NCBI GenBank assembly: GCA_951804945.1
Contig: OX638153.1
Location: forward strand, 30,442,001-30,506,000
DNA length: 64,000 nucleotides
DNA from: Podarcis cretensis
Taxonomy: Eukaryota
Direction of reading: 5' to 3'
Shown here in pieces: positions 1 through 64,000 of this stretch; position 1 is the first letter of the stretch, and each line of letters starts with the position of its first letter. The position numbers and the translations under genes are program-made. A model generated the notes under the pieces. It saw only the letters and a program-made list of their open reading frames with translations. It had not been told where the DNA came from and searched no databases.

Positions 1-701
1 CCATTGATTTTCCTGCCTTTAAACCAATTTGGTGGGCGCATGGTGCTTATTTTCTTGCCTTGTGAACAGATTGGTGATTGTGTGTGGTATCTGTCTTACA
101 TAAATAACTTAAAATAATAATTTAAATAACTTATAATATACTACTTGCATTCGATGTTTTTCTGCTCCGTGTTGATTTACAATGCCTCCTCATACCTCCA
201 CACAGAATTTGTGACTGTGGGCCTCCCGTGTCTAGACTTTTGAGATATTTCGGGATCTCAGACTTGCTGGAAGTCTCTCATCTCATTTACTTTAATGCTC
301 AGACACGTAGTCAGAAGAAACACAACATACCCGACAAAATATGGCCTGTTTCTTCACATCTTCAAGAGCTGTTTGGAACCCGCATTCCAAAGCCGAGAGG
401 CTGAGGACTTTCTTAACAATGCTGATTTGTTGAACAAAACCCAGAAGGGTTTCCTCATTCATGTAGCCTTGTATAACAGCATTGTGTAGGCTCAAACCAT
501 AGCTGACACCCATTTGTTGCACAGGCTATTTGACAGTCTCCGCCATGGGCATATGGTTGTGTCGTCCAGCCAAGAGTCAAGCTATCAGACCTGGCTTGCT
601 AGAGAGATGCTTTGGGGCTGTAATTCTGTAACCATGTATTTATTATTTATTTGTGTTTCACAATTGTATCATGCCTTTCCTCTAAGTTGTTCAAGATACA
701 G

Positions 702-1034
702 CAGAGGTGGGTTTAGGGCAGCGTGACTGGTACCCCGGCAAAGGGGCCTAGGGGGCACCTTCCTACTTTCTTCTCAAAGTCTAGTAAGTGATGGGCTTTG
801 GGAAGCAGGTGTGAGGGCTCTAGCAGGATCCTAGAGTCCTCCTGTCTCCTTCCCAAAGCCTAGTTAGTGTTTGCCCAGCTTTGGGAAGGGGTCAGGAGGA
901 CCCTGCCAGAGCCTCACACCTCCTTCCCAAAGCCCTGCACCTCACTTACCCAGCTTTGTGAAGGCAGTTTTAGGATGGAGGGGTGTCAAATTTTGGCCTC
1001 GCACAGGGCTTCATATTACCAAGGTCCGCCCCTG
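702..1034. mobile_element. hAT-like MITE
   Basis: Imperfect TIRs (CAGAGGTGGG...TCCGCCCCTG), flanking direct repeat GATACAG (695-701 and 1035-1041), and an internal inverted repeat (about 793-830 vs 898-935). Confidence 0.6.
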
Positions 1035-2455
1035 GATACAGTATACATAGGGTTATCTCCTTTTATCCTGTAGGCAACCCTTTCAGGTAGGTTATTCTGC
1101 TGGGACAGAGAGTGACTTAACCAAAGGTAGTTTCACAGCTTACTAGGGATTTTGAACCCAGGTCTTCCACATACAGGTCCAAACACAATATCTGCTTTAA
1201 CACAAGGGAGTACATGTGCCTGAAGAAATTTAGAGCTGAGCCAAAGGTTTTATTGATTCCTTTTCTGGCTCAAACATGGGGTTTTGGAGAGGAACAGGCA
1301 GAAGTTTCATGAAACCACACACACGCTTCACCTGCTTTCACAGCTGTTGCCACTTGTTTATGATTATATGTGGTATCATTCTAAAGCCAGTTCAGAGTGA
1401 GGAATATTTCCCTCTGCTCTCACGCTGGCACCTTCTGAGTAGGAAGCACACAGGAAACTGCCAGGCAGAAGCAGGGAGTTTAGAAGCTATTGTAGCAAAT
1501 GGAGCAAGCATTTTGCATACCTTTGTGTCCCTTATAAATCACCAAACATCACCTCCCTCCAACTTTGCAGCTTGCAGCCAGGGTGGTCAAGTTGTGGGGC
1601 ATTTTGGCTCCGCGCTAGTAATTAGGATTGGACAGTTGATGTGCTTAAGAGTTCTGCATTCTAGTTTTTTTACACAAATTGTTTCCAGCAGCGACCTATA
1701 CTATTGATACAATATAGTCCGCCTGCCATCATCCATCATGTGTGTGCGTGCTTAGACGCAGGGTGGGGGGAAGAGAGAAAGGATCTCTTTAGCTCCTTCT
1801 TTTATTGTAACTTTCCTTTGAATCGGTCACGCCTGAAGAGGAGTCACGCCGACAACATATTTGAACAACTGGCTCTTTTGAAAGACTACAACATATTTGA
1901 GCAAATAGCTGTCGTTTATGCAAGGACTCTCCTTCTCACTCACGTAGGGTGTGCTTGTTCTGTGCTTGTTCACTGCACATACTCTCCTATGCTAGAATGA
2001 ATCTACATGGACTAATAATGCCAGTTAATCCCAGTGCAGAAATGCACCTGCTGACGGCACAGCAGTGGGAGTGAATAGTAGCAGCGGGTGTGGTTCACAA
2101 TTGTACTCAACAAGCTACATATCCTTCTTTAGTGAGCCCCACATCTTTGTCTAGGATACACAAGGCTAACTGCACCAAGTCAGTTGTATCTGGCCCAGTC
2201 TTGTCTACTCTGACTTCCAATAGCTTGCCAGAGTGCCTGGAAACTCCTAGCTTTCCCTGTCTATGATCACTTAACTGGAGATGCCACAAATTAAACATAG
2301 GGCACCTTATCTGCACAAAGAATGTGCTCTACCGCCACTGGAGTGGTATTCTTCACATCCAAGATTCAGTTAGTTATGTCTTTATTGTTTCTCTGTACCA
2401 ATCCAATTGCCCATGCTCCTTGTGCCAACTCGTCCTTTGCTGTGTTTCTTTTCAG

Positions 2456-2482
2456 GGTCCTTCAGGAAGACCTGGGCTTCCG
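2456..2482 (+). CDS. COL13A1: COL13A1 exon, GPSGRPGLP (COL1)
   Basis: ttttcag|GGT...CCG|gtaaat; 27 bp; matches recalled human GPTGRPGLP. Confidence 0.92.
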
Positions 2483-3451
2483 GTAAATATTTTTTCCCCC
2501 TTTTGTGTTTCTCCTCCTCTCTTCTTCTTTTCTTGCCAGCTGCCTAAAGTCTGTGAATACTGGGGAGGAGATAGCTGGCTACCCATTGCAAAAGAACATA
2601 TTGTCAGACAATAGGTGTAGACAATATAGTACCCTTTAGATGGTTTTGGACTCACATCAGCTTTATCCTCAGCCAGTATGGCTACTGCTCAGTCCAGTAA
2701 CATCTGAAGGGTGCCATGTTCACCTCTTCTGCTGTAAAGAGAACTGGATTTCAGTGGGACATGCAGACTGACCCAATGTCAGGACAAAGGTTTTAAGTAT
2801 AGAATTTCCCAAGTCTTTCTTGTAATGGAGAGCACACATTTCCTTTAAGAAGTTCTTTTGATTTCAGATGAGCTCATAGCATTTAGGGTATTTCCTTCCC
2901 ACATTGCAGTTTTCATTCTTGGAGTTGCTTCTGCAAGCCACTCCTGCAGAAACATACAAAGGATCTATATCTTGGTCTACTTACAAGTCATATAATAAAG
3001 CTCTCAGGAGTTTTCAGATTCTTGGCATACCCAGCATTGACTTGTGAGTAGGCAGAAATGTAAATCTGTCCTATATTATTTAATCGTGGAAAGGATTTGC
3101 AGGTTCAGTTGAACAAATACCATTGTGTGAGGAATGTGTTCTTAGTGATGCAGAAATAGAGAGCTGACCTGTTTGGCCCATGTGCAATGGAAGCTCCAGT
3201 TCATTAGATTTTTTGGTGTTGTGGGTTGATTTCCTTCAGGAATTTGTGGCCCAACATTCCTTGAGCAAAAAACCATGCATTTTATGGCTTGGGTTTAGCA
3301 GAAACCAAGCATCAGGAAAATATAATGACAGAGAAGACACATCCTTCCAGCCCACATTCAGACACTGGCATTTTGGGAAGCTGCCAGTCACATTTATAGC
3401 ACAGTTAAGAATATAAAAGGTGCCTCATATTGGACACCTCATTGTCTATGT

Positions 3452-3578
3452 CAGGGGTACCCAACACAGTGCCCTTCATATGTTGCTGAACTGTAGTTTC
3501 CACCACCTCTGACCATTGGCCCTGTTGGCTGGGGCTGATAGGGATTGTAATCCAAGGACAGTTGGCTGGCTACCCCTG
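3452..3578. mobile_element. hAT-type short MITE
   Basis: TIR CAGGGGTA...TACCCCTG; 8-bp TSD GTCTATGT/GTCAATGT. Confidence 0.7.
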
Positions 3579-4505
3579 GTCAATGTAGTCTAGTGCTGTG
3601 ATTGGAAGCATGTTGATTGTCACCCTGATTTTAGAAGCTTGGAGGAGCTTCCCCACTTCTGCTACCTAAGATCTCTTGATCTGGTTGATATAAGTTTCAT
3701 TGCCACCATTGATTTCACTTCCTGGAAGTAGTAGTGGCTGATAAGGGGGTATGGAAAACAATACCACAAAGCAGCTGTCAAATGGGAGGGGAACATCTGG
3801 GGCTTACCAACCAACATCTGTGGGAGTAGCCTGGGCAAGAGATACTCATGAAGGCATGTGCTGGTAATTTTGGGCCAATTGTGTAATTAGTCTGTAATAT
3901 CCACATGGGTATGGTGAACTAGCCAGTCACCAAAACAGCTGCACAGTGCTACATGTGAGGCACTATTGTTTTGGCTGCTTCCACCAGGTCGTGGATCACA
4001 GGCACCCCTCTCTCACAACCAGCATTGGCGGTCACTTGACCACTTTCTGCCTCTCTGTAACTAGCTGTCACTGCTGGAATGGAAGGTGTACCTAGCTTAC
4101 CTTGGGTGGTTTTGCATTTGCCTAGCTGGGATAGGATCTATTATCAGAATCCATTCCATTATCCTTCTATGTTTGCTAGGTAGGAACATGGCTAGTTCAT
4201 TAAATCTTTTCTTAATGGACACATCCCCCGTTCCTCTCAAACAGCAAAAGATGTAAATATTCTTTTCCCACCTTGTTGACAGCTTGCATTCTTCTTTCCC
4301 CTCTAAGCTTGTTTATATGAATAGTCTTATTATCAGAGATTAAAAACAAAACCAGCATGGTGCCGGTCACTTTTTATGGGATTTGTAAACATATACCTAA
4401 TGCTAATCCACATGGAAATCAGGTATTAGTGATAGTCTGTGGACATGATCCGTCACAAAAAATATGCCAGAGGGACTTCATACTGGAGGACTGACATTTT
4501 CCCCT

Positions 4506-4540
4506 CTAATCTAATCTAATCTAATCTAATCTAATCTAAT
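4506..4540. repeat. (CTAAT)7 microsatellite
   Basis: direct reading. Confidence 0.95.
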
Positions 4541-4787
4541 GATAAGTTACTGACTTCAGAAGCTAGTTCACTCAGGGGAAAGCGAAAGAGCCTATCTATA
4601 TGAACAACTATAACCACAATAAATGTACCACTGTTTTTCACTGTAAGTATGGGAATATGATTTTGGAAGTCAGTTCTCTTTTTCATTAAAGGGACGTTTC
4701 TCAGGGCAGAAGTCAGTTTTAGCTCCAAGATGGGGTTGGTGCCAAAAACCATAGTCTCTTGTTGAGTTTTCTCCTCAAAAGTTTTAG

Positions 4788-4895
4788 AAACGCCATCCCA
4801 TCAGATGTCAAGGAGAAAAAGAACTATACAACTTTTAGAGGACATCTGAAGGTAGCCCTGTATCAGGAAGTTTTTAATGTTTGACGTTTTATTAT
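4788..4895 (+). mobile_element. Older L2 LINE 3' fragment, left half (split by a later insertion)
   Basis: Translates as an L2 ORF2 C-terminus (NAIPSDVKEKKNYTTFRGHLKVALYQEVF); its 3' UTR resumes at about 9015. Confidence 0.7.
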
Positions 4896-7800
4896 AATAA
4901 TATAATAATAATAAATTTTATTTATATCCCGCCCTCCCCAGCCGAAGCCAGGCTCAGGGCGGCTAACAACAATAAAACAGTACAAAAGTACAGCACAAAC
5001 AACACTCTAAAATCATTCATTATAAAATTAATTAAATTCAAGCCACCGGCCACCATTGGGCCAGAGCTGCGCGAAGATTGCCAAGGGAGGGAGTCAGGCT
5101 GTGCCCTGGCCAAAGGCCTGGCAGAACAGCTCTGTCTTGCAGGCCCTGCGGAAAGATGTCAAGTCCTGCAGGGCCCTAGTCTCTTGTGACAGAGTGTTCC
5201 ACCAGGTCGGAGCCACAGCCAAAAAAGTCCTGGCTCTAGTTGAGGCCAGCCTAACTTCTCTGTGGCCTGGGACCTTCAAGATGTTTTTATTTGAAGACCG
5301 TAAGTTTCTCTGTGGGGCATACCAGGAGAGGCGGTCCCGTAGGTACGAGGGTCCTAGGCCGTATAGGGCTTTAAAGGTTAAGACCAGCACCTTAAACCTG
5401 ATCCTGTACTCCACCGGGAGCCAGTGCAGCTGGTATAGCACCGGGTGAAAGTGATCTCGCAGCGAAGACCCCGTAAGGAGTCTCCCTGCAGCATTCTGCA
5501 CCCGCTGGAGTTTCTGGGTCAGTCTCAAGGGCAACCCCATGTAGAGCGAGTTACAATAATCCAGTCTGGAGGTGACCGTCGCGTGGATCACAGTGGCTAG
5601 GTCAGGGTGTGAGAGGTAAGGAGCCAACTGCTTAGCTTGGCGGAGATGGAAAAATGCCGCCTTTGTTATAGCTGCAATCTGCGCCTCCATGGAAAGGGAG
5701 GTGTCGAAGATTACACCCAAACTCTTAACAGACGGTGCTGGCACTAATTGCGCCCCCACAAGAGTTGGGAGTTGCCCCCCCCCCCAATCCCATATCATCC
5801 CGTCCCAGCCACAGGACCTCTGTCTTCGAAGGATTTAGCTTCAACCGGCTCCCACGTAACCATCCAGCCACAGCTTCCAAACATCTGGTCAGTGTGTCTG
5901 GGGCCGAGTCAGGATGGCCATCCATCAACAGATAGAGTTGGGTGTCATCGGCATACTGATGGCAACCCAGCCCAAAACTCTGGACAAGCTGGGCGAGGGG
6001 GCGCATAAAGATGTTGTAAAACATCGGGGAGAGTATCGCACCCTGAGGTACTCCACACACCAAGGAGTGGTGTGATGACAATTCCCCCCAAGCGCCACCC
6101 TCTGTCCCTGACCAGAGAGAAACGAGCGCAGCCACTGAAGGACTGTGCCCTGGATCCCCACGTCGGCAAGGTGGTGGTCCAGAAGTTCGTGATCGACCAT
6201 GTTGAAAGCTGCTGACAGATCTAGAAGAATCAGCAGCCCCGACCCGCCTCGATCCAGCTGTCTACGAAGATCATCTGTTAGGGCAACCAGAGCCGTCTCG
6301 GACCCATGACTAGCGCGGAAGCCGGACTGGAATGGATCCAGAGCCGATGTTTCATCCAGAAACCCACCAAGCTGTTCAGCAACCGCTCTCTCAATCACCT
6401 TACCCAGGAACGGAAGATTCGAAACCAGGCGGTAATTGGATAGATCTAAAGGATCTAATGATGTTTTCTTTAAGAGCGGGCGCACCACTGCCTCCTTCAG
6501 TTCCCCTGGGAATGTCCCCATGCCAAGGGACAAATTGATGATATCCCCCAGGAGGGCCCGCACCTCGTCTGGACATGCTCTAATCTGCCAAGACGGGCAC
6601 GGGTCGAGAGGACAGGTGGTGGGCTTTCCAGCTCGGAGGAGTCTGTCCACATCGGCTGGGGATATCCGGTTGAAGTGGTCCAATACTGGACCCGAGGACA
6701 GTCGAGGAGCCTCCAGTTCCTTTATTGTTTCCAAATTGGCAGGGAGGTCATGGCGGAGCAACAAGACCTTCTCCGCAAAAAAGCTCGCAAATGCCTCACA
6801 GCTGTGTGTCAAATTGTTATTTAAATTTGGCTGTCCCTCAAGGGACGTTAAAGACCTGATTATACTAAATAATTGCACCGGGCGAGAGCTAGCGGATGCA
6901 ATGGAGGCCGAGAAGTAAGACTTCTTAGCAGCCTTCACTGCCATCTCGTAGGTTTTCATAAAAGCCCTATAAGATGTTCTTGAGGCTCCATCACGGGCAC
7001 CCCGCCATACTCGCTGAAGCCGTCTGAGGTCCCACTTCATTTTCCGGAGCTCCTCGGTAAACCAGGGAGCCCGGTTTCTGCAGGGTCGCAGAGGGCGCTT
7101 CGGTGCGATCTCATCGATGGCTGCCAGGAGCTGGATATTCCAGCCCTCAACAAGCTCAGTCAATGAGTCGCCAGGGGCAGCAAGGTCCCGCAAGGCTTGG
7201 CGGAATCTATCAGGATCCATCAGCCTCTGCGGGCGAGCCCAAATCGGCTCGCCACCTAAGCAGGGTGGGGGTGGAAAGTCAATCCTGGCTTTCAGAGCGT
7301 AGTGATCAGACCATGGCACCTTCATCGAAGGAGACATGATCACATCTATACCTACGCCAAAGATCAAATCCAGCGTGTGGCCTGCTTGATGTGTGGGCCT
7401 GAAACAAACTGGGAGAGCCCTAGTGTCGCCATGGAAGACACCAGGTCCAGAGCCTGTGAGGAGGGAGTGGCATCAGCATGGATGTTGAAGTCCCCCAATA
7501 CCAATAGGTTAGGGAACTCCAAGGCCCAGCTGACCACCGCCTCCAATAGGCCTGACAGGGTGGCTGCTGGTGCGCTAGGTGGCCGGTACACCAGCCAGAC
7601 AGCCAAGCTCTCCTTGGAGCCCCACACCAGGCCAACACATTCAATGCCGGGGATCGATGGCGATGGTAGAGCCCTGAAAGGACAATCTTCCCGGATTAAT
7701 AATGCCACCCCTCCCCCCCGGCCCACAGTCCAGGACTGGTGGAGGACGGCGAAACCCGGGGGCGCCATCTCTCGTAAGGTAACTGTTGCCCCTTCGCGTA

Positions 7801-8990
7801 CCCAGGTGTCCGTCACACAAGCCAGGTCGACCCCCTGCGAGATAAAGAAATCTCGCAGGGTGGCGGTTTTGTTGCCTATAGACCTGGCATTGCACAGCAC
7901 CAGTGACGGAGGTGAGTAATCCTTGCTCACCCTACCCTCGTCCCTCGGGATGAGGCGCAGATTGGAAGGGGTACGAGCATATCCATATCTCGATCCCCTT
8001 CGCCTATAACATCTGCCCCCACCGCCATACCTCCCTCGCCCCTCCGCGGTAGCAATCCCAAGCCTCATAGTAGCCTCCATTGATGGCAATTAATGTTATT
8101 CTTTCGCAGCCTAAAACAATAAAACCTTAAAACAATAAAAACAAAAAACAAAAACAACCCAGAAAACAATAAAACAATACAAATAAAAACTGCAAAAATT
8201 ACAAATTCATCAAAATCTAACAAATTCCCAAGCCCACCCAAACATCCATCCCACCCCCATATATAAAAAATCTAAAGGGAAAGGAACATTTTAAAACATG
8301 TTAAAAAGAACTCTGCACCCCTCCGGGTCCTCCTGGGCAGTAGCAGCATCAGTGGCAACAACCGTCCCTGTGAGGCCCCACCTGGGCCAGATAGTAAGTG
8401 GCAGGAGCAGTCCTTGTGAGGCTTCAGGCCCCGCCCTGGACAGATGGTAAGTGGCAAGAGCAGGGCCCTCAGGCACTCACAGGGGAGTCCTCCTGGGCAG
8501 CAGAGCAGTCCTTTTGAGGCTTCAGGCCCCACCCCAGGCCAGATGGTAAGTGGCAGGAAGGAGCAGGGCCCTCAGGCACTCACAGGGGAATCCTCCTGGG
8601 CAGCAGAGCAGTCCTTTTGAGGCTTAAGGCCCCGCCCCAGGCCAGATGGTAAGTGGCAAGAGCAGGGCCCTCAGACACTCACAGGGGAGTCCTCCTGGGC
8701 AGCAGAGCAGTCCTTTTGAGGCTTCAGGCCCCGCCCCAGGCCAGATGGTAAGTGGCAAGAGCAGGGCCCTCAGACACTCACAGGGGAGTCCTCCTGGGCA
8801 GCAGAGCAGTCCTTTTGAGGCTTCAGGCCCCGCCCCAGGCCAGATGGTAAGTGGCAGGAAGGAGCAGGGCCCTCAGGCACTCACAGGGGAATCCTCCTGG
8901 GCAGCAGAGCAGTCTTTTTGAGGCTTCAGGCCCCGCCCCAGGCCAGATGGTAAGTGGCAAGAGCAGGGCCCTCAGACACTCACAGGGGAG
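4896..8990 (-). mobile_element. L2-clade LINE, near full length, with APE endonuclease + RT ORF broken by about 3 frameshifts
   Basis: ORF pieces 7364-8089 (LCNARS, DLACVTDTW, VYRPP, LGDFN), 5925-7367 (FQSGFR, LLDLSAAF), 5725-6135 (GVPQG, YADDTQLY) and 5094-5798 (LHWLPVEYRIRFK, typical of L2); 3' stem-loop and (ATT)n tail at about 4896-4965. Confidence 0.9.
8326..8990. repeat. 99/103-bp tandem monomer array at the L2 5' end
   Basis: GTAAGTGGCA recurs at 8394, 8447, 8546, 8649, 8748, 8847 and 8950. Confidence 0.95.
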
Positions 8991-9014
8991 TGTTTTTCTA
9001 TGTGCTGTAGGCAC

Positions 9015-9108
9015 ATTATGTTTTTCTATGTGCTGTAAGCTTCCCAGAGTGACTAAGGAAACCCAGCCAGATGGGTGGGGTATATATAATAAATTATTAT
9101 TATTATTA
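9015..9108 (+). mobile_element. Older L2 LINE 3' end, right half, with (ATT)n tail
   Basis: cccagagtgactaaggaaacccagccagatgggtgggg...aataaattattattatt, the typical lizard L2 terminal stem-loop and tail. Confidence 0.75.
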
Positions 9109-11124
9109 ATGTACAAAGACACCCATGATAGTCATCTACCCCGGCCTGCCAACAACACAGCCTACACCACAGTCAAGGGCTGGGGAAATGTATAACATGA
9201 TGATGTCTTGATTCTGCTCAATATGCCTAAACATAACAGGGACGAGTGGGAGAACTTGAAGCCGGTGTATCATTTTTGTTGGCAGCTCAGTCTGAAAAGC
9301 ATAACATTTAGTTCTGTTCTTGCTTGCTGTTTTGTCAGTGTGTATAAATATCTGAGCTCAAGATATATGACTGGGCATCCATCAATTGCAAAGCATGCCT
9401 TCGCACATTAAAAAACAAAAACCTTGTTATATACATGGACATGATAATGGAAAAACATCTGGGAAAACTGAGCTGTTTATCAAGGCACGTACAAATTAGT
9501 AGTGTGTGCATGTCTTGTACTCACGTATCTATACCTCAATTCAAAATGTCAAGTAAGAAGCTCTCCTACTTTTTATTTCTTGATTTCAATTTGAATTAAC
9601 CCAAAAGGTTCAGCTTTGATAATTAGGGAGCTTTAGGATTAATTTTCTGAAATTTGGGAGTAAAATGTGTTCAGCTTCAGAAATTAGTTTGGAAAGTTCT
9701 TCTCTAGAAAGACCATACAAGGGTCAGACTTGAAGCTAGTTCAGATCTTAGATATGACACCTTTGGATAAAATATCCCTCAAGTGTGACTTTCAAATGCA
9801 AAGAAATAAAAATAAGGGACCTAAGCACACTTTGTGGAATCTTAGGGGATAATAACATCAAGATAGGCCCTTGTTTTTCATGCGGTTGTATAGTGTGTTG
9901 GCTGCTTTGGTGATGAAAACCTTAGAAACACATGGTAGGCAGGCAGCCAGGCAAACCATGCTGACTTATTAAGCTATGAAGGTTGTGCCAATGCACTGTG
10001 AGGGGTATAAACATTACTCATGAGTGAGTGTGTTTCTTGGCATTACATGATAGGCACCCTGCTCTCTTAAGCATCAGTAATTTATTCTGAACATCATAGG
10101 CAGGGATGTGTGTGTGGTGCAATTCAAGAGGAATCTGGAAGGCAGTACTGGGTTCAGAATTCAACTTCTTGATAAGATCAGCTTTATTTCATTGTCTAAA
10201 AGCATGTTGCTAGCCTTTAGGGTTCCAAAGATATATATGAATGTTTTTGCACAGAGAGGGCAGGGCATGATGCAATGCACATTGTTCAAAATAGAGAGTC
10301 CATTACCAGACATAAGACTCATAAATGCTAGACTCTCGTATACATCCTTACCTAGGAGTAATTTCAAATGAACTTAGTGAGACTTAATTCTAAGTAGACA
10401 TGCATCCACTATGAGGTTGCAATCCTGCCCATTAGCTGGGAGTAAGCCCCAGTGATTTCTTAGTAGACATAGTTAGGACTGCAGGCAGGAAGATCTGAAA
10501 GTGTAACTTTTTTTCCAGCTTACAACATGCACATTTAAAGCAAGTAATTTCTATGCCTCTTAGTCAGTGGCAGGCCTTGGGGTGTCAAATTTCAGCAGAC
10601 CCTGTGTGACACAAAATTTGAAAAAGTGTAGAACTGATTTTCTCAAATTAACTGATACAAGGGTTCTTTAGCTGTGATTCAAGGGCTTCTGGTGCATTTT
10701 TCAGGGGCATGTTGATGCCACACTGCTAATAAAAAAGGAAAATGCTAAAGAGCTATTGATTCCTGTTAGTAGTTCTACCTCAGGCTGAAGAGGCAAGCCA
10801 CAGAGAAGCTGCTTGTTTCTTTGGCAGTGCAAGTTGTTTTTTTTTAATAAAAAAAGACCCTTCTGCTAATGTGTGATTCTCCATCACACAAATAGCAATG
10901 GAAGAAAAGAACAGCAGGTGATTAATAATCATAAGCCTTTCAAATACCTTCCCCACATGGTGACATAATGATGATTCACAACAAACAAGCAAGGCATCCA
11001 AAATAAAACACAATTTAAGAACCAGTGGGCTACCACTTATTATACTAATGGACTAGGAAATATACTGATAAACAGAATATGTCATTAGACTACGAGAGGG
11101 CTCATTTTCTTCTTTCCTTGGTTT

Positions 11125-11222
11125 CCCATAGGCATCTAGTTGGCCACTGTGATAACAGGATGCTGACTAGTTGGGGCTTTGGCCTGATCCAGCAGGCTCT
11201 TCTTATGTTTTGTTCTTATGTT
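11125..11222 (+). mobile_element. CR1-type 3' end fragment
   Basis: ggccactgtg...tggcctgatccagcaggctcttcttatgtt...cttatg terminus. Confidence 0.55.
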
Positions 11223-11636
11223 CTCAACAACTTCAATGTGTTATGCAATATTGCAAATTCGTGAAACTATAAAATGTTTCTATATAATGACACCATGTAT
11301 GTTTCTTTATCAATTTTCTGCACAGCTATACTTACGTACTTATAGACATATTTAAAATATATTTACACATACACCTATACGCACACAAGACCATGCAAGC
11401 AGATTTATACCGTTGCATTGAAGATGCTCCAACCACATAGTTTCCACTTCAGAGTCCATAAAATACGAAAACTTCTGTATTTTCAACATAACACACAAAC
11501 ATCTAAACCAATTACATAAATTTTAAATTAATCAATGCAGCTACTTGAAACGCCAAGTAAAAGCTCATTTGTGTCACTTTATAGCACCACATATGGCCAG
11601 TTTCCAACTGCCCTCTGATTTTGCATTAATTGTTAG

Positions 11637-11672
11637 GGAGACAAAGGCGCCATGGGGATCCGTGGACTACCG
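11637..11672 (+). CDS. COL13A1: COL13A1 exon, GDKGAMGIRGLP (COL1)
   Basis: tgttag|GGA...CCG|gtgagt; 36 bp; matches recalled human GDKGAIGMPGRV. Confidence 0.9.
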
Positions 11673-13129
11673 GTGAGTCTTAAACCTCTTGCAATTACCT
11701 GACACACCTGCTTCTAAACCCTTTGCTATCCATGGCCCCTTTGTGGGGGAGGCGTGATATATTCATTATCTCAGGGTAATAATGACTCTGGGTCCATTTC
11801 TAGTTTGGCTGTGCAAAAGGCAAAGCATGAAGCAGCTACTATTAAAAAAATAAATAACTGATTTGATTGCTGAGAGCTTAATAGCAAGAGGCAGAGGAAA
11901 TCTCAATGACTAGATGCTTCTGTTGCATAAAACTGCAGGGATCTTTAATTAACTGAGGAAGAGAACTTACATGGAAACTCACTGAGCATAAATTAATGGT
12001 GGGATGTGAAAAAGAAACTGATCTGTTTGGAGGATTGCCTGTACTATAGGCCCTATAGCACCAGGTTTTCAGCTGAAACAGGAGTAATGGGTGTGTGTGG
12101 CAGGGAAGGATTGCTTCTAAAACAGATTACTTTCTTACAGCTTTCCCAGAGTTGGAAAAGGGTGTAAATAACTGCAAAGATTAAACAGTTATACATTTTT
12201 GGCCTAAGGATGAGCATTGTTCTCTTGGGACAACATAGCAATGTCAACACCATAAAGGTGGAACATGTTTCAATTTAATGCTAACCACTGCTAAATGTTC
12301 TCTTGTCACATCACCTCCCAAAGAAGTGTCTGCAACCTGTAATTTAAAGATTGGGGGAGTACACTCTGCTGCTTTCCTGTAGTTAAGAAACAACACTGCA
12401 AGAATATATTCCCACACTCACTGACCAAAGAAGTGTTGTCCTCTATAATGCATACAAGTGCATGTCAGTCTGTGTGCATTTCCAGTAACATGCATAAAAA
12501 CTAATAATTCCAAAGGCATTATTCCATGCACCTGGATGTGTTGTAGATGTGAGAAAATGTTTTTGTTTGACATACCTCAAACTTGAATCTCAAATATTGA
12601 CAGAATGAGCTTCCCCCTAGTTAAGGAGAAAAACAATGAAACTTTTTCCAATGTACAAAAAAAGGCATAAAATAAATGCAACAATTGGCACCCTCATTCC
12701 TGGTTCAGTCAAGATACACTCAAGCTTCTGCCTATGGTCTGCCTCATAGGTTGATTCCAAATGATCTATGTTGTAATACATCAAATGCACGCCAATTAGA
12801 AGTCAAAACATGAACATTTCAAGTAAATAACCAAATGATAAAGACCAGAGCATTTGAAAATGTACTCTACAAAGGCCACCAAGACCAGGAACTTCTCAAA
12901 TCAGCAAGTTAATTAGCAAACATAAATAGAATGATCAAAAACTTCACTCCATCGCCTGTGATGTTGCCCCAAATGATGGGGCATCTGACATCCAAGTGGT
13001 CATGCAAGACTTGATTGTATTTTTGCGGAAACACAGCACAACACTTCTGGAAAGAGTGTTGATAGGTGAAAATTTCTAGTGGGTGTTGGTCATATAATCT
13101 TGCATGCAGCTATATTTCATGGTGGCTAA

Positions 13130-13520
13130 AGCTGCACAATATTGGAAGTATTGTTTAGTTCTGGGTATCAGTTGTTGTTTTTAAAAGTCTTGAGAAATGG
13201 GAGAAAATTTACAGAATAGCTACATGAATTACAAAAGGTCTAGAAGATCAAGTCATATGAAGACAGACTGAGAGACCTGTGCATGTTTAGCCTCCACTAG
13301 AGAAATGCATTGACAAATTTCAAATATCTGAAAGTCATTATTAGAAAGAAGATGTCAAACCAAGTGAAAATTTCCACATTCTTCACAAGAAATGCAAGAA
13401 ACAACAAATTTAAAATGGAGGGCAGTGAATTTAAATAGAACGTTAGGGGAAATGTGTTAAGTAAAAGAGCAAATTGACAAGACAATAAATCCATGAAAGC
13501 TGCAGTGTCTTTTATGGAAT
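13130..13520 (+). mobile_element. Decayed CR1 LINE ORF2 C-terminal fragment
   Basis: Remnant reading such as 'KGLEDQVI..EDRLRDLCMFSL' resembles the CR1 motif 'KGLE..SYEERLKELG.FSL'; many lesions. Confidence 0.6.
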
Positions 13521-14708
13521 GTTAAGTATACCATTGTAGAAGTAGTTTTCTTGTTTTCAGTTTATGAAGTCTGTGTCTTCTGGATTTTATTTTATCTTAT
13601 TGTACACCACTTCAGCAGCTTTTGGCTATGAGTTGACTTCTGAGTCTGCAAAACAAATACATATATCCTTGGGAATATCAAGGAAAAACTGTTGAGAATG
13701 GTGTTGGCATTCAGGTTCTTTTTAACATACCATCAACTGAAGAGTAGTCTGCAGTTCAGCTCTAGTATTCAGGTTAATATTTTGTTTATAATTGGTCAAA
13801 TGCTCGTGCTTCAGTGGTGTGTTGGGTGGTAACAACAGATTACCTTGCCAAAGGGATGCTTTTATTCTGGTTATTGTGGCATTGGCTAAGATGGGGGTGA
13901 ACTTGCATTAAGTGACGCCATCAGAACTGATCTTCCAAACAGTAAATCTTTCTTGATTGCGGTGGGTCTAAGGAACCTTGCCAAATCTCTTGCTCCTTCC
14001 CCATTGCTGACTTTTGAGCTTAAATCTAGCCCAGCCTAGCTAACTCTATGAGCTTACTGCTAACGCATACCATTTGTTTTGCCATTCTTGAACTTAAGCT
14101 GGGTTCCTAGCTTCAGCTGCAGCAGCTCCTGCCGCCTTCTTAGGCTTCTTTAGGGTCTTTGGACAAAGAGTTAATCATGATGCAAAACAATCCCTGTTCC
14201 GTACCACTTCAGACTGCAGATGAGCAATTGCATGGCTGAATGTGCCCTCTGTCCCACACGTATAAAATTCCTAAACATAAAAAGTAGCATCTTATTGATA
14301 AGACTGGGCTGGAACACATCTCCCAGGCATACTAGTTTTCTAGGTATGTAGATTTTAAAAAAGAGAAATATATACATTCTTTCATGCGAACCCTTATGGT
14401 ACGTTTCAGGAACAGTTTTTCACCATATGATGCACTCCCCTATCCAGAGACGGGGATTCTTTAAAGTGGTTTAAATGGGAGGGAGTCTGAAGCAAATGTT
14501 GCCATCCACTGTGCTTGTGCGTGAGCATTAAACAAAGCATGTTTCAATGTTTGTCACATGGGGATTTTTGTGTGTGTGCTTCTGTGTGTGCATCTATGTT
14601 GTTTGGGGGCTTAGTGTGCCTTAACACTGACTTCTGTGTTTGTGTCTCTCTTTCTCTCTTCCTTCACCCTCTTGCATGTGGCTGCGACTGGTGTAAATGG
14701 TGGCCCAG

Positions 14709-14735
14709 GGACTAAAGGGGCAACCTGGAGAGAAG
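14709..14735 (+). CDS. COL13A1: COL13A1 exon, GLKGQPGEK (COL1, probable cassette)
   Basis: gcccag|GGA...AAG|gtgagt; 27 bp; three perfect Gly-X-Y triplets. Confidence 0.88.
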
Positions 14736-17433
14736 GTGAGTCAGCTCTTTCCAGCTCATCACTTCATTACCGTGTCCTAAAAAAACCCTATGTCCCCTGG
14801 AAACACCTCCCTAACCAAGGTATTTTGCCCTGACAACACGTTTGCCATGTGGTTGGTTGGAAATTAGTCCACGTTATCCCTCTCTAACTTCCACCCCGCT
14901 CTTCCTGGACTAGAAGAAAGGAAGAAATCCCATCCTCTACGTGAGCCAAAGGCCCAGTTTAGAAGTACAAACTTTACAGAAATTAATATATGCAAATAAG
15001 AAATAGCAGGGCGGGTTTTTTCCCCTGGCACTCTGTGGAAAGAGCCCACACATGTTCCAAGACAGCAGGGGGAAAAAATTGTTTACTACAATTTATACTA
15101 ACATTGTGAAGGCTGGCTAGGCAAGCTCAACATTTGCAGCTGGACCTTTCTGGTATTTTCTGGAACCATTTTCTGTTTTGTTCCTGACAGCTGTGATTGG
15201 TGCGTTCAGGAAAGATACACGTGGAAATGTGGTTAACTGCACCAGCTGTGTCCTAGGCGGCCAGATGCGTTGTGTTGGGCCAGGTCCACCATTTCCTGAT
15301 TGCAGCCTTCTATTATCTAAAGGGAAAGCCTCATAAAAAATAATTGAGGAAAGCAGGTGCGAGGGGACCCTCAAACGTTTACTTTAATCTGTGGTGCTGT
15401 TTTCGTTTGCTCCTATCCAGAAAAGCATTACATCAGTTCTTTTTATGTTTGGGCAGAGGTAAGTGGTAGCCCAGAACAGATTGCAATGGAAATATCATAT
15501 TTTTATTTGCTTTGCCCCAGACAGAACTAGGGCTTTTTCAAATGCCAAATGTATGTTGTGTGTGTGCCAGTAAGCAGCACTATCATTTCAGATGTTGCAG
15601 CACCTCAGAAGAAAAAAAGGGGGGGAGGATGTTTGCTGCAGATTCTCTGTCCTTCCCAAGGAAGTACCACAAAAAAGTTGACTGTTTAGAAATCCTGTTA
15701 GCCTGACATGAAGAAGAAAAGATACTGCATGATATATTCTGGAGCAGAAGCTCAAAGCAGCTTGCAGACATAGGCCTTGGTTTCCTTTAGGTCATCCAAG
15801 ACAATTAGTATAAAAACCTTCATCAGGTTTGACATTAAATATTTGGGCATGTTTAGGTAAAACAAGTGTAACCTGAAGCATAATGCTGTAGTGTACCCTC
15901 ACCTGCTAACAGAAGGGTTCTTTCCAGCACTCCAGCCCTCCTCTAGCATATTGGAAGTTGTCAGGGACTCAAGCAGGCCAGTTCTTTGTCCTCTCCTCCC
16001 CACCCACTCTCCATTTTCTATTTCCCTTTTCCAACTGGACTCAACATTCTGTGACTCCTGGATGCCACTGAGCATGCTCTGTCCTCATTGGGCCGTTGTT
16101 TTGCATACCTCAGGATTCATCCAAGCATGCTCTCTTGTTTCTCAGAAGTCCTGTTTTGGCTATAATCCTCTTGGCACTCCACCACCCGAGCTTATTATTA
16201 GAGGGAACCCACCACTCCAAGCTGCTGGTGTGACACTTGTCCCTTTTTATCTGTCTAAGTATTCAGCTCTTCTTACGTCCTATTCCTCTTGTCCACTAGT
16301 GCAGTGAATGGCTGGCTGTCCATAATTTGCCAAATTAAGATGTGGGAACTCTATATGGGCTGCATATCCTGTCCATCCTATGTGATTATAGAGACCCTTT
16401 ACTTATGGGTACATAGGTTCATTGCACTACAGTCACTTCAAAACCCCCATCATTTGTTCATTCCCTGTTATTAAATAAGCAGCAAAAATGCAACAATTCA
16501 CATTCCCCTGAGCCTTTAAGGTGTTGAGGACAGAGAGGTTTAGAGGGGAGAGAATTGGAGATTTATAGTGCTTTTGTAATGGTTATCTATTCATTTACAA
16601 ATTGTACATTTGTAAACATCCCAGGGACACTGGAATAAGCGTACAGTCAATCCCAGATTCATAGCACCATCAGTGCTGTGGAATCTTCAACAGCATCCTT
16701 GTCTCCAGAAATTTTGTTACTATCTAGGTCTCCCACTTAAACAAAAACCAAACTGATTTTCCATCCCCAATGACATAGACAGTTGTGAATCATATTCCAA
16801 ATATTTAGAACAGCGCTTCGTAGAACTTTGCCAAAAACAAAAAACCCAACCAGCTTATTTTTGACCTTCACTGAGGGAAATAAAGACAATATGAAGCCAT
16901 TCTGAAAGAATATGGGATGAGAAAGAAATTCTCTCAACATTTTGAGGTGGGGCTACTGCTTACCTGTCTTGACCTTACAAGGTGGCTAAAGGGATTTTGT
17001 GGGGGTAGCTCTAACTTCACAAATAAGGTCGGTGCTCCACACAGTGGCATGATGCTCCCATGGTGTTCCAGGAAGTGTGTGGATGGTATGAAGCTGGGGA
17101 AAGAGCCTTGTCCCATTGTGTGCAGTGCGAGGTTTTTTTTTAAAAAAAGTTGAGGCAAGAAAAAACCCCTGAAAAACCCATGGCAACCTCAAATAGTTAA
17201 GGAAGGTAAACATAAATAGCACCTCCTCTACCCAAAATGTTGGAAAATAGCAGTTAGTGGCCACTAGGGATGAAGGGTGGAAATTTGTTTCAGTTTGCAT
17301 TTGAAAGCAAGCCTACTTAATTCACACTTCCTGAAACAACTTGAGAACCTAAACACATCCATCCTTCAAAATTAACACTTCTCTAAATTTTGTGGTGCAG
17401 TTCTCTAGCCAAGTTAGGTGTACATAGAAGTGT

Positions 17434-17714
17434 AAAAGGTAAAGGGACCCCTGACCATTAGGTCCAGTCGTGACCGACTCTGGAGTTGCGGCGCTCATCT
17501 TGCTTTATTGGCCAAGGGAGCCGGCGTACAGCTCCCGGGTCATGTGGCCACCATGACTAAGCAGCTTCTGGCGAACCAGAGCAGCGCATGGAAATGCCAT
17601 TTACCTTCCTGCCAGAGCGGTACCTATTTATCTACTTGCACTTTGACGTGCTTTCGAACTGCTAGGTTGGCAGGAGCAGGGACCGAGCAACGGGAGCTCA
17701 CCCCATCATGGGGA
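17434..17714 (-). mobile_element. Sauria SINE, 5'-truncated
   Basis: Reverse complement of the (ACCTTT) tail (aaaggtaaaggg), body gggtcatgtggcca.catgact and gctttcgaactgctaggttggcagg. Confidence 0.85.
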
Positions 17715-18226
17715 TAAAGATAGTGATAACTAGAAGTGAGACAACTCTGGCACAAGAGAGTCAGAATCTCTACATAGTGAGATTATACTTTCCATCCTCA
17801 AGGAGCCGCAAATGATGCTTTGATCTTATTTCAGAATAGGTTCAAAATGGCTCCCCGTCTTGTTTGGAAAAAGCCAAGGGACCTGCTGTTTTAACTGGAA
17901 GAAACCTGCTTTTGATCATTTTTTTTTCTCAAGAGTGTGCAGATGTATTGTTCCTTTTAATCTCTTTTGTAAACTTTCCTTTTTCCTCCTCGTTATTTCC
18001 TTGGCCATGCTTTCCTTTCAGCCCTCAGTTGTTGTTCATTTGAATCTTTAACTTTAAATATTCGCTTTGGCTTTGTCACTTACATTTGTGTATTTTTCTC
18101 CCACTCTCAAATACTTCCCTTCCTTCTTTTTCTTCAACAGCCAACTCTAAGCCATTTCCCAGTCTTGTTTTGGTTTTGATTTTCACGTCCATGTTCTCCC
18201 TCTCCTCCTCCTCCCATCCCTTGCAG

Positions 18227-18277
18227 GGAGCCCCAGGAGAAGCCGGCATATCCATCATCGGTCCCCGTGGCCCACCA
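18227..18277 (+). CDS. COL13A1: COL13A1 exon, GAPGEAGISIIGPRGPP (COL1)
   Basis: long pyrimidine tract, ttgcag|GGA...CCA|gtaagt; 51 bp; recalled human GSPGDAGLSIIGPRGPP. Confidence 0.95.
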
Positions 18278-21200
18278 GTAAGTTGCCTTCTCTGTTTTTT
18301 TTCTTCTACTTTAATTTTTAAAGGGTATGGATGAGTTGCCCAAAAAATACAGGGAGTGGGAAAATGCCACTAGTCAGCTCAAAGGGCCTGTAACACTAAA
18401 TGATGTGGTTTACATCCCTGGCCAGATTTGTTTTTATATTGAAATTACAGACTATATATATTGGTTAGAAAGTACATCAGTCTCAGCACAAAAGCTCAAA
18501 CTGGCCGTACCAGTGGCTTCCTCTCCTGTGTTTAAAAGTAATGGAAATATTTTCCGGTCTAAAGGGAAAAGCCAGTAACAGAAAGCATATTACACACCCT
18601 TGTATTTTTAGCAAAAAAATAAAAATAGTATTGCCTTCAGATAATACCAGCTGGTCACTGATTTCTGGTGCAATGTGCTAGAAAGAAATTTGACGTCATT
18701 TCCCAGAAAATGTGTGGTGACCCAGATACCCCTCTCTTCTTCACCAACCCAAGGTGAACCATATTGGTAGTGTTCAACACTGTAAGAAATGAATTGGTGG
18801 TGCTTCAAGATTTTATTTATGGTAAACTTCTAAGAGGTTTTGTTGGGTTTCTTCTCAGGCAAAACATCTGTGGAATTCAGAGAGGTGTGGAAAGTTTGTT
18901 GATAAGACCAGCAGAATTTCTTAGGGAGGTCTTGCCACAAAACTACTGTCCACTTTAGTGAAAACAGAATGGGATGTCTTGTTAGTTGACTACAAGAGAG
19001 AGAGAGGCATGCACTGGTAGAGGTTGCCAGGCCTAACCGCTGTCACTTTCAGTTAAATAATGTCAGCTAGGGTGGAAGAGATTTGTGACTGAGGCCTTGA
19101 AGAGTCACTGTCAATCAGATTAGGCAATCCTGTGACAGATGGCCTGTCTCAGTACAAGGCAGCTTCATGTATTTTATGTCTAAAAGTTAGTATCTTTGGG
19201 AGATTGCATTATTTATGCTTGGGCTTGCAGATGCAGGTAAAACCAGGAGACAAACTGGGGGGTGGGGGGGGGAGGAGGATCGCTGAGGTGCTTATTTGTT
19301 TTATGTTGCATTTTTATGTGTTTCAGCCCATTTTATTTTCTGACTGAAAACATAAAGTTGCCAAGTTTCTCTCTTTTTACTGCCTACTAGTCTATAGTGT
19401 TCATATGTTGCCATAATACTCAGTGGCCACAATCTAGCACAGAGTTAGGTATGCTCAGGCTACTAAAACCAATGGTTTAAGTGCATTTATCTCTGTGTTG
19501 GACTGTGACCTGTGATTTTTCTCCATTGCATAACTAAGCTGAAAACTGCTCCACACGCTAACAGAATGTTATATGCCCTTTTCACATTGCCGCTCTGGAT
19601 ACAAACATTACACGGAAGAGGAAGCAGGATTGCACTTCATGACCCCACCCCTGAGCCTCAAAGTGTGTCCCACAGCAGAATACAGATTCCACATTCAGAA
19701 CATAAAGTGTTCAGCATGTGTGTACATAGTCCATACGCAAGGCCAGGGAAACGTATGAAAGGCAGGGCCAGGGCTAGTGAGCATGAATCTCCTCCTCATG
19801 TTGATTTTATACAGAATGGCTGTGACTCGGCTTTTTATGATTCAACAGTATTCTTCTGCAAACAGTAATGAATATCATAAGCACAATGTGTGAAAGGGGA
19901 TGGATTCTTTCCCCCAGTTTTGCATTAATGAGCAGCCCACATTGTGCTGCAGCTTTGGCCGGAGAAGGCAAATTACAACTTTGAATTATGAGTGATGGTG
20001 CAACCTGCATCTGTATAATTATAGAGTAGGTTCAGTACTGATTCATCCTGTCCCTTAGTATACTTTCTTTTGGGAGTAAAATAATTTTGCTGCCAGGATT
20101 TGCATTTCAAGGATAAGAGAGGCAGGAAAGAAAAATGCAGACAGAGAAGTGTTGGGAGCTGAAAGTTTTAAGAAGGCTAAAGTGATATAAAAGAGGCAAT
20201 TGCACAGCAGAACGTTGTCTTTGTGCATGATGAATCTAGCAATTTCAGCTTCTAACCAGGAAATGAAATCATACTGTCCGCAACACCCTCTCACTGATAA
20301 CTTGGCAATTTGCCCACAAGACTCCTGCAACCTGCCTTTTCCAACCCATCTTTGAGGGCCAGTTTTACAAAAATGAAAAGGCATGTTGATTTTGCCTTGA
20401 GACTCCTCACTGGAGAGCATTTACCTAAGCTTTATTAGAGTGAAACTACTTGAGAGGAAATAATTTCAGGACTGTGGCTTTAATAAGGCACGTATTATGC
20501 TTGAAGTGAACTGTTGCCTGCCATAATCATCAGTACAGGGGAAAATGCTTTTTCTCCATCTCCTTCTCCAAATCAATTGCAAAGATGATTTAGTTTTATG
20601 GTGACCTCGTGATAAGCGCTAAGGAGCACCTTGATAGCAAAGAAACGCAGGAGTACTCTGGAATAACAGCATGCTTTAGACAGATGTGAGATGACAAATA
20701 GTTTCCAGACTGTCTTTTGGAGGCGAGATGATGTGAGCAGTTGCACATCCAGAGCTTTTCAGCTGCTTAACATTACTTGGGTTTGCTGGCTTGAGCAAAG
20801 CATCGTGCTGAGCATGGCAGAAACAGACGCGTTCCACGACTTGGCAGTTCCCAGAGTTCTATTCTTGAGAACTTGATACAAACAACATTTGAGAAAGAGA
20901 AAGCTCCATGCTTCTTGAAATCTCTAGTGCTTGAACTTTTGCTCTGGCCTTTTATTGTCTCCAGCCTAAAGAGTCGAAAGGAGCAGCGTAGCAGTTTACA
21001 AGGAAGGTATCAGAGGCCAAGTTGCACCCTTTCCGGCTTTCTTCTAACTATTCTTTGCTCAGCCCTTTCTTGTCCATCAACATTCAGAGACAATCTACAT
21101 GCAGAGATTTATTAGTGAGATCCTCTCCTTTCTTGTTGTTTCGGAAAGCTACGGAGTGGACAGGCCATGGAATTTATAGCAGATCATCTCCCCTTGGTCC

Positions 21201-21731
21201 TTAGCCAGTGGCTCCAGGTGGTTTTATATATTCTGCCAAAGCCAATATGACCAAATGCAACATCACAAAGCTTAATAATTTCTAAGCAAGTCTACTTCAG
21301 TCACACCAGCATTTTAAAAAAGCGCTGTTTGGAGCAATTTAAGGCACTTTAAAGCCACAGTAATTCTCCAAGGAATTTCTAAGACGATTTTGGTCTTCAT
21401 TCTCTGGCTTGTGAAAGCCCTTTTGTAATATGAAAGCGGGGTGTATGTCAAAAAGCAATGGTTTTCAAAGCATGCACTTGGTAATTCTAGGGTTCCATGG
21501 AAGCTTATTAAAGATTCTTTGATGAAACATTCAGTAAGGGCAGGCAAACTTCTCCAAAAAACAGCTTGCCCACTAATACCAGGAATGTTCCCAGGTACAG
21601 GGTGGGTGGATGTATTCTAGGTTTTGTTAAAGTGGGGAAAACAATAGGATCCAATGAGTGCCGCACATGAACTGAATGACAATTCTACAAAATGCACTGG
21701 AATTAAATAGAAGGATCTGCTAATTTCAGTT

Positions 21732-21859
21732 ACAGATAGGTAGCCGTGTTGGTCTGCCATAGTCAAAACAAAATATAAAAATTCCTTCCAGTAGCACCTT
21801 AAAGACCAACTAAGTTAGTTCTTGGTATGAGCTTTCGTGTGCATGCACACTTCTTCAGA
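21732..21859 (-). mobile_element. Solo Penelope-like element terminal repeat
   Basis: gtagccgtgttggtctg...gcaccttaaagaccaac...gctttcgtg...cacttcttcaga, as in reptile PLE repeats; flanked by an 11-bp direct repeat TAATTTCAGTT (21721-21731, 21860-21870). Confidence 0.8.
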
Positions 21860-21861
21860 TA
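21826..21861 (-). ncRNA. Minimal type-I hammerhead ribozyme motif
   Basis: Minus strand reads UAU-CUGAAGA-A-GUGUGCAUGCACAC-GAAA-GC-UC^AUA: CUGANGA box, palindromic stem II, GAAA, palindromic AGCU stem III and NUH site. Confidence 0.7.
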
Positions 21862-21871
21862 ATTTCAGTTC

Positions 21872-21962
21872 TTTCTAATTTCTAATTTCAGAAATTTCTA
21901 ATTTCAGAAATTTCTAATTTCAGAAATTTCTAATTCTAATTCAGTTCTTGCTAATTTCAGTT
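21872..21962. repeat. 16-bp tandem repeat (TCTAATTTCAGAAATT) with degenerate copies
   Basis: direct reading; built from the target-site sequence next to the PLE insertion. Confidence 0.85.
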
Positions 21963-22173
21963 CTTTCTGTTTCTCATTTTTTTCATTCTTAAATTCAGTT
22001 CTCCATATTTCTGCAGCAATTTGTGAATTGAAAAAATAAAATCCCTGTGAAAATTCTTCAGTATTTTAGTGGGAATTTCTGCCAATAGACACACTTCTGT
22101 ATGCAGTTTGACTAATGTGCATATTTTACAAGCAGTTTCCCCTAACATAATGCACTTTTGGTTGTTCTCACTA

Positions 22174-22200
22174 CACACACACACACACACACACACACAC
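22174..22200. repeat. (AC)n microsatellite
   Basis: direct reading. Confidence 0.95.
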
Positions 22201-25200
22201 TTTCCCCTAATATAATGTATCTTTTGTACACATTGATTGGACTTGCAAAGTTCAGTTAAGTATGAATTTTGAAAGATGACAGTATTTCAATTCTCATCCG
22301 GTTTGGAAAATGTGAAACTGAAGGATTTGCCTATACATGTGAACTGGACTGAATCCCCCCTCCCCCACAATCCTTACTTGGAACGTTCCACTAACGAGCA
22401 GAGGTTCCATGGTAGACAAGCAAATGTCTCAAGAGAAAAAGTTTGTAAACAATTGCCTTACAGAGTAACTGTGAAACCCTAGGGCTACTTTTACTTCTAA
22501 AATGACTATAATACAGCAGCAGATTTGCTACAGTTTATTGTGTATAATAGGGTTTCAGACTTTCACTGGCAACAACAAAAAGGCTTCCCCACTTTCTAAA
22601 TTAGGCTATTAGAAATTAGGCTATTTTTGCACAGGTTATCCTAGTGTATAACCTATGTAGTAAGTAATTATATCTAGCATATGAGCTACTGCTTGCCGTC
22701 TGCCTCCTGCTGCTGCTACTATTTTGCACCTGGGTTTGGTTGGTAGAGCTTGCAATTCTATTGCAAACGCAATTAGATCCTGCAGACCTGGTCTACCTGT
22801 GCCTGTCTTAGATTGTGCTAAGTATTAAATGGAAAGAGGTTGATTGAGATTTTCAGCACCTTTATCTGGACTCTTCTCAATCTTAAATCTGCTATAAGAG
22901 TTTATAATCGTTTCCCCATTTTGTTTTGTTTTGTTCAGCAATTGAGGTAAATGTAAGCAATTGCTTATATAAACAATTTACACACATGAGTAAACTTGTA
23001 ACTAAGCACTGAATGTTTCTTTGGATCAGATTGTAGAACAATAGCATGTAACTATTCTTTGTCTATTAGACAAAGAAGGGTGTCTCCATTTCCCTAAGTA
23101 TTAGGAAGTCCCAGGGGAAGTTTTAGAGGGTCAGTTTCCTTGTGGAAGAGAAAAAACTGGAGACTTGCAGTGTTTATAATAGATGTATGTGCTATATAGA
23201 GAGTGAGAAGATAGGATGTTATTTTTTATTTGTTCGGTTACATCCGTGTCCTGCCTTCTTAGTGTGGGCTTACAAACTTAGTGATTTACAACATAATGGA
23301 CCTAAACAATGGTTTAGTGTTTGGTGTGCTGTACATGAATTTGGGCTTACATTTTCCCTCCCCTGTTCCTCCTATGGTTAGTTCAAACAAACCAGGTACA
23401 AACCAGGGTTTGTGATATGGCTGATTAACAAACCATAGTTTAAAATTATTAGTTCTAATTAGTTTAAAAGTGAAAGCAGATGCCTGCAATATCCTCATGG
23501 CTATTATGGGGGGGGGGGGGGAGTCTGCAAGCCTGATGCTTGTGCATGTAATGCCAAACCATGCTTTAGTGTTGCATGCAAACATAGCCATAAAACCACA
23601 CCACAATTTTTTTAAAACCCACAAACCCACAATATCAATTAAAACAAAAAAGCAGTAAGCCAGCACATGAAACAGCTGTTCATGGCACACATACTCGTGC
23701 AGTGGCTTGTATAAGCCACTGGAAATCAAGTTCCAGACTATGCACACCCAAAGTATGAACCATTTTGTATTATTGAAGAGTATGCTTATAACAATATGAG
23801 CAAGTCCAGTGAAAAAAACACCTATATCATGTACATTACCTTCTCTCTTTCCTTCTCTCTATTTTTCAACACATGTGTCAGAAACATTTTAGCCAGTCAT
23901 GAGTTGCGGCATGTCTCCAAGCACTGATGTTTATCAGAAATTCGAAATCCAATAGATACTTGCAAATTTGTCAGATCAGACAAGTAAAAATAGGCAGCAT
24001 TGTTTCCAGGCACCCTTAGCAAGTAAACCTTAAAATTAGCTACGCAGTAAAATTAGCTACACAAACTAGGTACAGTTGAAATACACGGAACAACCAGAAA
24101 GGGACTTCTGGGAACAGGCACAGGATGTACACATTTGTTGCTCCATCTTCTGTTGGCATTGCATACCACCCTTGCTTAGGACTGTTCTGGCAACCATATT
24201 TGCTTCAACATTTTCCTTATGGGTAAAATGAATGAGGAGATATGAAAGCCAGACAACTGGGCTTGAGTGATCAAGACCACCATCATCTTTGAGGCTCAGT
24301 ATACATCTCACAGCTGATTGACCACCATTAAATGCCTCATTTTATGGCACTGTGATGCGGTTATATAAAGTATTCCTATAAAGTGATCCCAGGCACTGCA
24401 AACTGCACCAAAAGGACTGGTGAGCAAGCTTGAATTTATAACACACATGTAATTGATTCAGAAACTTCAGACAAACTGTCTGGAATTCAAAACGAACCCT
24501 TCTGTAATGCTGCTGGGCCTCTTTATTTCCCATCATTCATGTGAAACCAGCCTGAGTGGCTATAGCTGAAGAACAATTGAAGGGAAATTGGAAATTACAT
24601 AGTCTCTTCCACAGAACTGCTTTCCTTTTAATTTCCTCAACACCGGTTATTTGTGTTATATCCTCCAGCAGTTATAATTGTATCTGTTTGGGAGTAGAAT
24701 AACAGGTTCCTTGAGATAACCTTGCACAGGTTTCTCTTACCACCTCTCCTTCTAGTAGTGAGTTCAGGTGGTAAGCACTGACAGGACTGGAGCCAAAATG
24801 GACCCACCAAGAAGCAAGAAGGATTTGTCAGCCTTCTTATGGGAAGACCAAAGTTGGCAGAAGCTCGACAGTCTTTAAAAGCCAAAGTCAATTCTCAAGA
24901 ATTTAGTGAGGACTGAGCATGCTCAGCAGTTTGCTTTGTTTGATGGTTTACAATGATGTGGTGGAATCAGCATAGTATCGAATCCATGTGGTGAGGAGCT
25001 TCACATCAGCAGTTTGTCACATGGAGCGATCTTCATGTAGTTGGGATTCCAAGCGGTTGGCCATTGTACATCTGCTTATTTCCTTTGGGCCCAAGACCTT
25101 ATTTGCACATACTGTATCATCCTTCCTGGTGTGTTTGCTCCAGGTTCTGCAGTTCTTTCCACACTGATTCGGGAATAGGTTGCCCACATGGTTTGGCCTC

Positions 25201-25765
25201 ATGGTGTGTTTACAGGACACATAAGCAATGTCCAGCCCATAGAAGACCTATCATTTGCATAGCTTATAAATATATCCTCAGTCCAGCTGAACCACATGGA
25301 TGGAAGTCTTTCTCTGTGCCCAGAACAGTGTGGGAGCAAATGCAGAAGGAACAGAAGCCGCATTAGCAATATGTTTAAAGGTCTAAGACTTGTAATTTTG
25401 GGGGGGAAATAAAGGTATTGGGGACTACACTTAAAAGAATACTGAAACATTTAAAGATTTGTGGTGGCTGAGCATCAACATAAGCATTTTCTGAGTGGTG
25501 GAGAAATGTGCAACTTGAGATTAGAGAGTCCAATATTATTTAGTGACTTGCGGTAGCTTCCAGACACCACAGAAATGGCTTCATTTTGTACTAGTTCTCC
25601 GCAGTCAAGAGCTAATCCCTCAGGTCATGTAAAACAAGTGTACATATTTTCATCTGGCAAATGATGGAGAGTAGGAAATCACAAGGCCTGATGGAGTGAT
25701 TTAGTCACACATGTTGCTGTCTCATCTGTTTCTTCTAATCTCTTTTTCCGCTTCATTCTATTCAG

Positions 25766-25801
25766 GGACAGCCTGGAACAAGAGGTTTTCCTGGGTTTCC
25801 G
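25766..25801 (+). CDS. COL13A1: COL13A1 exon, GQPGTRGFPGFP
   Basis: ttcag|GGA...CCG|gtaagt; 36 bp; same as recalled human peptide. Confidence 0.95.
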
Positions 25802-26345
25802 GTAAGTGGCACTGCTAATGCATACTGGTATGTATGAATGATATATTTCTAAGTGCAGCATCCCTTAAGCTAAATGCCTCTTGACGCATCTGTTCTAAAA
25901 ATGGATGGCTGGGGATTGTGTCACAGAAAAGACATTGCTATTTCATTCAATGCTTTGATTTCTTTAAAAACGTATTTATTGTTTTAAAAAAAATTGCAAG
26001 TAGAGAGATCTCCTATATTTTCCCTTACAAATGAGTCATTAAAGCAAAAACTGTAACATAAAACTATAAATATGTGTTGTGATTTGAACTAATTTCTAGA
26101 TCTGTTTCAATGCTTTTTCAGTCACTAGACTCCCTTGTGTTTTCTGTCCAAGACCTGTCAGGTATTCAGTCTTGTGGGCTGTATATATGGGCTATGAACA
26201 CAGTCAGAATATTTGCCTGTTTTAGACTTCATTGCTACATACTTTCTTGGGAGAAAGCCCCATTGAACCCAGTGGGGCTTGCTTCTGAGTAGACCTGTAT
26301 AGAATTACACAAAAAGTCACCTGTTTTCTTTTGTCTTAATTTCAG

Positions 26346-26372
26346 GGTCAGATTGGTTTAGACGGCAAACCA
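26346..26372 (+). CDS. COL13A1: COL13A1 exon, GQIGLDGKP
   Basis: ttcag|GGT...CCA|gtaagt; 27 bp. Confidence 0.93.
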
Positions 26373-27285
26373 GTAAGTGAATATTTCCCCTCCCCTGACT
26401 CTTGTTCTTGCTCATACTCCTAGTCAGCAGCTTTCTGTCAATAACACTTTCAAAATGTTTATCGCTAAATCATTTGTTTCAATAATTCTGGGCAAATCCA
26501 TATATGTGAAGTGGTGCTGGTGTCCAGACCACCAAAAGACACGTCTTAGAAATTAAACGTCAGAAATGTAACTTATAGAGTTGGAGACTTTTAAAAAATC
26601 CACCTATCATACACCAGTGTTTCTATTTTTATGTGTGTGTTTGTTTAAATTTTGAAAGCTTTAAAACCCAATTTTCAGGACACATGGGGGAAAATACACT
26701 TATAAGATATGGACCCACATCACAATTCATCCAAAACTAGACCTGAATAAATATATCTTCAGAAATTCTTTGAAAGACCAGTAGCGATGTGGCCAGTAGC
26801 GGCCACTGTGGTGAGGTAGAGCCAACATTTGCATTGCTGCAGGGGCACAGTGGCTGAAAGGTCAGGGCTGTGTAGGAGCCAGTGTCAGGAAGGCTGCTCT
26901 GCCCGAAATTTGGGCCCTACTGCAAGAGGCCATCTGTATGTATCTCTGTGAGGAGTGAGTTCCAAATGTGTGGGGCCACCTTTAAGAAAGCCCTGTTCCT
27001 GCTCCCTGCCAGCCTAATGGCTCTTGCTAGCCAGTTAGAGAGCAGGGTCACAGCTTTCATTTCAGTGCTTCGGCAGGCTCATCCACTTGCAGTCAGCCCT
27101 TCAGATAACATGATCCCAAACCACTTAGGGCTTTAGATGTCCAAACCATGAGAAAACCATTGCTGTAGGAAAGCAACAGGAGAACACCTGACTAAACAGT
27201 AATGACAATCGCAGAAGTCTGAGGCTTCAAAATGTCCTAATAACTAGAATGGCCACCCCTGATGCAGTCTTCCTTTCCATTTCAG

Positions 27286-27312
27286 GGGCAACCTGGACAG
27301 AAGGGAGAAGTG
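27286..27312 (+). CDS. COL13A1: COL13A1 exon, GQPGQKGEV
   Basis: ttcag|GGG...GTG|gtaata; 27 bp; positional match to recalled human GHPGPKGDM. Confidence 0.88.
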
Positions 27313-27431
27313 GTAATAAGACTTTAATCTATTTCTGTGCAATATGCTGGGTTGAGGCTGGAGACTTTCAAGCTTGTAAAAGGGCAAGACTGGCAGGGCG
27401 GGTTTGTGGAGTCTTCATTTCAAAATGGAAC

Positions 27432-27676
27432 TAGGGTTGCCATATTTCAATAAGTGAAAATCTGGACACAAAGGTTGCTGAGTTTTAAAGCTTTTTTTTG
27501 TTTTGTTTTGTATTTTTTCAGAAATTCACCAAAAATGCAACACTTCCAATATGGGCTGCCATACGCCTGGGTTTTCCTGGATATTTTAACCAGTTTCTGA
27601 AAATTCCACCAGGACACCATTTTCGAAGGACAAATCCCAGCTGTGTCCGGGAAATTCCAGACATATGGCAGCCCTA
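27432..27676. mobile_element. hAT (Blackjack-like) MITE
   Basis: TIRs TAGGGTTGCCATAT...ATATGGCAGCCCTA. Confidence 0.75.
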
Positions 27677-28712
27677 CCTGGAATAGATCTCCCATTCTTT
27701 TCTCTTCCTACTCTAGCAATGAAAGCAGGAAAGTGATTTCTGCTGGCAAATTTGTAAATAAGACCTCCACCCCCCACCCCACCCCGTAAGCAGCACTAGG
27801 TTATTGGGTCATCATCAACAAATTTATTGTACTAGCCTTGAGCACTTTAAAAATAAACTCAAAAAAATTCCAATCCCTAAACAATAAAAGCATTGTATAA
27901 TAAGAAAGTTAAAGTACCTTCTAATGATATTAAATATTTTAACATAATTAGAGTAAAACTGAATTCAAGGTAAGATTAAACTAAATACACTCTTAAAGCT
28001 CCTAAGGCATGGCCTCCTTTAATACACTAGTTCTTTCTGTTAGATGTTTGCTTGCAGCTAAAGCATACAATGTTGTTCTATATGTAACAAATGGATAAAC
28101 AACTCCAAAGAGAAAACACATAATTTTTTGGTCAGGATGGGTTGTTAAACTAGACAAAATATTTCTCAGTAATTTTTTCCCTTGTACTATCATATAAAGG
28201 ACATTTCGGTGCATAACGGATTACATTCTCCACCTGCTTTAAATTACAAATGCAAATCTGTTGTGAAACTGGTATCTGTTTGTCTCTACCATTTGACACG
28301 GCGGAAGGCATAATCTGTAGGCGTAGCTCTCAGAAAGCTCTGCATAGGGGAAACACTGTCACTTCTTATTGATATCTAGATCTTTGACATTCCTCTTCGA
28401 AAGAATGACGCCAATGGGGAAATTTAGATTGTTGCTCTGGGCGTGGGGGGATGGGCCAGGAGAACCCCAGAGCAATGCATGCAAGATAAAAGCGGCGGGG
28501 GGGGGGGGTGTTCTGTCTGGCAAGCAGAAATACTTGCACTGACAGATCTGTTAGAAGAGTGCAACATTGAATTCCCCCCCTTGTTCCACCACCAAACTTA
28601 TCATAATATGGCAGGTTCTGGCAACGCCAAGGTAGGGTATGACATCACCATTGCACAGGAGTCCTTTTTGCATGTGTGGTATGGCTTTATAGCATCAGTG
28701 AAGTCTCTAGAC

Positions 28713-28813
28713 CAGGTGTAGAAAATCTTCCACAACTTGAGAACCGCATTCCCTTCTGGGAGACCTTCCAGGGGTCAAATGCCAATGGCAAAAGTGTGCA
28801 GAAGGCTAGTTTC

Positions 28814-28850
<37 letters not shown>

Positions 28851-29030
28851 CCCTTGCTAGTCTCCAAGCAAGAAACATGAACTGTTCAAGGACATATTCC
28901 TACCAGACAGAGACACTCAAGAAGGGTGCAAAGCAAGGATGGAAAGGAATGCAGCTAAGGAGGATGTGTGGCCCAGGAAGAGTTGCAAGTGCCATATAGA
29001 CACCTCTGGGCCTCATATTCCCCATCCCTG
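28713..29030. mobile_element. hAT-type MITE containing (AC)n
   Basis: Ends CAGGTGT...ATCCCTG; 8-bp TSD-like CTCTAGAC/CTCTAAAT. Confidence 0.6.
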
Positions 29031-30984
29031 CTCTAAATTTGCAAGAGAACTCCAGATTCTTGTGAATATACCTGGTACAGTGGTTTTGTCATAGCTGGAC
29101 CTGCAAATCCTCGTCTGGATTCCATATTTTTGTGGAATCGAGCTGCATCTGTAGCTATACCAAAGGCAAATCAGTTCTACATCTAATATCAAGTGAAATT
29201 TTCTAGGCAAACTGCTGCTGTCCCTCTACTGGCCACAGGAGTGGGTAGCACTGGAGCCAGGTTTTTCTCCTCCTAACCCTGCAGCCAGGAGGTACTGGCT
29301 TCATTGAATACAGTACAGTATCAACATAACTGTTATATGCACTGGGAAACCAAAATATTGTGTGACTCGCTTTCTTGCAATATTCACTTTTTATTCTGAT
29401 GGTCTGGGACCAAACCCGCAATATCGCCAAGGTATCTCTCTCCTTTCCATGATGCTAGTCACCATAAATTTAGTTAGCTTCATGACTCAACAAGGCTTAA
29501 TTTGCCTTTGTGCTTACTGTTCCTTGTTTTGACTGCTTTGCTAAGTCCTTTCATATTTAAGCTACACTGGGATAATTAGAACCTTCAGGAGGATTTGCTG
29601 GGTGACTGGCAAGTCTGAAATGCATGGTGAACTGGGTCATCTGATTGTTTCACCATCAGGTGGTAGCTCCACATCACTCCACCCCTCCTCCATCCAACTT
29701 AACATGTACTTAATAGAAGGATAGGGCGGGGGGACGGGACTGTGCTGTTTGAGATGAATGGGGTTGAGTGCTGAGGAACTGTGTTAGGATATCCTGTTTT
29801 CATTATCCAGATTTCTTTTTTAAAAAAACCCAGAAATACTTGTCAGGGAACCCACACAGTTTTGAAAATCAACTGTTCACAAAATTATTCAAGTCAATAA
29901 CTTGGAAAGCAGAGTTAGTAATAGCCAGATACAGGCCATTTAGCCTATCTTGCTTGTAACTGGACACACTTTCACATACTAAATTCCTGGTCCATAAATT
30001 TTATCCACCTTGTTAATTCTGCTGCCACCCTGTGTGTATTGGCCCTGTTTTACAAAGTATCTCATTTCAGTGTATGCTTCGATTCCTGGATTGCTCGAGT
30101 CATGCTTTTATTTTCTACGAAGCTGGAGTTTTACCCTGTGTCTAAAGCAGAGCGAACCACAGGATATAGTGTATACTTTGCTTCCTCTCTGAGTTAATGA
30201 AATAATCCCACCCTACAATCTATCAAATAGTACAGGCCTGTGGTCTGGCAAGCTTCTGCTTGCTTTGGCCCAGAGCCTACAGAATTCCAATTTAACCCCA
30301 CTGTTCAAATTAATTGTCACTCTGTTAATATAGTATATTTTCACTACATTATTTGTTGCAGGCAGATGCTGAAACATGCCGTGCTTTCTGTATCTGATGA
30401 ATTGATTGTGAGATTTTCTTTTAAATTAAGTTTTTGGGGCGGAATGCACATATTTTGTGACCCTTTAAGTCAACACAGCCCACCAGGCATGTGTTGTGTG
30501 GGCTAGCCAGGTGTTTGAGAAAACCAAAATGCTTTTTCTTTTAGGGGGGGAGGGAGGGAAGCTCCAGGCAGGCGCCAAAGACAGTTTTATTGAGCCTCTG
30601 GTGGCCTGTGTTCAGCTCACTGAGTCACAAGTGGAGCAAGTCTCCACCAGGCATATTTTCAGTGCATCCCAAACACCAGAAAGGAAGAGGCCAAGCACAA
30701 GAGATTTTAAATAGGCTAAAGTCTATGGCTGTGCTCCGATTTACTTCTCCATCACTTTTTCTCAGAGAGCTGTATCCCTAATAGGCATCAGAGGTATGCC
30801 AAAATATCACAGAATAGTGTGCAAATGAGAGGTATGCCATACCCTGTTGTTGCTGTAAAAAATGTATGCAGGTCCCACTTCAGATAAGTTTGTCATGTCA
30901 GCACTATCTTATCTTTGAAGAGAATGTAAAAAAAGACATTTAGCACACATCTCACATCATGGCCTGATTTTTATTAGTCTAGCT

Positions 30985-31118
30985 CAGTGTTTCCCAAACT
31001 TGGGTCTCCAGCTGTTTTTGGACTACAATTCCCATCATCCCAGACCACTTGGTCCTGCTAGTTGGGGATGATGGGAGTTGTAGTCCAACACAGCTGGAGA
31101 ACCAAGTTTGGGAAACCA
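30985..31118. mobile_element. Palindromic hAT (Charlie/URR1-like) MITE
   Basis: Inverted arms of about 55 bp: gtttcccaaacttgg...ggactacaattcccatcatccc / gggatgatgggagttgtagtcc...ccaagtttgggaaac. Confidence 0.8.
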
Positions 31119-31524
31119 ACTAGCAGCTGGATGCTATTGTGCTTTGAATGTGGGTTGTTGCTGTTGTTTTGCTACTTTTTGGTTGCTTTCTTTTAGTTAA
31201 TTAATAGGCTAATGCTGCTGATTTTATTTTTAATTGGGCACCTGTTATTTTTGTTTATAAGCCACCCAGATCATTTCACCAGACGTGCACATGTCACAGC
31301 ATACCTTAGCAAACTAGATTAAGGGGTGCAGTGGTGTTGAGCCAGAGCCATCACCTGCTGGCAAGACAATAAGACCTCCACCTCACTGTGGATTTCACAC
31401 TTGTCATTCACAGGTCGGGGCCCTGCTGTGAAGTAGCTAATATTCCATCCTCCACTCTGCAAGAAGCAGTGGACAGTTTAGACTTATTTGTCCCATGTGT
31501 GAAAAAGCTTTTACTCTTCTGTAT

Positions 31525-31938
31525 TAGGAATGGGTTAATCTGTCAATTTCAGTATCGTTCAGTTCTTCACTTTTCCACTCTTAAGTTCAGTCTCCACATT
31601 TCTACATTGGAATATTTTTTTAAGCCCTCCAGAAAATTTGTCAGCATTTTTGTGCAAATTTCTCATGTGCATTCTAAATGCATTTTTGCTCAGTGTGCAC
31701 ATTTTTTGAAGCAAAATGCATATTTGATTTTTTATTGTCACTAATATATGCATTTATGTGCACACATTACCATAGTCTGTGCATTCTTGTAGACATTGTT
31801 TGGCTGGAGAACTGCTGTGCAGAATCCGGATAAGTCTGACTTTCTTAGGATATCCATTTTGGTACACAGTATTGTTTTGAAAAGTGCGAATCTGTCGTCT
31901 TTAAATGCAAATAGAACTGAATTCCTCCCCCATCCCTA
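31525..31938. mobile_element. AT-rich non-autonomous DNA element (hAT-like TIR)
   Basis: Ends TAGGAATGGG...CCCATCCCTA; related sequence at about 17265-17433, 21950-22375 and 47520-47760. Confidence 0.55.
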
Positions 31939-32360
31939 CTTTTGGTGGTGCTACTCCTACAGACTATGCATCCCACCGCCCACACTGCTGAATGTTCCTG
32001 GTAACTATGTCACTAGTGGATAGTCTCTCCTGATGGGAACTGCACATGCTGTAAGGATATTTAATTGATGTGCAACATCACCATGAAAGAAAGATTTCCC
32101 ACATCTGTACATGGAGTAGATGACATCTGTAACAGGCCCAATTAAGATATGTTACTTGGAGGATCCTAAGGAAACCTGATTATGGAATTAAAAGGTTTGG
32201 GTGAGAATTATCGCAAAAGGGGGTACAGCTTGCCTGTGTTTCCTGTCTGTAATGCCAAAGTTTTATCTGAAGCTTACATCATGTGCTGTCGTATTCATCA
32301 TATTGTTCACTTTGTTTTTCACTTGATGTAACCTCTGCTTGGGTTTTCCTCCCCTCAAAG

Positions 32361-32387
32361 GGCCCAGCTGGTCCCAAAGGACAACCA
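32361..32387 (+). CDS. COL13A1: COL13A1 exon, GPAGPKGQP
   Basis: tcaaag|GGC...CCA|gtgagt; 27 bp. Confidence 0.9.
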
Positions 32388-32492
32388 GTGAGTAATTACT
32401 TGTACATACTTTCTGCTGACACTTATTTTTGGCATTCCTTATCACCATTATATATGCGACATGACTCTATATTTGTCTTCTACTTTCTATAG

Positions 32493-32519
32493 GGAACTGC
32501 TGGACAAAAAGGAGAAAAG
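32493..32519 (+). CDS. COL13A1: COL13A1 exon, GTAGQKGEK
   Basis: ctatag|GGA...AAG|gtgagc; 27 bp; follows a 105-bp intron. Confidence 0.92.
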
Positions 32520-32956
32520 GTGAGCTTAGCAGAATTAACATTCTACCTACAATAAAAAGGGAGTTCCATGTTGGTTTGGGTTTCAGTTTCTAGAAATACC
32601 TGTGTTCAAGGCAGGCTAAAATAGTCGTGTGCTCTCTTAAAGAGGATTTTAAGTCACATTAAAATGCAGGTTTTTCTAGAATCTGGAAGCTGAAACAACC
32701 TGGAACTCCTTACTATTCATGTACCCTGAATCAATAGTCTCAATATCCACAGTTGCTTTTGAAAATAATGTCACCTTTGCACATTTGAATCCATGGACAA
32801 AGTCCAGTCCACATGATGCTTAAATCAGCATTATCCTCACTGACATGGATGCATTCAAGTCAGCAATGCACCTGCTATGAACCTGTCTCCACAAATCTAT
32901 TTTGGTTACAGCATTCATGATGTAAACTATTTTCTTTTAATCTCCTACTTTTGCAG

Positions 32957-32983
32957 GGTCAATGTGGAGATTATCCACACAGG
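32957..32983 (+). CDS. COL13A1: COL13A1 exon, GQCGDYPHR (COL1/NC2 junction, conserved Cys)
   Basis: ttgcag|GGT...AGG|gtaagc; 27 bp; recalled human GQCGEYPHR. Confidence 0.96.
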
Positions 32984-33268
32984 GTAAGCAGACTCTTCTA
33001 TTTTGTTTGTAAAGTGACCCTTGCATATTATCCCTTGTTTATTTGGATGGCTTTTATGGAAATATAGAACTTAAGAGTTCTTAGAGTTCATCACTGGCTC
33101 TTGCAGTCCTTTCCTCACCCACCCCCCATCCACATAGATATTTTATTACCTGACTATTGGCAGATACAGTGAGTGCAGAGTTTTCCGGGAAACATTTCAC
33201 CAATTTCTCCATCTGGCTAGCAGATCTGCCAGTTAGGATTGCTCTGCCCAGTTTCTCTGCATTAGAAC

Positions 33269-33342
33269 CATAGAATTGTAAAGTTGGAAGGGACCTTGAG
33301 GGTCATCTAGTCTAACCCCCTGCAATTCAGAAATCTCAGCTA
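33269..33342 (-). mobile_element. SINE/CR1 3' end fragment
   Basis: catagaattgtaaagttggaagggaccttgagggtcatctagt, homologous to the copies at 35580 and 46142. Confidence 0.65.
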
Positions 33343-34989
33343 GAAAGGCATACATTGGGGCTGAAATTATTATAGGGACACGGGTTTAAATACTTCATAT
33401 TCAGCATTTGAGAAGTCTCCTAATAAATATACCTAAAATCTGGCCCTTATCCCAGAGAGATATAGATGTTCTGTTTGTCCAGGATCCTGAGTGATGACAG
33501 GATGCAGATAATGACCCTTTTAGAGGTATCTGAGGCAGAAGAATGCAGGGAACAAAGGCTGGCTGATTGGCTGTGTGTTCTGGCCCATATAATTACAACA
33601 ACAGAGAGCCAAGTATATTTATCTAGAAAAGCAGTGTCAGTCAATTGCTATGGGCTATTTATTTTTAAGTTAGAAGCATAGTTTGCCTGAGCAATGCTCT
33701 GAGTTCAGCTGCACTCCCTTGCAAGTTCTCCCAGTGCTGATCAAGATGAAAAGGAGAGTCCACAGAATATTAAAACACTGAGAAACTAATCAGGGGTAAA
33801 GAGGACTTGACCATACCATACAATCACAAAGAAAAAAATAGTGTGGCTTACTGTCTCTGTTGGATATTTGGAATTGTTATTTAAGAAATTATACCTTCCC
33901 ATCTCAAATGGTGCTTTCAGCTACAGGAGATCTACATAATAAGAGGAAATATAATAATGATCCACATCCTATGAGCAAATAGATTAAGGTGGAGAAGCTC
34001 TGGCAAAGCTTTGCAACGGGAGTATGCCTTGAGCCTTCCTCTGCTACATTCTATACTAACCGGCAGCCTATGTTTTGTTTCTGGGGGTGAGGAACCTGAG
34101 AGTTGAGCCGCAGCCAGCAAAGTTTGAGATTTTAGCTTCCAACTCTAATTAAAATTATAAGAACTTAAAGGTTTTCGTTTTCTTTTTAAAAACAACACTG
34201 GGCCTCAAGATGATACCAAAAATGTTCTTAAAGACTTCAGAGCCAAATGATTTCTTAAAGTCATTAAAATGTTATGCTTTTTTAAAAAGCCGTTAAGCAG
34301 ATTCATGATTTTTGAACTTTGAGAGGTGCTAGACAAGAAGATTAGGCCTATCCTGCTGCCTGGAAATCTTGGATGGACTCAGGGCACGGGTCACAATTTC
34401 CATCTTTGTTAAGCGTTGCCCTTAAAGGCAGCAATACTTTGCAAATTATCAACGGTAAGGTGCCCCCCCCCCCATGGATCTTAAAGGAAGGCATTTAATT
34501 TCTTTGTTCCATAATAACAAACTTATCTTCTTTTCCAAAAAGAGGAAGGAATAGCCCAGGAATACTTGTTTTAGCTTGCTTAGGATTTCTGAATAATGGG
34601 TTTCTTACCATTGTGTCTGTGGCATATGAACTGATTTTTTGGCCTGGGTTCCCCTCCTCTACCACTGTCAGTAAAGCAAGGACTGAGAATCCAGCCCCAC
34701 TGTTATGTAGTTCCCTAGCCTGTTCCTCGAGCAACAAATTAGGAAAGCTGATACTGTGCTCTCAACGAAGGAAATGAATGCATCAAGAGGTTATGTATGC
34801 GTTGCACAATGCAAGCCTTGAGGACAGATGAGGTAACTGAAACAGGTAAAAAAGGCAACAGGGTTGGGCAGGGGTTGCAAGTTGTCTTCGGACTAGATTT
34901 AGGAGTTGGTGAAATTCATTTTGCTGCTGATGGTATAGAGAATCAAATTGACCCAGCTCTGTGTTGCTCTGTCTCCACTGTCCCCCTAG

Positions 34990-35046
34990 GAATACCTAAG
35001 CACCACACTTGCAGCCCTGCGTTCTAATCAGATCCTTACACTGAAG
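34990..35046 (+). CDS. COL13A1: COL13A1 NC2 cassette exon, EYLSTTLAALRSNQILTLK
   Basis: ccctag|GAA...AAG|gtttgt; 57 bp; aligns with recalled human ECLSSMPAALRSSQIIALK; TGCATG at 35108. Confidence 0.9.
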
Positions 35047-35579
35047 GTTTGTGGGGAAAGGGTTTAACTGGTCCTGTTGCAAAAGGCCAAGGAGATTAAT
35101 CCAATATTGCATGTTCTCAGTGGCAAAAGATCCAATAACATACCTGCGGGACGCTACCCCCTCCCCTCCAATAAAGGAAAATGTGTAAAATATATGCTAC
35201 CATCAGACTTCAGTTTTTCACTGTGGGAAAAGGCAAATGATGTAAAGAAAAACATTCTGTATATCATAGTCATGCCATCTGAACTATCCTGAGCTCAACT
35301 TCCAATAGTCGTTAATGACTGTCATCTCAAGATTTATTTAGGAACATAGGAAGCTGTCATACTGAGCCAGGCCACTGTTCCATATAGCTCAGCACTGTCT
35401 ACACTGGCTGGCAGCAGTTCCCCAGGGTTTCATTCCCAGCCCAACTCGAGATTTTGAAGGCTTAAACTGATCGGCACTATTTTTGCCTTGTCTGTGTTTT
35501 TAGATCTTGCCTCAAGAGGAGTCCCTTCTACTGAGCAATTTCACAGTTGATTATAAGACATGTGAAAGGCACGCCTAGA

Positions 35580-35720
35580 TCATAGAATCATAGAGTTGGA
35601 AGGGACCTTCAGGATCATCTAGTCCATCCCCCTGAAATGCAGGAATATGCAATTGCCCTATATGGGGATTGAACCTGCAACCTTAGCATTATCGGCACCA
35701 TGCTCTAACAGCTGAGCTAG
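35580..35720 (-). mobile_element. tRNA-derived SINE with CR1-like 3' end
   Basis: Reverse complement has A box TAGCTCAG, B box GGTTCAATCC and tail TTCCAACTCTATGATTCTATGA. Confidence 0.8.
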
Positions 35721-38040
35721 GAACGGGCAACCTGTGGCTTTCCTAATGTTTCTGGACTACAACTCCCCTCATTCCTGACTGACCAGGGCTGATAAGAGTT
35801 TGTAGATCAGCATCATCTGGCAGGCCACAGTCTCCTCATACCTGCCCAAGATACTCCCATGCTTCTTATTAGGAAAGGTGAGATATCAGAAGAAAACAGC
35901 TGGACCTAAGGATGGCATTCCAAATCTTCCTCATGTTTGCTCAAATCCAACACCTCACACAGAACAGATGGAATATGAGAATCCTATTCAGGTGTTTATC
36001 TCCGTACTGTCGCAGTCACATAAAGAGAACTAGTGGGGCTGCATGTGCTTGTCTGCATGCATCACCGCACCCTACACTGTCCCCACAGTGTTGATACATT
36101 GGGGGAATGTCTGAAGGGGATATGCCTGCTGAGCATGTAGAGGCTGCCTTCAGGAGCACTCAGGGTTCCAACTCACAGGGCAGCCTGTGTGCTTGTCAGG
36201 CAGTTCCCACCCTGCTTTAGATCTTCCCCCAACATGTTGATGGTGGTGGGGACAGGCAGATGTGTGGTGTGGTGGTGGGGGCAGAGGAAGCACACGTGGC
36301 TCTGCTGTGTGTGTCTCTTTCTGCACAACAGAGATTGTGTGGAGAAAAACACCTGAAGAGGGCTACAGCTTCCCAAAATTCAGCTGACTTTGCCGCCTCT
36401 TAAGAATTACAGGGAATGTGCAGTGTCTTTTTCTGTGATTCACAGACTGAGCCCCTCTGTGGTCTTTGGATCTGCTGTTGATTGTGGCCTTCTTAATCCA
36501 ACCATTGCTCTTCCAATTTTACCACCACAACACATCTTCTATTTTTAACAAGCTGCCCAGAATGACTGGGTTGCAGTGCTGCAATATTGTGATGACATTT
36601 CAGTTTTGCAACAAGACTGGAACTTGGCCTGCACTAAAGAGCAAGCAGCCATAAATAAGGGGAAGAAAGTGTACTCTCTGAAGTGTACACAGTTGCTGTC
36701 ATGGGAGACCTGCAGGCATACCTCTCAGCCTCAAAAGAAATTACAGGCATCTGCATTTTTGAGCTTTAGCAAGACCTGATTGTTCTTGCACATATACTAG
36801 TGAAAATCAGGAGTGATTCTAGTTGTAGAGTGAGGATAAGCATATGCAGCGGTTGGAACAGTTCATTGAATATTTGGCAGGCAGAATATGCATAGATATG
36901 CATAAATATGTTTGTTTTCCTGCAGCCATTTTTGTGAGGTGGAATGGATATCTGTAGCATGGAACACATGGCTTTGGATTTAAAATGGACACACATAGAG
37001 ACAGCTGTGAGGCAAGACATACACACGCTCACACACGCAAGGTAGAATGATGTGGAGTAAACTTTGGAAAGGTGCTGAAATTAGAAATGCATCTCATGCA
37101 TACTAATTACTTTTGTGAGGTCAGGTATGGTAAAACTGAAGAGGGAAATGACCTCCATGTGAAGTTCATGTTTGGAAGACTGAAGGAATGAGTTCTGAGA
37201 AAGATCTCCTATAGTTGGACTTGGCAGGGAGTGAAACTTCTGCCAAGATGTAGAGCTGGATTCCTTGTTGGATTGAAGTGTTCAAGTTATTCTGCATTCA
37301 TCCCTTCAGAAATTTAAAAGATGCCATCTTCATATCCATTTTCACTGGGGAGGGGGGTGTTTTAAAAAAGCAGGCACACTTCTTTTACTATAATGACTAG
37401 TTTTCTCTAATACAGTTTGGCCTATCTAAGGGATGAAAAATGGTTTGCTGAGAATATCTGTTGTAATCATAATAGCCTTTGCAGTGATTAGCAAATTTGC
37501 TATGGAATTAGCTAGCAACAAAAAAGAATGGTCAAGAAATGAACTATATCTGGTAATAAGGAGAGCACAAAAACAACCAGTGAGGAATGGAGACTTTGGG
37601 TGAAGCAAAGAGAATAATATGATGCAAACAGAGAAGTGCAAATAAGAAGTCAAGAAGCAAATTTAGAGCAGAAGTACTCTGCCTAGAGACTACAGGTGTG
37701 GAGGGTAGCAAGTGCTATGCTTAGTTGCAATGATACACAGCAGAAGGTGACAGCATAATCAGCTTTTTCTCTTCCATGTTATATAACTAGAAAGTTTTTT
37801 TTAAAAAAGCTAGAGTACTCTGAAGCCTGAAGAATAAAACCAAAGCCTATGTTCAAAATATTAAAACAGAACATAGAAGAGCTCAAGAGGCTTGCCAAAA
37901 GGTTCCCAATGACAGATACCTTTTCCATTGCCCTTCATTCTTGTCTCTGAACTGTGACTTACTTTCATTACATCCTTTCATTGTTTTCCTTCCCCACCCC
38001 CTTTCCATTTTCTTCATTGGCTGTTCTGTATGACTTTTGA

Positions 38041-38202
<162 letters not shown>

Positions 38203-40469
38203 TAAGCATTTTCTTTTCATTCAGAGACTGGCGATTAATCAGCTTCCTTTCTTCCTTAAAGAGGGTTTCATGAAAACTAGAAGAAGCAGGGATCTCTTTA
38301 GAGAGTCAGTTTTATCCACCATTTGACATGCCTGTACATCAGAAATGACCCCACAAGCTGGTTTTAGTTCACTTGTGTGCTTGCGCTCTCAGTTTAAGCA
38401 GCTAAGCATGAACAGAAATATTTTGGCTGCTTCTTCTGATGATCTGATTTCAGGGCCACACAAGATGCTGCAAGAAAGAGTGTTATTGAGGAAGAACAAG
38501 GTTTTCACAGGATATACTTGAAGAAAAGGATTGCTTCTTTTTCTTGGAGAGAGAGCAAATGACCCCCCTTGCAGTACTATAGAATATCTGAAGGAGAACT
38601 GAATCTAAGAGCCCTCCATGCATTATATTGAGGCTGTGTTTACCATGAGACTATGCACTGGTGTCATGCAGGTATCGCCTGCAGTAAACATGTAAACATG
38701 TATTTTAAGGCAAGTTTGCACAACCTGGGACCTATCAAGCAGAATGTAGTGTATGGTAACCCAGAGGCTCAGCAAACTGTCTAGACTTTAAAAACAAGGG
38801 GACTGTTAAGCACCTAGAACACCACAACACATTGTAGGGTGGCTGTTTTCAGCTTGCTAGATCAGACGTTCTCAAGGGCTGGCAAAGTGTGACAAACAGG
38901 CACCCATCTCTAAATACCTGAGGATTTGTGTCATGGACACCAGACTGGTCATGGCTCCTCTGGGAGTGTCTACACTTAATATGTTTACTGTGGAAAGTGT
39001 TGGTTTTGATAGGTCAGTGTAACTTTACTAAACACAGTTGCCACACAAAATAATATCCTGATTGCATCCACAGCAAACACCCTTTGACTTCCCAGACAGA
39101 CAGACTGTAGCACTAACAGTAAGGGAACCTCTGCTGACAATCTCTTCAACTCCTCTAGAGATAGCTATGTCACTTTGAATGAAGGCACTGGAATGAATTA
39201 GCTTGTATATCTATGGAGATTTGTACATGGGCATTTAGCAAGTACTGGCTCAGCTGCCTACAACATCCTTCAGAGGATACAGCCGCAGTGCCCTTGGCTT
39301 TGTTTGAGGACAGTATTATGTGTGTTTGTGTAGATAAGTGCAGATGGTTCATCTCAGCAAGAGTTCTCTATAGTGAGATGCCAACCCACACAAAGCCTCT
39401 TGTTACTGTGGCATTATGGTATGCTTATGAATACTTTTAGCCTGGAATGGCCCTCTAGGATTCAGCTGGAATGTAACTGGATGGAGGGAGTAAGTCAGAG
39501 ATCAAACGCCATACTTATCGGATGTCACATGCCTATTTTTAACCATTAATTGGAGCTATATAATTTTTTTAAAAGTTTTGCTAAGCACCAAGTGGTTTCA
39601 TTGTGTGTGGATTTAATGTTCTGTTAGAGCTCACTGCAGGCTATCTCACACAACCACTTTGGCTGGGTGTAAAAAAACAAAACAGGGAAGTCAACGAAAC
39701 AGACGGCTGGAATTCAGGACATAGTGAAGGTTGGGTAGAGAAAAAGCAGATGCAACCAGGGTTCTTACTTCATACATTCTATTTCGCATTCTGTTAGGAA
39801 GGAGCAATATTCAGTGGAGATAGTAATAATAATGCACCAAAATAGATTGTATTTTTTATTGTATTTATTTAAAGGATTTGTAGCGCACCCTTCATCGGTA
39901 CTGATACCAGGGTGAGGTACAATGTAAAATAAATGATAAACAACATCAGTAAAACAAGCAAACAAAATTCTTAAAGCCTGAGAGAAAACATAAGCTTTTA
40001 AGGAGTCTTTTGAATACAGGAAAAGAAGTAGCAGAAGCAAGAACAGAAATGAGACGGAGATGGAACAGAAGTAGTAGTTTTAGGGGGCTGTTGTCTTGTG
40101 TCACTCAGACATCCCTGAAACCCCCAGTCTGTAAATCTGTAAGGAAGGGCAGAAGAAGGAGAAGCCTTAAGAACAATGGCAAGGGCTCGTTTGATGGGCT
40201 TTAGTACTGATGCTCACTTTCCCAGTCTAAGATCTGATTGGGAGTTGTAGTCCTTCTGACGGGAGCTTTATAGTCATTCAGGAATCCATGCAGAAAGCCC
40301 ATCCACACGTTGCCCTTTGCCCAAGTTTTGGAAACCCCCTTCAGGTACTTACTAACAGCAACTTGCTTGGCTTGGCTCTTCTTCCTTTGCTCAGGCTCTG
40401 CTTGCTATAGATCACACTCCAGGGTCATTGTGCTGCACTGATGATAGCGTTGTTTTCAATACACCTCAG

Positions 40470-40568
40470 GGTGAACAGGGACAGGCAGGAATCCAAGGGC
40501 CTCCAGGGCCACCTGGGCCACCAGGCCTCCCAGGGACTCCAGGACAACCTGGACCAACTGGACCAGCT
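40470..40568 (+). CDS. COL13A1: COL13A1 exon, [33 protein letters not shown] (start of COL2)
   Basis: cctcag|GGT...GCT|gtaagt; 99 bp; 11 perfect triplets. Confidence 0.95.
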
Positions 40569-40942
40569 GTAAGTACCTCTTCAATTGCTTGTGTCTGTTT
40601 CCCATACTTCCCGAAGAACCAAAGATCTGGCTTTTACCTCCATGGTGTTTCTGCAATGGTGGTGCCCCAAAGCCTTTCTTCTCCCATGTTACATGAGGAC
40701 TCCATTTCCTCTACCCCAGCCTGTGCGAACTTCCAGGGTGAAGAAGTCACACTCTGGCTGCAATTATGTCACTCTCAGCAGGACGCCCAACTTTTAAAAG
40801 CCTCAAATTCTATTTGATGTTCTGGTAACAGCACCATTCCTGCAGGGACAGTAAGCATTTTCAAAAGGTCAAAATCACTCTTGTTGAAATAAGGGTTTAC
40901 CAAGCTGGCGTCTCTGAAAGACACATTTCTGTGTTGCCTTAG

Positions 40943-40984
40943 GGAAAAGCAGGAGAACCAGGGAAGCCTGGCAAGGATGGAAAG
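40943..40984 (+). CDS. COL13A1: COL13A1 exon, GKAGEPGKPGKDGK (no counterpart in recalled human protein)
   Basis: ccttag|GGA...AAG|gtatct; 42 bp; Gly at every third codon. Confidence 0.82.
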
Positions 40985-41970
40985 GTATCTGTTTCATCTT
41001 TTCCTTTTCTACGGTTGCTGCATTTGCTTGCATGAATGTGATTTATTTCTTGGTGCCTTCAAGGGACATAATGAATGCTGGCTCAACAGTGCCATACAAC
41101 TGCATGCATTAAGGGAAGGGTAGGCAAGCATTGAAGGGAGTTGGTCATTCAGTGACCATTCTCTTGCCAGCTTCATCTGAATGTAGTCTGCTAAAAGTCC
41201 AGTTACTCGGTTTTCGGATTTTAAAACCCCACTGAACTCTAGGATTTATTTTTTTTTAAAAAAAAAGCCCTATGAACTTCAGCCTAATGATTTGAGTGCA
41301 TGATGGAGGGTTAACTTGAAATAATTGGGAGTGAGGATTTTTCTCAACTCATCTTGCTTTAATCCTAGGATAAGCACTTATTAGCACAAAACAGGCTTAT
41401 TATCTGTGAAAAAGAGAGGGAGGGAAAGAGTCTTGAGCTGCAAACACACCATACATTTGAAGTACTTTTAAAGGATATCCTCCCTACCTTAAGAATCCTA
41501 GGAACTGTAGTTTGTTAAGGGTGTTGAGAATTGTAGCTCTATCAGGGGTGATTTACAGTGCTTTAATGGTGCGGCTTGTCTGCAGTCATGGGCCTGAAAT
41601 GCATTTTTTTTTTTTTTTTTTTTGCCATCCCAATAAATTCTGTCTCTTCAAATTTGGGACCATAGCCTAGTAGTTTGGGTGTATGGAAAGATGTTTGTGA
41701 AGTATCAGCTGACATTTATTAAAATGAATAGTTCAGGGTCTATAAAGGAGAAATAATGCAAGATGGTGCATGCTTGATATGGGGCTTAGAATTCATTTAC
41801 TTACTACAGAGGATAATTTCTGCATACATGATTTAAGTAATAAAAGATAAAATATATGGTGGTATGGTATAAGGAGAAGTAAATGTAGTACAGACCTTAA
41901 CATATTGCCCAGTGCTGTGGGGATTTTCAGGTTTTTACTGCTTCATGATGTCATATGCTTTTATCTGCAG

Positions 41971-41997
41971 GGCTTGCCAGGACCTCCTGGACCAAAG
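41971..41997 (+). CDS. COL13A1: COL13A1 exon, GLPGPPGPK
   Basis: ctgcag|GGC...AAG|gtgagt; 27 bp. Confidence 0.94.
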
Positions 41998-43503
41998 GTG
42001 AGTAAAGCAACTCAGAAGAAATACCAGATATAAAAACTGCCCTCTAAAATTTCAAATACTTTGTGAGCAAAATGTGAAATGCAGTGAAGTCCAGAATGTG
42101 GTTATAAACTGTGTTCTCGGGATGCTGCAAAATGGTTTAATTACAAGAGAGTTAGTCTATCATGCTTTGAGAATGAACAAGGGAAAACCCTACACACACA
42201 AAAGTATTAGGGATCTTCTAATTAATTTGTTTATTTAAGGATCCATGACCCTGACTTGTCATGTTTAATGCATTTTAGAAGCACAGGCTCAAATCTATAT
42301 ATAGCAAAGGAACAAGTTCTAAATAAACTTACTGTGTATGTGCCTTTGGAAGGTATAGGAAAATAAGGACAACCTGTTTGCGTTAATGTGTTTATTAGCA
42401 TGAAAATTAGTAATGCGTGAAGAGCTCATGTTCCTCCTACTCATATTCTTACCTCCACATAAAACCAGTTTTGAATCAGGCCCTACCTGATTTAGAACCA
42501 CAAACTAAGAGCCAGTTAGAAGAGGTTGGGAAGTATGCCAGGAACTAGCTAGGAAGTAAAATCATTCTTCCACACCTTTTGAACAGAGAGAAACTTAGCT
42601 TTATAAACCTGCATACCTGTAATGAGCTCCACAGCACAATTAAGATTGGGTTGGCAGGCTCTGGAGGAGGAAGCGGAGGAAGAAGAAGAAACCGAGGAAC
42701 AGGGATCTCCCCTTTCCACCCTGATTTCAGTTACTTTGGAAGAGAGAGCAGGGGTGCAGGTTCTCCCCTCTGACCTTTTTTAGGGAGGGCTTTGGTCAAC
42801 TGAGAGGGAAGCTGAACAGGGAGGCATCAGTGACTGAACAGGAGGGTGCAACCTTGTCATTTAGAACCAGGCAGGGAGCAGACCAGCTTGCACCGATGGA
42901 GTGTGTACTTGCAAAATTGTCATTCTCACAAGGTGAGAGAGTCTCGTGAGTGAGCATCCCAAGCCTTGCTTTACAAAGCTTGGCAAGAGGGGCAGGGAAA
43001 CTTGTTGGGACATATTCATCGCTTCTGTCCAATTCTGAACTTCTTGCCTGCACCTGAACTCCTTAATCCTGACTCCTGAGCACTGGGTCTGCTGCCAAAT
43101 CTGCACTGTTACTTGCCTGAATAAAGATCTCTTTCTTAACTTCAAGGAAGAGCTTCTGTCTGAATGTGTTGGGCGGGAGCCAGGACAATATTTTTGATAC
43201 TATAGAATTCTCCTTGCTACTGCATGCCACTGCTTTTTCTACTCCTCCAAAGAGGGGCAGGTAATACCCAACATTTGGTCACACAGAGATCCCTAAAGGC
43301 TAGAATGGTCCAATATTAGAGTTAAGTGAGCTGAAAAATTTGCAAGGGACATGAATACCCCACAGCTCTTCTTGGGGACTCCTGTATCTGTCTATGTCCC
43401 CCTCAGATTCTTACGTTCATGTTCATAAAGGGAAAGGGGTTTCAGTCTGAATGCAACCTAACTCAATCCTTGTTTGTGTTTTTATTTCAATTGGCATTTA
43501 CAG

Positions 43504-43539
43504 GGGGACCCTGGAATTCAGGGGTACCATGGAAGAAAG
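43504..43539 (+). CDS. COL13A1: COL13A1 exon, GDPGIQGYHGRK
   Basis: ttacag|GGG...AAG|gtatgg; 36 bp; same as recalled human peptide. Confidence 0.96.
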
Positions 43540-44751
43540 GTATGGTTGTTGTTTTTTAGAAGCATAAGACTAGAAAATGAAATAAGCACAGCAGAGTTTG
43601 AAATACATTAATGTAGATCTGAGCCATCTGGGAAAGTGCTGGCAAAGATACACCATCCTTGCCTTACTCATGCACACAGACACAAGCATATCCTGGTTAT
43701 CACACTTTGCTCATTTCCTACCTTGAGCAACTTCGGCTGGGAGTGATGGGGCTTGAAGTAAGTGTGACTTCTTCCCCTGCAGCCATCACAACCTCTGTCA
43801 TGCCCCATGGGTAGAATCTGTTAACAAGAGGGTGGGACTAGAGAAGTTTCCAATTTTTCAGGCTCTCTTGGTTGCTTATGACAGTTTCTGCCAGGAACAA
43901 CTGTAAGCCCCTGAAGATTTGACACCTATCTGGAATAAAAATGAGTTTGAATCCACATTCACATGCAAAATGTACAAACTCTGGGTATCCTTCAGTGGTT
44001 CCACCCTTGGCTGAATCTGATTAGACCCGATCCAAACTGTCAGAGGGGCACATGAAAACCTCCTTGCATGTAGAAAGCTAATGTCAGGAACATACATAGA
44101 GAGAGATTTTGATAATGTGAGCACTTTCGAAGAAGCAATTCCCCATGTATCTTCTGGGATGGTACAGTCCACTGAAACGTTTGGGTCAGCTCCTACCTAC
44201 TTGCCTTATATGGCTGGTCTTACTTACCACTTTGTTGAAGTTTGTGACGCTTCTGCTATTTTTACAATAGTCCTTTTATTATGATTTCCTTGATTTATCG
44301 TGCTGCGAGTTATATTGAATCTTATAAGTCTAGTAGGTTCATTTTGGTGCTAGGGTTGAGCCCCAGCCGTTTCCAAGAGATGGCTTCTAAATCTTGTGAC
44401 TTGGGTCATGGAACTCAGGTGTTAGGTGAAACATGAGGAAAGTGTTGACTTGGTTTGGTTGGCATCTGTCTCGGGAGACAATGGTGCAGTGTGCCTTTGG
44501 GGGTGAAATCAAACTATTGGAAGGTTATAGTGCCTGCTGTGGCTGTAGATACTGATACAGGAGAGGTATGTTTTGTTGTTGCTTTTTTGAATACCTTCTT
44601 GTATTAATCCAGGCAGGACAGCAAGGATGTCATCCTGAGATTACTGTTCACCACTTCTTTAATAATATTTCTTCTTAGCCAGAAAACTTGACTTTTTATG
44701 ACCCTTATCTGTTCCTATTCCTTCCTGTCTTTCCTTGTATCTTTTCCCCAG

Positions 44752-44823
44752 GGTGAGGTGGGTGAGGCTGGCTTACCTGGCTTACCTGGCACCCCTGGCC
44801 TTCCTGGTCCTTCTGGCCCAAAG
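44752..44823 (+). CDS. COL13A1: COL13A1 exon, [24 protein letters not shown] (no counterpart in recalled human protein)
   Basis: strong pyrimidine tract, ccccag|GGT...AAG|gtaact; 72 bp; 8 perfect triplets. Confidence 0.9.
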
Positions 44824-45538
44824 GTAACTTTTGCATTGCACCAGCAACTTCCCATTCAACCGATTGCTACTTCACTGTGTTACAACAATGATGTTCATAT
44901 GAACATCCCATACATTGACAAGAGGAGTGGTGTTGCACCCAGAGGACATTCTGCACACATGTATGGCTTAAGGCAAATATTTTTTCCCAGTCTTGACATG
45001 AAGATTTAGTGACCCATTGTGATGGGTAGTAGGTACACTCTCTCCCCCGCCCCCCGCCTCACTTTTGCTAGGGCAGGTGAAAACACCACTCTTTGCCCTG
45101 GAATTTCTAATTCCTGCTGCAGAGGCTTTCTCCCATTAATTAGTGGTGAGAGGAATGTATTTTGCAGTGCTTTCTCCTATTCTGATCTCATATGTTCTAG
45201 AATTGAATCCTGGTATTGAAAACAGATGCTATGGCTGGGTTCTAGCCCAAACGATGTTCTGTGCTCTTGTTTCTGGTCAAAGAAAGTTGCTTGGTTTTAT
45301 AGTGCTTGAAAAACCTGTGGAGCCAGAGACAATAGAAGAAGGAAAAAATGTATGTGTACACTGTGCGCTCTGTCATACCATCTTACATTTTTTTTTGTCT
45401 ATCTACAACCTACATGGTTTTCAAGTGTGCCACCCTTCATTTCTCATCCATTTCTCATCCCTAATTTCTTATTTCTGCCTGTCCTCCCCCCTCTTTTTCT
45501 ACCCCCCCATTTTCTTCTCTATGTTTTCCCTTGCACAG

Positions 45539-45565
45539 GGTGAAAAGGGGGAGCCTAGCATGAAG
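45539..45565 (+). CDS. COL13A1: COL13A1 exon, GEKGEPSMK (no counterpart in recalled human protein)
   Basis: about 110 nt of AG-free pyrimidine tract, gcacag|GGT...AAG|gtaggc; 27 bp; the third triplet starts with Ser. Confidence 0.78.
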
Positions 45566-46141
45566 GTAGGCATGGTGTCAATCTGGTATGGGAATTGTTA
45601 CTCAGAACAATGTATTGTTATAAAAATCTTGACCCAAGACAGACCTGTGGCCTATTTAATAGCATATCCATCTGTGTTGTGATTAACCACTAGCAGACTT
45701 CCATGTCCTGGCTCCACTAGGCACACACAGAGAGACACGGTGAAATCTATCTTTATGAGTTTGGTGGAATTTGACTCTTTGCAAAGGCATTTCTTTGACT
45801 ACTCAAACTGGCTGATGATTTCTTGCCCTTCTGTATCTTGTGAGACGGGTTGGGGTTTCTTCACAATGTCTGGTTAGCTGACACATCAAACCCACTCTAA
45901 AATCGGCAGATCCTGATGTTGAGGTTTGGCATGCTCCTTTCTTTTCTTCTGATGCTCGGCACCCTTTTAAGAGAGGCTAACATGATTTCATGCCCATATG
46001 TTATCTATTTGATTAAAATGTATATTGAGCCTATAAATTTTGAATATATCCCTGTGTTTTTTAAAAAAGGTATTACAACTTTGGCCAAGATCCACAAAAG
46101 ACAAGGCAAACTATAACAGGCTGTATGATTTAAATGTCTTC

Positions 46142-46284
46142 GGGCTGGTTCTAGCTCAGTTGGTTAGTGTGATGCTGATAACACCAAGGTTGCAGGTTCA
46201 ATCCCCGTATGGGAGAGCTGCATTTTCCTGCATTGCAGGGGGTTGGACTAGATGATCCTCAGGGTCCCTTCCAACTCTACAATT
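46142..46284 (+). mobile_element. tRNA-derived SINE with CR1-like 3' end (same family as 35580-35720)
   Basis: TAGCTCAGTTGGT A box, GGTTCAATCC B box, ggtcccttccaactctacaatt end. Confidence 0.82.
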
Positions 46285-46361
46285 AAACTCTACTTACAAT
46301 TTACACACTACTCTACAATTACACACTACTCTACAATTACACACTACAATTACACACTACT
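46285..46361. repeat. Tandem expansion of the SINE tail (about 18-bp CTCTACAATTACACACTA)
   Basis: direct reading. Confidence 0.85.
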
Positions 46362-47377
46362 AAAAATGTCTATTTGGATAGCTTGTCTTTTCAATGTACC
46401 CGCTACAACTTTCTGAGACAAATTTGATTTATTAATGTATTTATGTGCTGCCCCCTCACATACAATATCAAGACGGTGCAAAACAAGATATGCTAATACA
46501 ATTGGCTTCCCAGCACATGTATTGAGGTAATTTAATGGTCATATCCTCCCTATTCTTTTTTAAGTACAGATGCTCCATTCTTCCCTTATTCCTTACTATT
46601 CATGAGCAAAAGAAATACATGCACTAAGGTACTAATAGGAAAGAAAACTTGACATCCGTCACCTACTGTGCAGAAAGGCGGCCCCTTATAAACTGCTGCC
46701 CTAGGCTGCTACGTAGACTGACTTCATAGTAGGTTGCAATGAGTCTGCTTTCAGAGACACCACAGTTATTCACATGTTGTGTCTGTCATTACCCAACAGC
46801 AAGTTGCATATTAAGAGGAAGGTGGGTAATCATTAGCAACTAATATCAGTGCTAACTAGCATATCCCAGTGATGTTCTCCACACCTACCTAGAGGCTGCC
46901 TCCTGATTTTCCGGGCAGCTGAAAAAAACATACACATTCTCCAAGGTGAAAAGGATTATACATCAAGAGTTTCACAACCTGTCTGTGAGCACAGCCAGAT
47001 CATTAAACCCTGGAGATCTGGAGATCTTCTTAATCCAGGTTTTCCAATTGGATTGTGATGAGAAGGAAGCGTCAATTTCATGGTTAAGAAAAATCAAAGC
47101 TCCATGAAACTTGTAGTTTAAAGAGGAAACCAGCAGGAGACTGTCCTGGTGGGAAGAAATGAACAGCATTTTGTCTCTTCCTCCCCCCCCCCCCCCCCAA
47201 CAGCCCACCCTCAAGCTTTGAATTGAGATCCTGGGCTGCCCTCTGCTGGTTTGTTAGAAGCAGAAACAAATTACAGTACGTTGTTTCATGTTAGCTTTAG
47301 TGACAATCAAAACTGTTTTCCCATTTTTGGCACTTGTGAACACATACGTTTGGTTTATATACTGTTCAGATCCCTTT

Positions 47378-47386
47378 ATCTATCTA

Positions 47387-47417
<31 letters not shown>

Positions 47418-47440
47418 GTCTATCCATTTATTTATTTATT
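47378..47440. repeat. Compound (TCTA/TCTG/TTTA)n microsatellite
   Basis: direct reading. Confidence 0.9.
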
Positions 47441-48554
47441 TCCTGGTGTCGTGCGTATATGCGGTCGCATGTGAGTTGATCACACATAAGTAGGGTGTGT
47501 GTGCCTGTATATATTAGTGAAAATGACATTCAAATATGCATTCTGCATTTTTGAAATTGCTTACAAAAATGTGTATATTTGGAAAAATTGTAAACAGAAA
47601 TGTGTTTATTAAGAGAAATTAGCACGTAAATGTACCGGTACTCAGATTTTCATGAGAAGGTTTTTTTAAAAAATAGAATACTGATGTAGAAATGTGGTGA
47701 ATTGAAGTTAAGTTTGGGGAAATGAGGAACTGGGAGCAACTAAAATTGTCACAATCATCCATCCATAGTCCAGAGAAACACTCATGTCTATGTGTTACAC
47801 ACAACAAGGAAGTGTCATCCAAAACTCCAGCATCACTGAATTGTACTGCCTTTCTCCTCCCATAGTATTTAGGCTCACTTGCTCCATGTGGTCCATTGTA
47901 CATCATCCCATTTCTGCAGTCATTATGTGGTAGGAAAACACATGATATGATGATGCCAGGGTAAATGATCGCTTGCATTGCTGGGGAGAACTTGACACAC
48001 TACCCATACAGCAAAAGAGTTGATCTGTGTTTTGGTCGCCGTTCAGAGAAGTTGTTTTCAGATGTAATAAATTCAACACAGTGAATTTTCTGGGAAGGTA
48101 GTTAACATCAGCCAGTTGAAGTGACATTGAGAAGGTCATAAGTCAATCCCTACACCTATGGCATATTAGCATAATATCTCTGCAACACTACCTGACACCA
48201 CAAGCCATGAGCTGCACTGATTATTTATTTGCTGGCACAACCAGTCTCTAGTTTGATTCTGGCATTAAGTTTTGACATTTTCCCCATGCAAAAGATGGAG
48301 AAAACCATGTTCTCATCATGATAACTTTAACACTTCAAATGTTTAATAATAAATTCAGAATTTACTAATTCTATTGTAAGAAATTATCACAGCAATGGTT
48401 GACTTCTACTCTGAAGCGTCAGAGCTTCTTGAGATCTTATGGAATACAGTTTTCTCCAGTTTCAGTGGTTACCAACAAAGGTCATATGGGCACCTATGTT
48501 TTCCCCTCACTCTTCCACCTTCATTATCTTTATCTTGTTTTTTTCCTATTCCAG

Positions 48555-48599
48555 GGGGAGAGGGGCATGCCAGGGCTACCAGGAAAACAAGGAGTTCAG
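48555..48599 (+). CDS. COL13A1: COL13A1 exon, GERGMPGLPGKQGVQ
   Basis: ttccag|GGG...CAG|gtattc; 45 bp; recalled human GERGMPGMPGKHGAK. Confidence 0.94.
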
Positions 48600-51500
48600 G
48601 TATTCTGCAAGGAATGGAGTCTGACTTATCCAACCACCCTTACCCATACCTCTCAACTGACCCTGAGTCTCAGAGATTACACCAATTACCTTTAACATTT
48701 TCTACATGTATTCTGTACATGTATTTCCTACTCTTAAAATAAAAAAGCTCAAAGTCTGATTTAGCAAAAGGAAGAAGAACCAGGAAGAAATGTTTTGCTG
48801 AACAAATGGCATGCCTGTTCCTCAACAGTTTTCCCATTGTGGAAAGAAGTGAAGTGCCTTAAGATACCCACTGCAATGAGTGTGCAGTCCACTAAACCAA
48901 TCTGTGCTTCATTTGCGCCACGGAAACAGAGAGCATAAATTTGACTGATTTGCCATTGGATCAAGGTTCAAATGTTTATTACTTTCAGAGGAGTGGAAAA
49001 GAATTCCACTTGAGTATGTGCTTAGTTTTAAATTTATAGCTGCGATTCAGATTAAACTCCAGTGCACATATTTTAGGTCAGAATAACCCTTATTTAAAGG
49101 ATTCCGGAATTGCATTCATTTACATGTTAAAGGACTGACATGCCATCTCTTCAATCAAATCCACCCTCTCAATATATATTTATCCCCTTCATGTCTCTAG
49201 CCCATAGTTACTAAACATTACTCACACCTGATGCATTTCTGAATGTTTCTTTCACCTGTTATTACATAGAATCCCTGATTTCCATCTTCTGTCCTTGTGT
49301 TTTTTAGCTATGCCCCTGATTTCTGTTTCAGAAAGTTGAGAGGTATGATCCTTCTCCCTCTTCTTCCATCCCCATCTGCTTCACACCTTTCAATGTTTGA
49401 ACCTGTTTGCCCTTCTTGGTTGATGATTTAAATCTGCTTCTCCAAGCAAGTCTCTTTGTTGTTCATCTATTTCACTAAACTCTCCAAACCCCCATTATTC
49501 TATGTCTAACAATAAATATTTCCATCCGTTCCCACTTCTTTCCCTAGGACCACTTGCTCTTGTAATCAAATTCTCTCATTGAAGAGCCTAACAGATACTA
49601 ATATGTAAAATGTGCCCACCTCCTTTATTTAGCCAATAAGCACTCATCTCAAGGTTCCATGTGCACTGCAATTTTTGTCTAGGAAATTCTTACCACTTGA
49701 TATCCTTCCCAAAGGCTTCCAGTATCTTTCTTTCCCTGCCCAGGTGTTACATGTTACATATTGGCTGCTTTGATGAGCTTGCTCCCCATTAGCATCATTT
49801 CCAGTCATTAATAGGGAGCAGTGAAATACAGTGGCCATTATTTTTGCCATAAAAATGCTACTGAACGTGACCTCATCATGGTACTGGTCCTTCTTCCTGC
49901 TGAAACACTTGTAAGTGTATTTCAAATGGATCGAGCCATTACATTCTGCATATCCATGGCCATCTTGAGGCCGTTGGGAAGGATATGTGGAGACACAAGG
50001 TAACAGCCTTTATAGGTGTACTTCCCAACTTTGGCTGGGTTCACATGTAATGCTAAACCACAGTTTATGTTACCAACTGAGTTGCAGTGAGCATTTGGCT
50101 TGTTCCCTCCTTCTCTGGCAAAACCATGAAGAGGAGTTAATAATTTTTTGTTTCCTTACTTGACTAACTGCAGCTGGTTGTGATGTTCAAACCTGGGCAG
50201 ACTTCAGATACTCTTAAATATGGTTTGCTAAAACAAGTCAGCTTCAGACTGTGACTTATAAATCTGGCTTGTTTGAATAGATTGTAGCTATGATTAACCA
50301 CAGTTTAGGGTTGCACAGAATGAACAGCTGTGGTTAATGTAAAATGGAAGCAGAAGATTCTAGCCTTCCTGCATCTATGCCAAAAGAGGAGAGGAGAAGA
50401 GAAGTGAATGCAAGAGTCCTAGACTCATTGTGGCTTCTCCTCATAATGTTAAGACATAGTTTAGCATTACATGCTGATGGAGCCATTATGGACAGAGCTG
50501 TGGTCACTTATCATAGGGAGGCCATTTTCTGTAGTATCCCTTTCATCAGCCTCAATATGTGCTTCAGCCTTCACAAAGAATCTCCCAAGTTTGATTCAGA
50601 TGAACAGCCAAAATAGCTAAGTCATCACAGGACAATATTTTTTACGTGGACTGTTCTTTTAAATGCACTGACATAATGCAGATACTGCAGCTGACAATCT
50701 CCTGGATAATGTGTGAAGTCATGTGTAAAAATAACTAGTTGCTTTTTGTGTGGTGCCTTTACCACCTCAACTGTTTGCCTGAATCCAACTGCAAAGCAAA
50801 GGTTAAGTAATTGGTAGAGATATGAGGACAAAACCAAACACTCATTTGTCACATTTTATGCAAAAAATCCAGCGTATGTGAGGAATTATTTATTTTCCTG
50901 CCATCCAAAGTACAAAGATCTCCTGACAGATCCCATGGCTGTATAGCATTCTTGCTACATTTCACTTCATTCCCCCACCTTAATGTCCCATTACTAATAT
51001 TCACATTTTCCCTCAGTCATAAAATAACACTAGATATGCACAATTGCATACATGAGACCAGAAACTGTTCAGTAAAGTTGATGGTGAAAACCTTAAGATT
51101 ATGAAACAGCCAAGGTTTGGTTTCTGCTAAAAGCAATAGCACAGTTTCTCTTTCAAAACAATAGCAAGATTCATTGATAATGCTAGTGTAGAGGAACTGT
51201 GAAACACTCCTGTCCAGACCCAAGAGTCTTAAAACCTCCGCCCTCAGGAAATTATTTCCACATTGATTTGTCTGCGGAAGGACCCCATTGCATGTGTTGA
51301 GGAACCCTTTGTGGTACTGAACAATCTATAGTGATTTCTAGGGTGTCCTCTCAGCACACACAGTGCCTCAGCCAAGCACATGTGGACCAGTGATGTGCTC
51401 CACAATGTACCTAGCACTCCCTGCAACCAAACATTGCAGGAGATGGTAATGGAAGGCAAACTGTGCTTGAGAGAAGTTTGTCTGCCAATACTGAACTCCT

Positions 51501-52198
51501 CATTGAGGAATCCCTTAGGGCCAAGCCAGAGGTGACAGCAGCAGACCTTGCTCTTCCTCTTCCTCTCTCCCCCTCCCCGCCCCACCTTTCTCTTTCTCTC
51601 TCAGAACTAAAAGAGGAACACAGGTGTGGATTTAGGTTTAACAGCAGCTTATCTCCCAGCAGTGTGCCCCTTTAGGTCAGAGGTGGGGAATCTGCAGTCC
51701 TACGGGAGTTATGAGATTCTGCTAGTCCCAGCCAGCATGGGCAATAGTCAGGGCTAAAGGGAGTTGTAGTCCAAAAACAGCTGGAGATCCACTTTTGGGA
51801 AACATTGAGCTGGATGGACCGGTGGTCTGTCTCAGTATCAGGGAGCTTCCTGTGCTCTTGTGTGTTGATGCTTTTGTTATCTGTGCTCTGGCATCAGAAA
51901 AGTCTTTGCGGTGAGAGGCTAGAGGGAAGGAAGCAGTGGGTTTGGTAAGGGATGCATTCACACACTCCCTTTGCTATGAAAAATCAGATGCACCCAACAT
52001 GCCCTGTGCTGCTGTCACATCTAGTTTGGCCCTAGTAATCTTCCAAGGCTGTTGGCTTCTATTTTACATTACCTTAGGTATGCTTTGCCCCCTCCCCAAG
52101 AAAAAAAAGAGAAACTTTCTGAAACTTTCTCTCTTGAGCAAACACCTTTTTTTCCACCATCTATCAAAGTATCCCTGTCTTTCCTTTCTCTCTGTCAG

Positions 52199-52231
52199 GG
52201 GGATCCTGGAATTGCGGTGGCAGGCATGAAG
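52199..52231 (+). CDS. COL13A1: COL13A1 exon, GDPGIAVAGMK
   Basis: tgtcag|GGG...AAG|gttagt; 33 bp; recalled human GAPGIAVAGMK. Confidence 0.94.
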
Positions 52232-53494
52232 GTTAGTTTTCAAGTGCTAACCTCTCAGGGGGGCTCTAGAGCTCTCTTAGGAGATGAAAACAGAGGTGTG
52301 CTCTCAGCATCAAATAGTGGGGGAGCAGAGAACTGAAAAGCAAAGCACAGCCCTGAGATTAGAGCTGTTTTAATAAAAAACATTTTTTAAAAAAGAATTA
52401 TCCTTATGACTACTTACTATTTTGCCAGTTCAACTGCTAAATTTTGGGGTTTTATTGCACTCAGAAACATCACATCTAGAGTTTTGTAATGTAGTAGAGA
52501 TTATAATCCACTGGAGAGATCCTATGAGTACAAAGTTCCTTCATAGTAAAAAAAAAAGTGGCACTTAGTCAATAGTGCAAATGTTTAAGATAATGTCTGG
52601 TCAAAGGAAGTTCATAATGTGCATCCATCAGATTAATTAAATAGCCACAATGGCAGATTCTCATATCATGCACTATCCACCGGTGTTGTTTTTTTTAAAA
52701 AAGACCTAAAGCAGCTTTGATGTGCCAGCAAACCAGTGCTTAGAGTGGTGTACAAAAATATAGTACCACAGCCCACATGAGATGCTGGTGTTACAGAGAC
52801 ATTATAACACTGTTGCAAACAGAAACACAGATCAGAGTGATTTCTTTTAAATGATCATAATATAACTTTTCTCGCAGACTAGTGTGGAATCTAAACACAT
52901 ATAAAAAACTCTGTGAAACGCTTTTTTAATGTTTTGAAAAGAATATTGAATTTGCCATAGCTCACCATTGCCATCTAATGCCACATTTGTATAATATACT
53001 TTACAATACACGTTTTATTTGCAGTCCTAGGCCTGCCTTATCAGAGTAATTTTATAGCGCTACCAAAATTCCTTTTAAAAGGTAGGATATGTGCAGAGGG
53101 TAGAATTTTATATTTGTACTCTGCACTGAAGCAAATGGGACTTCCTCCTCCCTGGGATTTCTGTTGGTGAGGGCTGGGCCACCCAGAGCTCATTCACACT
53201 TCCATTTGTCCCATGATTTCTAGACACTGGTCTGAGAAGTTTTTTTTTCTTGTCCTGCCACTTTCTCCGGGAAAATCTGCAGTTTTTTTGTTGAATCAGA
53301 ACAAATGGTATTTGGGTTTTCTGCAGATTGACGTTGGTTCCAATTCAGCAGTAAACCACAGGTTTTCTCAGGGAAAGTGGTGGGATGGAAGAAAAACCTC
53401 TTGGACCAAGAAATGGGATGAAGGGAAGTGTGGTTGAGCCCCCAGTGTCATTACCAGAGTTTCTCCAAGAGCAACACATTATTGTGCTCCATTA

Positions 53495-55483
53495 TATTAT
53501 TTCGATTTTATTGCATTAGCCATGTGGCCATAGCATAATATACATAGAAATAACAACATGGAATAGGGGTGGGGAGATAAAAGTGGATGTCGTCCTGGGC
53601 AAATACTTTGAAAAAATGGGGATAACAAAAGTAACGGGGGATTTAAAACATCGAGTGACTGAGAATACAAAAACAGATTCGATTGTGCGGCGTATCGATT
53701 ACATGTGTGGTATTAAAGAAGAAGTTGGTGCCGCTTTCCTCTTCATCACACTAAGCAGGAAATTAGCTGTCATCTCGGTAATCCAACAGTCAGAATCCTG
53801 CAGAAGAAGGGACACTATCCAAGGCTGGATTGGGAGATGAAGCTTGTTCACGAGAGGAGTTAGAAACCGAGATCTTTCTTCTGTCCAGTTGGGACAGAAG
53901 AGCATTACATGTTCCATAGTCTCCAGAGCCGTGTCATTGCAGGTGCATGTTCTATTTGCGATGGAAACTCTGGAGTAACGACCCGACAGAACTGCTGTAG
54001 GAAAACAGTTGAGACGGGCACAGGTAAAGGCCCTTCGCTTAGCCTCCGAAGGAATTGTGAAGCAGTATAGAGGGATCCCTTCAGGGGGTGGAATAGCTAG
54101 GGCTAAGCCTGAACACGGCCCTCTTGCATGGGAAGCTGTGTTAGAGAAGTCAAGTTGCTGTAGCTTCTTTTTGATTAGAGGTAGGGCCGCCGGGCTAATA
54201 TACTCTAAGTTAAAAACAGTTTTGCGGTTCAAGTTGAGAAGAGAGCGGAATTTGAAATTAATTGTAGTTTTCCAAGGAGAATTATGAATATCTCTTAAGA
54301 TCAGATTGGAGAAACCACCTCTCATTTGAGCATCCGATGCTAGTAGGTTGGAGCTATAGGAAATGGCTCGACTCCATGCTCGTTTTACAATGGAGGGCTG
54401 GGCGAACTCAAGTCGTAGGGCTGCACCTGAGACACATCTCGGGACACCGGAAAGAGATCTCAGAAACATGTGAAGTGGGCGATCCAAGTTACCTGATATT
54501 GCTGTAGTCCATACTTCGCAGCCATATAATAATTTAGGGACAACTTTGGCATTAAATATTTGAATTGCTGCTGGAAGGTGTTTGCCGCCCTTCTGATGAT
54601 AAAATCGGACAATGGCATTAGAGGTCGTGGTTGCAGCAAGAGAGGCAGATTGTAGATGGGTGGTCCAGGAGAGATTATAAGTAAATATTAAGCCTAGATA
54701 TTTAAAGGCTTTTACCTTTTCTAAGTAGCCACCTGTGATCTTAAGCGGCTCCAGCTTGAGTTTACGGGAACGAGTGAAGTGGAGGACTTTCAATTTTTTA
54801 TAATTGATATTAAGAGCTTCCGCCTTACAATAGGCGATAAATGCATTAACTGCATTTGCTAGGTCCGCAGCTGTTCTGGATAAGATGACGGCATCATCTG
54901 CATAGAAAAGGGAAGCAACGGGGTGGCCTGCTAGGTGAGGAGGATACTTAGTTGCTAGCTTCAAAGGGGAAAGAGCATCATGAAGATAAAGATTAAACAG
55001 TAAAGGGGCCAAGAGACAACCTTGTCGGACACCCCTGGCCGTTGGGAATGGGGTGGTAAGGGAGCCATTGGGATCAATTCGAACGCAAGCTGTGGTGTTT
55101 GAATAAAGGGAAATAATTAGGGAGAGGAGGTGCGGATCGATTCCCAGATGGGCAAGTTTGGACCATAATCTTTGCCTAGGAATGGAATCAAAGGCGGCCT
55201 CCAGGTCCATGAAAGCGGCAAACAGGTGGCCTTGCCTTGGTGCAGTGTATTTACTGGCAAGGTGATAAAGAGTTAGACAGTGGTCCATGGTTGATGCTGA
55301 CTTCCGGAAGCCAATCTGTTCTGGCGGTAGAATGTTTCTCTCATGTACCCATGAAAGGAGTTCTTCCAGTAAAACAGCGGCAAATATTTTCCCCGGAATA
55401 GATAGTAAACTGATGGGGCGATAGTTCCCAGGGGTGTTTAGCTGGCCGCCTTTGAAAATCGGAACTATTGTAGCTTCTCTCCA
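53495..55483 (-). mobile_element. 5'-truncated non-LTR retrotransposon, probably RTE-X clade
   Basis: Uninterrupted frame 55483-53699 (NYRPISLL, QIGFRK, GVRQGCLLAPLLF, FYADD, KYLG, LLYGCEVW, C-terminal GRY..RTCTC..ETMEHVMLFCP knuckle); AATAAA and short tail; TSD CTCCATTA at 53487-53494 and 55479-55486. Confidence 0.85.
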
Positions 55484-56056
55484 TTAATTTCTATGGGAGA
55501 ATGTAAAGAAGGGCACTATGGCCCAAATCAACATTGCTCCTATCTGCTAGTCATGGTTCTCTTTTTCCAAAGTTGCCTCCTTAGGACAATATTTGCAGGG
55601 CAAAATCTGCAAGCAAGGGAAGGCTTCAAATCCTTTCCCATCTACTGATTCTCCCCAGAAAATAGCCCTGACTGACATTTGCATTAGAAGGAAAACATCA
55701 GAACTCAATGTTTTCTTCATTAGTTCCGCCCTCAAACTTGAATATTAGCAACTCTTGCCCATCTGTATTTCTGCAGATTCTGTTTTTGAGTCTTGAAATA
55801 AAATACTTTTGGTCCGTTTAAAGCTGGATAGAAAATTGCATGAGTGAATTTCACATCAGTACACAGCTGTGTGAGACCTAGTGAAACCCATTAGATAGAC
55901 GTAAATGCAAATTGAAATAAAGCTAAAGTGGGGCTTTGGCATGAGGTCTTCTTTAAAGAATGGTCACCTACTCTGCCTGTTAGTGCTGGAAGTAAAAGAA
56001 TTGCCCCTCTCCTCTCTTCTTCTCTCAGTTTGTTTTTCCATCTTTTTCTAATGCAG

Positions 56057-56083
56057 GGTGAGCCAGGGATTCCAGGAGCAAAG
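56057..56083 (+). CDS. COL13A1: COL13A1 exon, GEPGIPGAK
   Basis: atgcag|GGT...AAG|gtattg; 27 bp. Confidence 0.94.
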
Positions 56084-56273
56084 GTATTGCACTTAAAGAA
56101 ATGTCTGTTCTTAGTCTGCTTTGTCTATGTTTTATTTTAAGTCTCTTAAGGAGATCTGGTGTTATAATCAGGATGTGAGTATGTGAATACTTTGGTTAGT
56201 AGAGATGTTCCCTATTTTCCTCTCCCCTCCCCAGCAGGAAACAAGTGAAATTTCACCAGGGTCTGTAGAAGTT

Positions 56274-56274
<1 letters not shown>

Positions 56275-56322
<48 letters not shown>
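56275..56322. repeat. (CTAT)12 microsatellite
   Basis: direct reading. Confidence 0.95.
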
Positions 56323-56633
56323 GGAGCTACTATATCTTAGCTCTAGATCTCCTCCCCAAGCTTCAATAGAAGGGCTTCAATAATGACCTGCTTTACAGGG
56401 TTGTTGTGTAGATTACTAAGATTAGGTATGTGAAGTGTTTTCACCACTTTAAAACTCTATATAAACCCTACTGATGTTGTTGTTGCTTTCAGCAACAAAA
56501 GTAGAAGTTTTAGCAAGTTTGCTGTTTCTTTTAGGTGTTTCAGGGTTTGGCTATGTTGTGCTTGGAGACTACCTGTCAAGCGTAACAGACATAATTCTCT
56601 GCCTCCCTTTTCTTACCCATCCTCCAAATAAAG

Positions 56634-56696
56634 GGAGAACGTGGCGTTGCAGGGAAGATGGGCCCCCCAGGTTTGCCAGGGAAAAGGGGGCAGAGG
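56634..56696 (+). CDS. COL13A1: COL13A1 exon, GERGVAGKMGPPGLPGKRGQR (no counterpart in recalled human protein)
   Basis: ataaag|GGA...AGG|gtagga; 63 bp; 7 perfect triplets. Confidence 0.86.
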
Positions 56697-57899
56697 GTAG
56701 GACATTGTCAAATGCTTGAGCTTGGTTTGCTTATTTGTATTGTCCTTCCCCCAAACCTTGACCAGGTTGCTCTGAGCTGCATTTTCATGCTTGCCAAAGA
56801 ATGCTTTTCTCCTGTTGCTTACATGTGTGGAGTGTGCTGTGTATGCCCAAAACTAAACCCAGAATTTGAAGCACCCCTGTTCAGAATACTCAAACATTAG
56901 CCATCTTCTGAAAGAGATGTGTTTATATATTGTGTTTGCTTTCACCCTTGGAATAACAAACAGGATAAGTATTGTGATGGGAGGACAGAACGATTTGGAT
57001 GTATGCTGGGATGCCGGTTTATAAGAGGATGCAATTGCTGCTGACTTTGAAGATAGCAAAATCCATGCAACTGATTAGTATTAGCTCTGGCTGCAGCTTA
57101 TTAACTCTTCACATTTCCCAACTTAATTTGAAAATAAAGCACTCCATTTAATGCCTTGTGTGCACTTTGAAATATAAGTGAACTCAACTTCTCCACTGCA
57201 GATCCAGATAGTAGATGAAAATGGCCCTCTGAGTAAAGAATTTCCATCTGTACTCAAAAGTGTTATTGCCATGTCCATTTGGACCACTGCATATGCGTAC
57301 CATGCAGACACAGAAAGCAGTTATATTTAGAACAGAAGTTGGCATCCTGAGAATCTCAGCTGTTGTGGTTTAACTTTGAAGGCTGTCTTGGTTGTAGAAA
57401 ACAGTTGGAAAGGAAAGTCAGACAGAGCTTTCAGCGGTCAGATAATCAGGTTTGCTCCACACAGCTCTCACTACTTCATTCTGCCCTACCACTTGGCTCA
57501 TTCTTCCTCAATCTCTGTGCTCCCCTTCTGTTTCCCTTCCTTTCAAAGGCCTATTGCCATAAAAAGAACTGCCCTTGTTAACTCTCAGACCTGCTTTATA
57601 CATCATGCTTGCACATGCAATATTAGTGATGCCCTTCCCATTAAGCAATGTGTCACTCATATGGTTCATACCCATGTGATCCAGCCATCAAGCAGAATTT
57701 TACAAAAATGGGCTCTCACTGGGGTACATGAAATGATTTCGGAATAAATGGTCTCAATATAGCCTTCCATACAGCTGGTGCTATTATAAATCAGTGTGAT
57801 CAATATGATTTAAATCAAGTTTCCTATTTTGAAATCCAGACATTTCTTGAGCAAAAATGCATTCTGGCCAGCTCAGATAATTAGAACAGACTGGGTTGC

Positions 57900-58600
57900 A
57901 TTTCCCTAAGGATGGGGTTACAGTCTCTGGAGTTCACAGTCTGGTGCTGCTGATTGATGAAGCACTGTCACTGGAACTGGTAGATCGGCTGCAACCCCTG
58001 CTAGATTGTTCAGCCACAATTATTGATGCTCTGGTAATATTTAGTGTGGACTCGTGAAATGCACTCTGTGTGATATATCCTTTGAAGACGTTGGAAACTT
58101 CCGTTAGTACAAAACACAGCAGCTATAGAGACTGCATCCCACCAGTTCTTAAATAACTATAATAGTTGCTAGTTCCTTTCTAGGCACATTTGAAAGTGCT
58201 GGCTATTGCCTGGATAACTTGGGGTCTGTTACTTAAAGGACAACTCTCTCCCACTTGATTCTACCCAAAATGCAAGGTCTTCCCTCAAGGCCTTTGTTTG
58301 GATCCCACATCCATCTGACCTTGTATTTACAATGTCTTTATTGGACTAGCTACCCCACCACGCATTATAAAGTGTTTTTGGAAGCAAATTCCTTTGCTTA
58401 TTTTCCCAGGCATCTCGGTGTGTTGAATAGCTGATTTAAATTGCAGTTTGATGTCTGCTTTGGTTTTTTTGGGATGGATGCTGCTGTTTCTGTGTTTTAC
58501 ATTGTTTTGATGGTGAATTTTTGTGTTGTTTTTATTCGTTCTTTTAACTGCACACTGCCTTTGGGGCATAAGCCAAAGGTGGCTCATAAAAAGATTAAAA
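57900..58600 (+). mobile_element. Highly decayed L2 3' fragment
   Basis: Remnants resembling the L2 C-terminal motifs 'KLQLVQNAAA' and 'HITPVL..LHWLP...FKVL', followed by a T-rich 3' UTR; boundaries approximate. Confidence 0.5.
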
Positions 58601-59901
58601 TGAATTTGTTTGCAACTGAATGCTGCTTTTATGTAATGCAAAGGCACAACTCAAAATGTTTGGCCATTCAGCCCACAGACCCTTTTGTACTATGGAGTGA
58701 TCTCTCCTTATAGCTGAAGCATCAGTGGTGTAGTTAGCCACTAGGACACCTGGGGCGGCGTGCGTGCCCTGCACCCAGGGGCAAGGGAAGCCACCCACTG
58801 GGTGGGGTTTAGCCGGGGCAGGCCACCGCCTCTCCCTCATCTGTAGGGCAGCTGAGGGGGAGGCAGCAGGTGGCTGCAAGCTCCACACTGCTGTTTCGAC
58901 AGTGTGGAGCCTGCAGATGCATGAGCCACCGTGCCACTCCCAGGAGAAATGCGTGGTTTGGGCACCCCCGCGGTGTGGCACCCAGTGGCGCCCCCGCCCT
59001 CCCCCCCAGCTATGCCTCTGTGAAGCATGCACACCTGCACCAAAACTTGGCAAAATCGCTGAGGCCTCGTCCACACTTCCGCTTGTCCTATGTCTAGAAA
59101 GTATGGTTCAAGTGGTTTCCCCTCTCCTTTTCCAGGGAAAACTTGGTCTTTAGCTCTAAGTTGAGCAAATGTGAATCTGGAAAAAAGCCTTAATTGCTCA
59201 TTAGCTCAAAGTGGGGCAAGAAGAAGTGTGCTAAGCTTGGGTTGCAACAGGTGGCCAGAACTTTCCTGAAACTAGGGATGATCATGGTGTTTCTGTGTTA
59301 GATAACTGAAATGGCAATACCCATATTGTTTGTTTTATCAAGCTTAGGTTCTTAGGCATAACACAAGGGTATAAAGCCATCCATACAGGCACTGTAGATG
59401 GATGATCTTGGACATATACAGGATTGCATCACCTTGAGTACCTGTGACACACCTGCCAGTTTCTGGCCCCCAATATCAAACCATCAGATAAATGATTGTC
59501 CTGTGAAGATGGTTTCTTCACAAGATGTTTGTGAAATGCAGCCTTTCAAAACTGGAAAGTTCATTAGATGGTGATTAGTTTTGAGAGATTGTTTCATTTT
59601 AAACCATGTTCTTTGAAAGAGAGAAACTTCTTGTAGCCAGAACTTTTTTAAAAAAAGAAAAACAACCCATATATGTGTGTGTGTGTAAAAGAAAATGGAC
59701 ACATGGCCATGCTGTGATATAGAATCAAAAGGCAAACAATGGTTCTTCGGAAGGAAAACTAGCAAAGGAACAGGAATAAAGCTGTAGACATACTTGCCAT
59801 GTTGTGTCCAAAGATAGATTTACCGCCATTCAGCTGATCCTAGTGCAGATTAAACCAATAATTGCAGTAGGTATCCAACCATGTGTATATTTCACCAACA
59901 G

Positions 59902-59955
59902 GGCGAGAAAGGAAAACCTGGTGATCCGGGACCTCCTGGAACCGTAGGACAAAAG
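59902..59955 (+). CDS. COL13A1: COL13A1 exon, GEKGKPGDPGPPGTVGQK
   Basis: caacag|GGC...AAG|gtttgt; 54 bp; positional match to recalled human GEKGAEGSPGLPGLLGQK. Confidence 0.92.
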
Positions 59956-60324
59956 GTTTGTTTTGTTACCTGGGAATGGGATGTGGTAACAGGTATATAT
60001 TCTTTATTTGCTTGCACAGAAACATTCAGGGAACAGGGCACCTTCAAATGTACATCTTTATGCTTCCATAAAAACAGCAAATAATCTGACTGGGGAAAAA
60101 TATTTCACTGGACAGATCTTTGTACATTTGTTTTTTTAAAACGTTTATAGGCCACACTTTCATATGAAATATCCACAAGGCGGTATACAGACTGAAAACA
60201 CACTATTATAGTAAAAATGTCAACACATCAACGATAGCTGGTTGGCAAGATTTCAGAACTGAAAGACCTGTTTGAATAATTCAGTGGTTGTTTTTTTCAG
60301 AAGATGTCTAAAAGCAAACTTCTA

Positions 60325-60565
60325 CAGTGGTACCTTGGTTTAAGAACAGCCCTGTTTACAAACTATTCGGTTTACGAACTCTGCAAAACCGGAAGTAGTG
60401 TCCCGGTTTGCAAACTTTACCTCGGTCTAAGAACGGAAGCTGAACCGTGGAAGGGCACTGGCGGCAGGAGGCCTCATTAGGGAAAGTGCACTTCGGTTTA
60501 AGAATGGTTTCGGTTTAAGAATGGACTTCCAGAATGGATTAAGTTCGTAAACCAAGGTACCACTG
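60325..60565. mobile_element. Tc1/mariner-superfamily (Tigger-like) MITE
   Basis: Perfect 18-bp TIRs CAGTGGTACCTTGGTTTA...TAAACCAAGGTACCACTG with TA TSD on both sides. Confidence 0.9.
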
Positions 60566-60843
60566 TATTGGCATGGAGTTCCAAGGGGGCCAACCACATT
60601 AAGGGGTTGGAAAAGCCGGCCAAATCTCAGAGGCAGGTTTCTCCTCCTGTGTGGACAGTGCTGGTTTTGCTAATTGGTTTCACAATTAGTATATGTAATG
60701 TCAGCACTCAACTGACTAAGGGGTATTAGCAGCAATACCTTCTCATTTATCACTTCCTCCCCTTCACTCGTTCAGAAAAAGCCTTGTTATAGAAATACAG
60801 GCATTACAATCATTTGACCACTGTTGTTTATTTGTATATCTAG

Positions 60844-60930
60844 GGAGATAAGGGAGATTCTGACAATGCACTTGGAGGAGGTAAAGGGGAACCTGGACCC
60901 CCTGGTTTACCTGGACCTCCAGGACCAAAG
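60844..60930 (+). CDS. COL13A1: COL13A1 exon, [29 protein letters not shown]
   Basis: atctag|GGA...AAG|gtgagt; 87 bp; recalled human [29 protein letters not shown]. Confidence 0.95.
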
Positions 60931-61596
60931 GTGAGTAAATTCTCCTTGCTCTTTTATATACATACTGTGGGCTCCATCTGTGCTTGGGTTGCTCACCAGC
61001 TCCACCTACTTCCCAATCCCTGGAGACTTTGCCAACCCTGACTCCTTACAGTTCAACAAAGCCCCTTTTCCTTACAGCTCACTACCCACCCCTCCCTACA
61101 CTGCAGGAGCGGCCCTTGAAGAGGGTAAGGTGGAGGGGAGTGGCAGGTGGCAGCAAAACAGGACTAGGGAGCAATTGCTGGGGAGCTGCACCAGTCTGTA
61201 CTGAATGTTCATCTGTGGCTCACCTGCCCACCTGGGCCACTTCTTCCCTCCACCTTGCCCTCTTCCACTAAGGGGTGGTTTGTGTGTTTTTGGCAAGCTG
61301 TCAACCCACTGTAGTTTGCAGCACCACCTGTCCTTGGCCAGATGAACCACAGCTCGATAACATCTTTATGCAAATATAGTAGAGGAAGATATGCTTACTG
61401 AAGACTATTCCAGAGTAGGTTAGAATCTGACTATATGTGCACATAACTGCACTACCAGTTTTTCGGTGAAGCACGTCCTGTTCTTTGGGGCTTTCTATTC
61501 AAGATACTTGAATACTTAGAGATACTTTCAAGCACTGAAGTATCTCTAATCTAGATGGAAACTCTGGTTTCTAACCACCTATGTACTATTTTTCAG

Positions 61597-61665
61597 GGTC
61601 CCAAGGGTGAACCAGGAAAGAATGAAATGGTAGATTACAATGGCAATATCAATGAAGCTTTACAG
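61597..61665 (+). CDS. COL13A1: COL13A1 exon, [23 protein letters not shown] (COL2/NC3 junction)
   Basis: tttcag|GGT...CAG|gtaata; 69 bp; start of the NC3 coiled coil. Confidence 0.96.
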
Positions 61666-61802
61666 GTAATAAACTAAGCTGACACATACAACACAGGCAT
61701 GTACCATGTGTTGCTATTTGTTTGTTTTATGGTGATGTTTTTTTGAAGAGTAACAGGTTGTTTCATGCTGATTTAGCTGCAACAAGTGATCATCTCATAT
61801 AG

Positions 61803-61982
61803 CAGGCATGTCCAAAGTCTGTTTCAGGGGCCTAATCTGGTCCGCCGGTCAATTTAATCCGGCCCCTGTGGCAGTATATGTCCTGGGTAAAATCCTATAA
61901 AAAGCCCAACAACTGTGGTCAGCCCTCATGCATGTTTACTTCATCAAATCTGGCCCTCTTTGAAAAAGGTTTGGGCACCCTG
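61803..61982. mobile_element. hAT-type MITE
   Basis: TIRs CAGGCATGTCCAAA...TTTGGGCACCCCTG; 8-bp TSD TCATATAG/TCATACAG. Confidence 0.75.
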
Positions 61983-64000
61983 TCATACAGTTAATTGCTA
62001 CCTCTGTAGAAGTTATAGTATGGAGACTTGGGTGTTATATTTATGTATACAAATTATTGTAATCACAGCCAGTGATTGAGCAGCACTGGATTATGATGTG
62101 GAGATCATTCATGTTTAGGACTATTCAAATTTTAGAATGTGCAGGGGATTCTGGTGAAGTCACCTATTGAAGATGGTAGGATTAGTTTGCAATCTCCTTG
62201 TTCCACTGCATGCAAAACAGCATCTTTTACCTAAAGTAGATCAGCAAAAGTGTGGCATTCCTCTGGAATATGCATAAAGAATCCCAACCACTGCAAGAAC
62301 AGAAGTCCTACTTTGGGGAGTGTTAGCAAACTCCAACTCACTGGACAAAGCTGAAGGGCCTATTATGGCATGCAAAAACATTATGCCTTGAAAAAAGATA
62401 ATGCAGCCACCATGAACCAATAATAAGATTTTTGAGTGACATTTAGACTTTACTGTGAAGCGGGCTTCAGTATAAAACCATCCAGATGTCCACTAAGAGC
62501 CAAACTACATGTGGCACTAAACACCATACTGTATTAGTAGGTCTAGCTTATTTTGGATTTTCTTTTGATGTTCGGAGCTGATATCCATTCCTTACACTGT
62601 TAGTAAATTTCAAGTCAAACTATACATGATGCTAAACAGGTCACTAAGAGTTATGTGAATCTTTTTAAATAACAGGCATGAGAGGCCCTGAACAAAGTCA
62701 GAACTGTGGCTCATAGAGAGAGTTTTTATTCCCCTGCCATGATTCCAATTAAAATCACTCCTGCAGTTGCTGTTAACCCCAGGAGCAAAACTTCCATTGC
62801 TATGTGGAGATAATTCTCTTTGAAACCATGATGGGATAGAACAGGTTATTCTCTTGGGCCTGTGGAGCTAATGTCAGTGATAGGGAACCATCATTTGCTT
62901 ATTTAGTTTTTAAAAGATTGGTTTAATTTGTAGTGATGCATTTAGCATCACAGTTTTTTTTGGCCCTAAGCTTATGGACATCACAAGGAATGTTTAGGAA
63001 GCTATGGATCTTGGTCCTTTTCTAAAAATATGCCAGACCTACATCTCTGAATGCAAGATATGGAGATGACCAAAGACTGTCTGAATCTCCAAGACCACAG
63101 AATACCTGAGTCGAAGGAGGGACAAGACATTGTCCGTTTCTCACATCTAATACCTGAGAAGGTCTGCTTAGCTCCAGCAAGATGTTAGTCTCATTTGCCT
63201 TCAGACTGTATACTGCGGTGCTATTCAGCATGTCTCTCAGTATTCTTACTTCTGCACTCCATGATCTCTTTTATACCCTACCAATAGGCTGTCAGCTAGG
63301 ACAAAGAGGACATTAATTCAAAGTGCAATATTATATAATATGCCTGAATAGCTCTTGCCAGCAGATCACTTTTTGCAAGAGTTGTACAGACATAGCAGTA
63401 GTAATAAGATAGTTCCCCACCTGCCAGATTAATACTGCAGATGTTTCAGATTTGTTACCTAGCTACAACAGATGTTTATAAACCCATTAGGCAGTAGGAA
63501 TCAGTAAAGAACTTCTTGCAATACTTATATTTTGAATAAGAGCTTAACTCTCTGAAATGGGTTTTTTCCCCTAATGAAGATTTCTTGTCTGCTTAATAAA
63601 TTCCATTTTGTACCTCATATTAACCTATTCTTTTCTGGTCTTTACCATGGGAGTTCAAGCTATTTCTGTGCACCAGAAATAGGCAAGTAAACTGATGGCT
63701 TCAATGCAGCCTGATGATTGATGATGGGTGGGAGCAATGTACACTAATCAGTAATATGGCTGTCTAAAGTATTGAACTATAAAATGACCACTTGAAGGGC
63801 TGTAGGAACCAGGTCTATAGTGTATGTACAGGGAGAGCTGTATGGAAATTGCTTGTTTGGGGAGAAATGGTTTTGAATTTCAAGGTACTGAAGTAGTGCT
63901 TGTTTCAGATTAGGAATGCCAACTTGGATGCTTTCTTCTATGCATCTGTAACGGCTGATCAACTTGGACATTCGTAAACATATAGGGTGGTATACCCAGT

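Follow-up and report, generated by a model that had tools for sequence, protein, structure and literature searches.

Identity of the locus

The window analysed here, a stretch of 64,000 nucleotides from Podarcis cretensis (contig OX638153.1), carries on its + strand the exons of COL13A1 that encode COL2, a collagenous domain of collagen XIII. The assignment is based on the NC2 exon and exon e4, in which 22 of 22 and 12 of 12 residues, respectively, are identical to human collagen XIII (PMC4678570 supplement 1). Nine COL2 exon peptides are found in the human and lizard proteins in unchanged order, and NC3 and the C-terminus are conserved. NC2 and NC3 divide the lizard chain into three collagenous domains, and the C-terminus keeps its two cysteines. 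An N-terminal exon of the XIII type (cytosolic tail, transmembrane segment and coiled coil; L052:4538-4843, 102 aa) encodes a segment with 76–77% identity to bird and 56–57% identity to frog proteins; two of its six matches are named collagen alpha-1(XIII) chain-like, a name also borne by 5 of the 10 clusters that were looked up. A putative furin-type site (RXXR), RHREAR ahead of CNCP, lies in a juxtamembrane exon (L053:~7512-7581).

A second NC2 exon was looked for and was not found, and an upstream CpG island was rejected as exon 1 of COL13A1, the island being another gene's. A fourth MACIT paralogue was likewise rejected, given that the C5 locus has XIII-identical peptides; the genome (G000) holds at least three MACIT loci (C5, C9 and C2), the searches giving lower bounds on copy number.

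Exon map of COL2

Lizard COL2 comprises 13 exons, all of phase 0 and each starting with Gly, which would give 213 aa if all were included. They are placed below in slots, defined by the 15 phase-0 COL2 exons of COL25A1 in the same genome (G000:C9); A to D are the exons that a preliminary description had found to be extra relative to mammals.

38113..38178, + strand: NC2 exon of COL13A1, 22 aa, adjoining COL2 upstream (same 22 residues in human XIII)
40470..40568, + strand: e1, slot 1, 33 aa (sequence, COL25A1 slot placement)
40943..40984, + strand: extra exon A, slot 2, 14 aa, with a register break (AG/GT, slot-2 match, swallow model)
41971..41997, + strand: e3, slot 3, 9 aa (sequence, slot placement)
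43504..43539, + strand: e4, slot 4, 12 aa (sequence; direct e11 join in three runs)
44752..44823, + strand: extra exon B, slot 5, 24 aa (3' end joined to C in X16; swallow model)
45539..45565, + strand: extra exon C, slot 6, 9 aa, with one Gly replaced by Ser (joined to B and e9 in X16)
48555..48599, + strand: e7, slot 7, 15 aa, in human too (absent from four contigs, among the pieces listed)
52199..52231, + strand: e8, slot 8, 11 aa, landmark, in human too (absent from four contigs, among the pieces listed)
56057..56083, + strand: e9, slot 9, 9 aa (sequence, X16 joins)
56634..56696, + strand: extra exon D, slot 10, 21 aa (flanking joints in X16 both GT..AG)
59902..59955, + strand: e11, slot 11, 18 aa (retained in every form among the pieces listed)
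60844..60930, + strand: e12, slot 12, 29 aa, landmark (sequence, e11 join, slot placement)
60931..61596, + strand: intron of 666 nt, slots 13 and 14 (33 aa in human) absent (sequence, contig ends)
61597..61665, + strand: e15, slot 15, 23 aa, closing COL2 and opening NC3 (sequence, slot placement)

The first 9 residues of e1 are Gly-X-Y in the lizard and not in human, which adds nine helical residues at the start of COL2. Exon e11 includes the site that corresponds to the integrin alpha1 peptide of human XIII, with 8 of 12 residues alike.

The preliminary description had presented A to D as four well-formed phase-0 exons of 68 aa in total. Their coordinates, AG/GT borders and frame hold and they are free of stops, but "well-formed" is too strong, because A breaks the triplet register with its 14 aa and C has Ser in its third Gly position. 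The acceptor of D is weak (AAG). Between 40401 and 61700, a mini-exon filter passed 11 candidates on the + strand, none on the − strand and a single one in 30 pooled shuffles. The four peptides are missing, as had been stated, from isoform 1 of human collagen XIII (sequence given in PMC4678570 supplement 1), the one isoform that makes up the mammalian comparison. Its COL2 has the 172 aa previously ascribed to it (residues 269–440 in the numbering of that supplement, counted here). The view of mammalian COL2 as a domain without alternative splicing is in line with the ten spliced exons reported in NC2, COL1 and COL3 (PMC12669723). The earlier figure of about 212 aa for a lizard COL2 with all exons is close to the 213 aa computed; as a product, such a chain was seen in none of the four runs, among the pieces listed.

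Two exons had also been described as missing. In human XIII, 33 aa separate the e12 and e15 peptides (PMC4678570 supplement 1). These 33 aa are absent from the lizard, in which the coding strand of the intron at 60931-61596 shows no Gly-X-Y run of more than two triplets. By analogy with the paralogue COL25A1, the block probably corresponds to exactly two exons.

Transcript forms

Two forms of COL2 are seen in contigs from four runs, with one contig per run; the RNA status of X1–X14 is a guess and X16 is unlabelled as to kind, and they are counted as RNA by their exon-to-exon joins alone. In X16 (organism F, near-identical), the 3' end of B, C, e9, D and e11 are joined without e7 and e8, and the joints 56083>56634 and 56696>59902 are both GT..AG. 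In X1, X5 and X10 (three studies, organisms A and E), e4 stands directly before e11, which leaves out 267 nt, or 89 aa. Among the pieces listed, the e4-e11 form was found in 3/4 runs, the B-C-e9-D form in 1/4, and e12 after e11 in 4/4. Three contigs run on past e11 for 485, 567 and 898 nt, the same as the 485, 567 and 898 nt predicted for a direct e12-e15 join; a zero insert is the only one of 51 sizes tried, from 0 to 150 nt, that agrees with all three ends.

The COL2 of lizard collagen XIII is not constant, a result that goes beyond the preliminary description. The modularity proposed there proved stronger than claimed, with two block-skipping forms in RNA contigs, and three of the four extra exons (the end of B, C and D) occur in spliced RNA contigs, although it had been considered that they might never be spliced. 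A COL2 of 172 aa without alternative splicing was rejected as a description of the lizard gene; it is a mammalian feature and not one of the whole family.

The joints seen cover neither exon A nor the acceptor of B; A rests on depth arithmetic (3.82 in X5, equal to e1 + A) and on the swallow model discussed below, and the upstream contig spans of X1 and X10 are compatible with several exon sets, with or without A. The X16 contig with B, C, e9 and D has a depth of 18, and the short form elsewhere 17.7–26, with the proviso that depth reflects level poorly. Over the e7 bin, depth is 0.61 in X5 and 0 in X9 and X23. Unspliced pieces run into e9 in X1 and X10. X9 has depth in the bins of C, e9 and D and none on e11, and was not used as evidence; X23, a raw-read run, barely covers the exons. 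A first read mapping over 19.6 kb was swamped by intronic repeats and gave no COL13A1 splice among the 15 of 46 joints listed; the lack of X5 cover on D in that mapping is explained by the e4-e11 join.

Comparison with other MACIT collagens

Protein searches for a full-length XIII orthologue, including turtle, frog and fish, found none: they returned 0, 6 (one long and frameshifted), 1 and 35 matches, 34 of the last being fragments of 84–252 aa, and a PDB search gave 0. The sole outgroup orthologue is one broken swallow gene model, which is frameshifted and in which e1, A, e4 and B follow one another, with matches of 14 residues to A and 21 to B. From B to e15 the model has about 47 residues, interpretable as an e11-like exon and some 29 residues more; C, D, e7, e8, e9 and a clear e12 are absent, and the last 29 residues can also be read as partly e12-like. 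Public reptile and bird gene models presumably already contain exons A to D. A literature search on which COL2 exons collagen XIII has outside mammals found no paper within its coverage, outside which most subscription papers fall.

The preliminary description left open whether the extra exons are ancestral or gained in sauropsids, and the comparison with COL25A1 favours ancestry followed by mammalian loss. The 13 lizard XIII exons and the human-only block together give the 15 slots of COL25A1, in order. Both genes have the 11-aa slot 8, a slot 12 of 3n+2 length and the NC3 exon, and the intervals between landmarks hold the same number of exons in 3 of 3 cases (one for e1-e3, four for e3-e8, three for e8-e12); human XIII has 0, 2 and 2, with exon borders borrowed from the lizard. 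The 13 exons can be placed in the 15 slots in 105 ways that keep their order, and slots 13 and 14 are empty in the best-scoring one (273, next 264); its score was matched by 0 of 100,000 random placements, and exon lengths are correlated with those of the slots (rho 0.89). Exon A finds its best match, first of 15, in its own slot 2. COL25A1 retains all 15 slots. Divergence has left B, C and D unrecognizable as counterparts of slots 5, 6 and 10 (their own slots rank 9, 9 and 5 of 15 by sequence), and the joint slot score of A to D was reached by 22,935 of 100,000 random placements. As B, C and D have no sequence match to their slots, it is by position and count that they are taken as homologous. 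Taken together, A to D are likely ancestral exons, of which mammals would have lost all four; the lizard lineage likely lost two others.

Slots 13 and 14, lost in lizard XIII, are the pair naturally skipped in human COL25A1. In fibroblasts, exons 16, 19, 22 and 23 of that gene are skipped (PMC12669723). Exons 22 and 23 correspond to slots 13 and 14, as fixed by the positions of Gly382 (exon 21) and c.1198 (exon 23), and exons 16 and 19 to slots 7 and 10 if the human exon borders equal those of the lizard.

COL23A1 (G000:C2) has slots 1, 2, 9, 10, 11, a slot-13/14-like exon and slot 15, its slot-2 exon being of 12 aa and the exon at D's position of 15 aa; slots 4–8 were looked for and not found. 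In the same gene, the slot 11 exon has been amplified to 20 tandem copies (G000:C2:61261174-61264733), a true tandem gain with 81% exon and 76% intron identity.

Splicing of mammalian XIII is reported for NC2, COL1 and COL3 (PMC12669723), in contrast to the lizard, where COL2 exons are skipped in blocks. The lizard COL3 differs from the human by about 48 aa fewer at one place and a 30-aa exon more at another, and the alpha11 motif GPKGER is found in both. COL-99 of C. elegans, the single invertebrate MACIT, has exon-skipping isoforms that shorten its collagenous stretches (PMC4678570), of which it has seven short ones, compared with three in XIII.

Origin of the extra exons and alternative explanations

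The most probable explanation is that A to D belong to an ancestral 15-exon COL2, of which mammals lost four exons and the lizard two, and that block skipping would set the length of the middle helix. A gain of B, C and D in sauropsids by duplication and divergence, with only A ancestral and the count match with COL25A1 due to chance, is quite unlikely. COL23A1 shows that exons can be gained in tandem in this lineage, the one outgroup orthologue compared is a bird's, and none of B, C and D has its own slot as best match; chance would nevertheless have to account for three interval counts out of three, for a human-only block that takes the remaining slots, for the COL23A1 exon at D's position and for the 9 aa of both C and slot 6. 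Nor do neighbouring exons or flanks resemble A to D in DNA (best local scores 20–35 of 54–144), a signature that an old duplication would no longer show. Collapse of the two missing exons during assembly is extremely improbable: the e12-e15 joint is deduced from contig ends and not read directly, but the window holds no N and the three contigs, from three studies, fit only a zero insert.

It is unlikely that the two forms are fixed species differences, or deletions in organisms A and E, and not alternative splicing within an animal. Among the pieces listed each form is indeed confined to its own organisms, F for the one and A and E for the other; yet e7 and e8 are intact in the near-identical genome of F and skipped by X16, the unspliced pieces show that e9 is present in the X1 and X10 genomes, and the trace of depth over e7 in X5 is a weak hint of a second form. 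Very improbable is the view of the extra exons as decaying relics, rarely spliced and without a selected role in the lizard. The skipping of B, C and D in 3/4 runs (among the pieces listed), the lost Gly of C and the weak acceptor of D would suit it, but frames and splice sites are intact, the bird retains A and B, and the depth of X16 resembles that of the short form, poor as depth is for judging level.

With phase 0 and a Gly start in all of them, any run of these exons can drop out, by skipping or deletion, and leave the frame intact, as the sequence shows. On the reading of ancestral exons with block skipping, the e4-e11 join would give a COL2 of about 124 aa, and the B-C-e9-D-e11 joins one of at most 187 aa. 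The collagen helix rises 0.286 nm per residue, from which rods of about 35 nm and 53 nm would be expected in the lizard forms, against 49 nm in human. COL2 may serve as a spacer of adjustable length, with the membrane or furin site on one side and the ligand-binding COL3 end on the other, and optional exons would be under weaker constraint, with different ones permanently lost in each lineage.

A more far-reaching proposal, which we hold only tentatively, is that of a length-tunable synaptic and adhesion spacer, its COL2 switched between about 35 and 53 nm by tissue-controlled skipping, with B + C and e7 + e8 as two-exon cassettes that exclude each other; mammals would have frozen one state, and in this lizard the COL2 of collagen XXIII would have gained some 400 residues. 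B + C without e7 + e8 is seen in one contig, and no joint has e7 + e8 without B + C among the pieces listed; COL25A1, in contrast, uses all four matching slots together. If the proposal is true, MACIT rod length would be a selected, lineage-specific trait.

Implications

The surprise is moderate, because COL13A1 is a familiar gene and turnover of in-frame exons is to be expected in collagens. The analysis provides a one-to-one exon map of collagens XIII and XXV and, with it, a map of COL2 segments that are dispensable in a vertebrate (slots 5–10 skipped, 13–14 deleted) and of those retained in the forms seen (e4, e11, e12 and e15, among the pieces listed). This is relevant to proposals of exon skipping in COL13A1 myasthenic syndrome and to the possible importance of rod length at the neuromuscular junction. 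The "constant" COL2 of mammals becomes a derived, trimmed and likely fixed state.

Exon content of the COL2 domain

The window (G000:C5:30442001-30506000) holds the middle part of a collagen XIII gene, and compared with the human chain (PMC4678570, supplement 1) the NC2 exon and the COL2 exon e4 are identical in the lizard. Exon 1 lies ~70 kb upstream, and its identity is 76-77% with birds and 56-57% with frogs.

L052:4538-4843, exon 1; protein matches named collagen alpha-1(XIII) chain-like

An intronless bHLH gene in a CpG island stands ~145 kb upstream of exon 1 (L038:~50-757); we take it to be neurogenin-3-like, which presumably fits the human neighbourhood of COL13A1.

COL2 is built from 13 exons across 40470-61665, each of phase 0 and with Gly first, numbered here by the slots of the 15-exon COL2 of the paralogue COL25A1. 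Human XIII contains none of the peptides of exons A-D (PMC4678570, supplement 1), which occupy slots 2, 5, 6 and 10, and the four extra phase-0 exons of the preliminary description are real, encoding 68 aa together, although "well formed" is too strong a term for A and C.

40943-40984, +, extra exon A, AG/GT ends, stop-free, 14 aa
44752-44823, +, extra exon B, AG/GT ends, stop-free
45539-45565, +, extra exon C, AG/GT ends, stop-free, Ser at one Gly position
56634-56696, +, extra exon D, AG/GT ends, stop-free

The mini-exon filter returned 11 exons on the coding strand, none on the opposite strand and one in 30 pooled shuffles. The helix is flawed in both A and C, because of the 14-aa length of the former and the Ser of the latter. 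With all exons included, COL2 would reach 213 aa (172 - 33 + 68, with 9 more helical residues at its beginning and 3 fewer in e1), near the ~212 aa calculated before; as a product this all-exon form is not supported by the forms seen, all of which skip exons.

The first nine residues of e1 (40470-40496) are Gly-X-Y in the lizard, whereas human has Ser at two Gly positions, and the NC2-COL2 border is therefore shifted; in the swallow gene model Gly is possible at the same places. In COL1, a 27-nt exon (14709-14735) encodes a peptide absent from human isoform 1 as printed (PMC4678570, supplement 1). The introns carry a LINE-like stretch, labelled by reading the sequence (~53500-55480, minus strand), and three short high-copy elements (46151-46287, 51724-51814, 60319-60570; 14-24 copies in ~550 kb).

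In human XIII, 33 aa separate the e12 and e15 peptides (PMC4678570, supplement 1). The corresponding lizard intron (666 nt) has no Gly-X-Y run of more than two triplets on the coding strand. Three long contigs extend 485, 567 and 898 nt beyond e11, exactly the branch ends predicted by summing the downstream exons, and of the 51 insert sizes tried, every multiple of 3 from 0 to 150 nt, zero alone fits all three (chance probability ~0.002). Hence e12 joins e15, judging by contig extents against exon sums, and the assembly lacks no exon here: the two exons suspected of being missing relative to mammals (slots 13-14) are gone from lizard DNA.

Splicing of the COL2 exons

Four contig sets, taken as RNA from their exon-exon joins, were compared over 55900-60310 (X1, X5 and X10 from organisms A and E, X16 from organism F); with one contig per run they report presence, not levels, and the two COL2 forms come from different organisms. 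In X16, 13 of 15 records are at least 99% alike to the window. Its GT..AG joints (56083 to 56634 and 56696 to 59902) stand on both sides of D, so D is in use. The 30 loose letters 5' of e9 comprise the terminal 9 of B followed by the initial 21 of C; the remaining 6 of C come next. The order is thus B, C, e9, D, e11, e12, with e7 and e8 skipped. In X1, X5 and X10, from three studies, e4 lies directly 5' of e11, leaving out six exons (267 nt, 89 aa); e12 follows e11 in all four sets. For exon A, depth sums were used: the X5 contig has a depth of 17.7, and the X5 mean of 3.82 in bin 40400-41053 equals that expected for e1 plus A (3.82) rather than e1 alone (2.68); the same sum for e4 gives 0.97 against 0.98. 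The anticipated splicing of the extra exons is therefore seen directly for B, C and D, and for A we infer it from depth sums, without a joint.

PMC12669723 (citing Peltonen 1997) places splicing of mammalian XIII in ten exons of NC2, COL1 and COL3, in agreement with the earlier view that mammalian COL2 is not alternatively spliced. In the lizard, two block-skipping forms occur within that domain, which bears out its proposed modularity.

Ancestry of the extra exons

The extra exons had been left as either ancestral and lost in mammals or gained in sauropsids. In the COL25A1-like paralogue (15 COL2 exons), landmark exons e1, e3, e8, e12 and e15 each rank their own slot first of 15, and the exon counts between them are 1, 4, 3, 0 in lizard XIII, 1, 4, 3, 2 in XXV and 0, 2, 2 plus the 33-aa block in human XIII. 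Among 105 order-keeping placements, the top-scoring one has no exon in slots 13 and 14, and 0 of 100000 random placements scored as high. By sequence, A alone among the extra exons matches its slot (B, C and D come 9th, 9th and 5th), and the joint score of A-D, reached by 22935 of 100000 random placements, is no better than chance. The COL23A1-like paralogue has a 12-aa exon in slot 2 and, at the position of D, one of 15 aa flanked by its e9-like and slot-11 exons. The single long orthologue found, swallow model P0003, reads COL2 out of frame; in the shifted frame, a reading ambiguous at many positions, e1, A, e4 and B are matched in order (A again with 14 residues, B with 21), while C, D and e7-e9 are absent from the model. 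Its ~29 residues 5' of e15 likely stand for slots 13-14, as far as the reading allows. At the DNA level, A-D show no resemblance to neighbouring exons and flanks. Taken together, these observations mean that parsimony favours an ancestral COL2 of 15 exons followed by reciprocal losses, the first of the two options; A-D are real, spliced and likely of ancestral origin. In the literature that could be searched, no publication addressed the COL2 exon content of non-mammalian collagen XIII.

Variation outside COL2

In COL3 (L003:2576-3962, window-extended 66576-67962), ~48 aa (three exon-sized blocks) of human and swallow are absent in the lizard, and a 30-aa exon (L003:3963-4052) is shared by lizard and swallow and missing from human isoform 1; contig extents agree with both differences. 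The losses are reciprocal, as they are in COL2. Contigs of X10 and X1 end exactly where skipping of an 81-nt and of a 36-nt COL3 exon would branch (L003:7833-7913; L004:1930-1965), likely further alternative splicing. The penultimate exon exists in two alternative versions of 87 and 78 nt in both COL13A1 and COL25A1, each ending in the same Cys-Pro motif, and the extent of the X5 contig fits the 87-nt version alone.

L004:9568-9654 and L005:988-1065, COL13A1 penultimate exons
G000:C9:25053553-25053467 and 25053013-25052936, COL25A1 penultimate exons

The COL23A1-like COL2 holds 20 tandem 63-nt (21-aa) Gly-X-Y exons (G000:C2:61261174-61264733, minus; L068:1174-4733), whereas human XXIII has one such block. 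The period is ~154 nt, all have AG/GT ends and are stop-free, Gly is intact at 139 of 140 positions, exons are 81% and short introns 76% alike, and third codon positions differ ~2x as often as first and second. If all 20 were used, this COL2 would gain ~400 aa.

Implications for the ectodomain

In human COL25A1, Gly382 lies in exon 21 and c.1198, with which codon 400 begins, in exon 23, which places slots 13 and 14 at exons 22 and 23. According to PMC12669723, fibroblasts skip exons 22, 23, 22-23, 16 and 19, and optional use of these slots is therefore likely old, permanent loss being its end state. The alpha1beta1 peptide of human COL2 (PMC7960628) maps to e11, which is kept in all lizard forms with 8 of 12 residues alike; one alpha11 site in COL3 is kept and one changed. 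Any effect of these differences on binding would be hypothetical. COL2 would measure ~124 aa where e4 joins e11 and no more than 187 aa in the X16 form. At 0.286 nm per residue of collagen helix, the rods would be ~35 and ~53 nm long, against 49 nm in human. A length that differs between forms would make the domain a spacer of adjustable reach.
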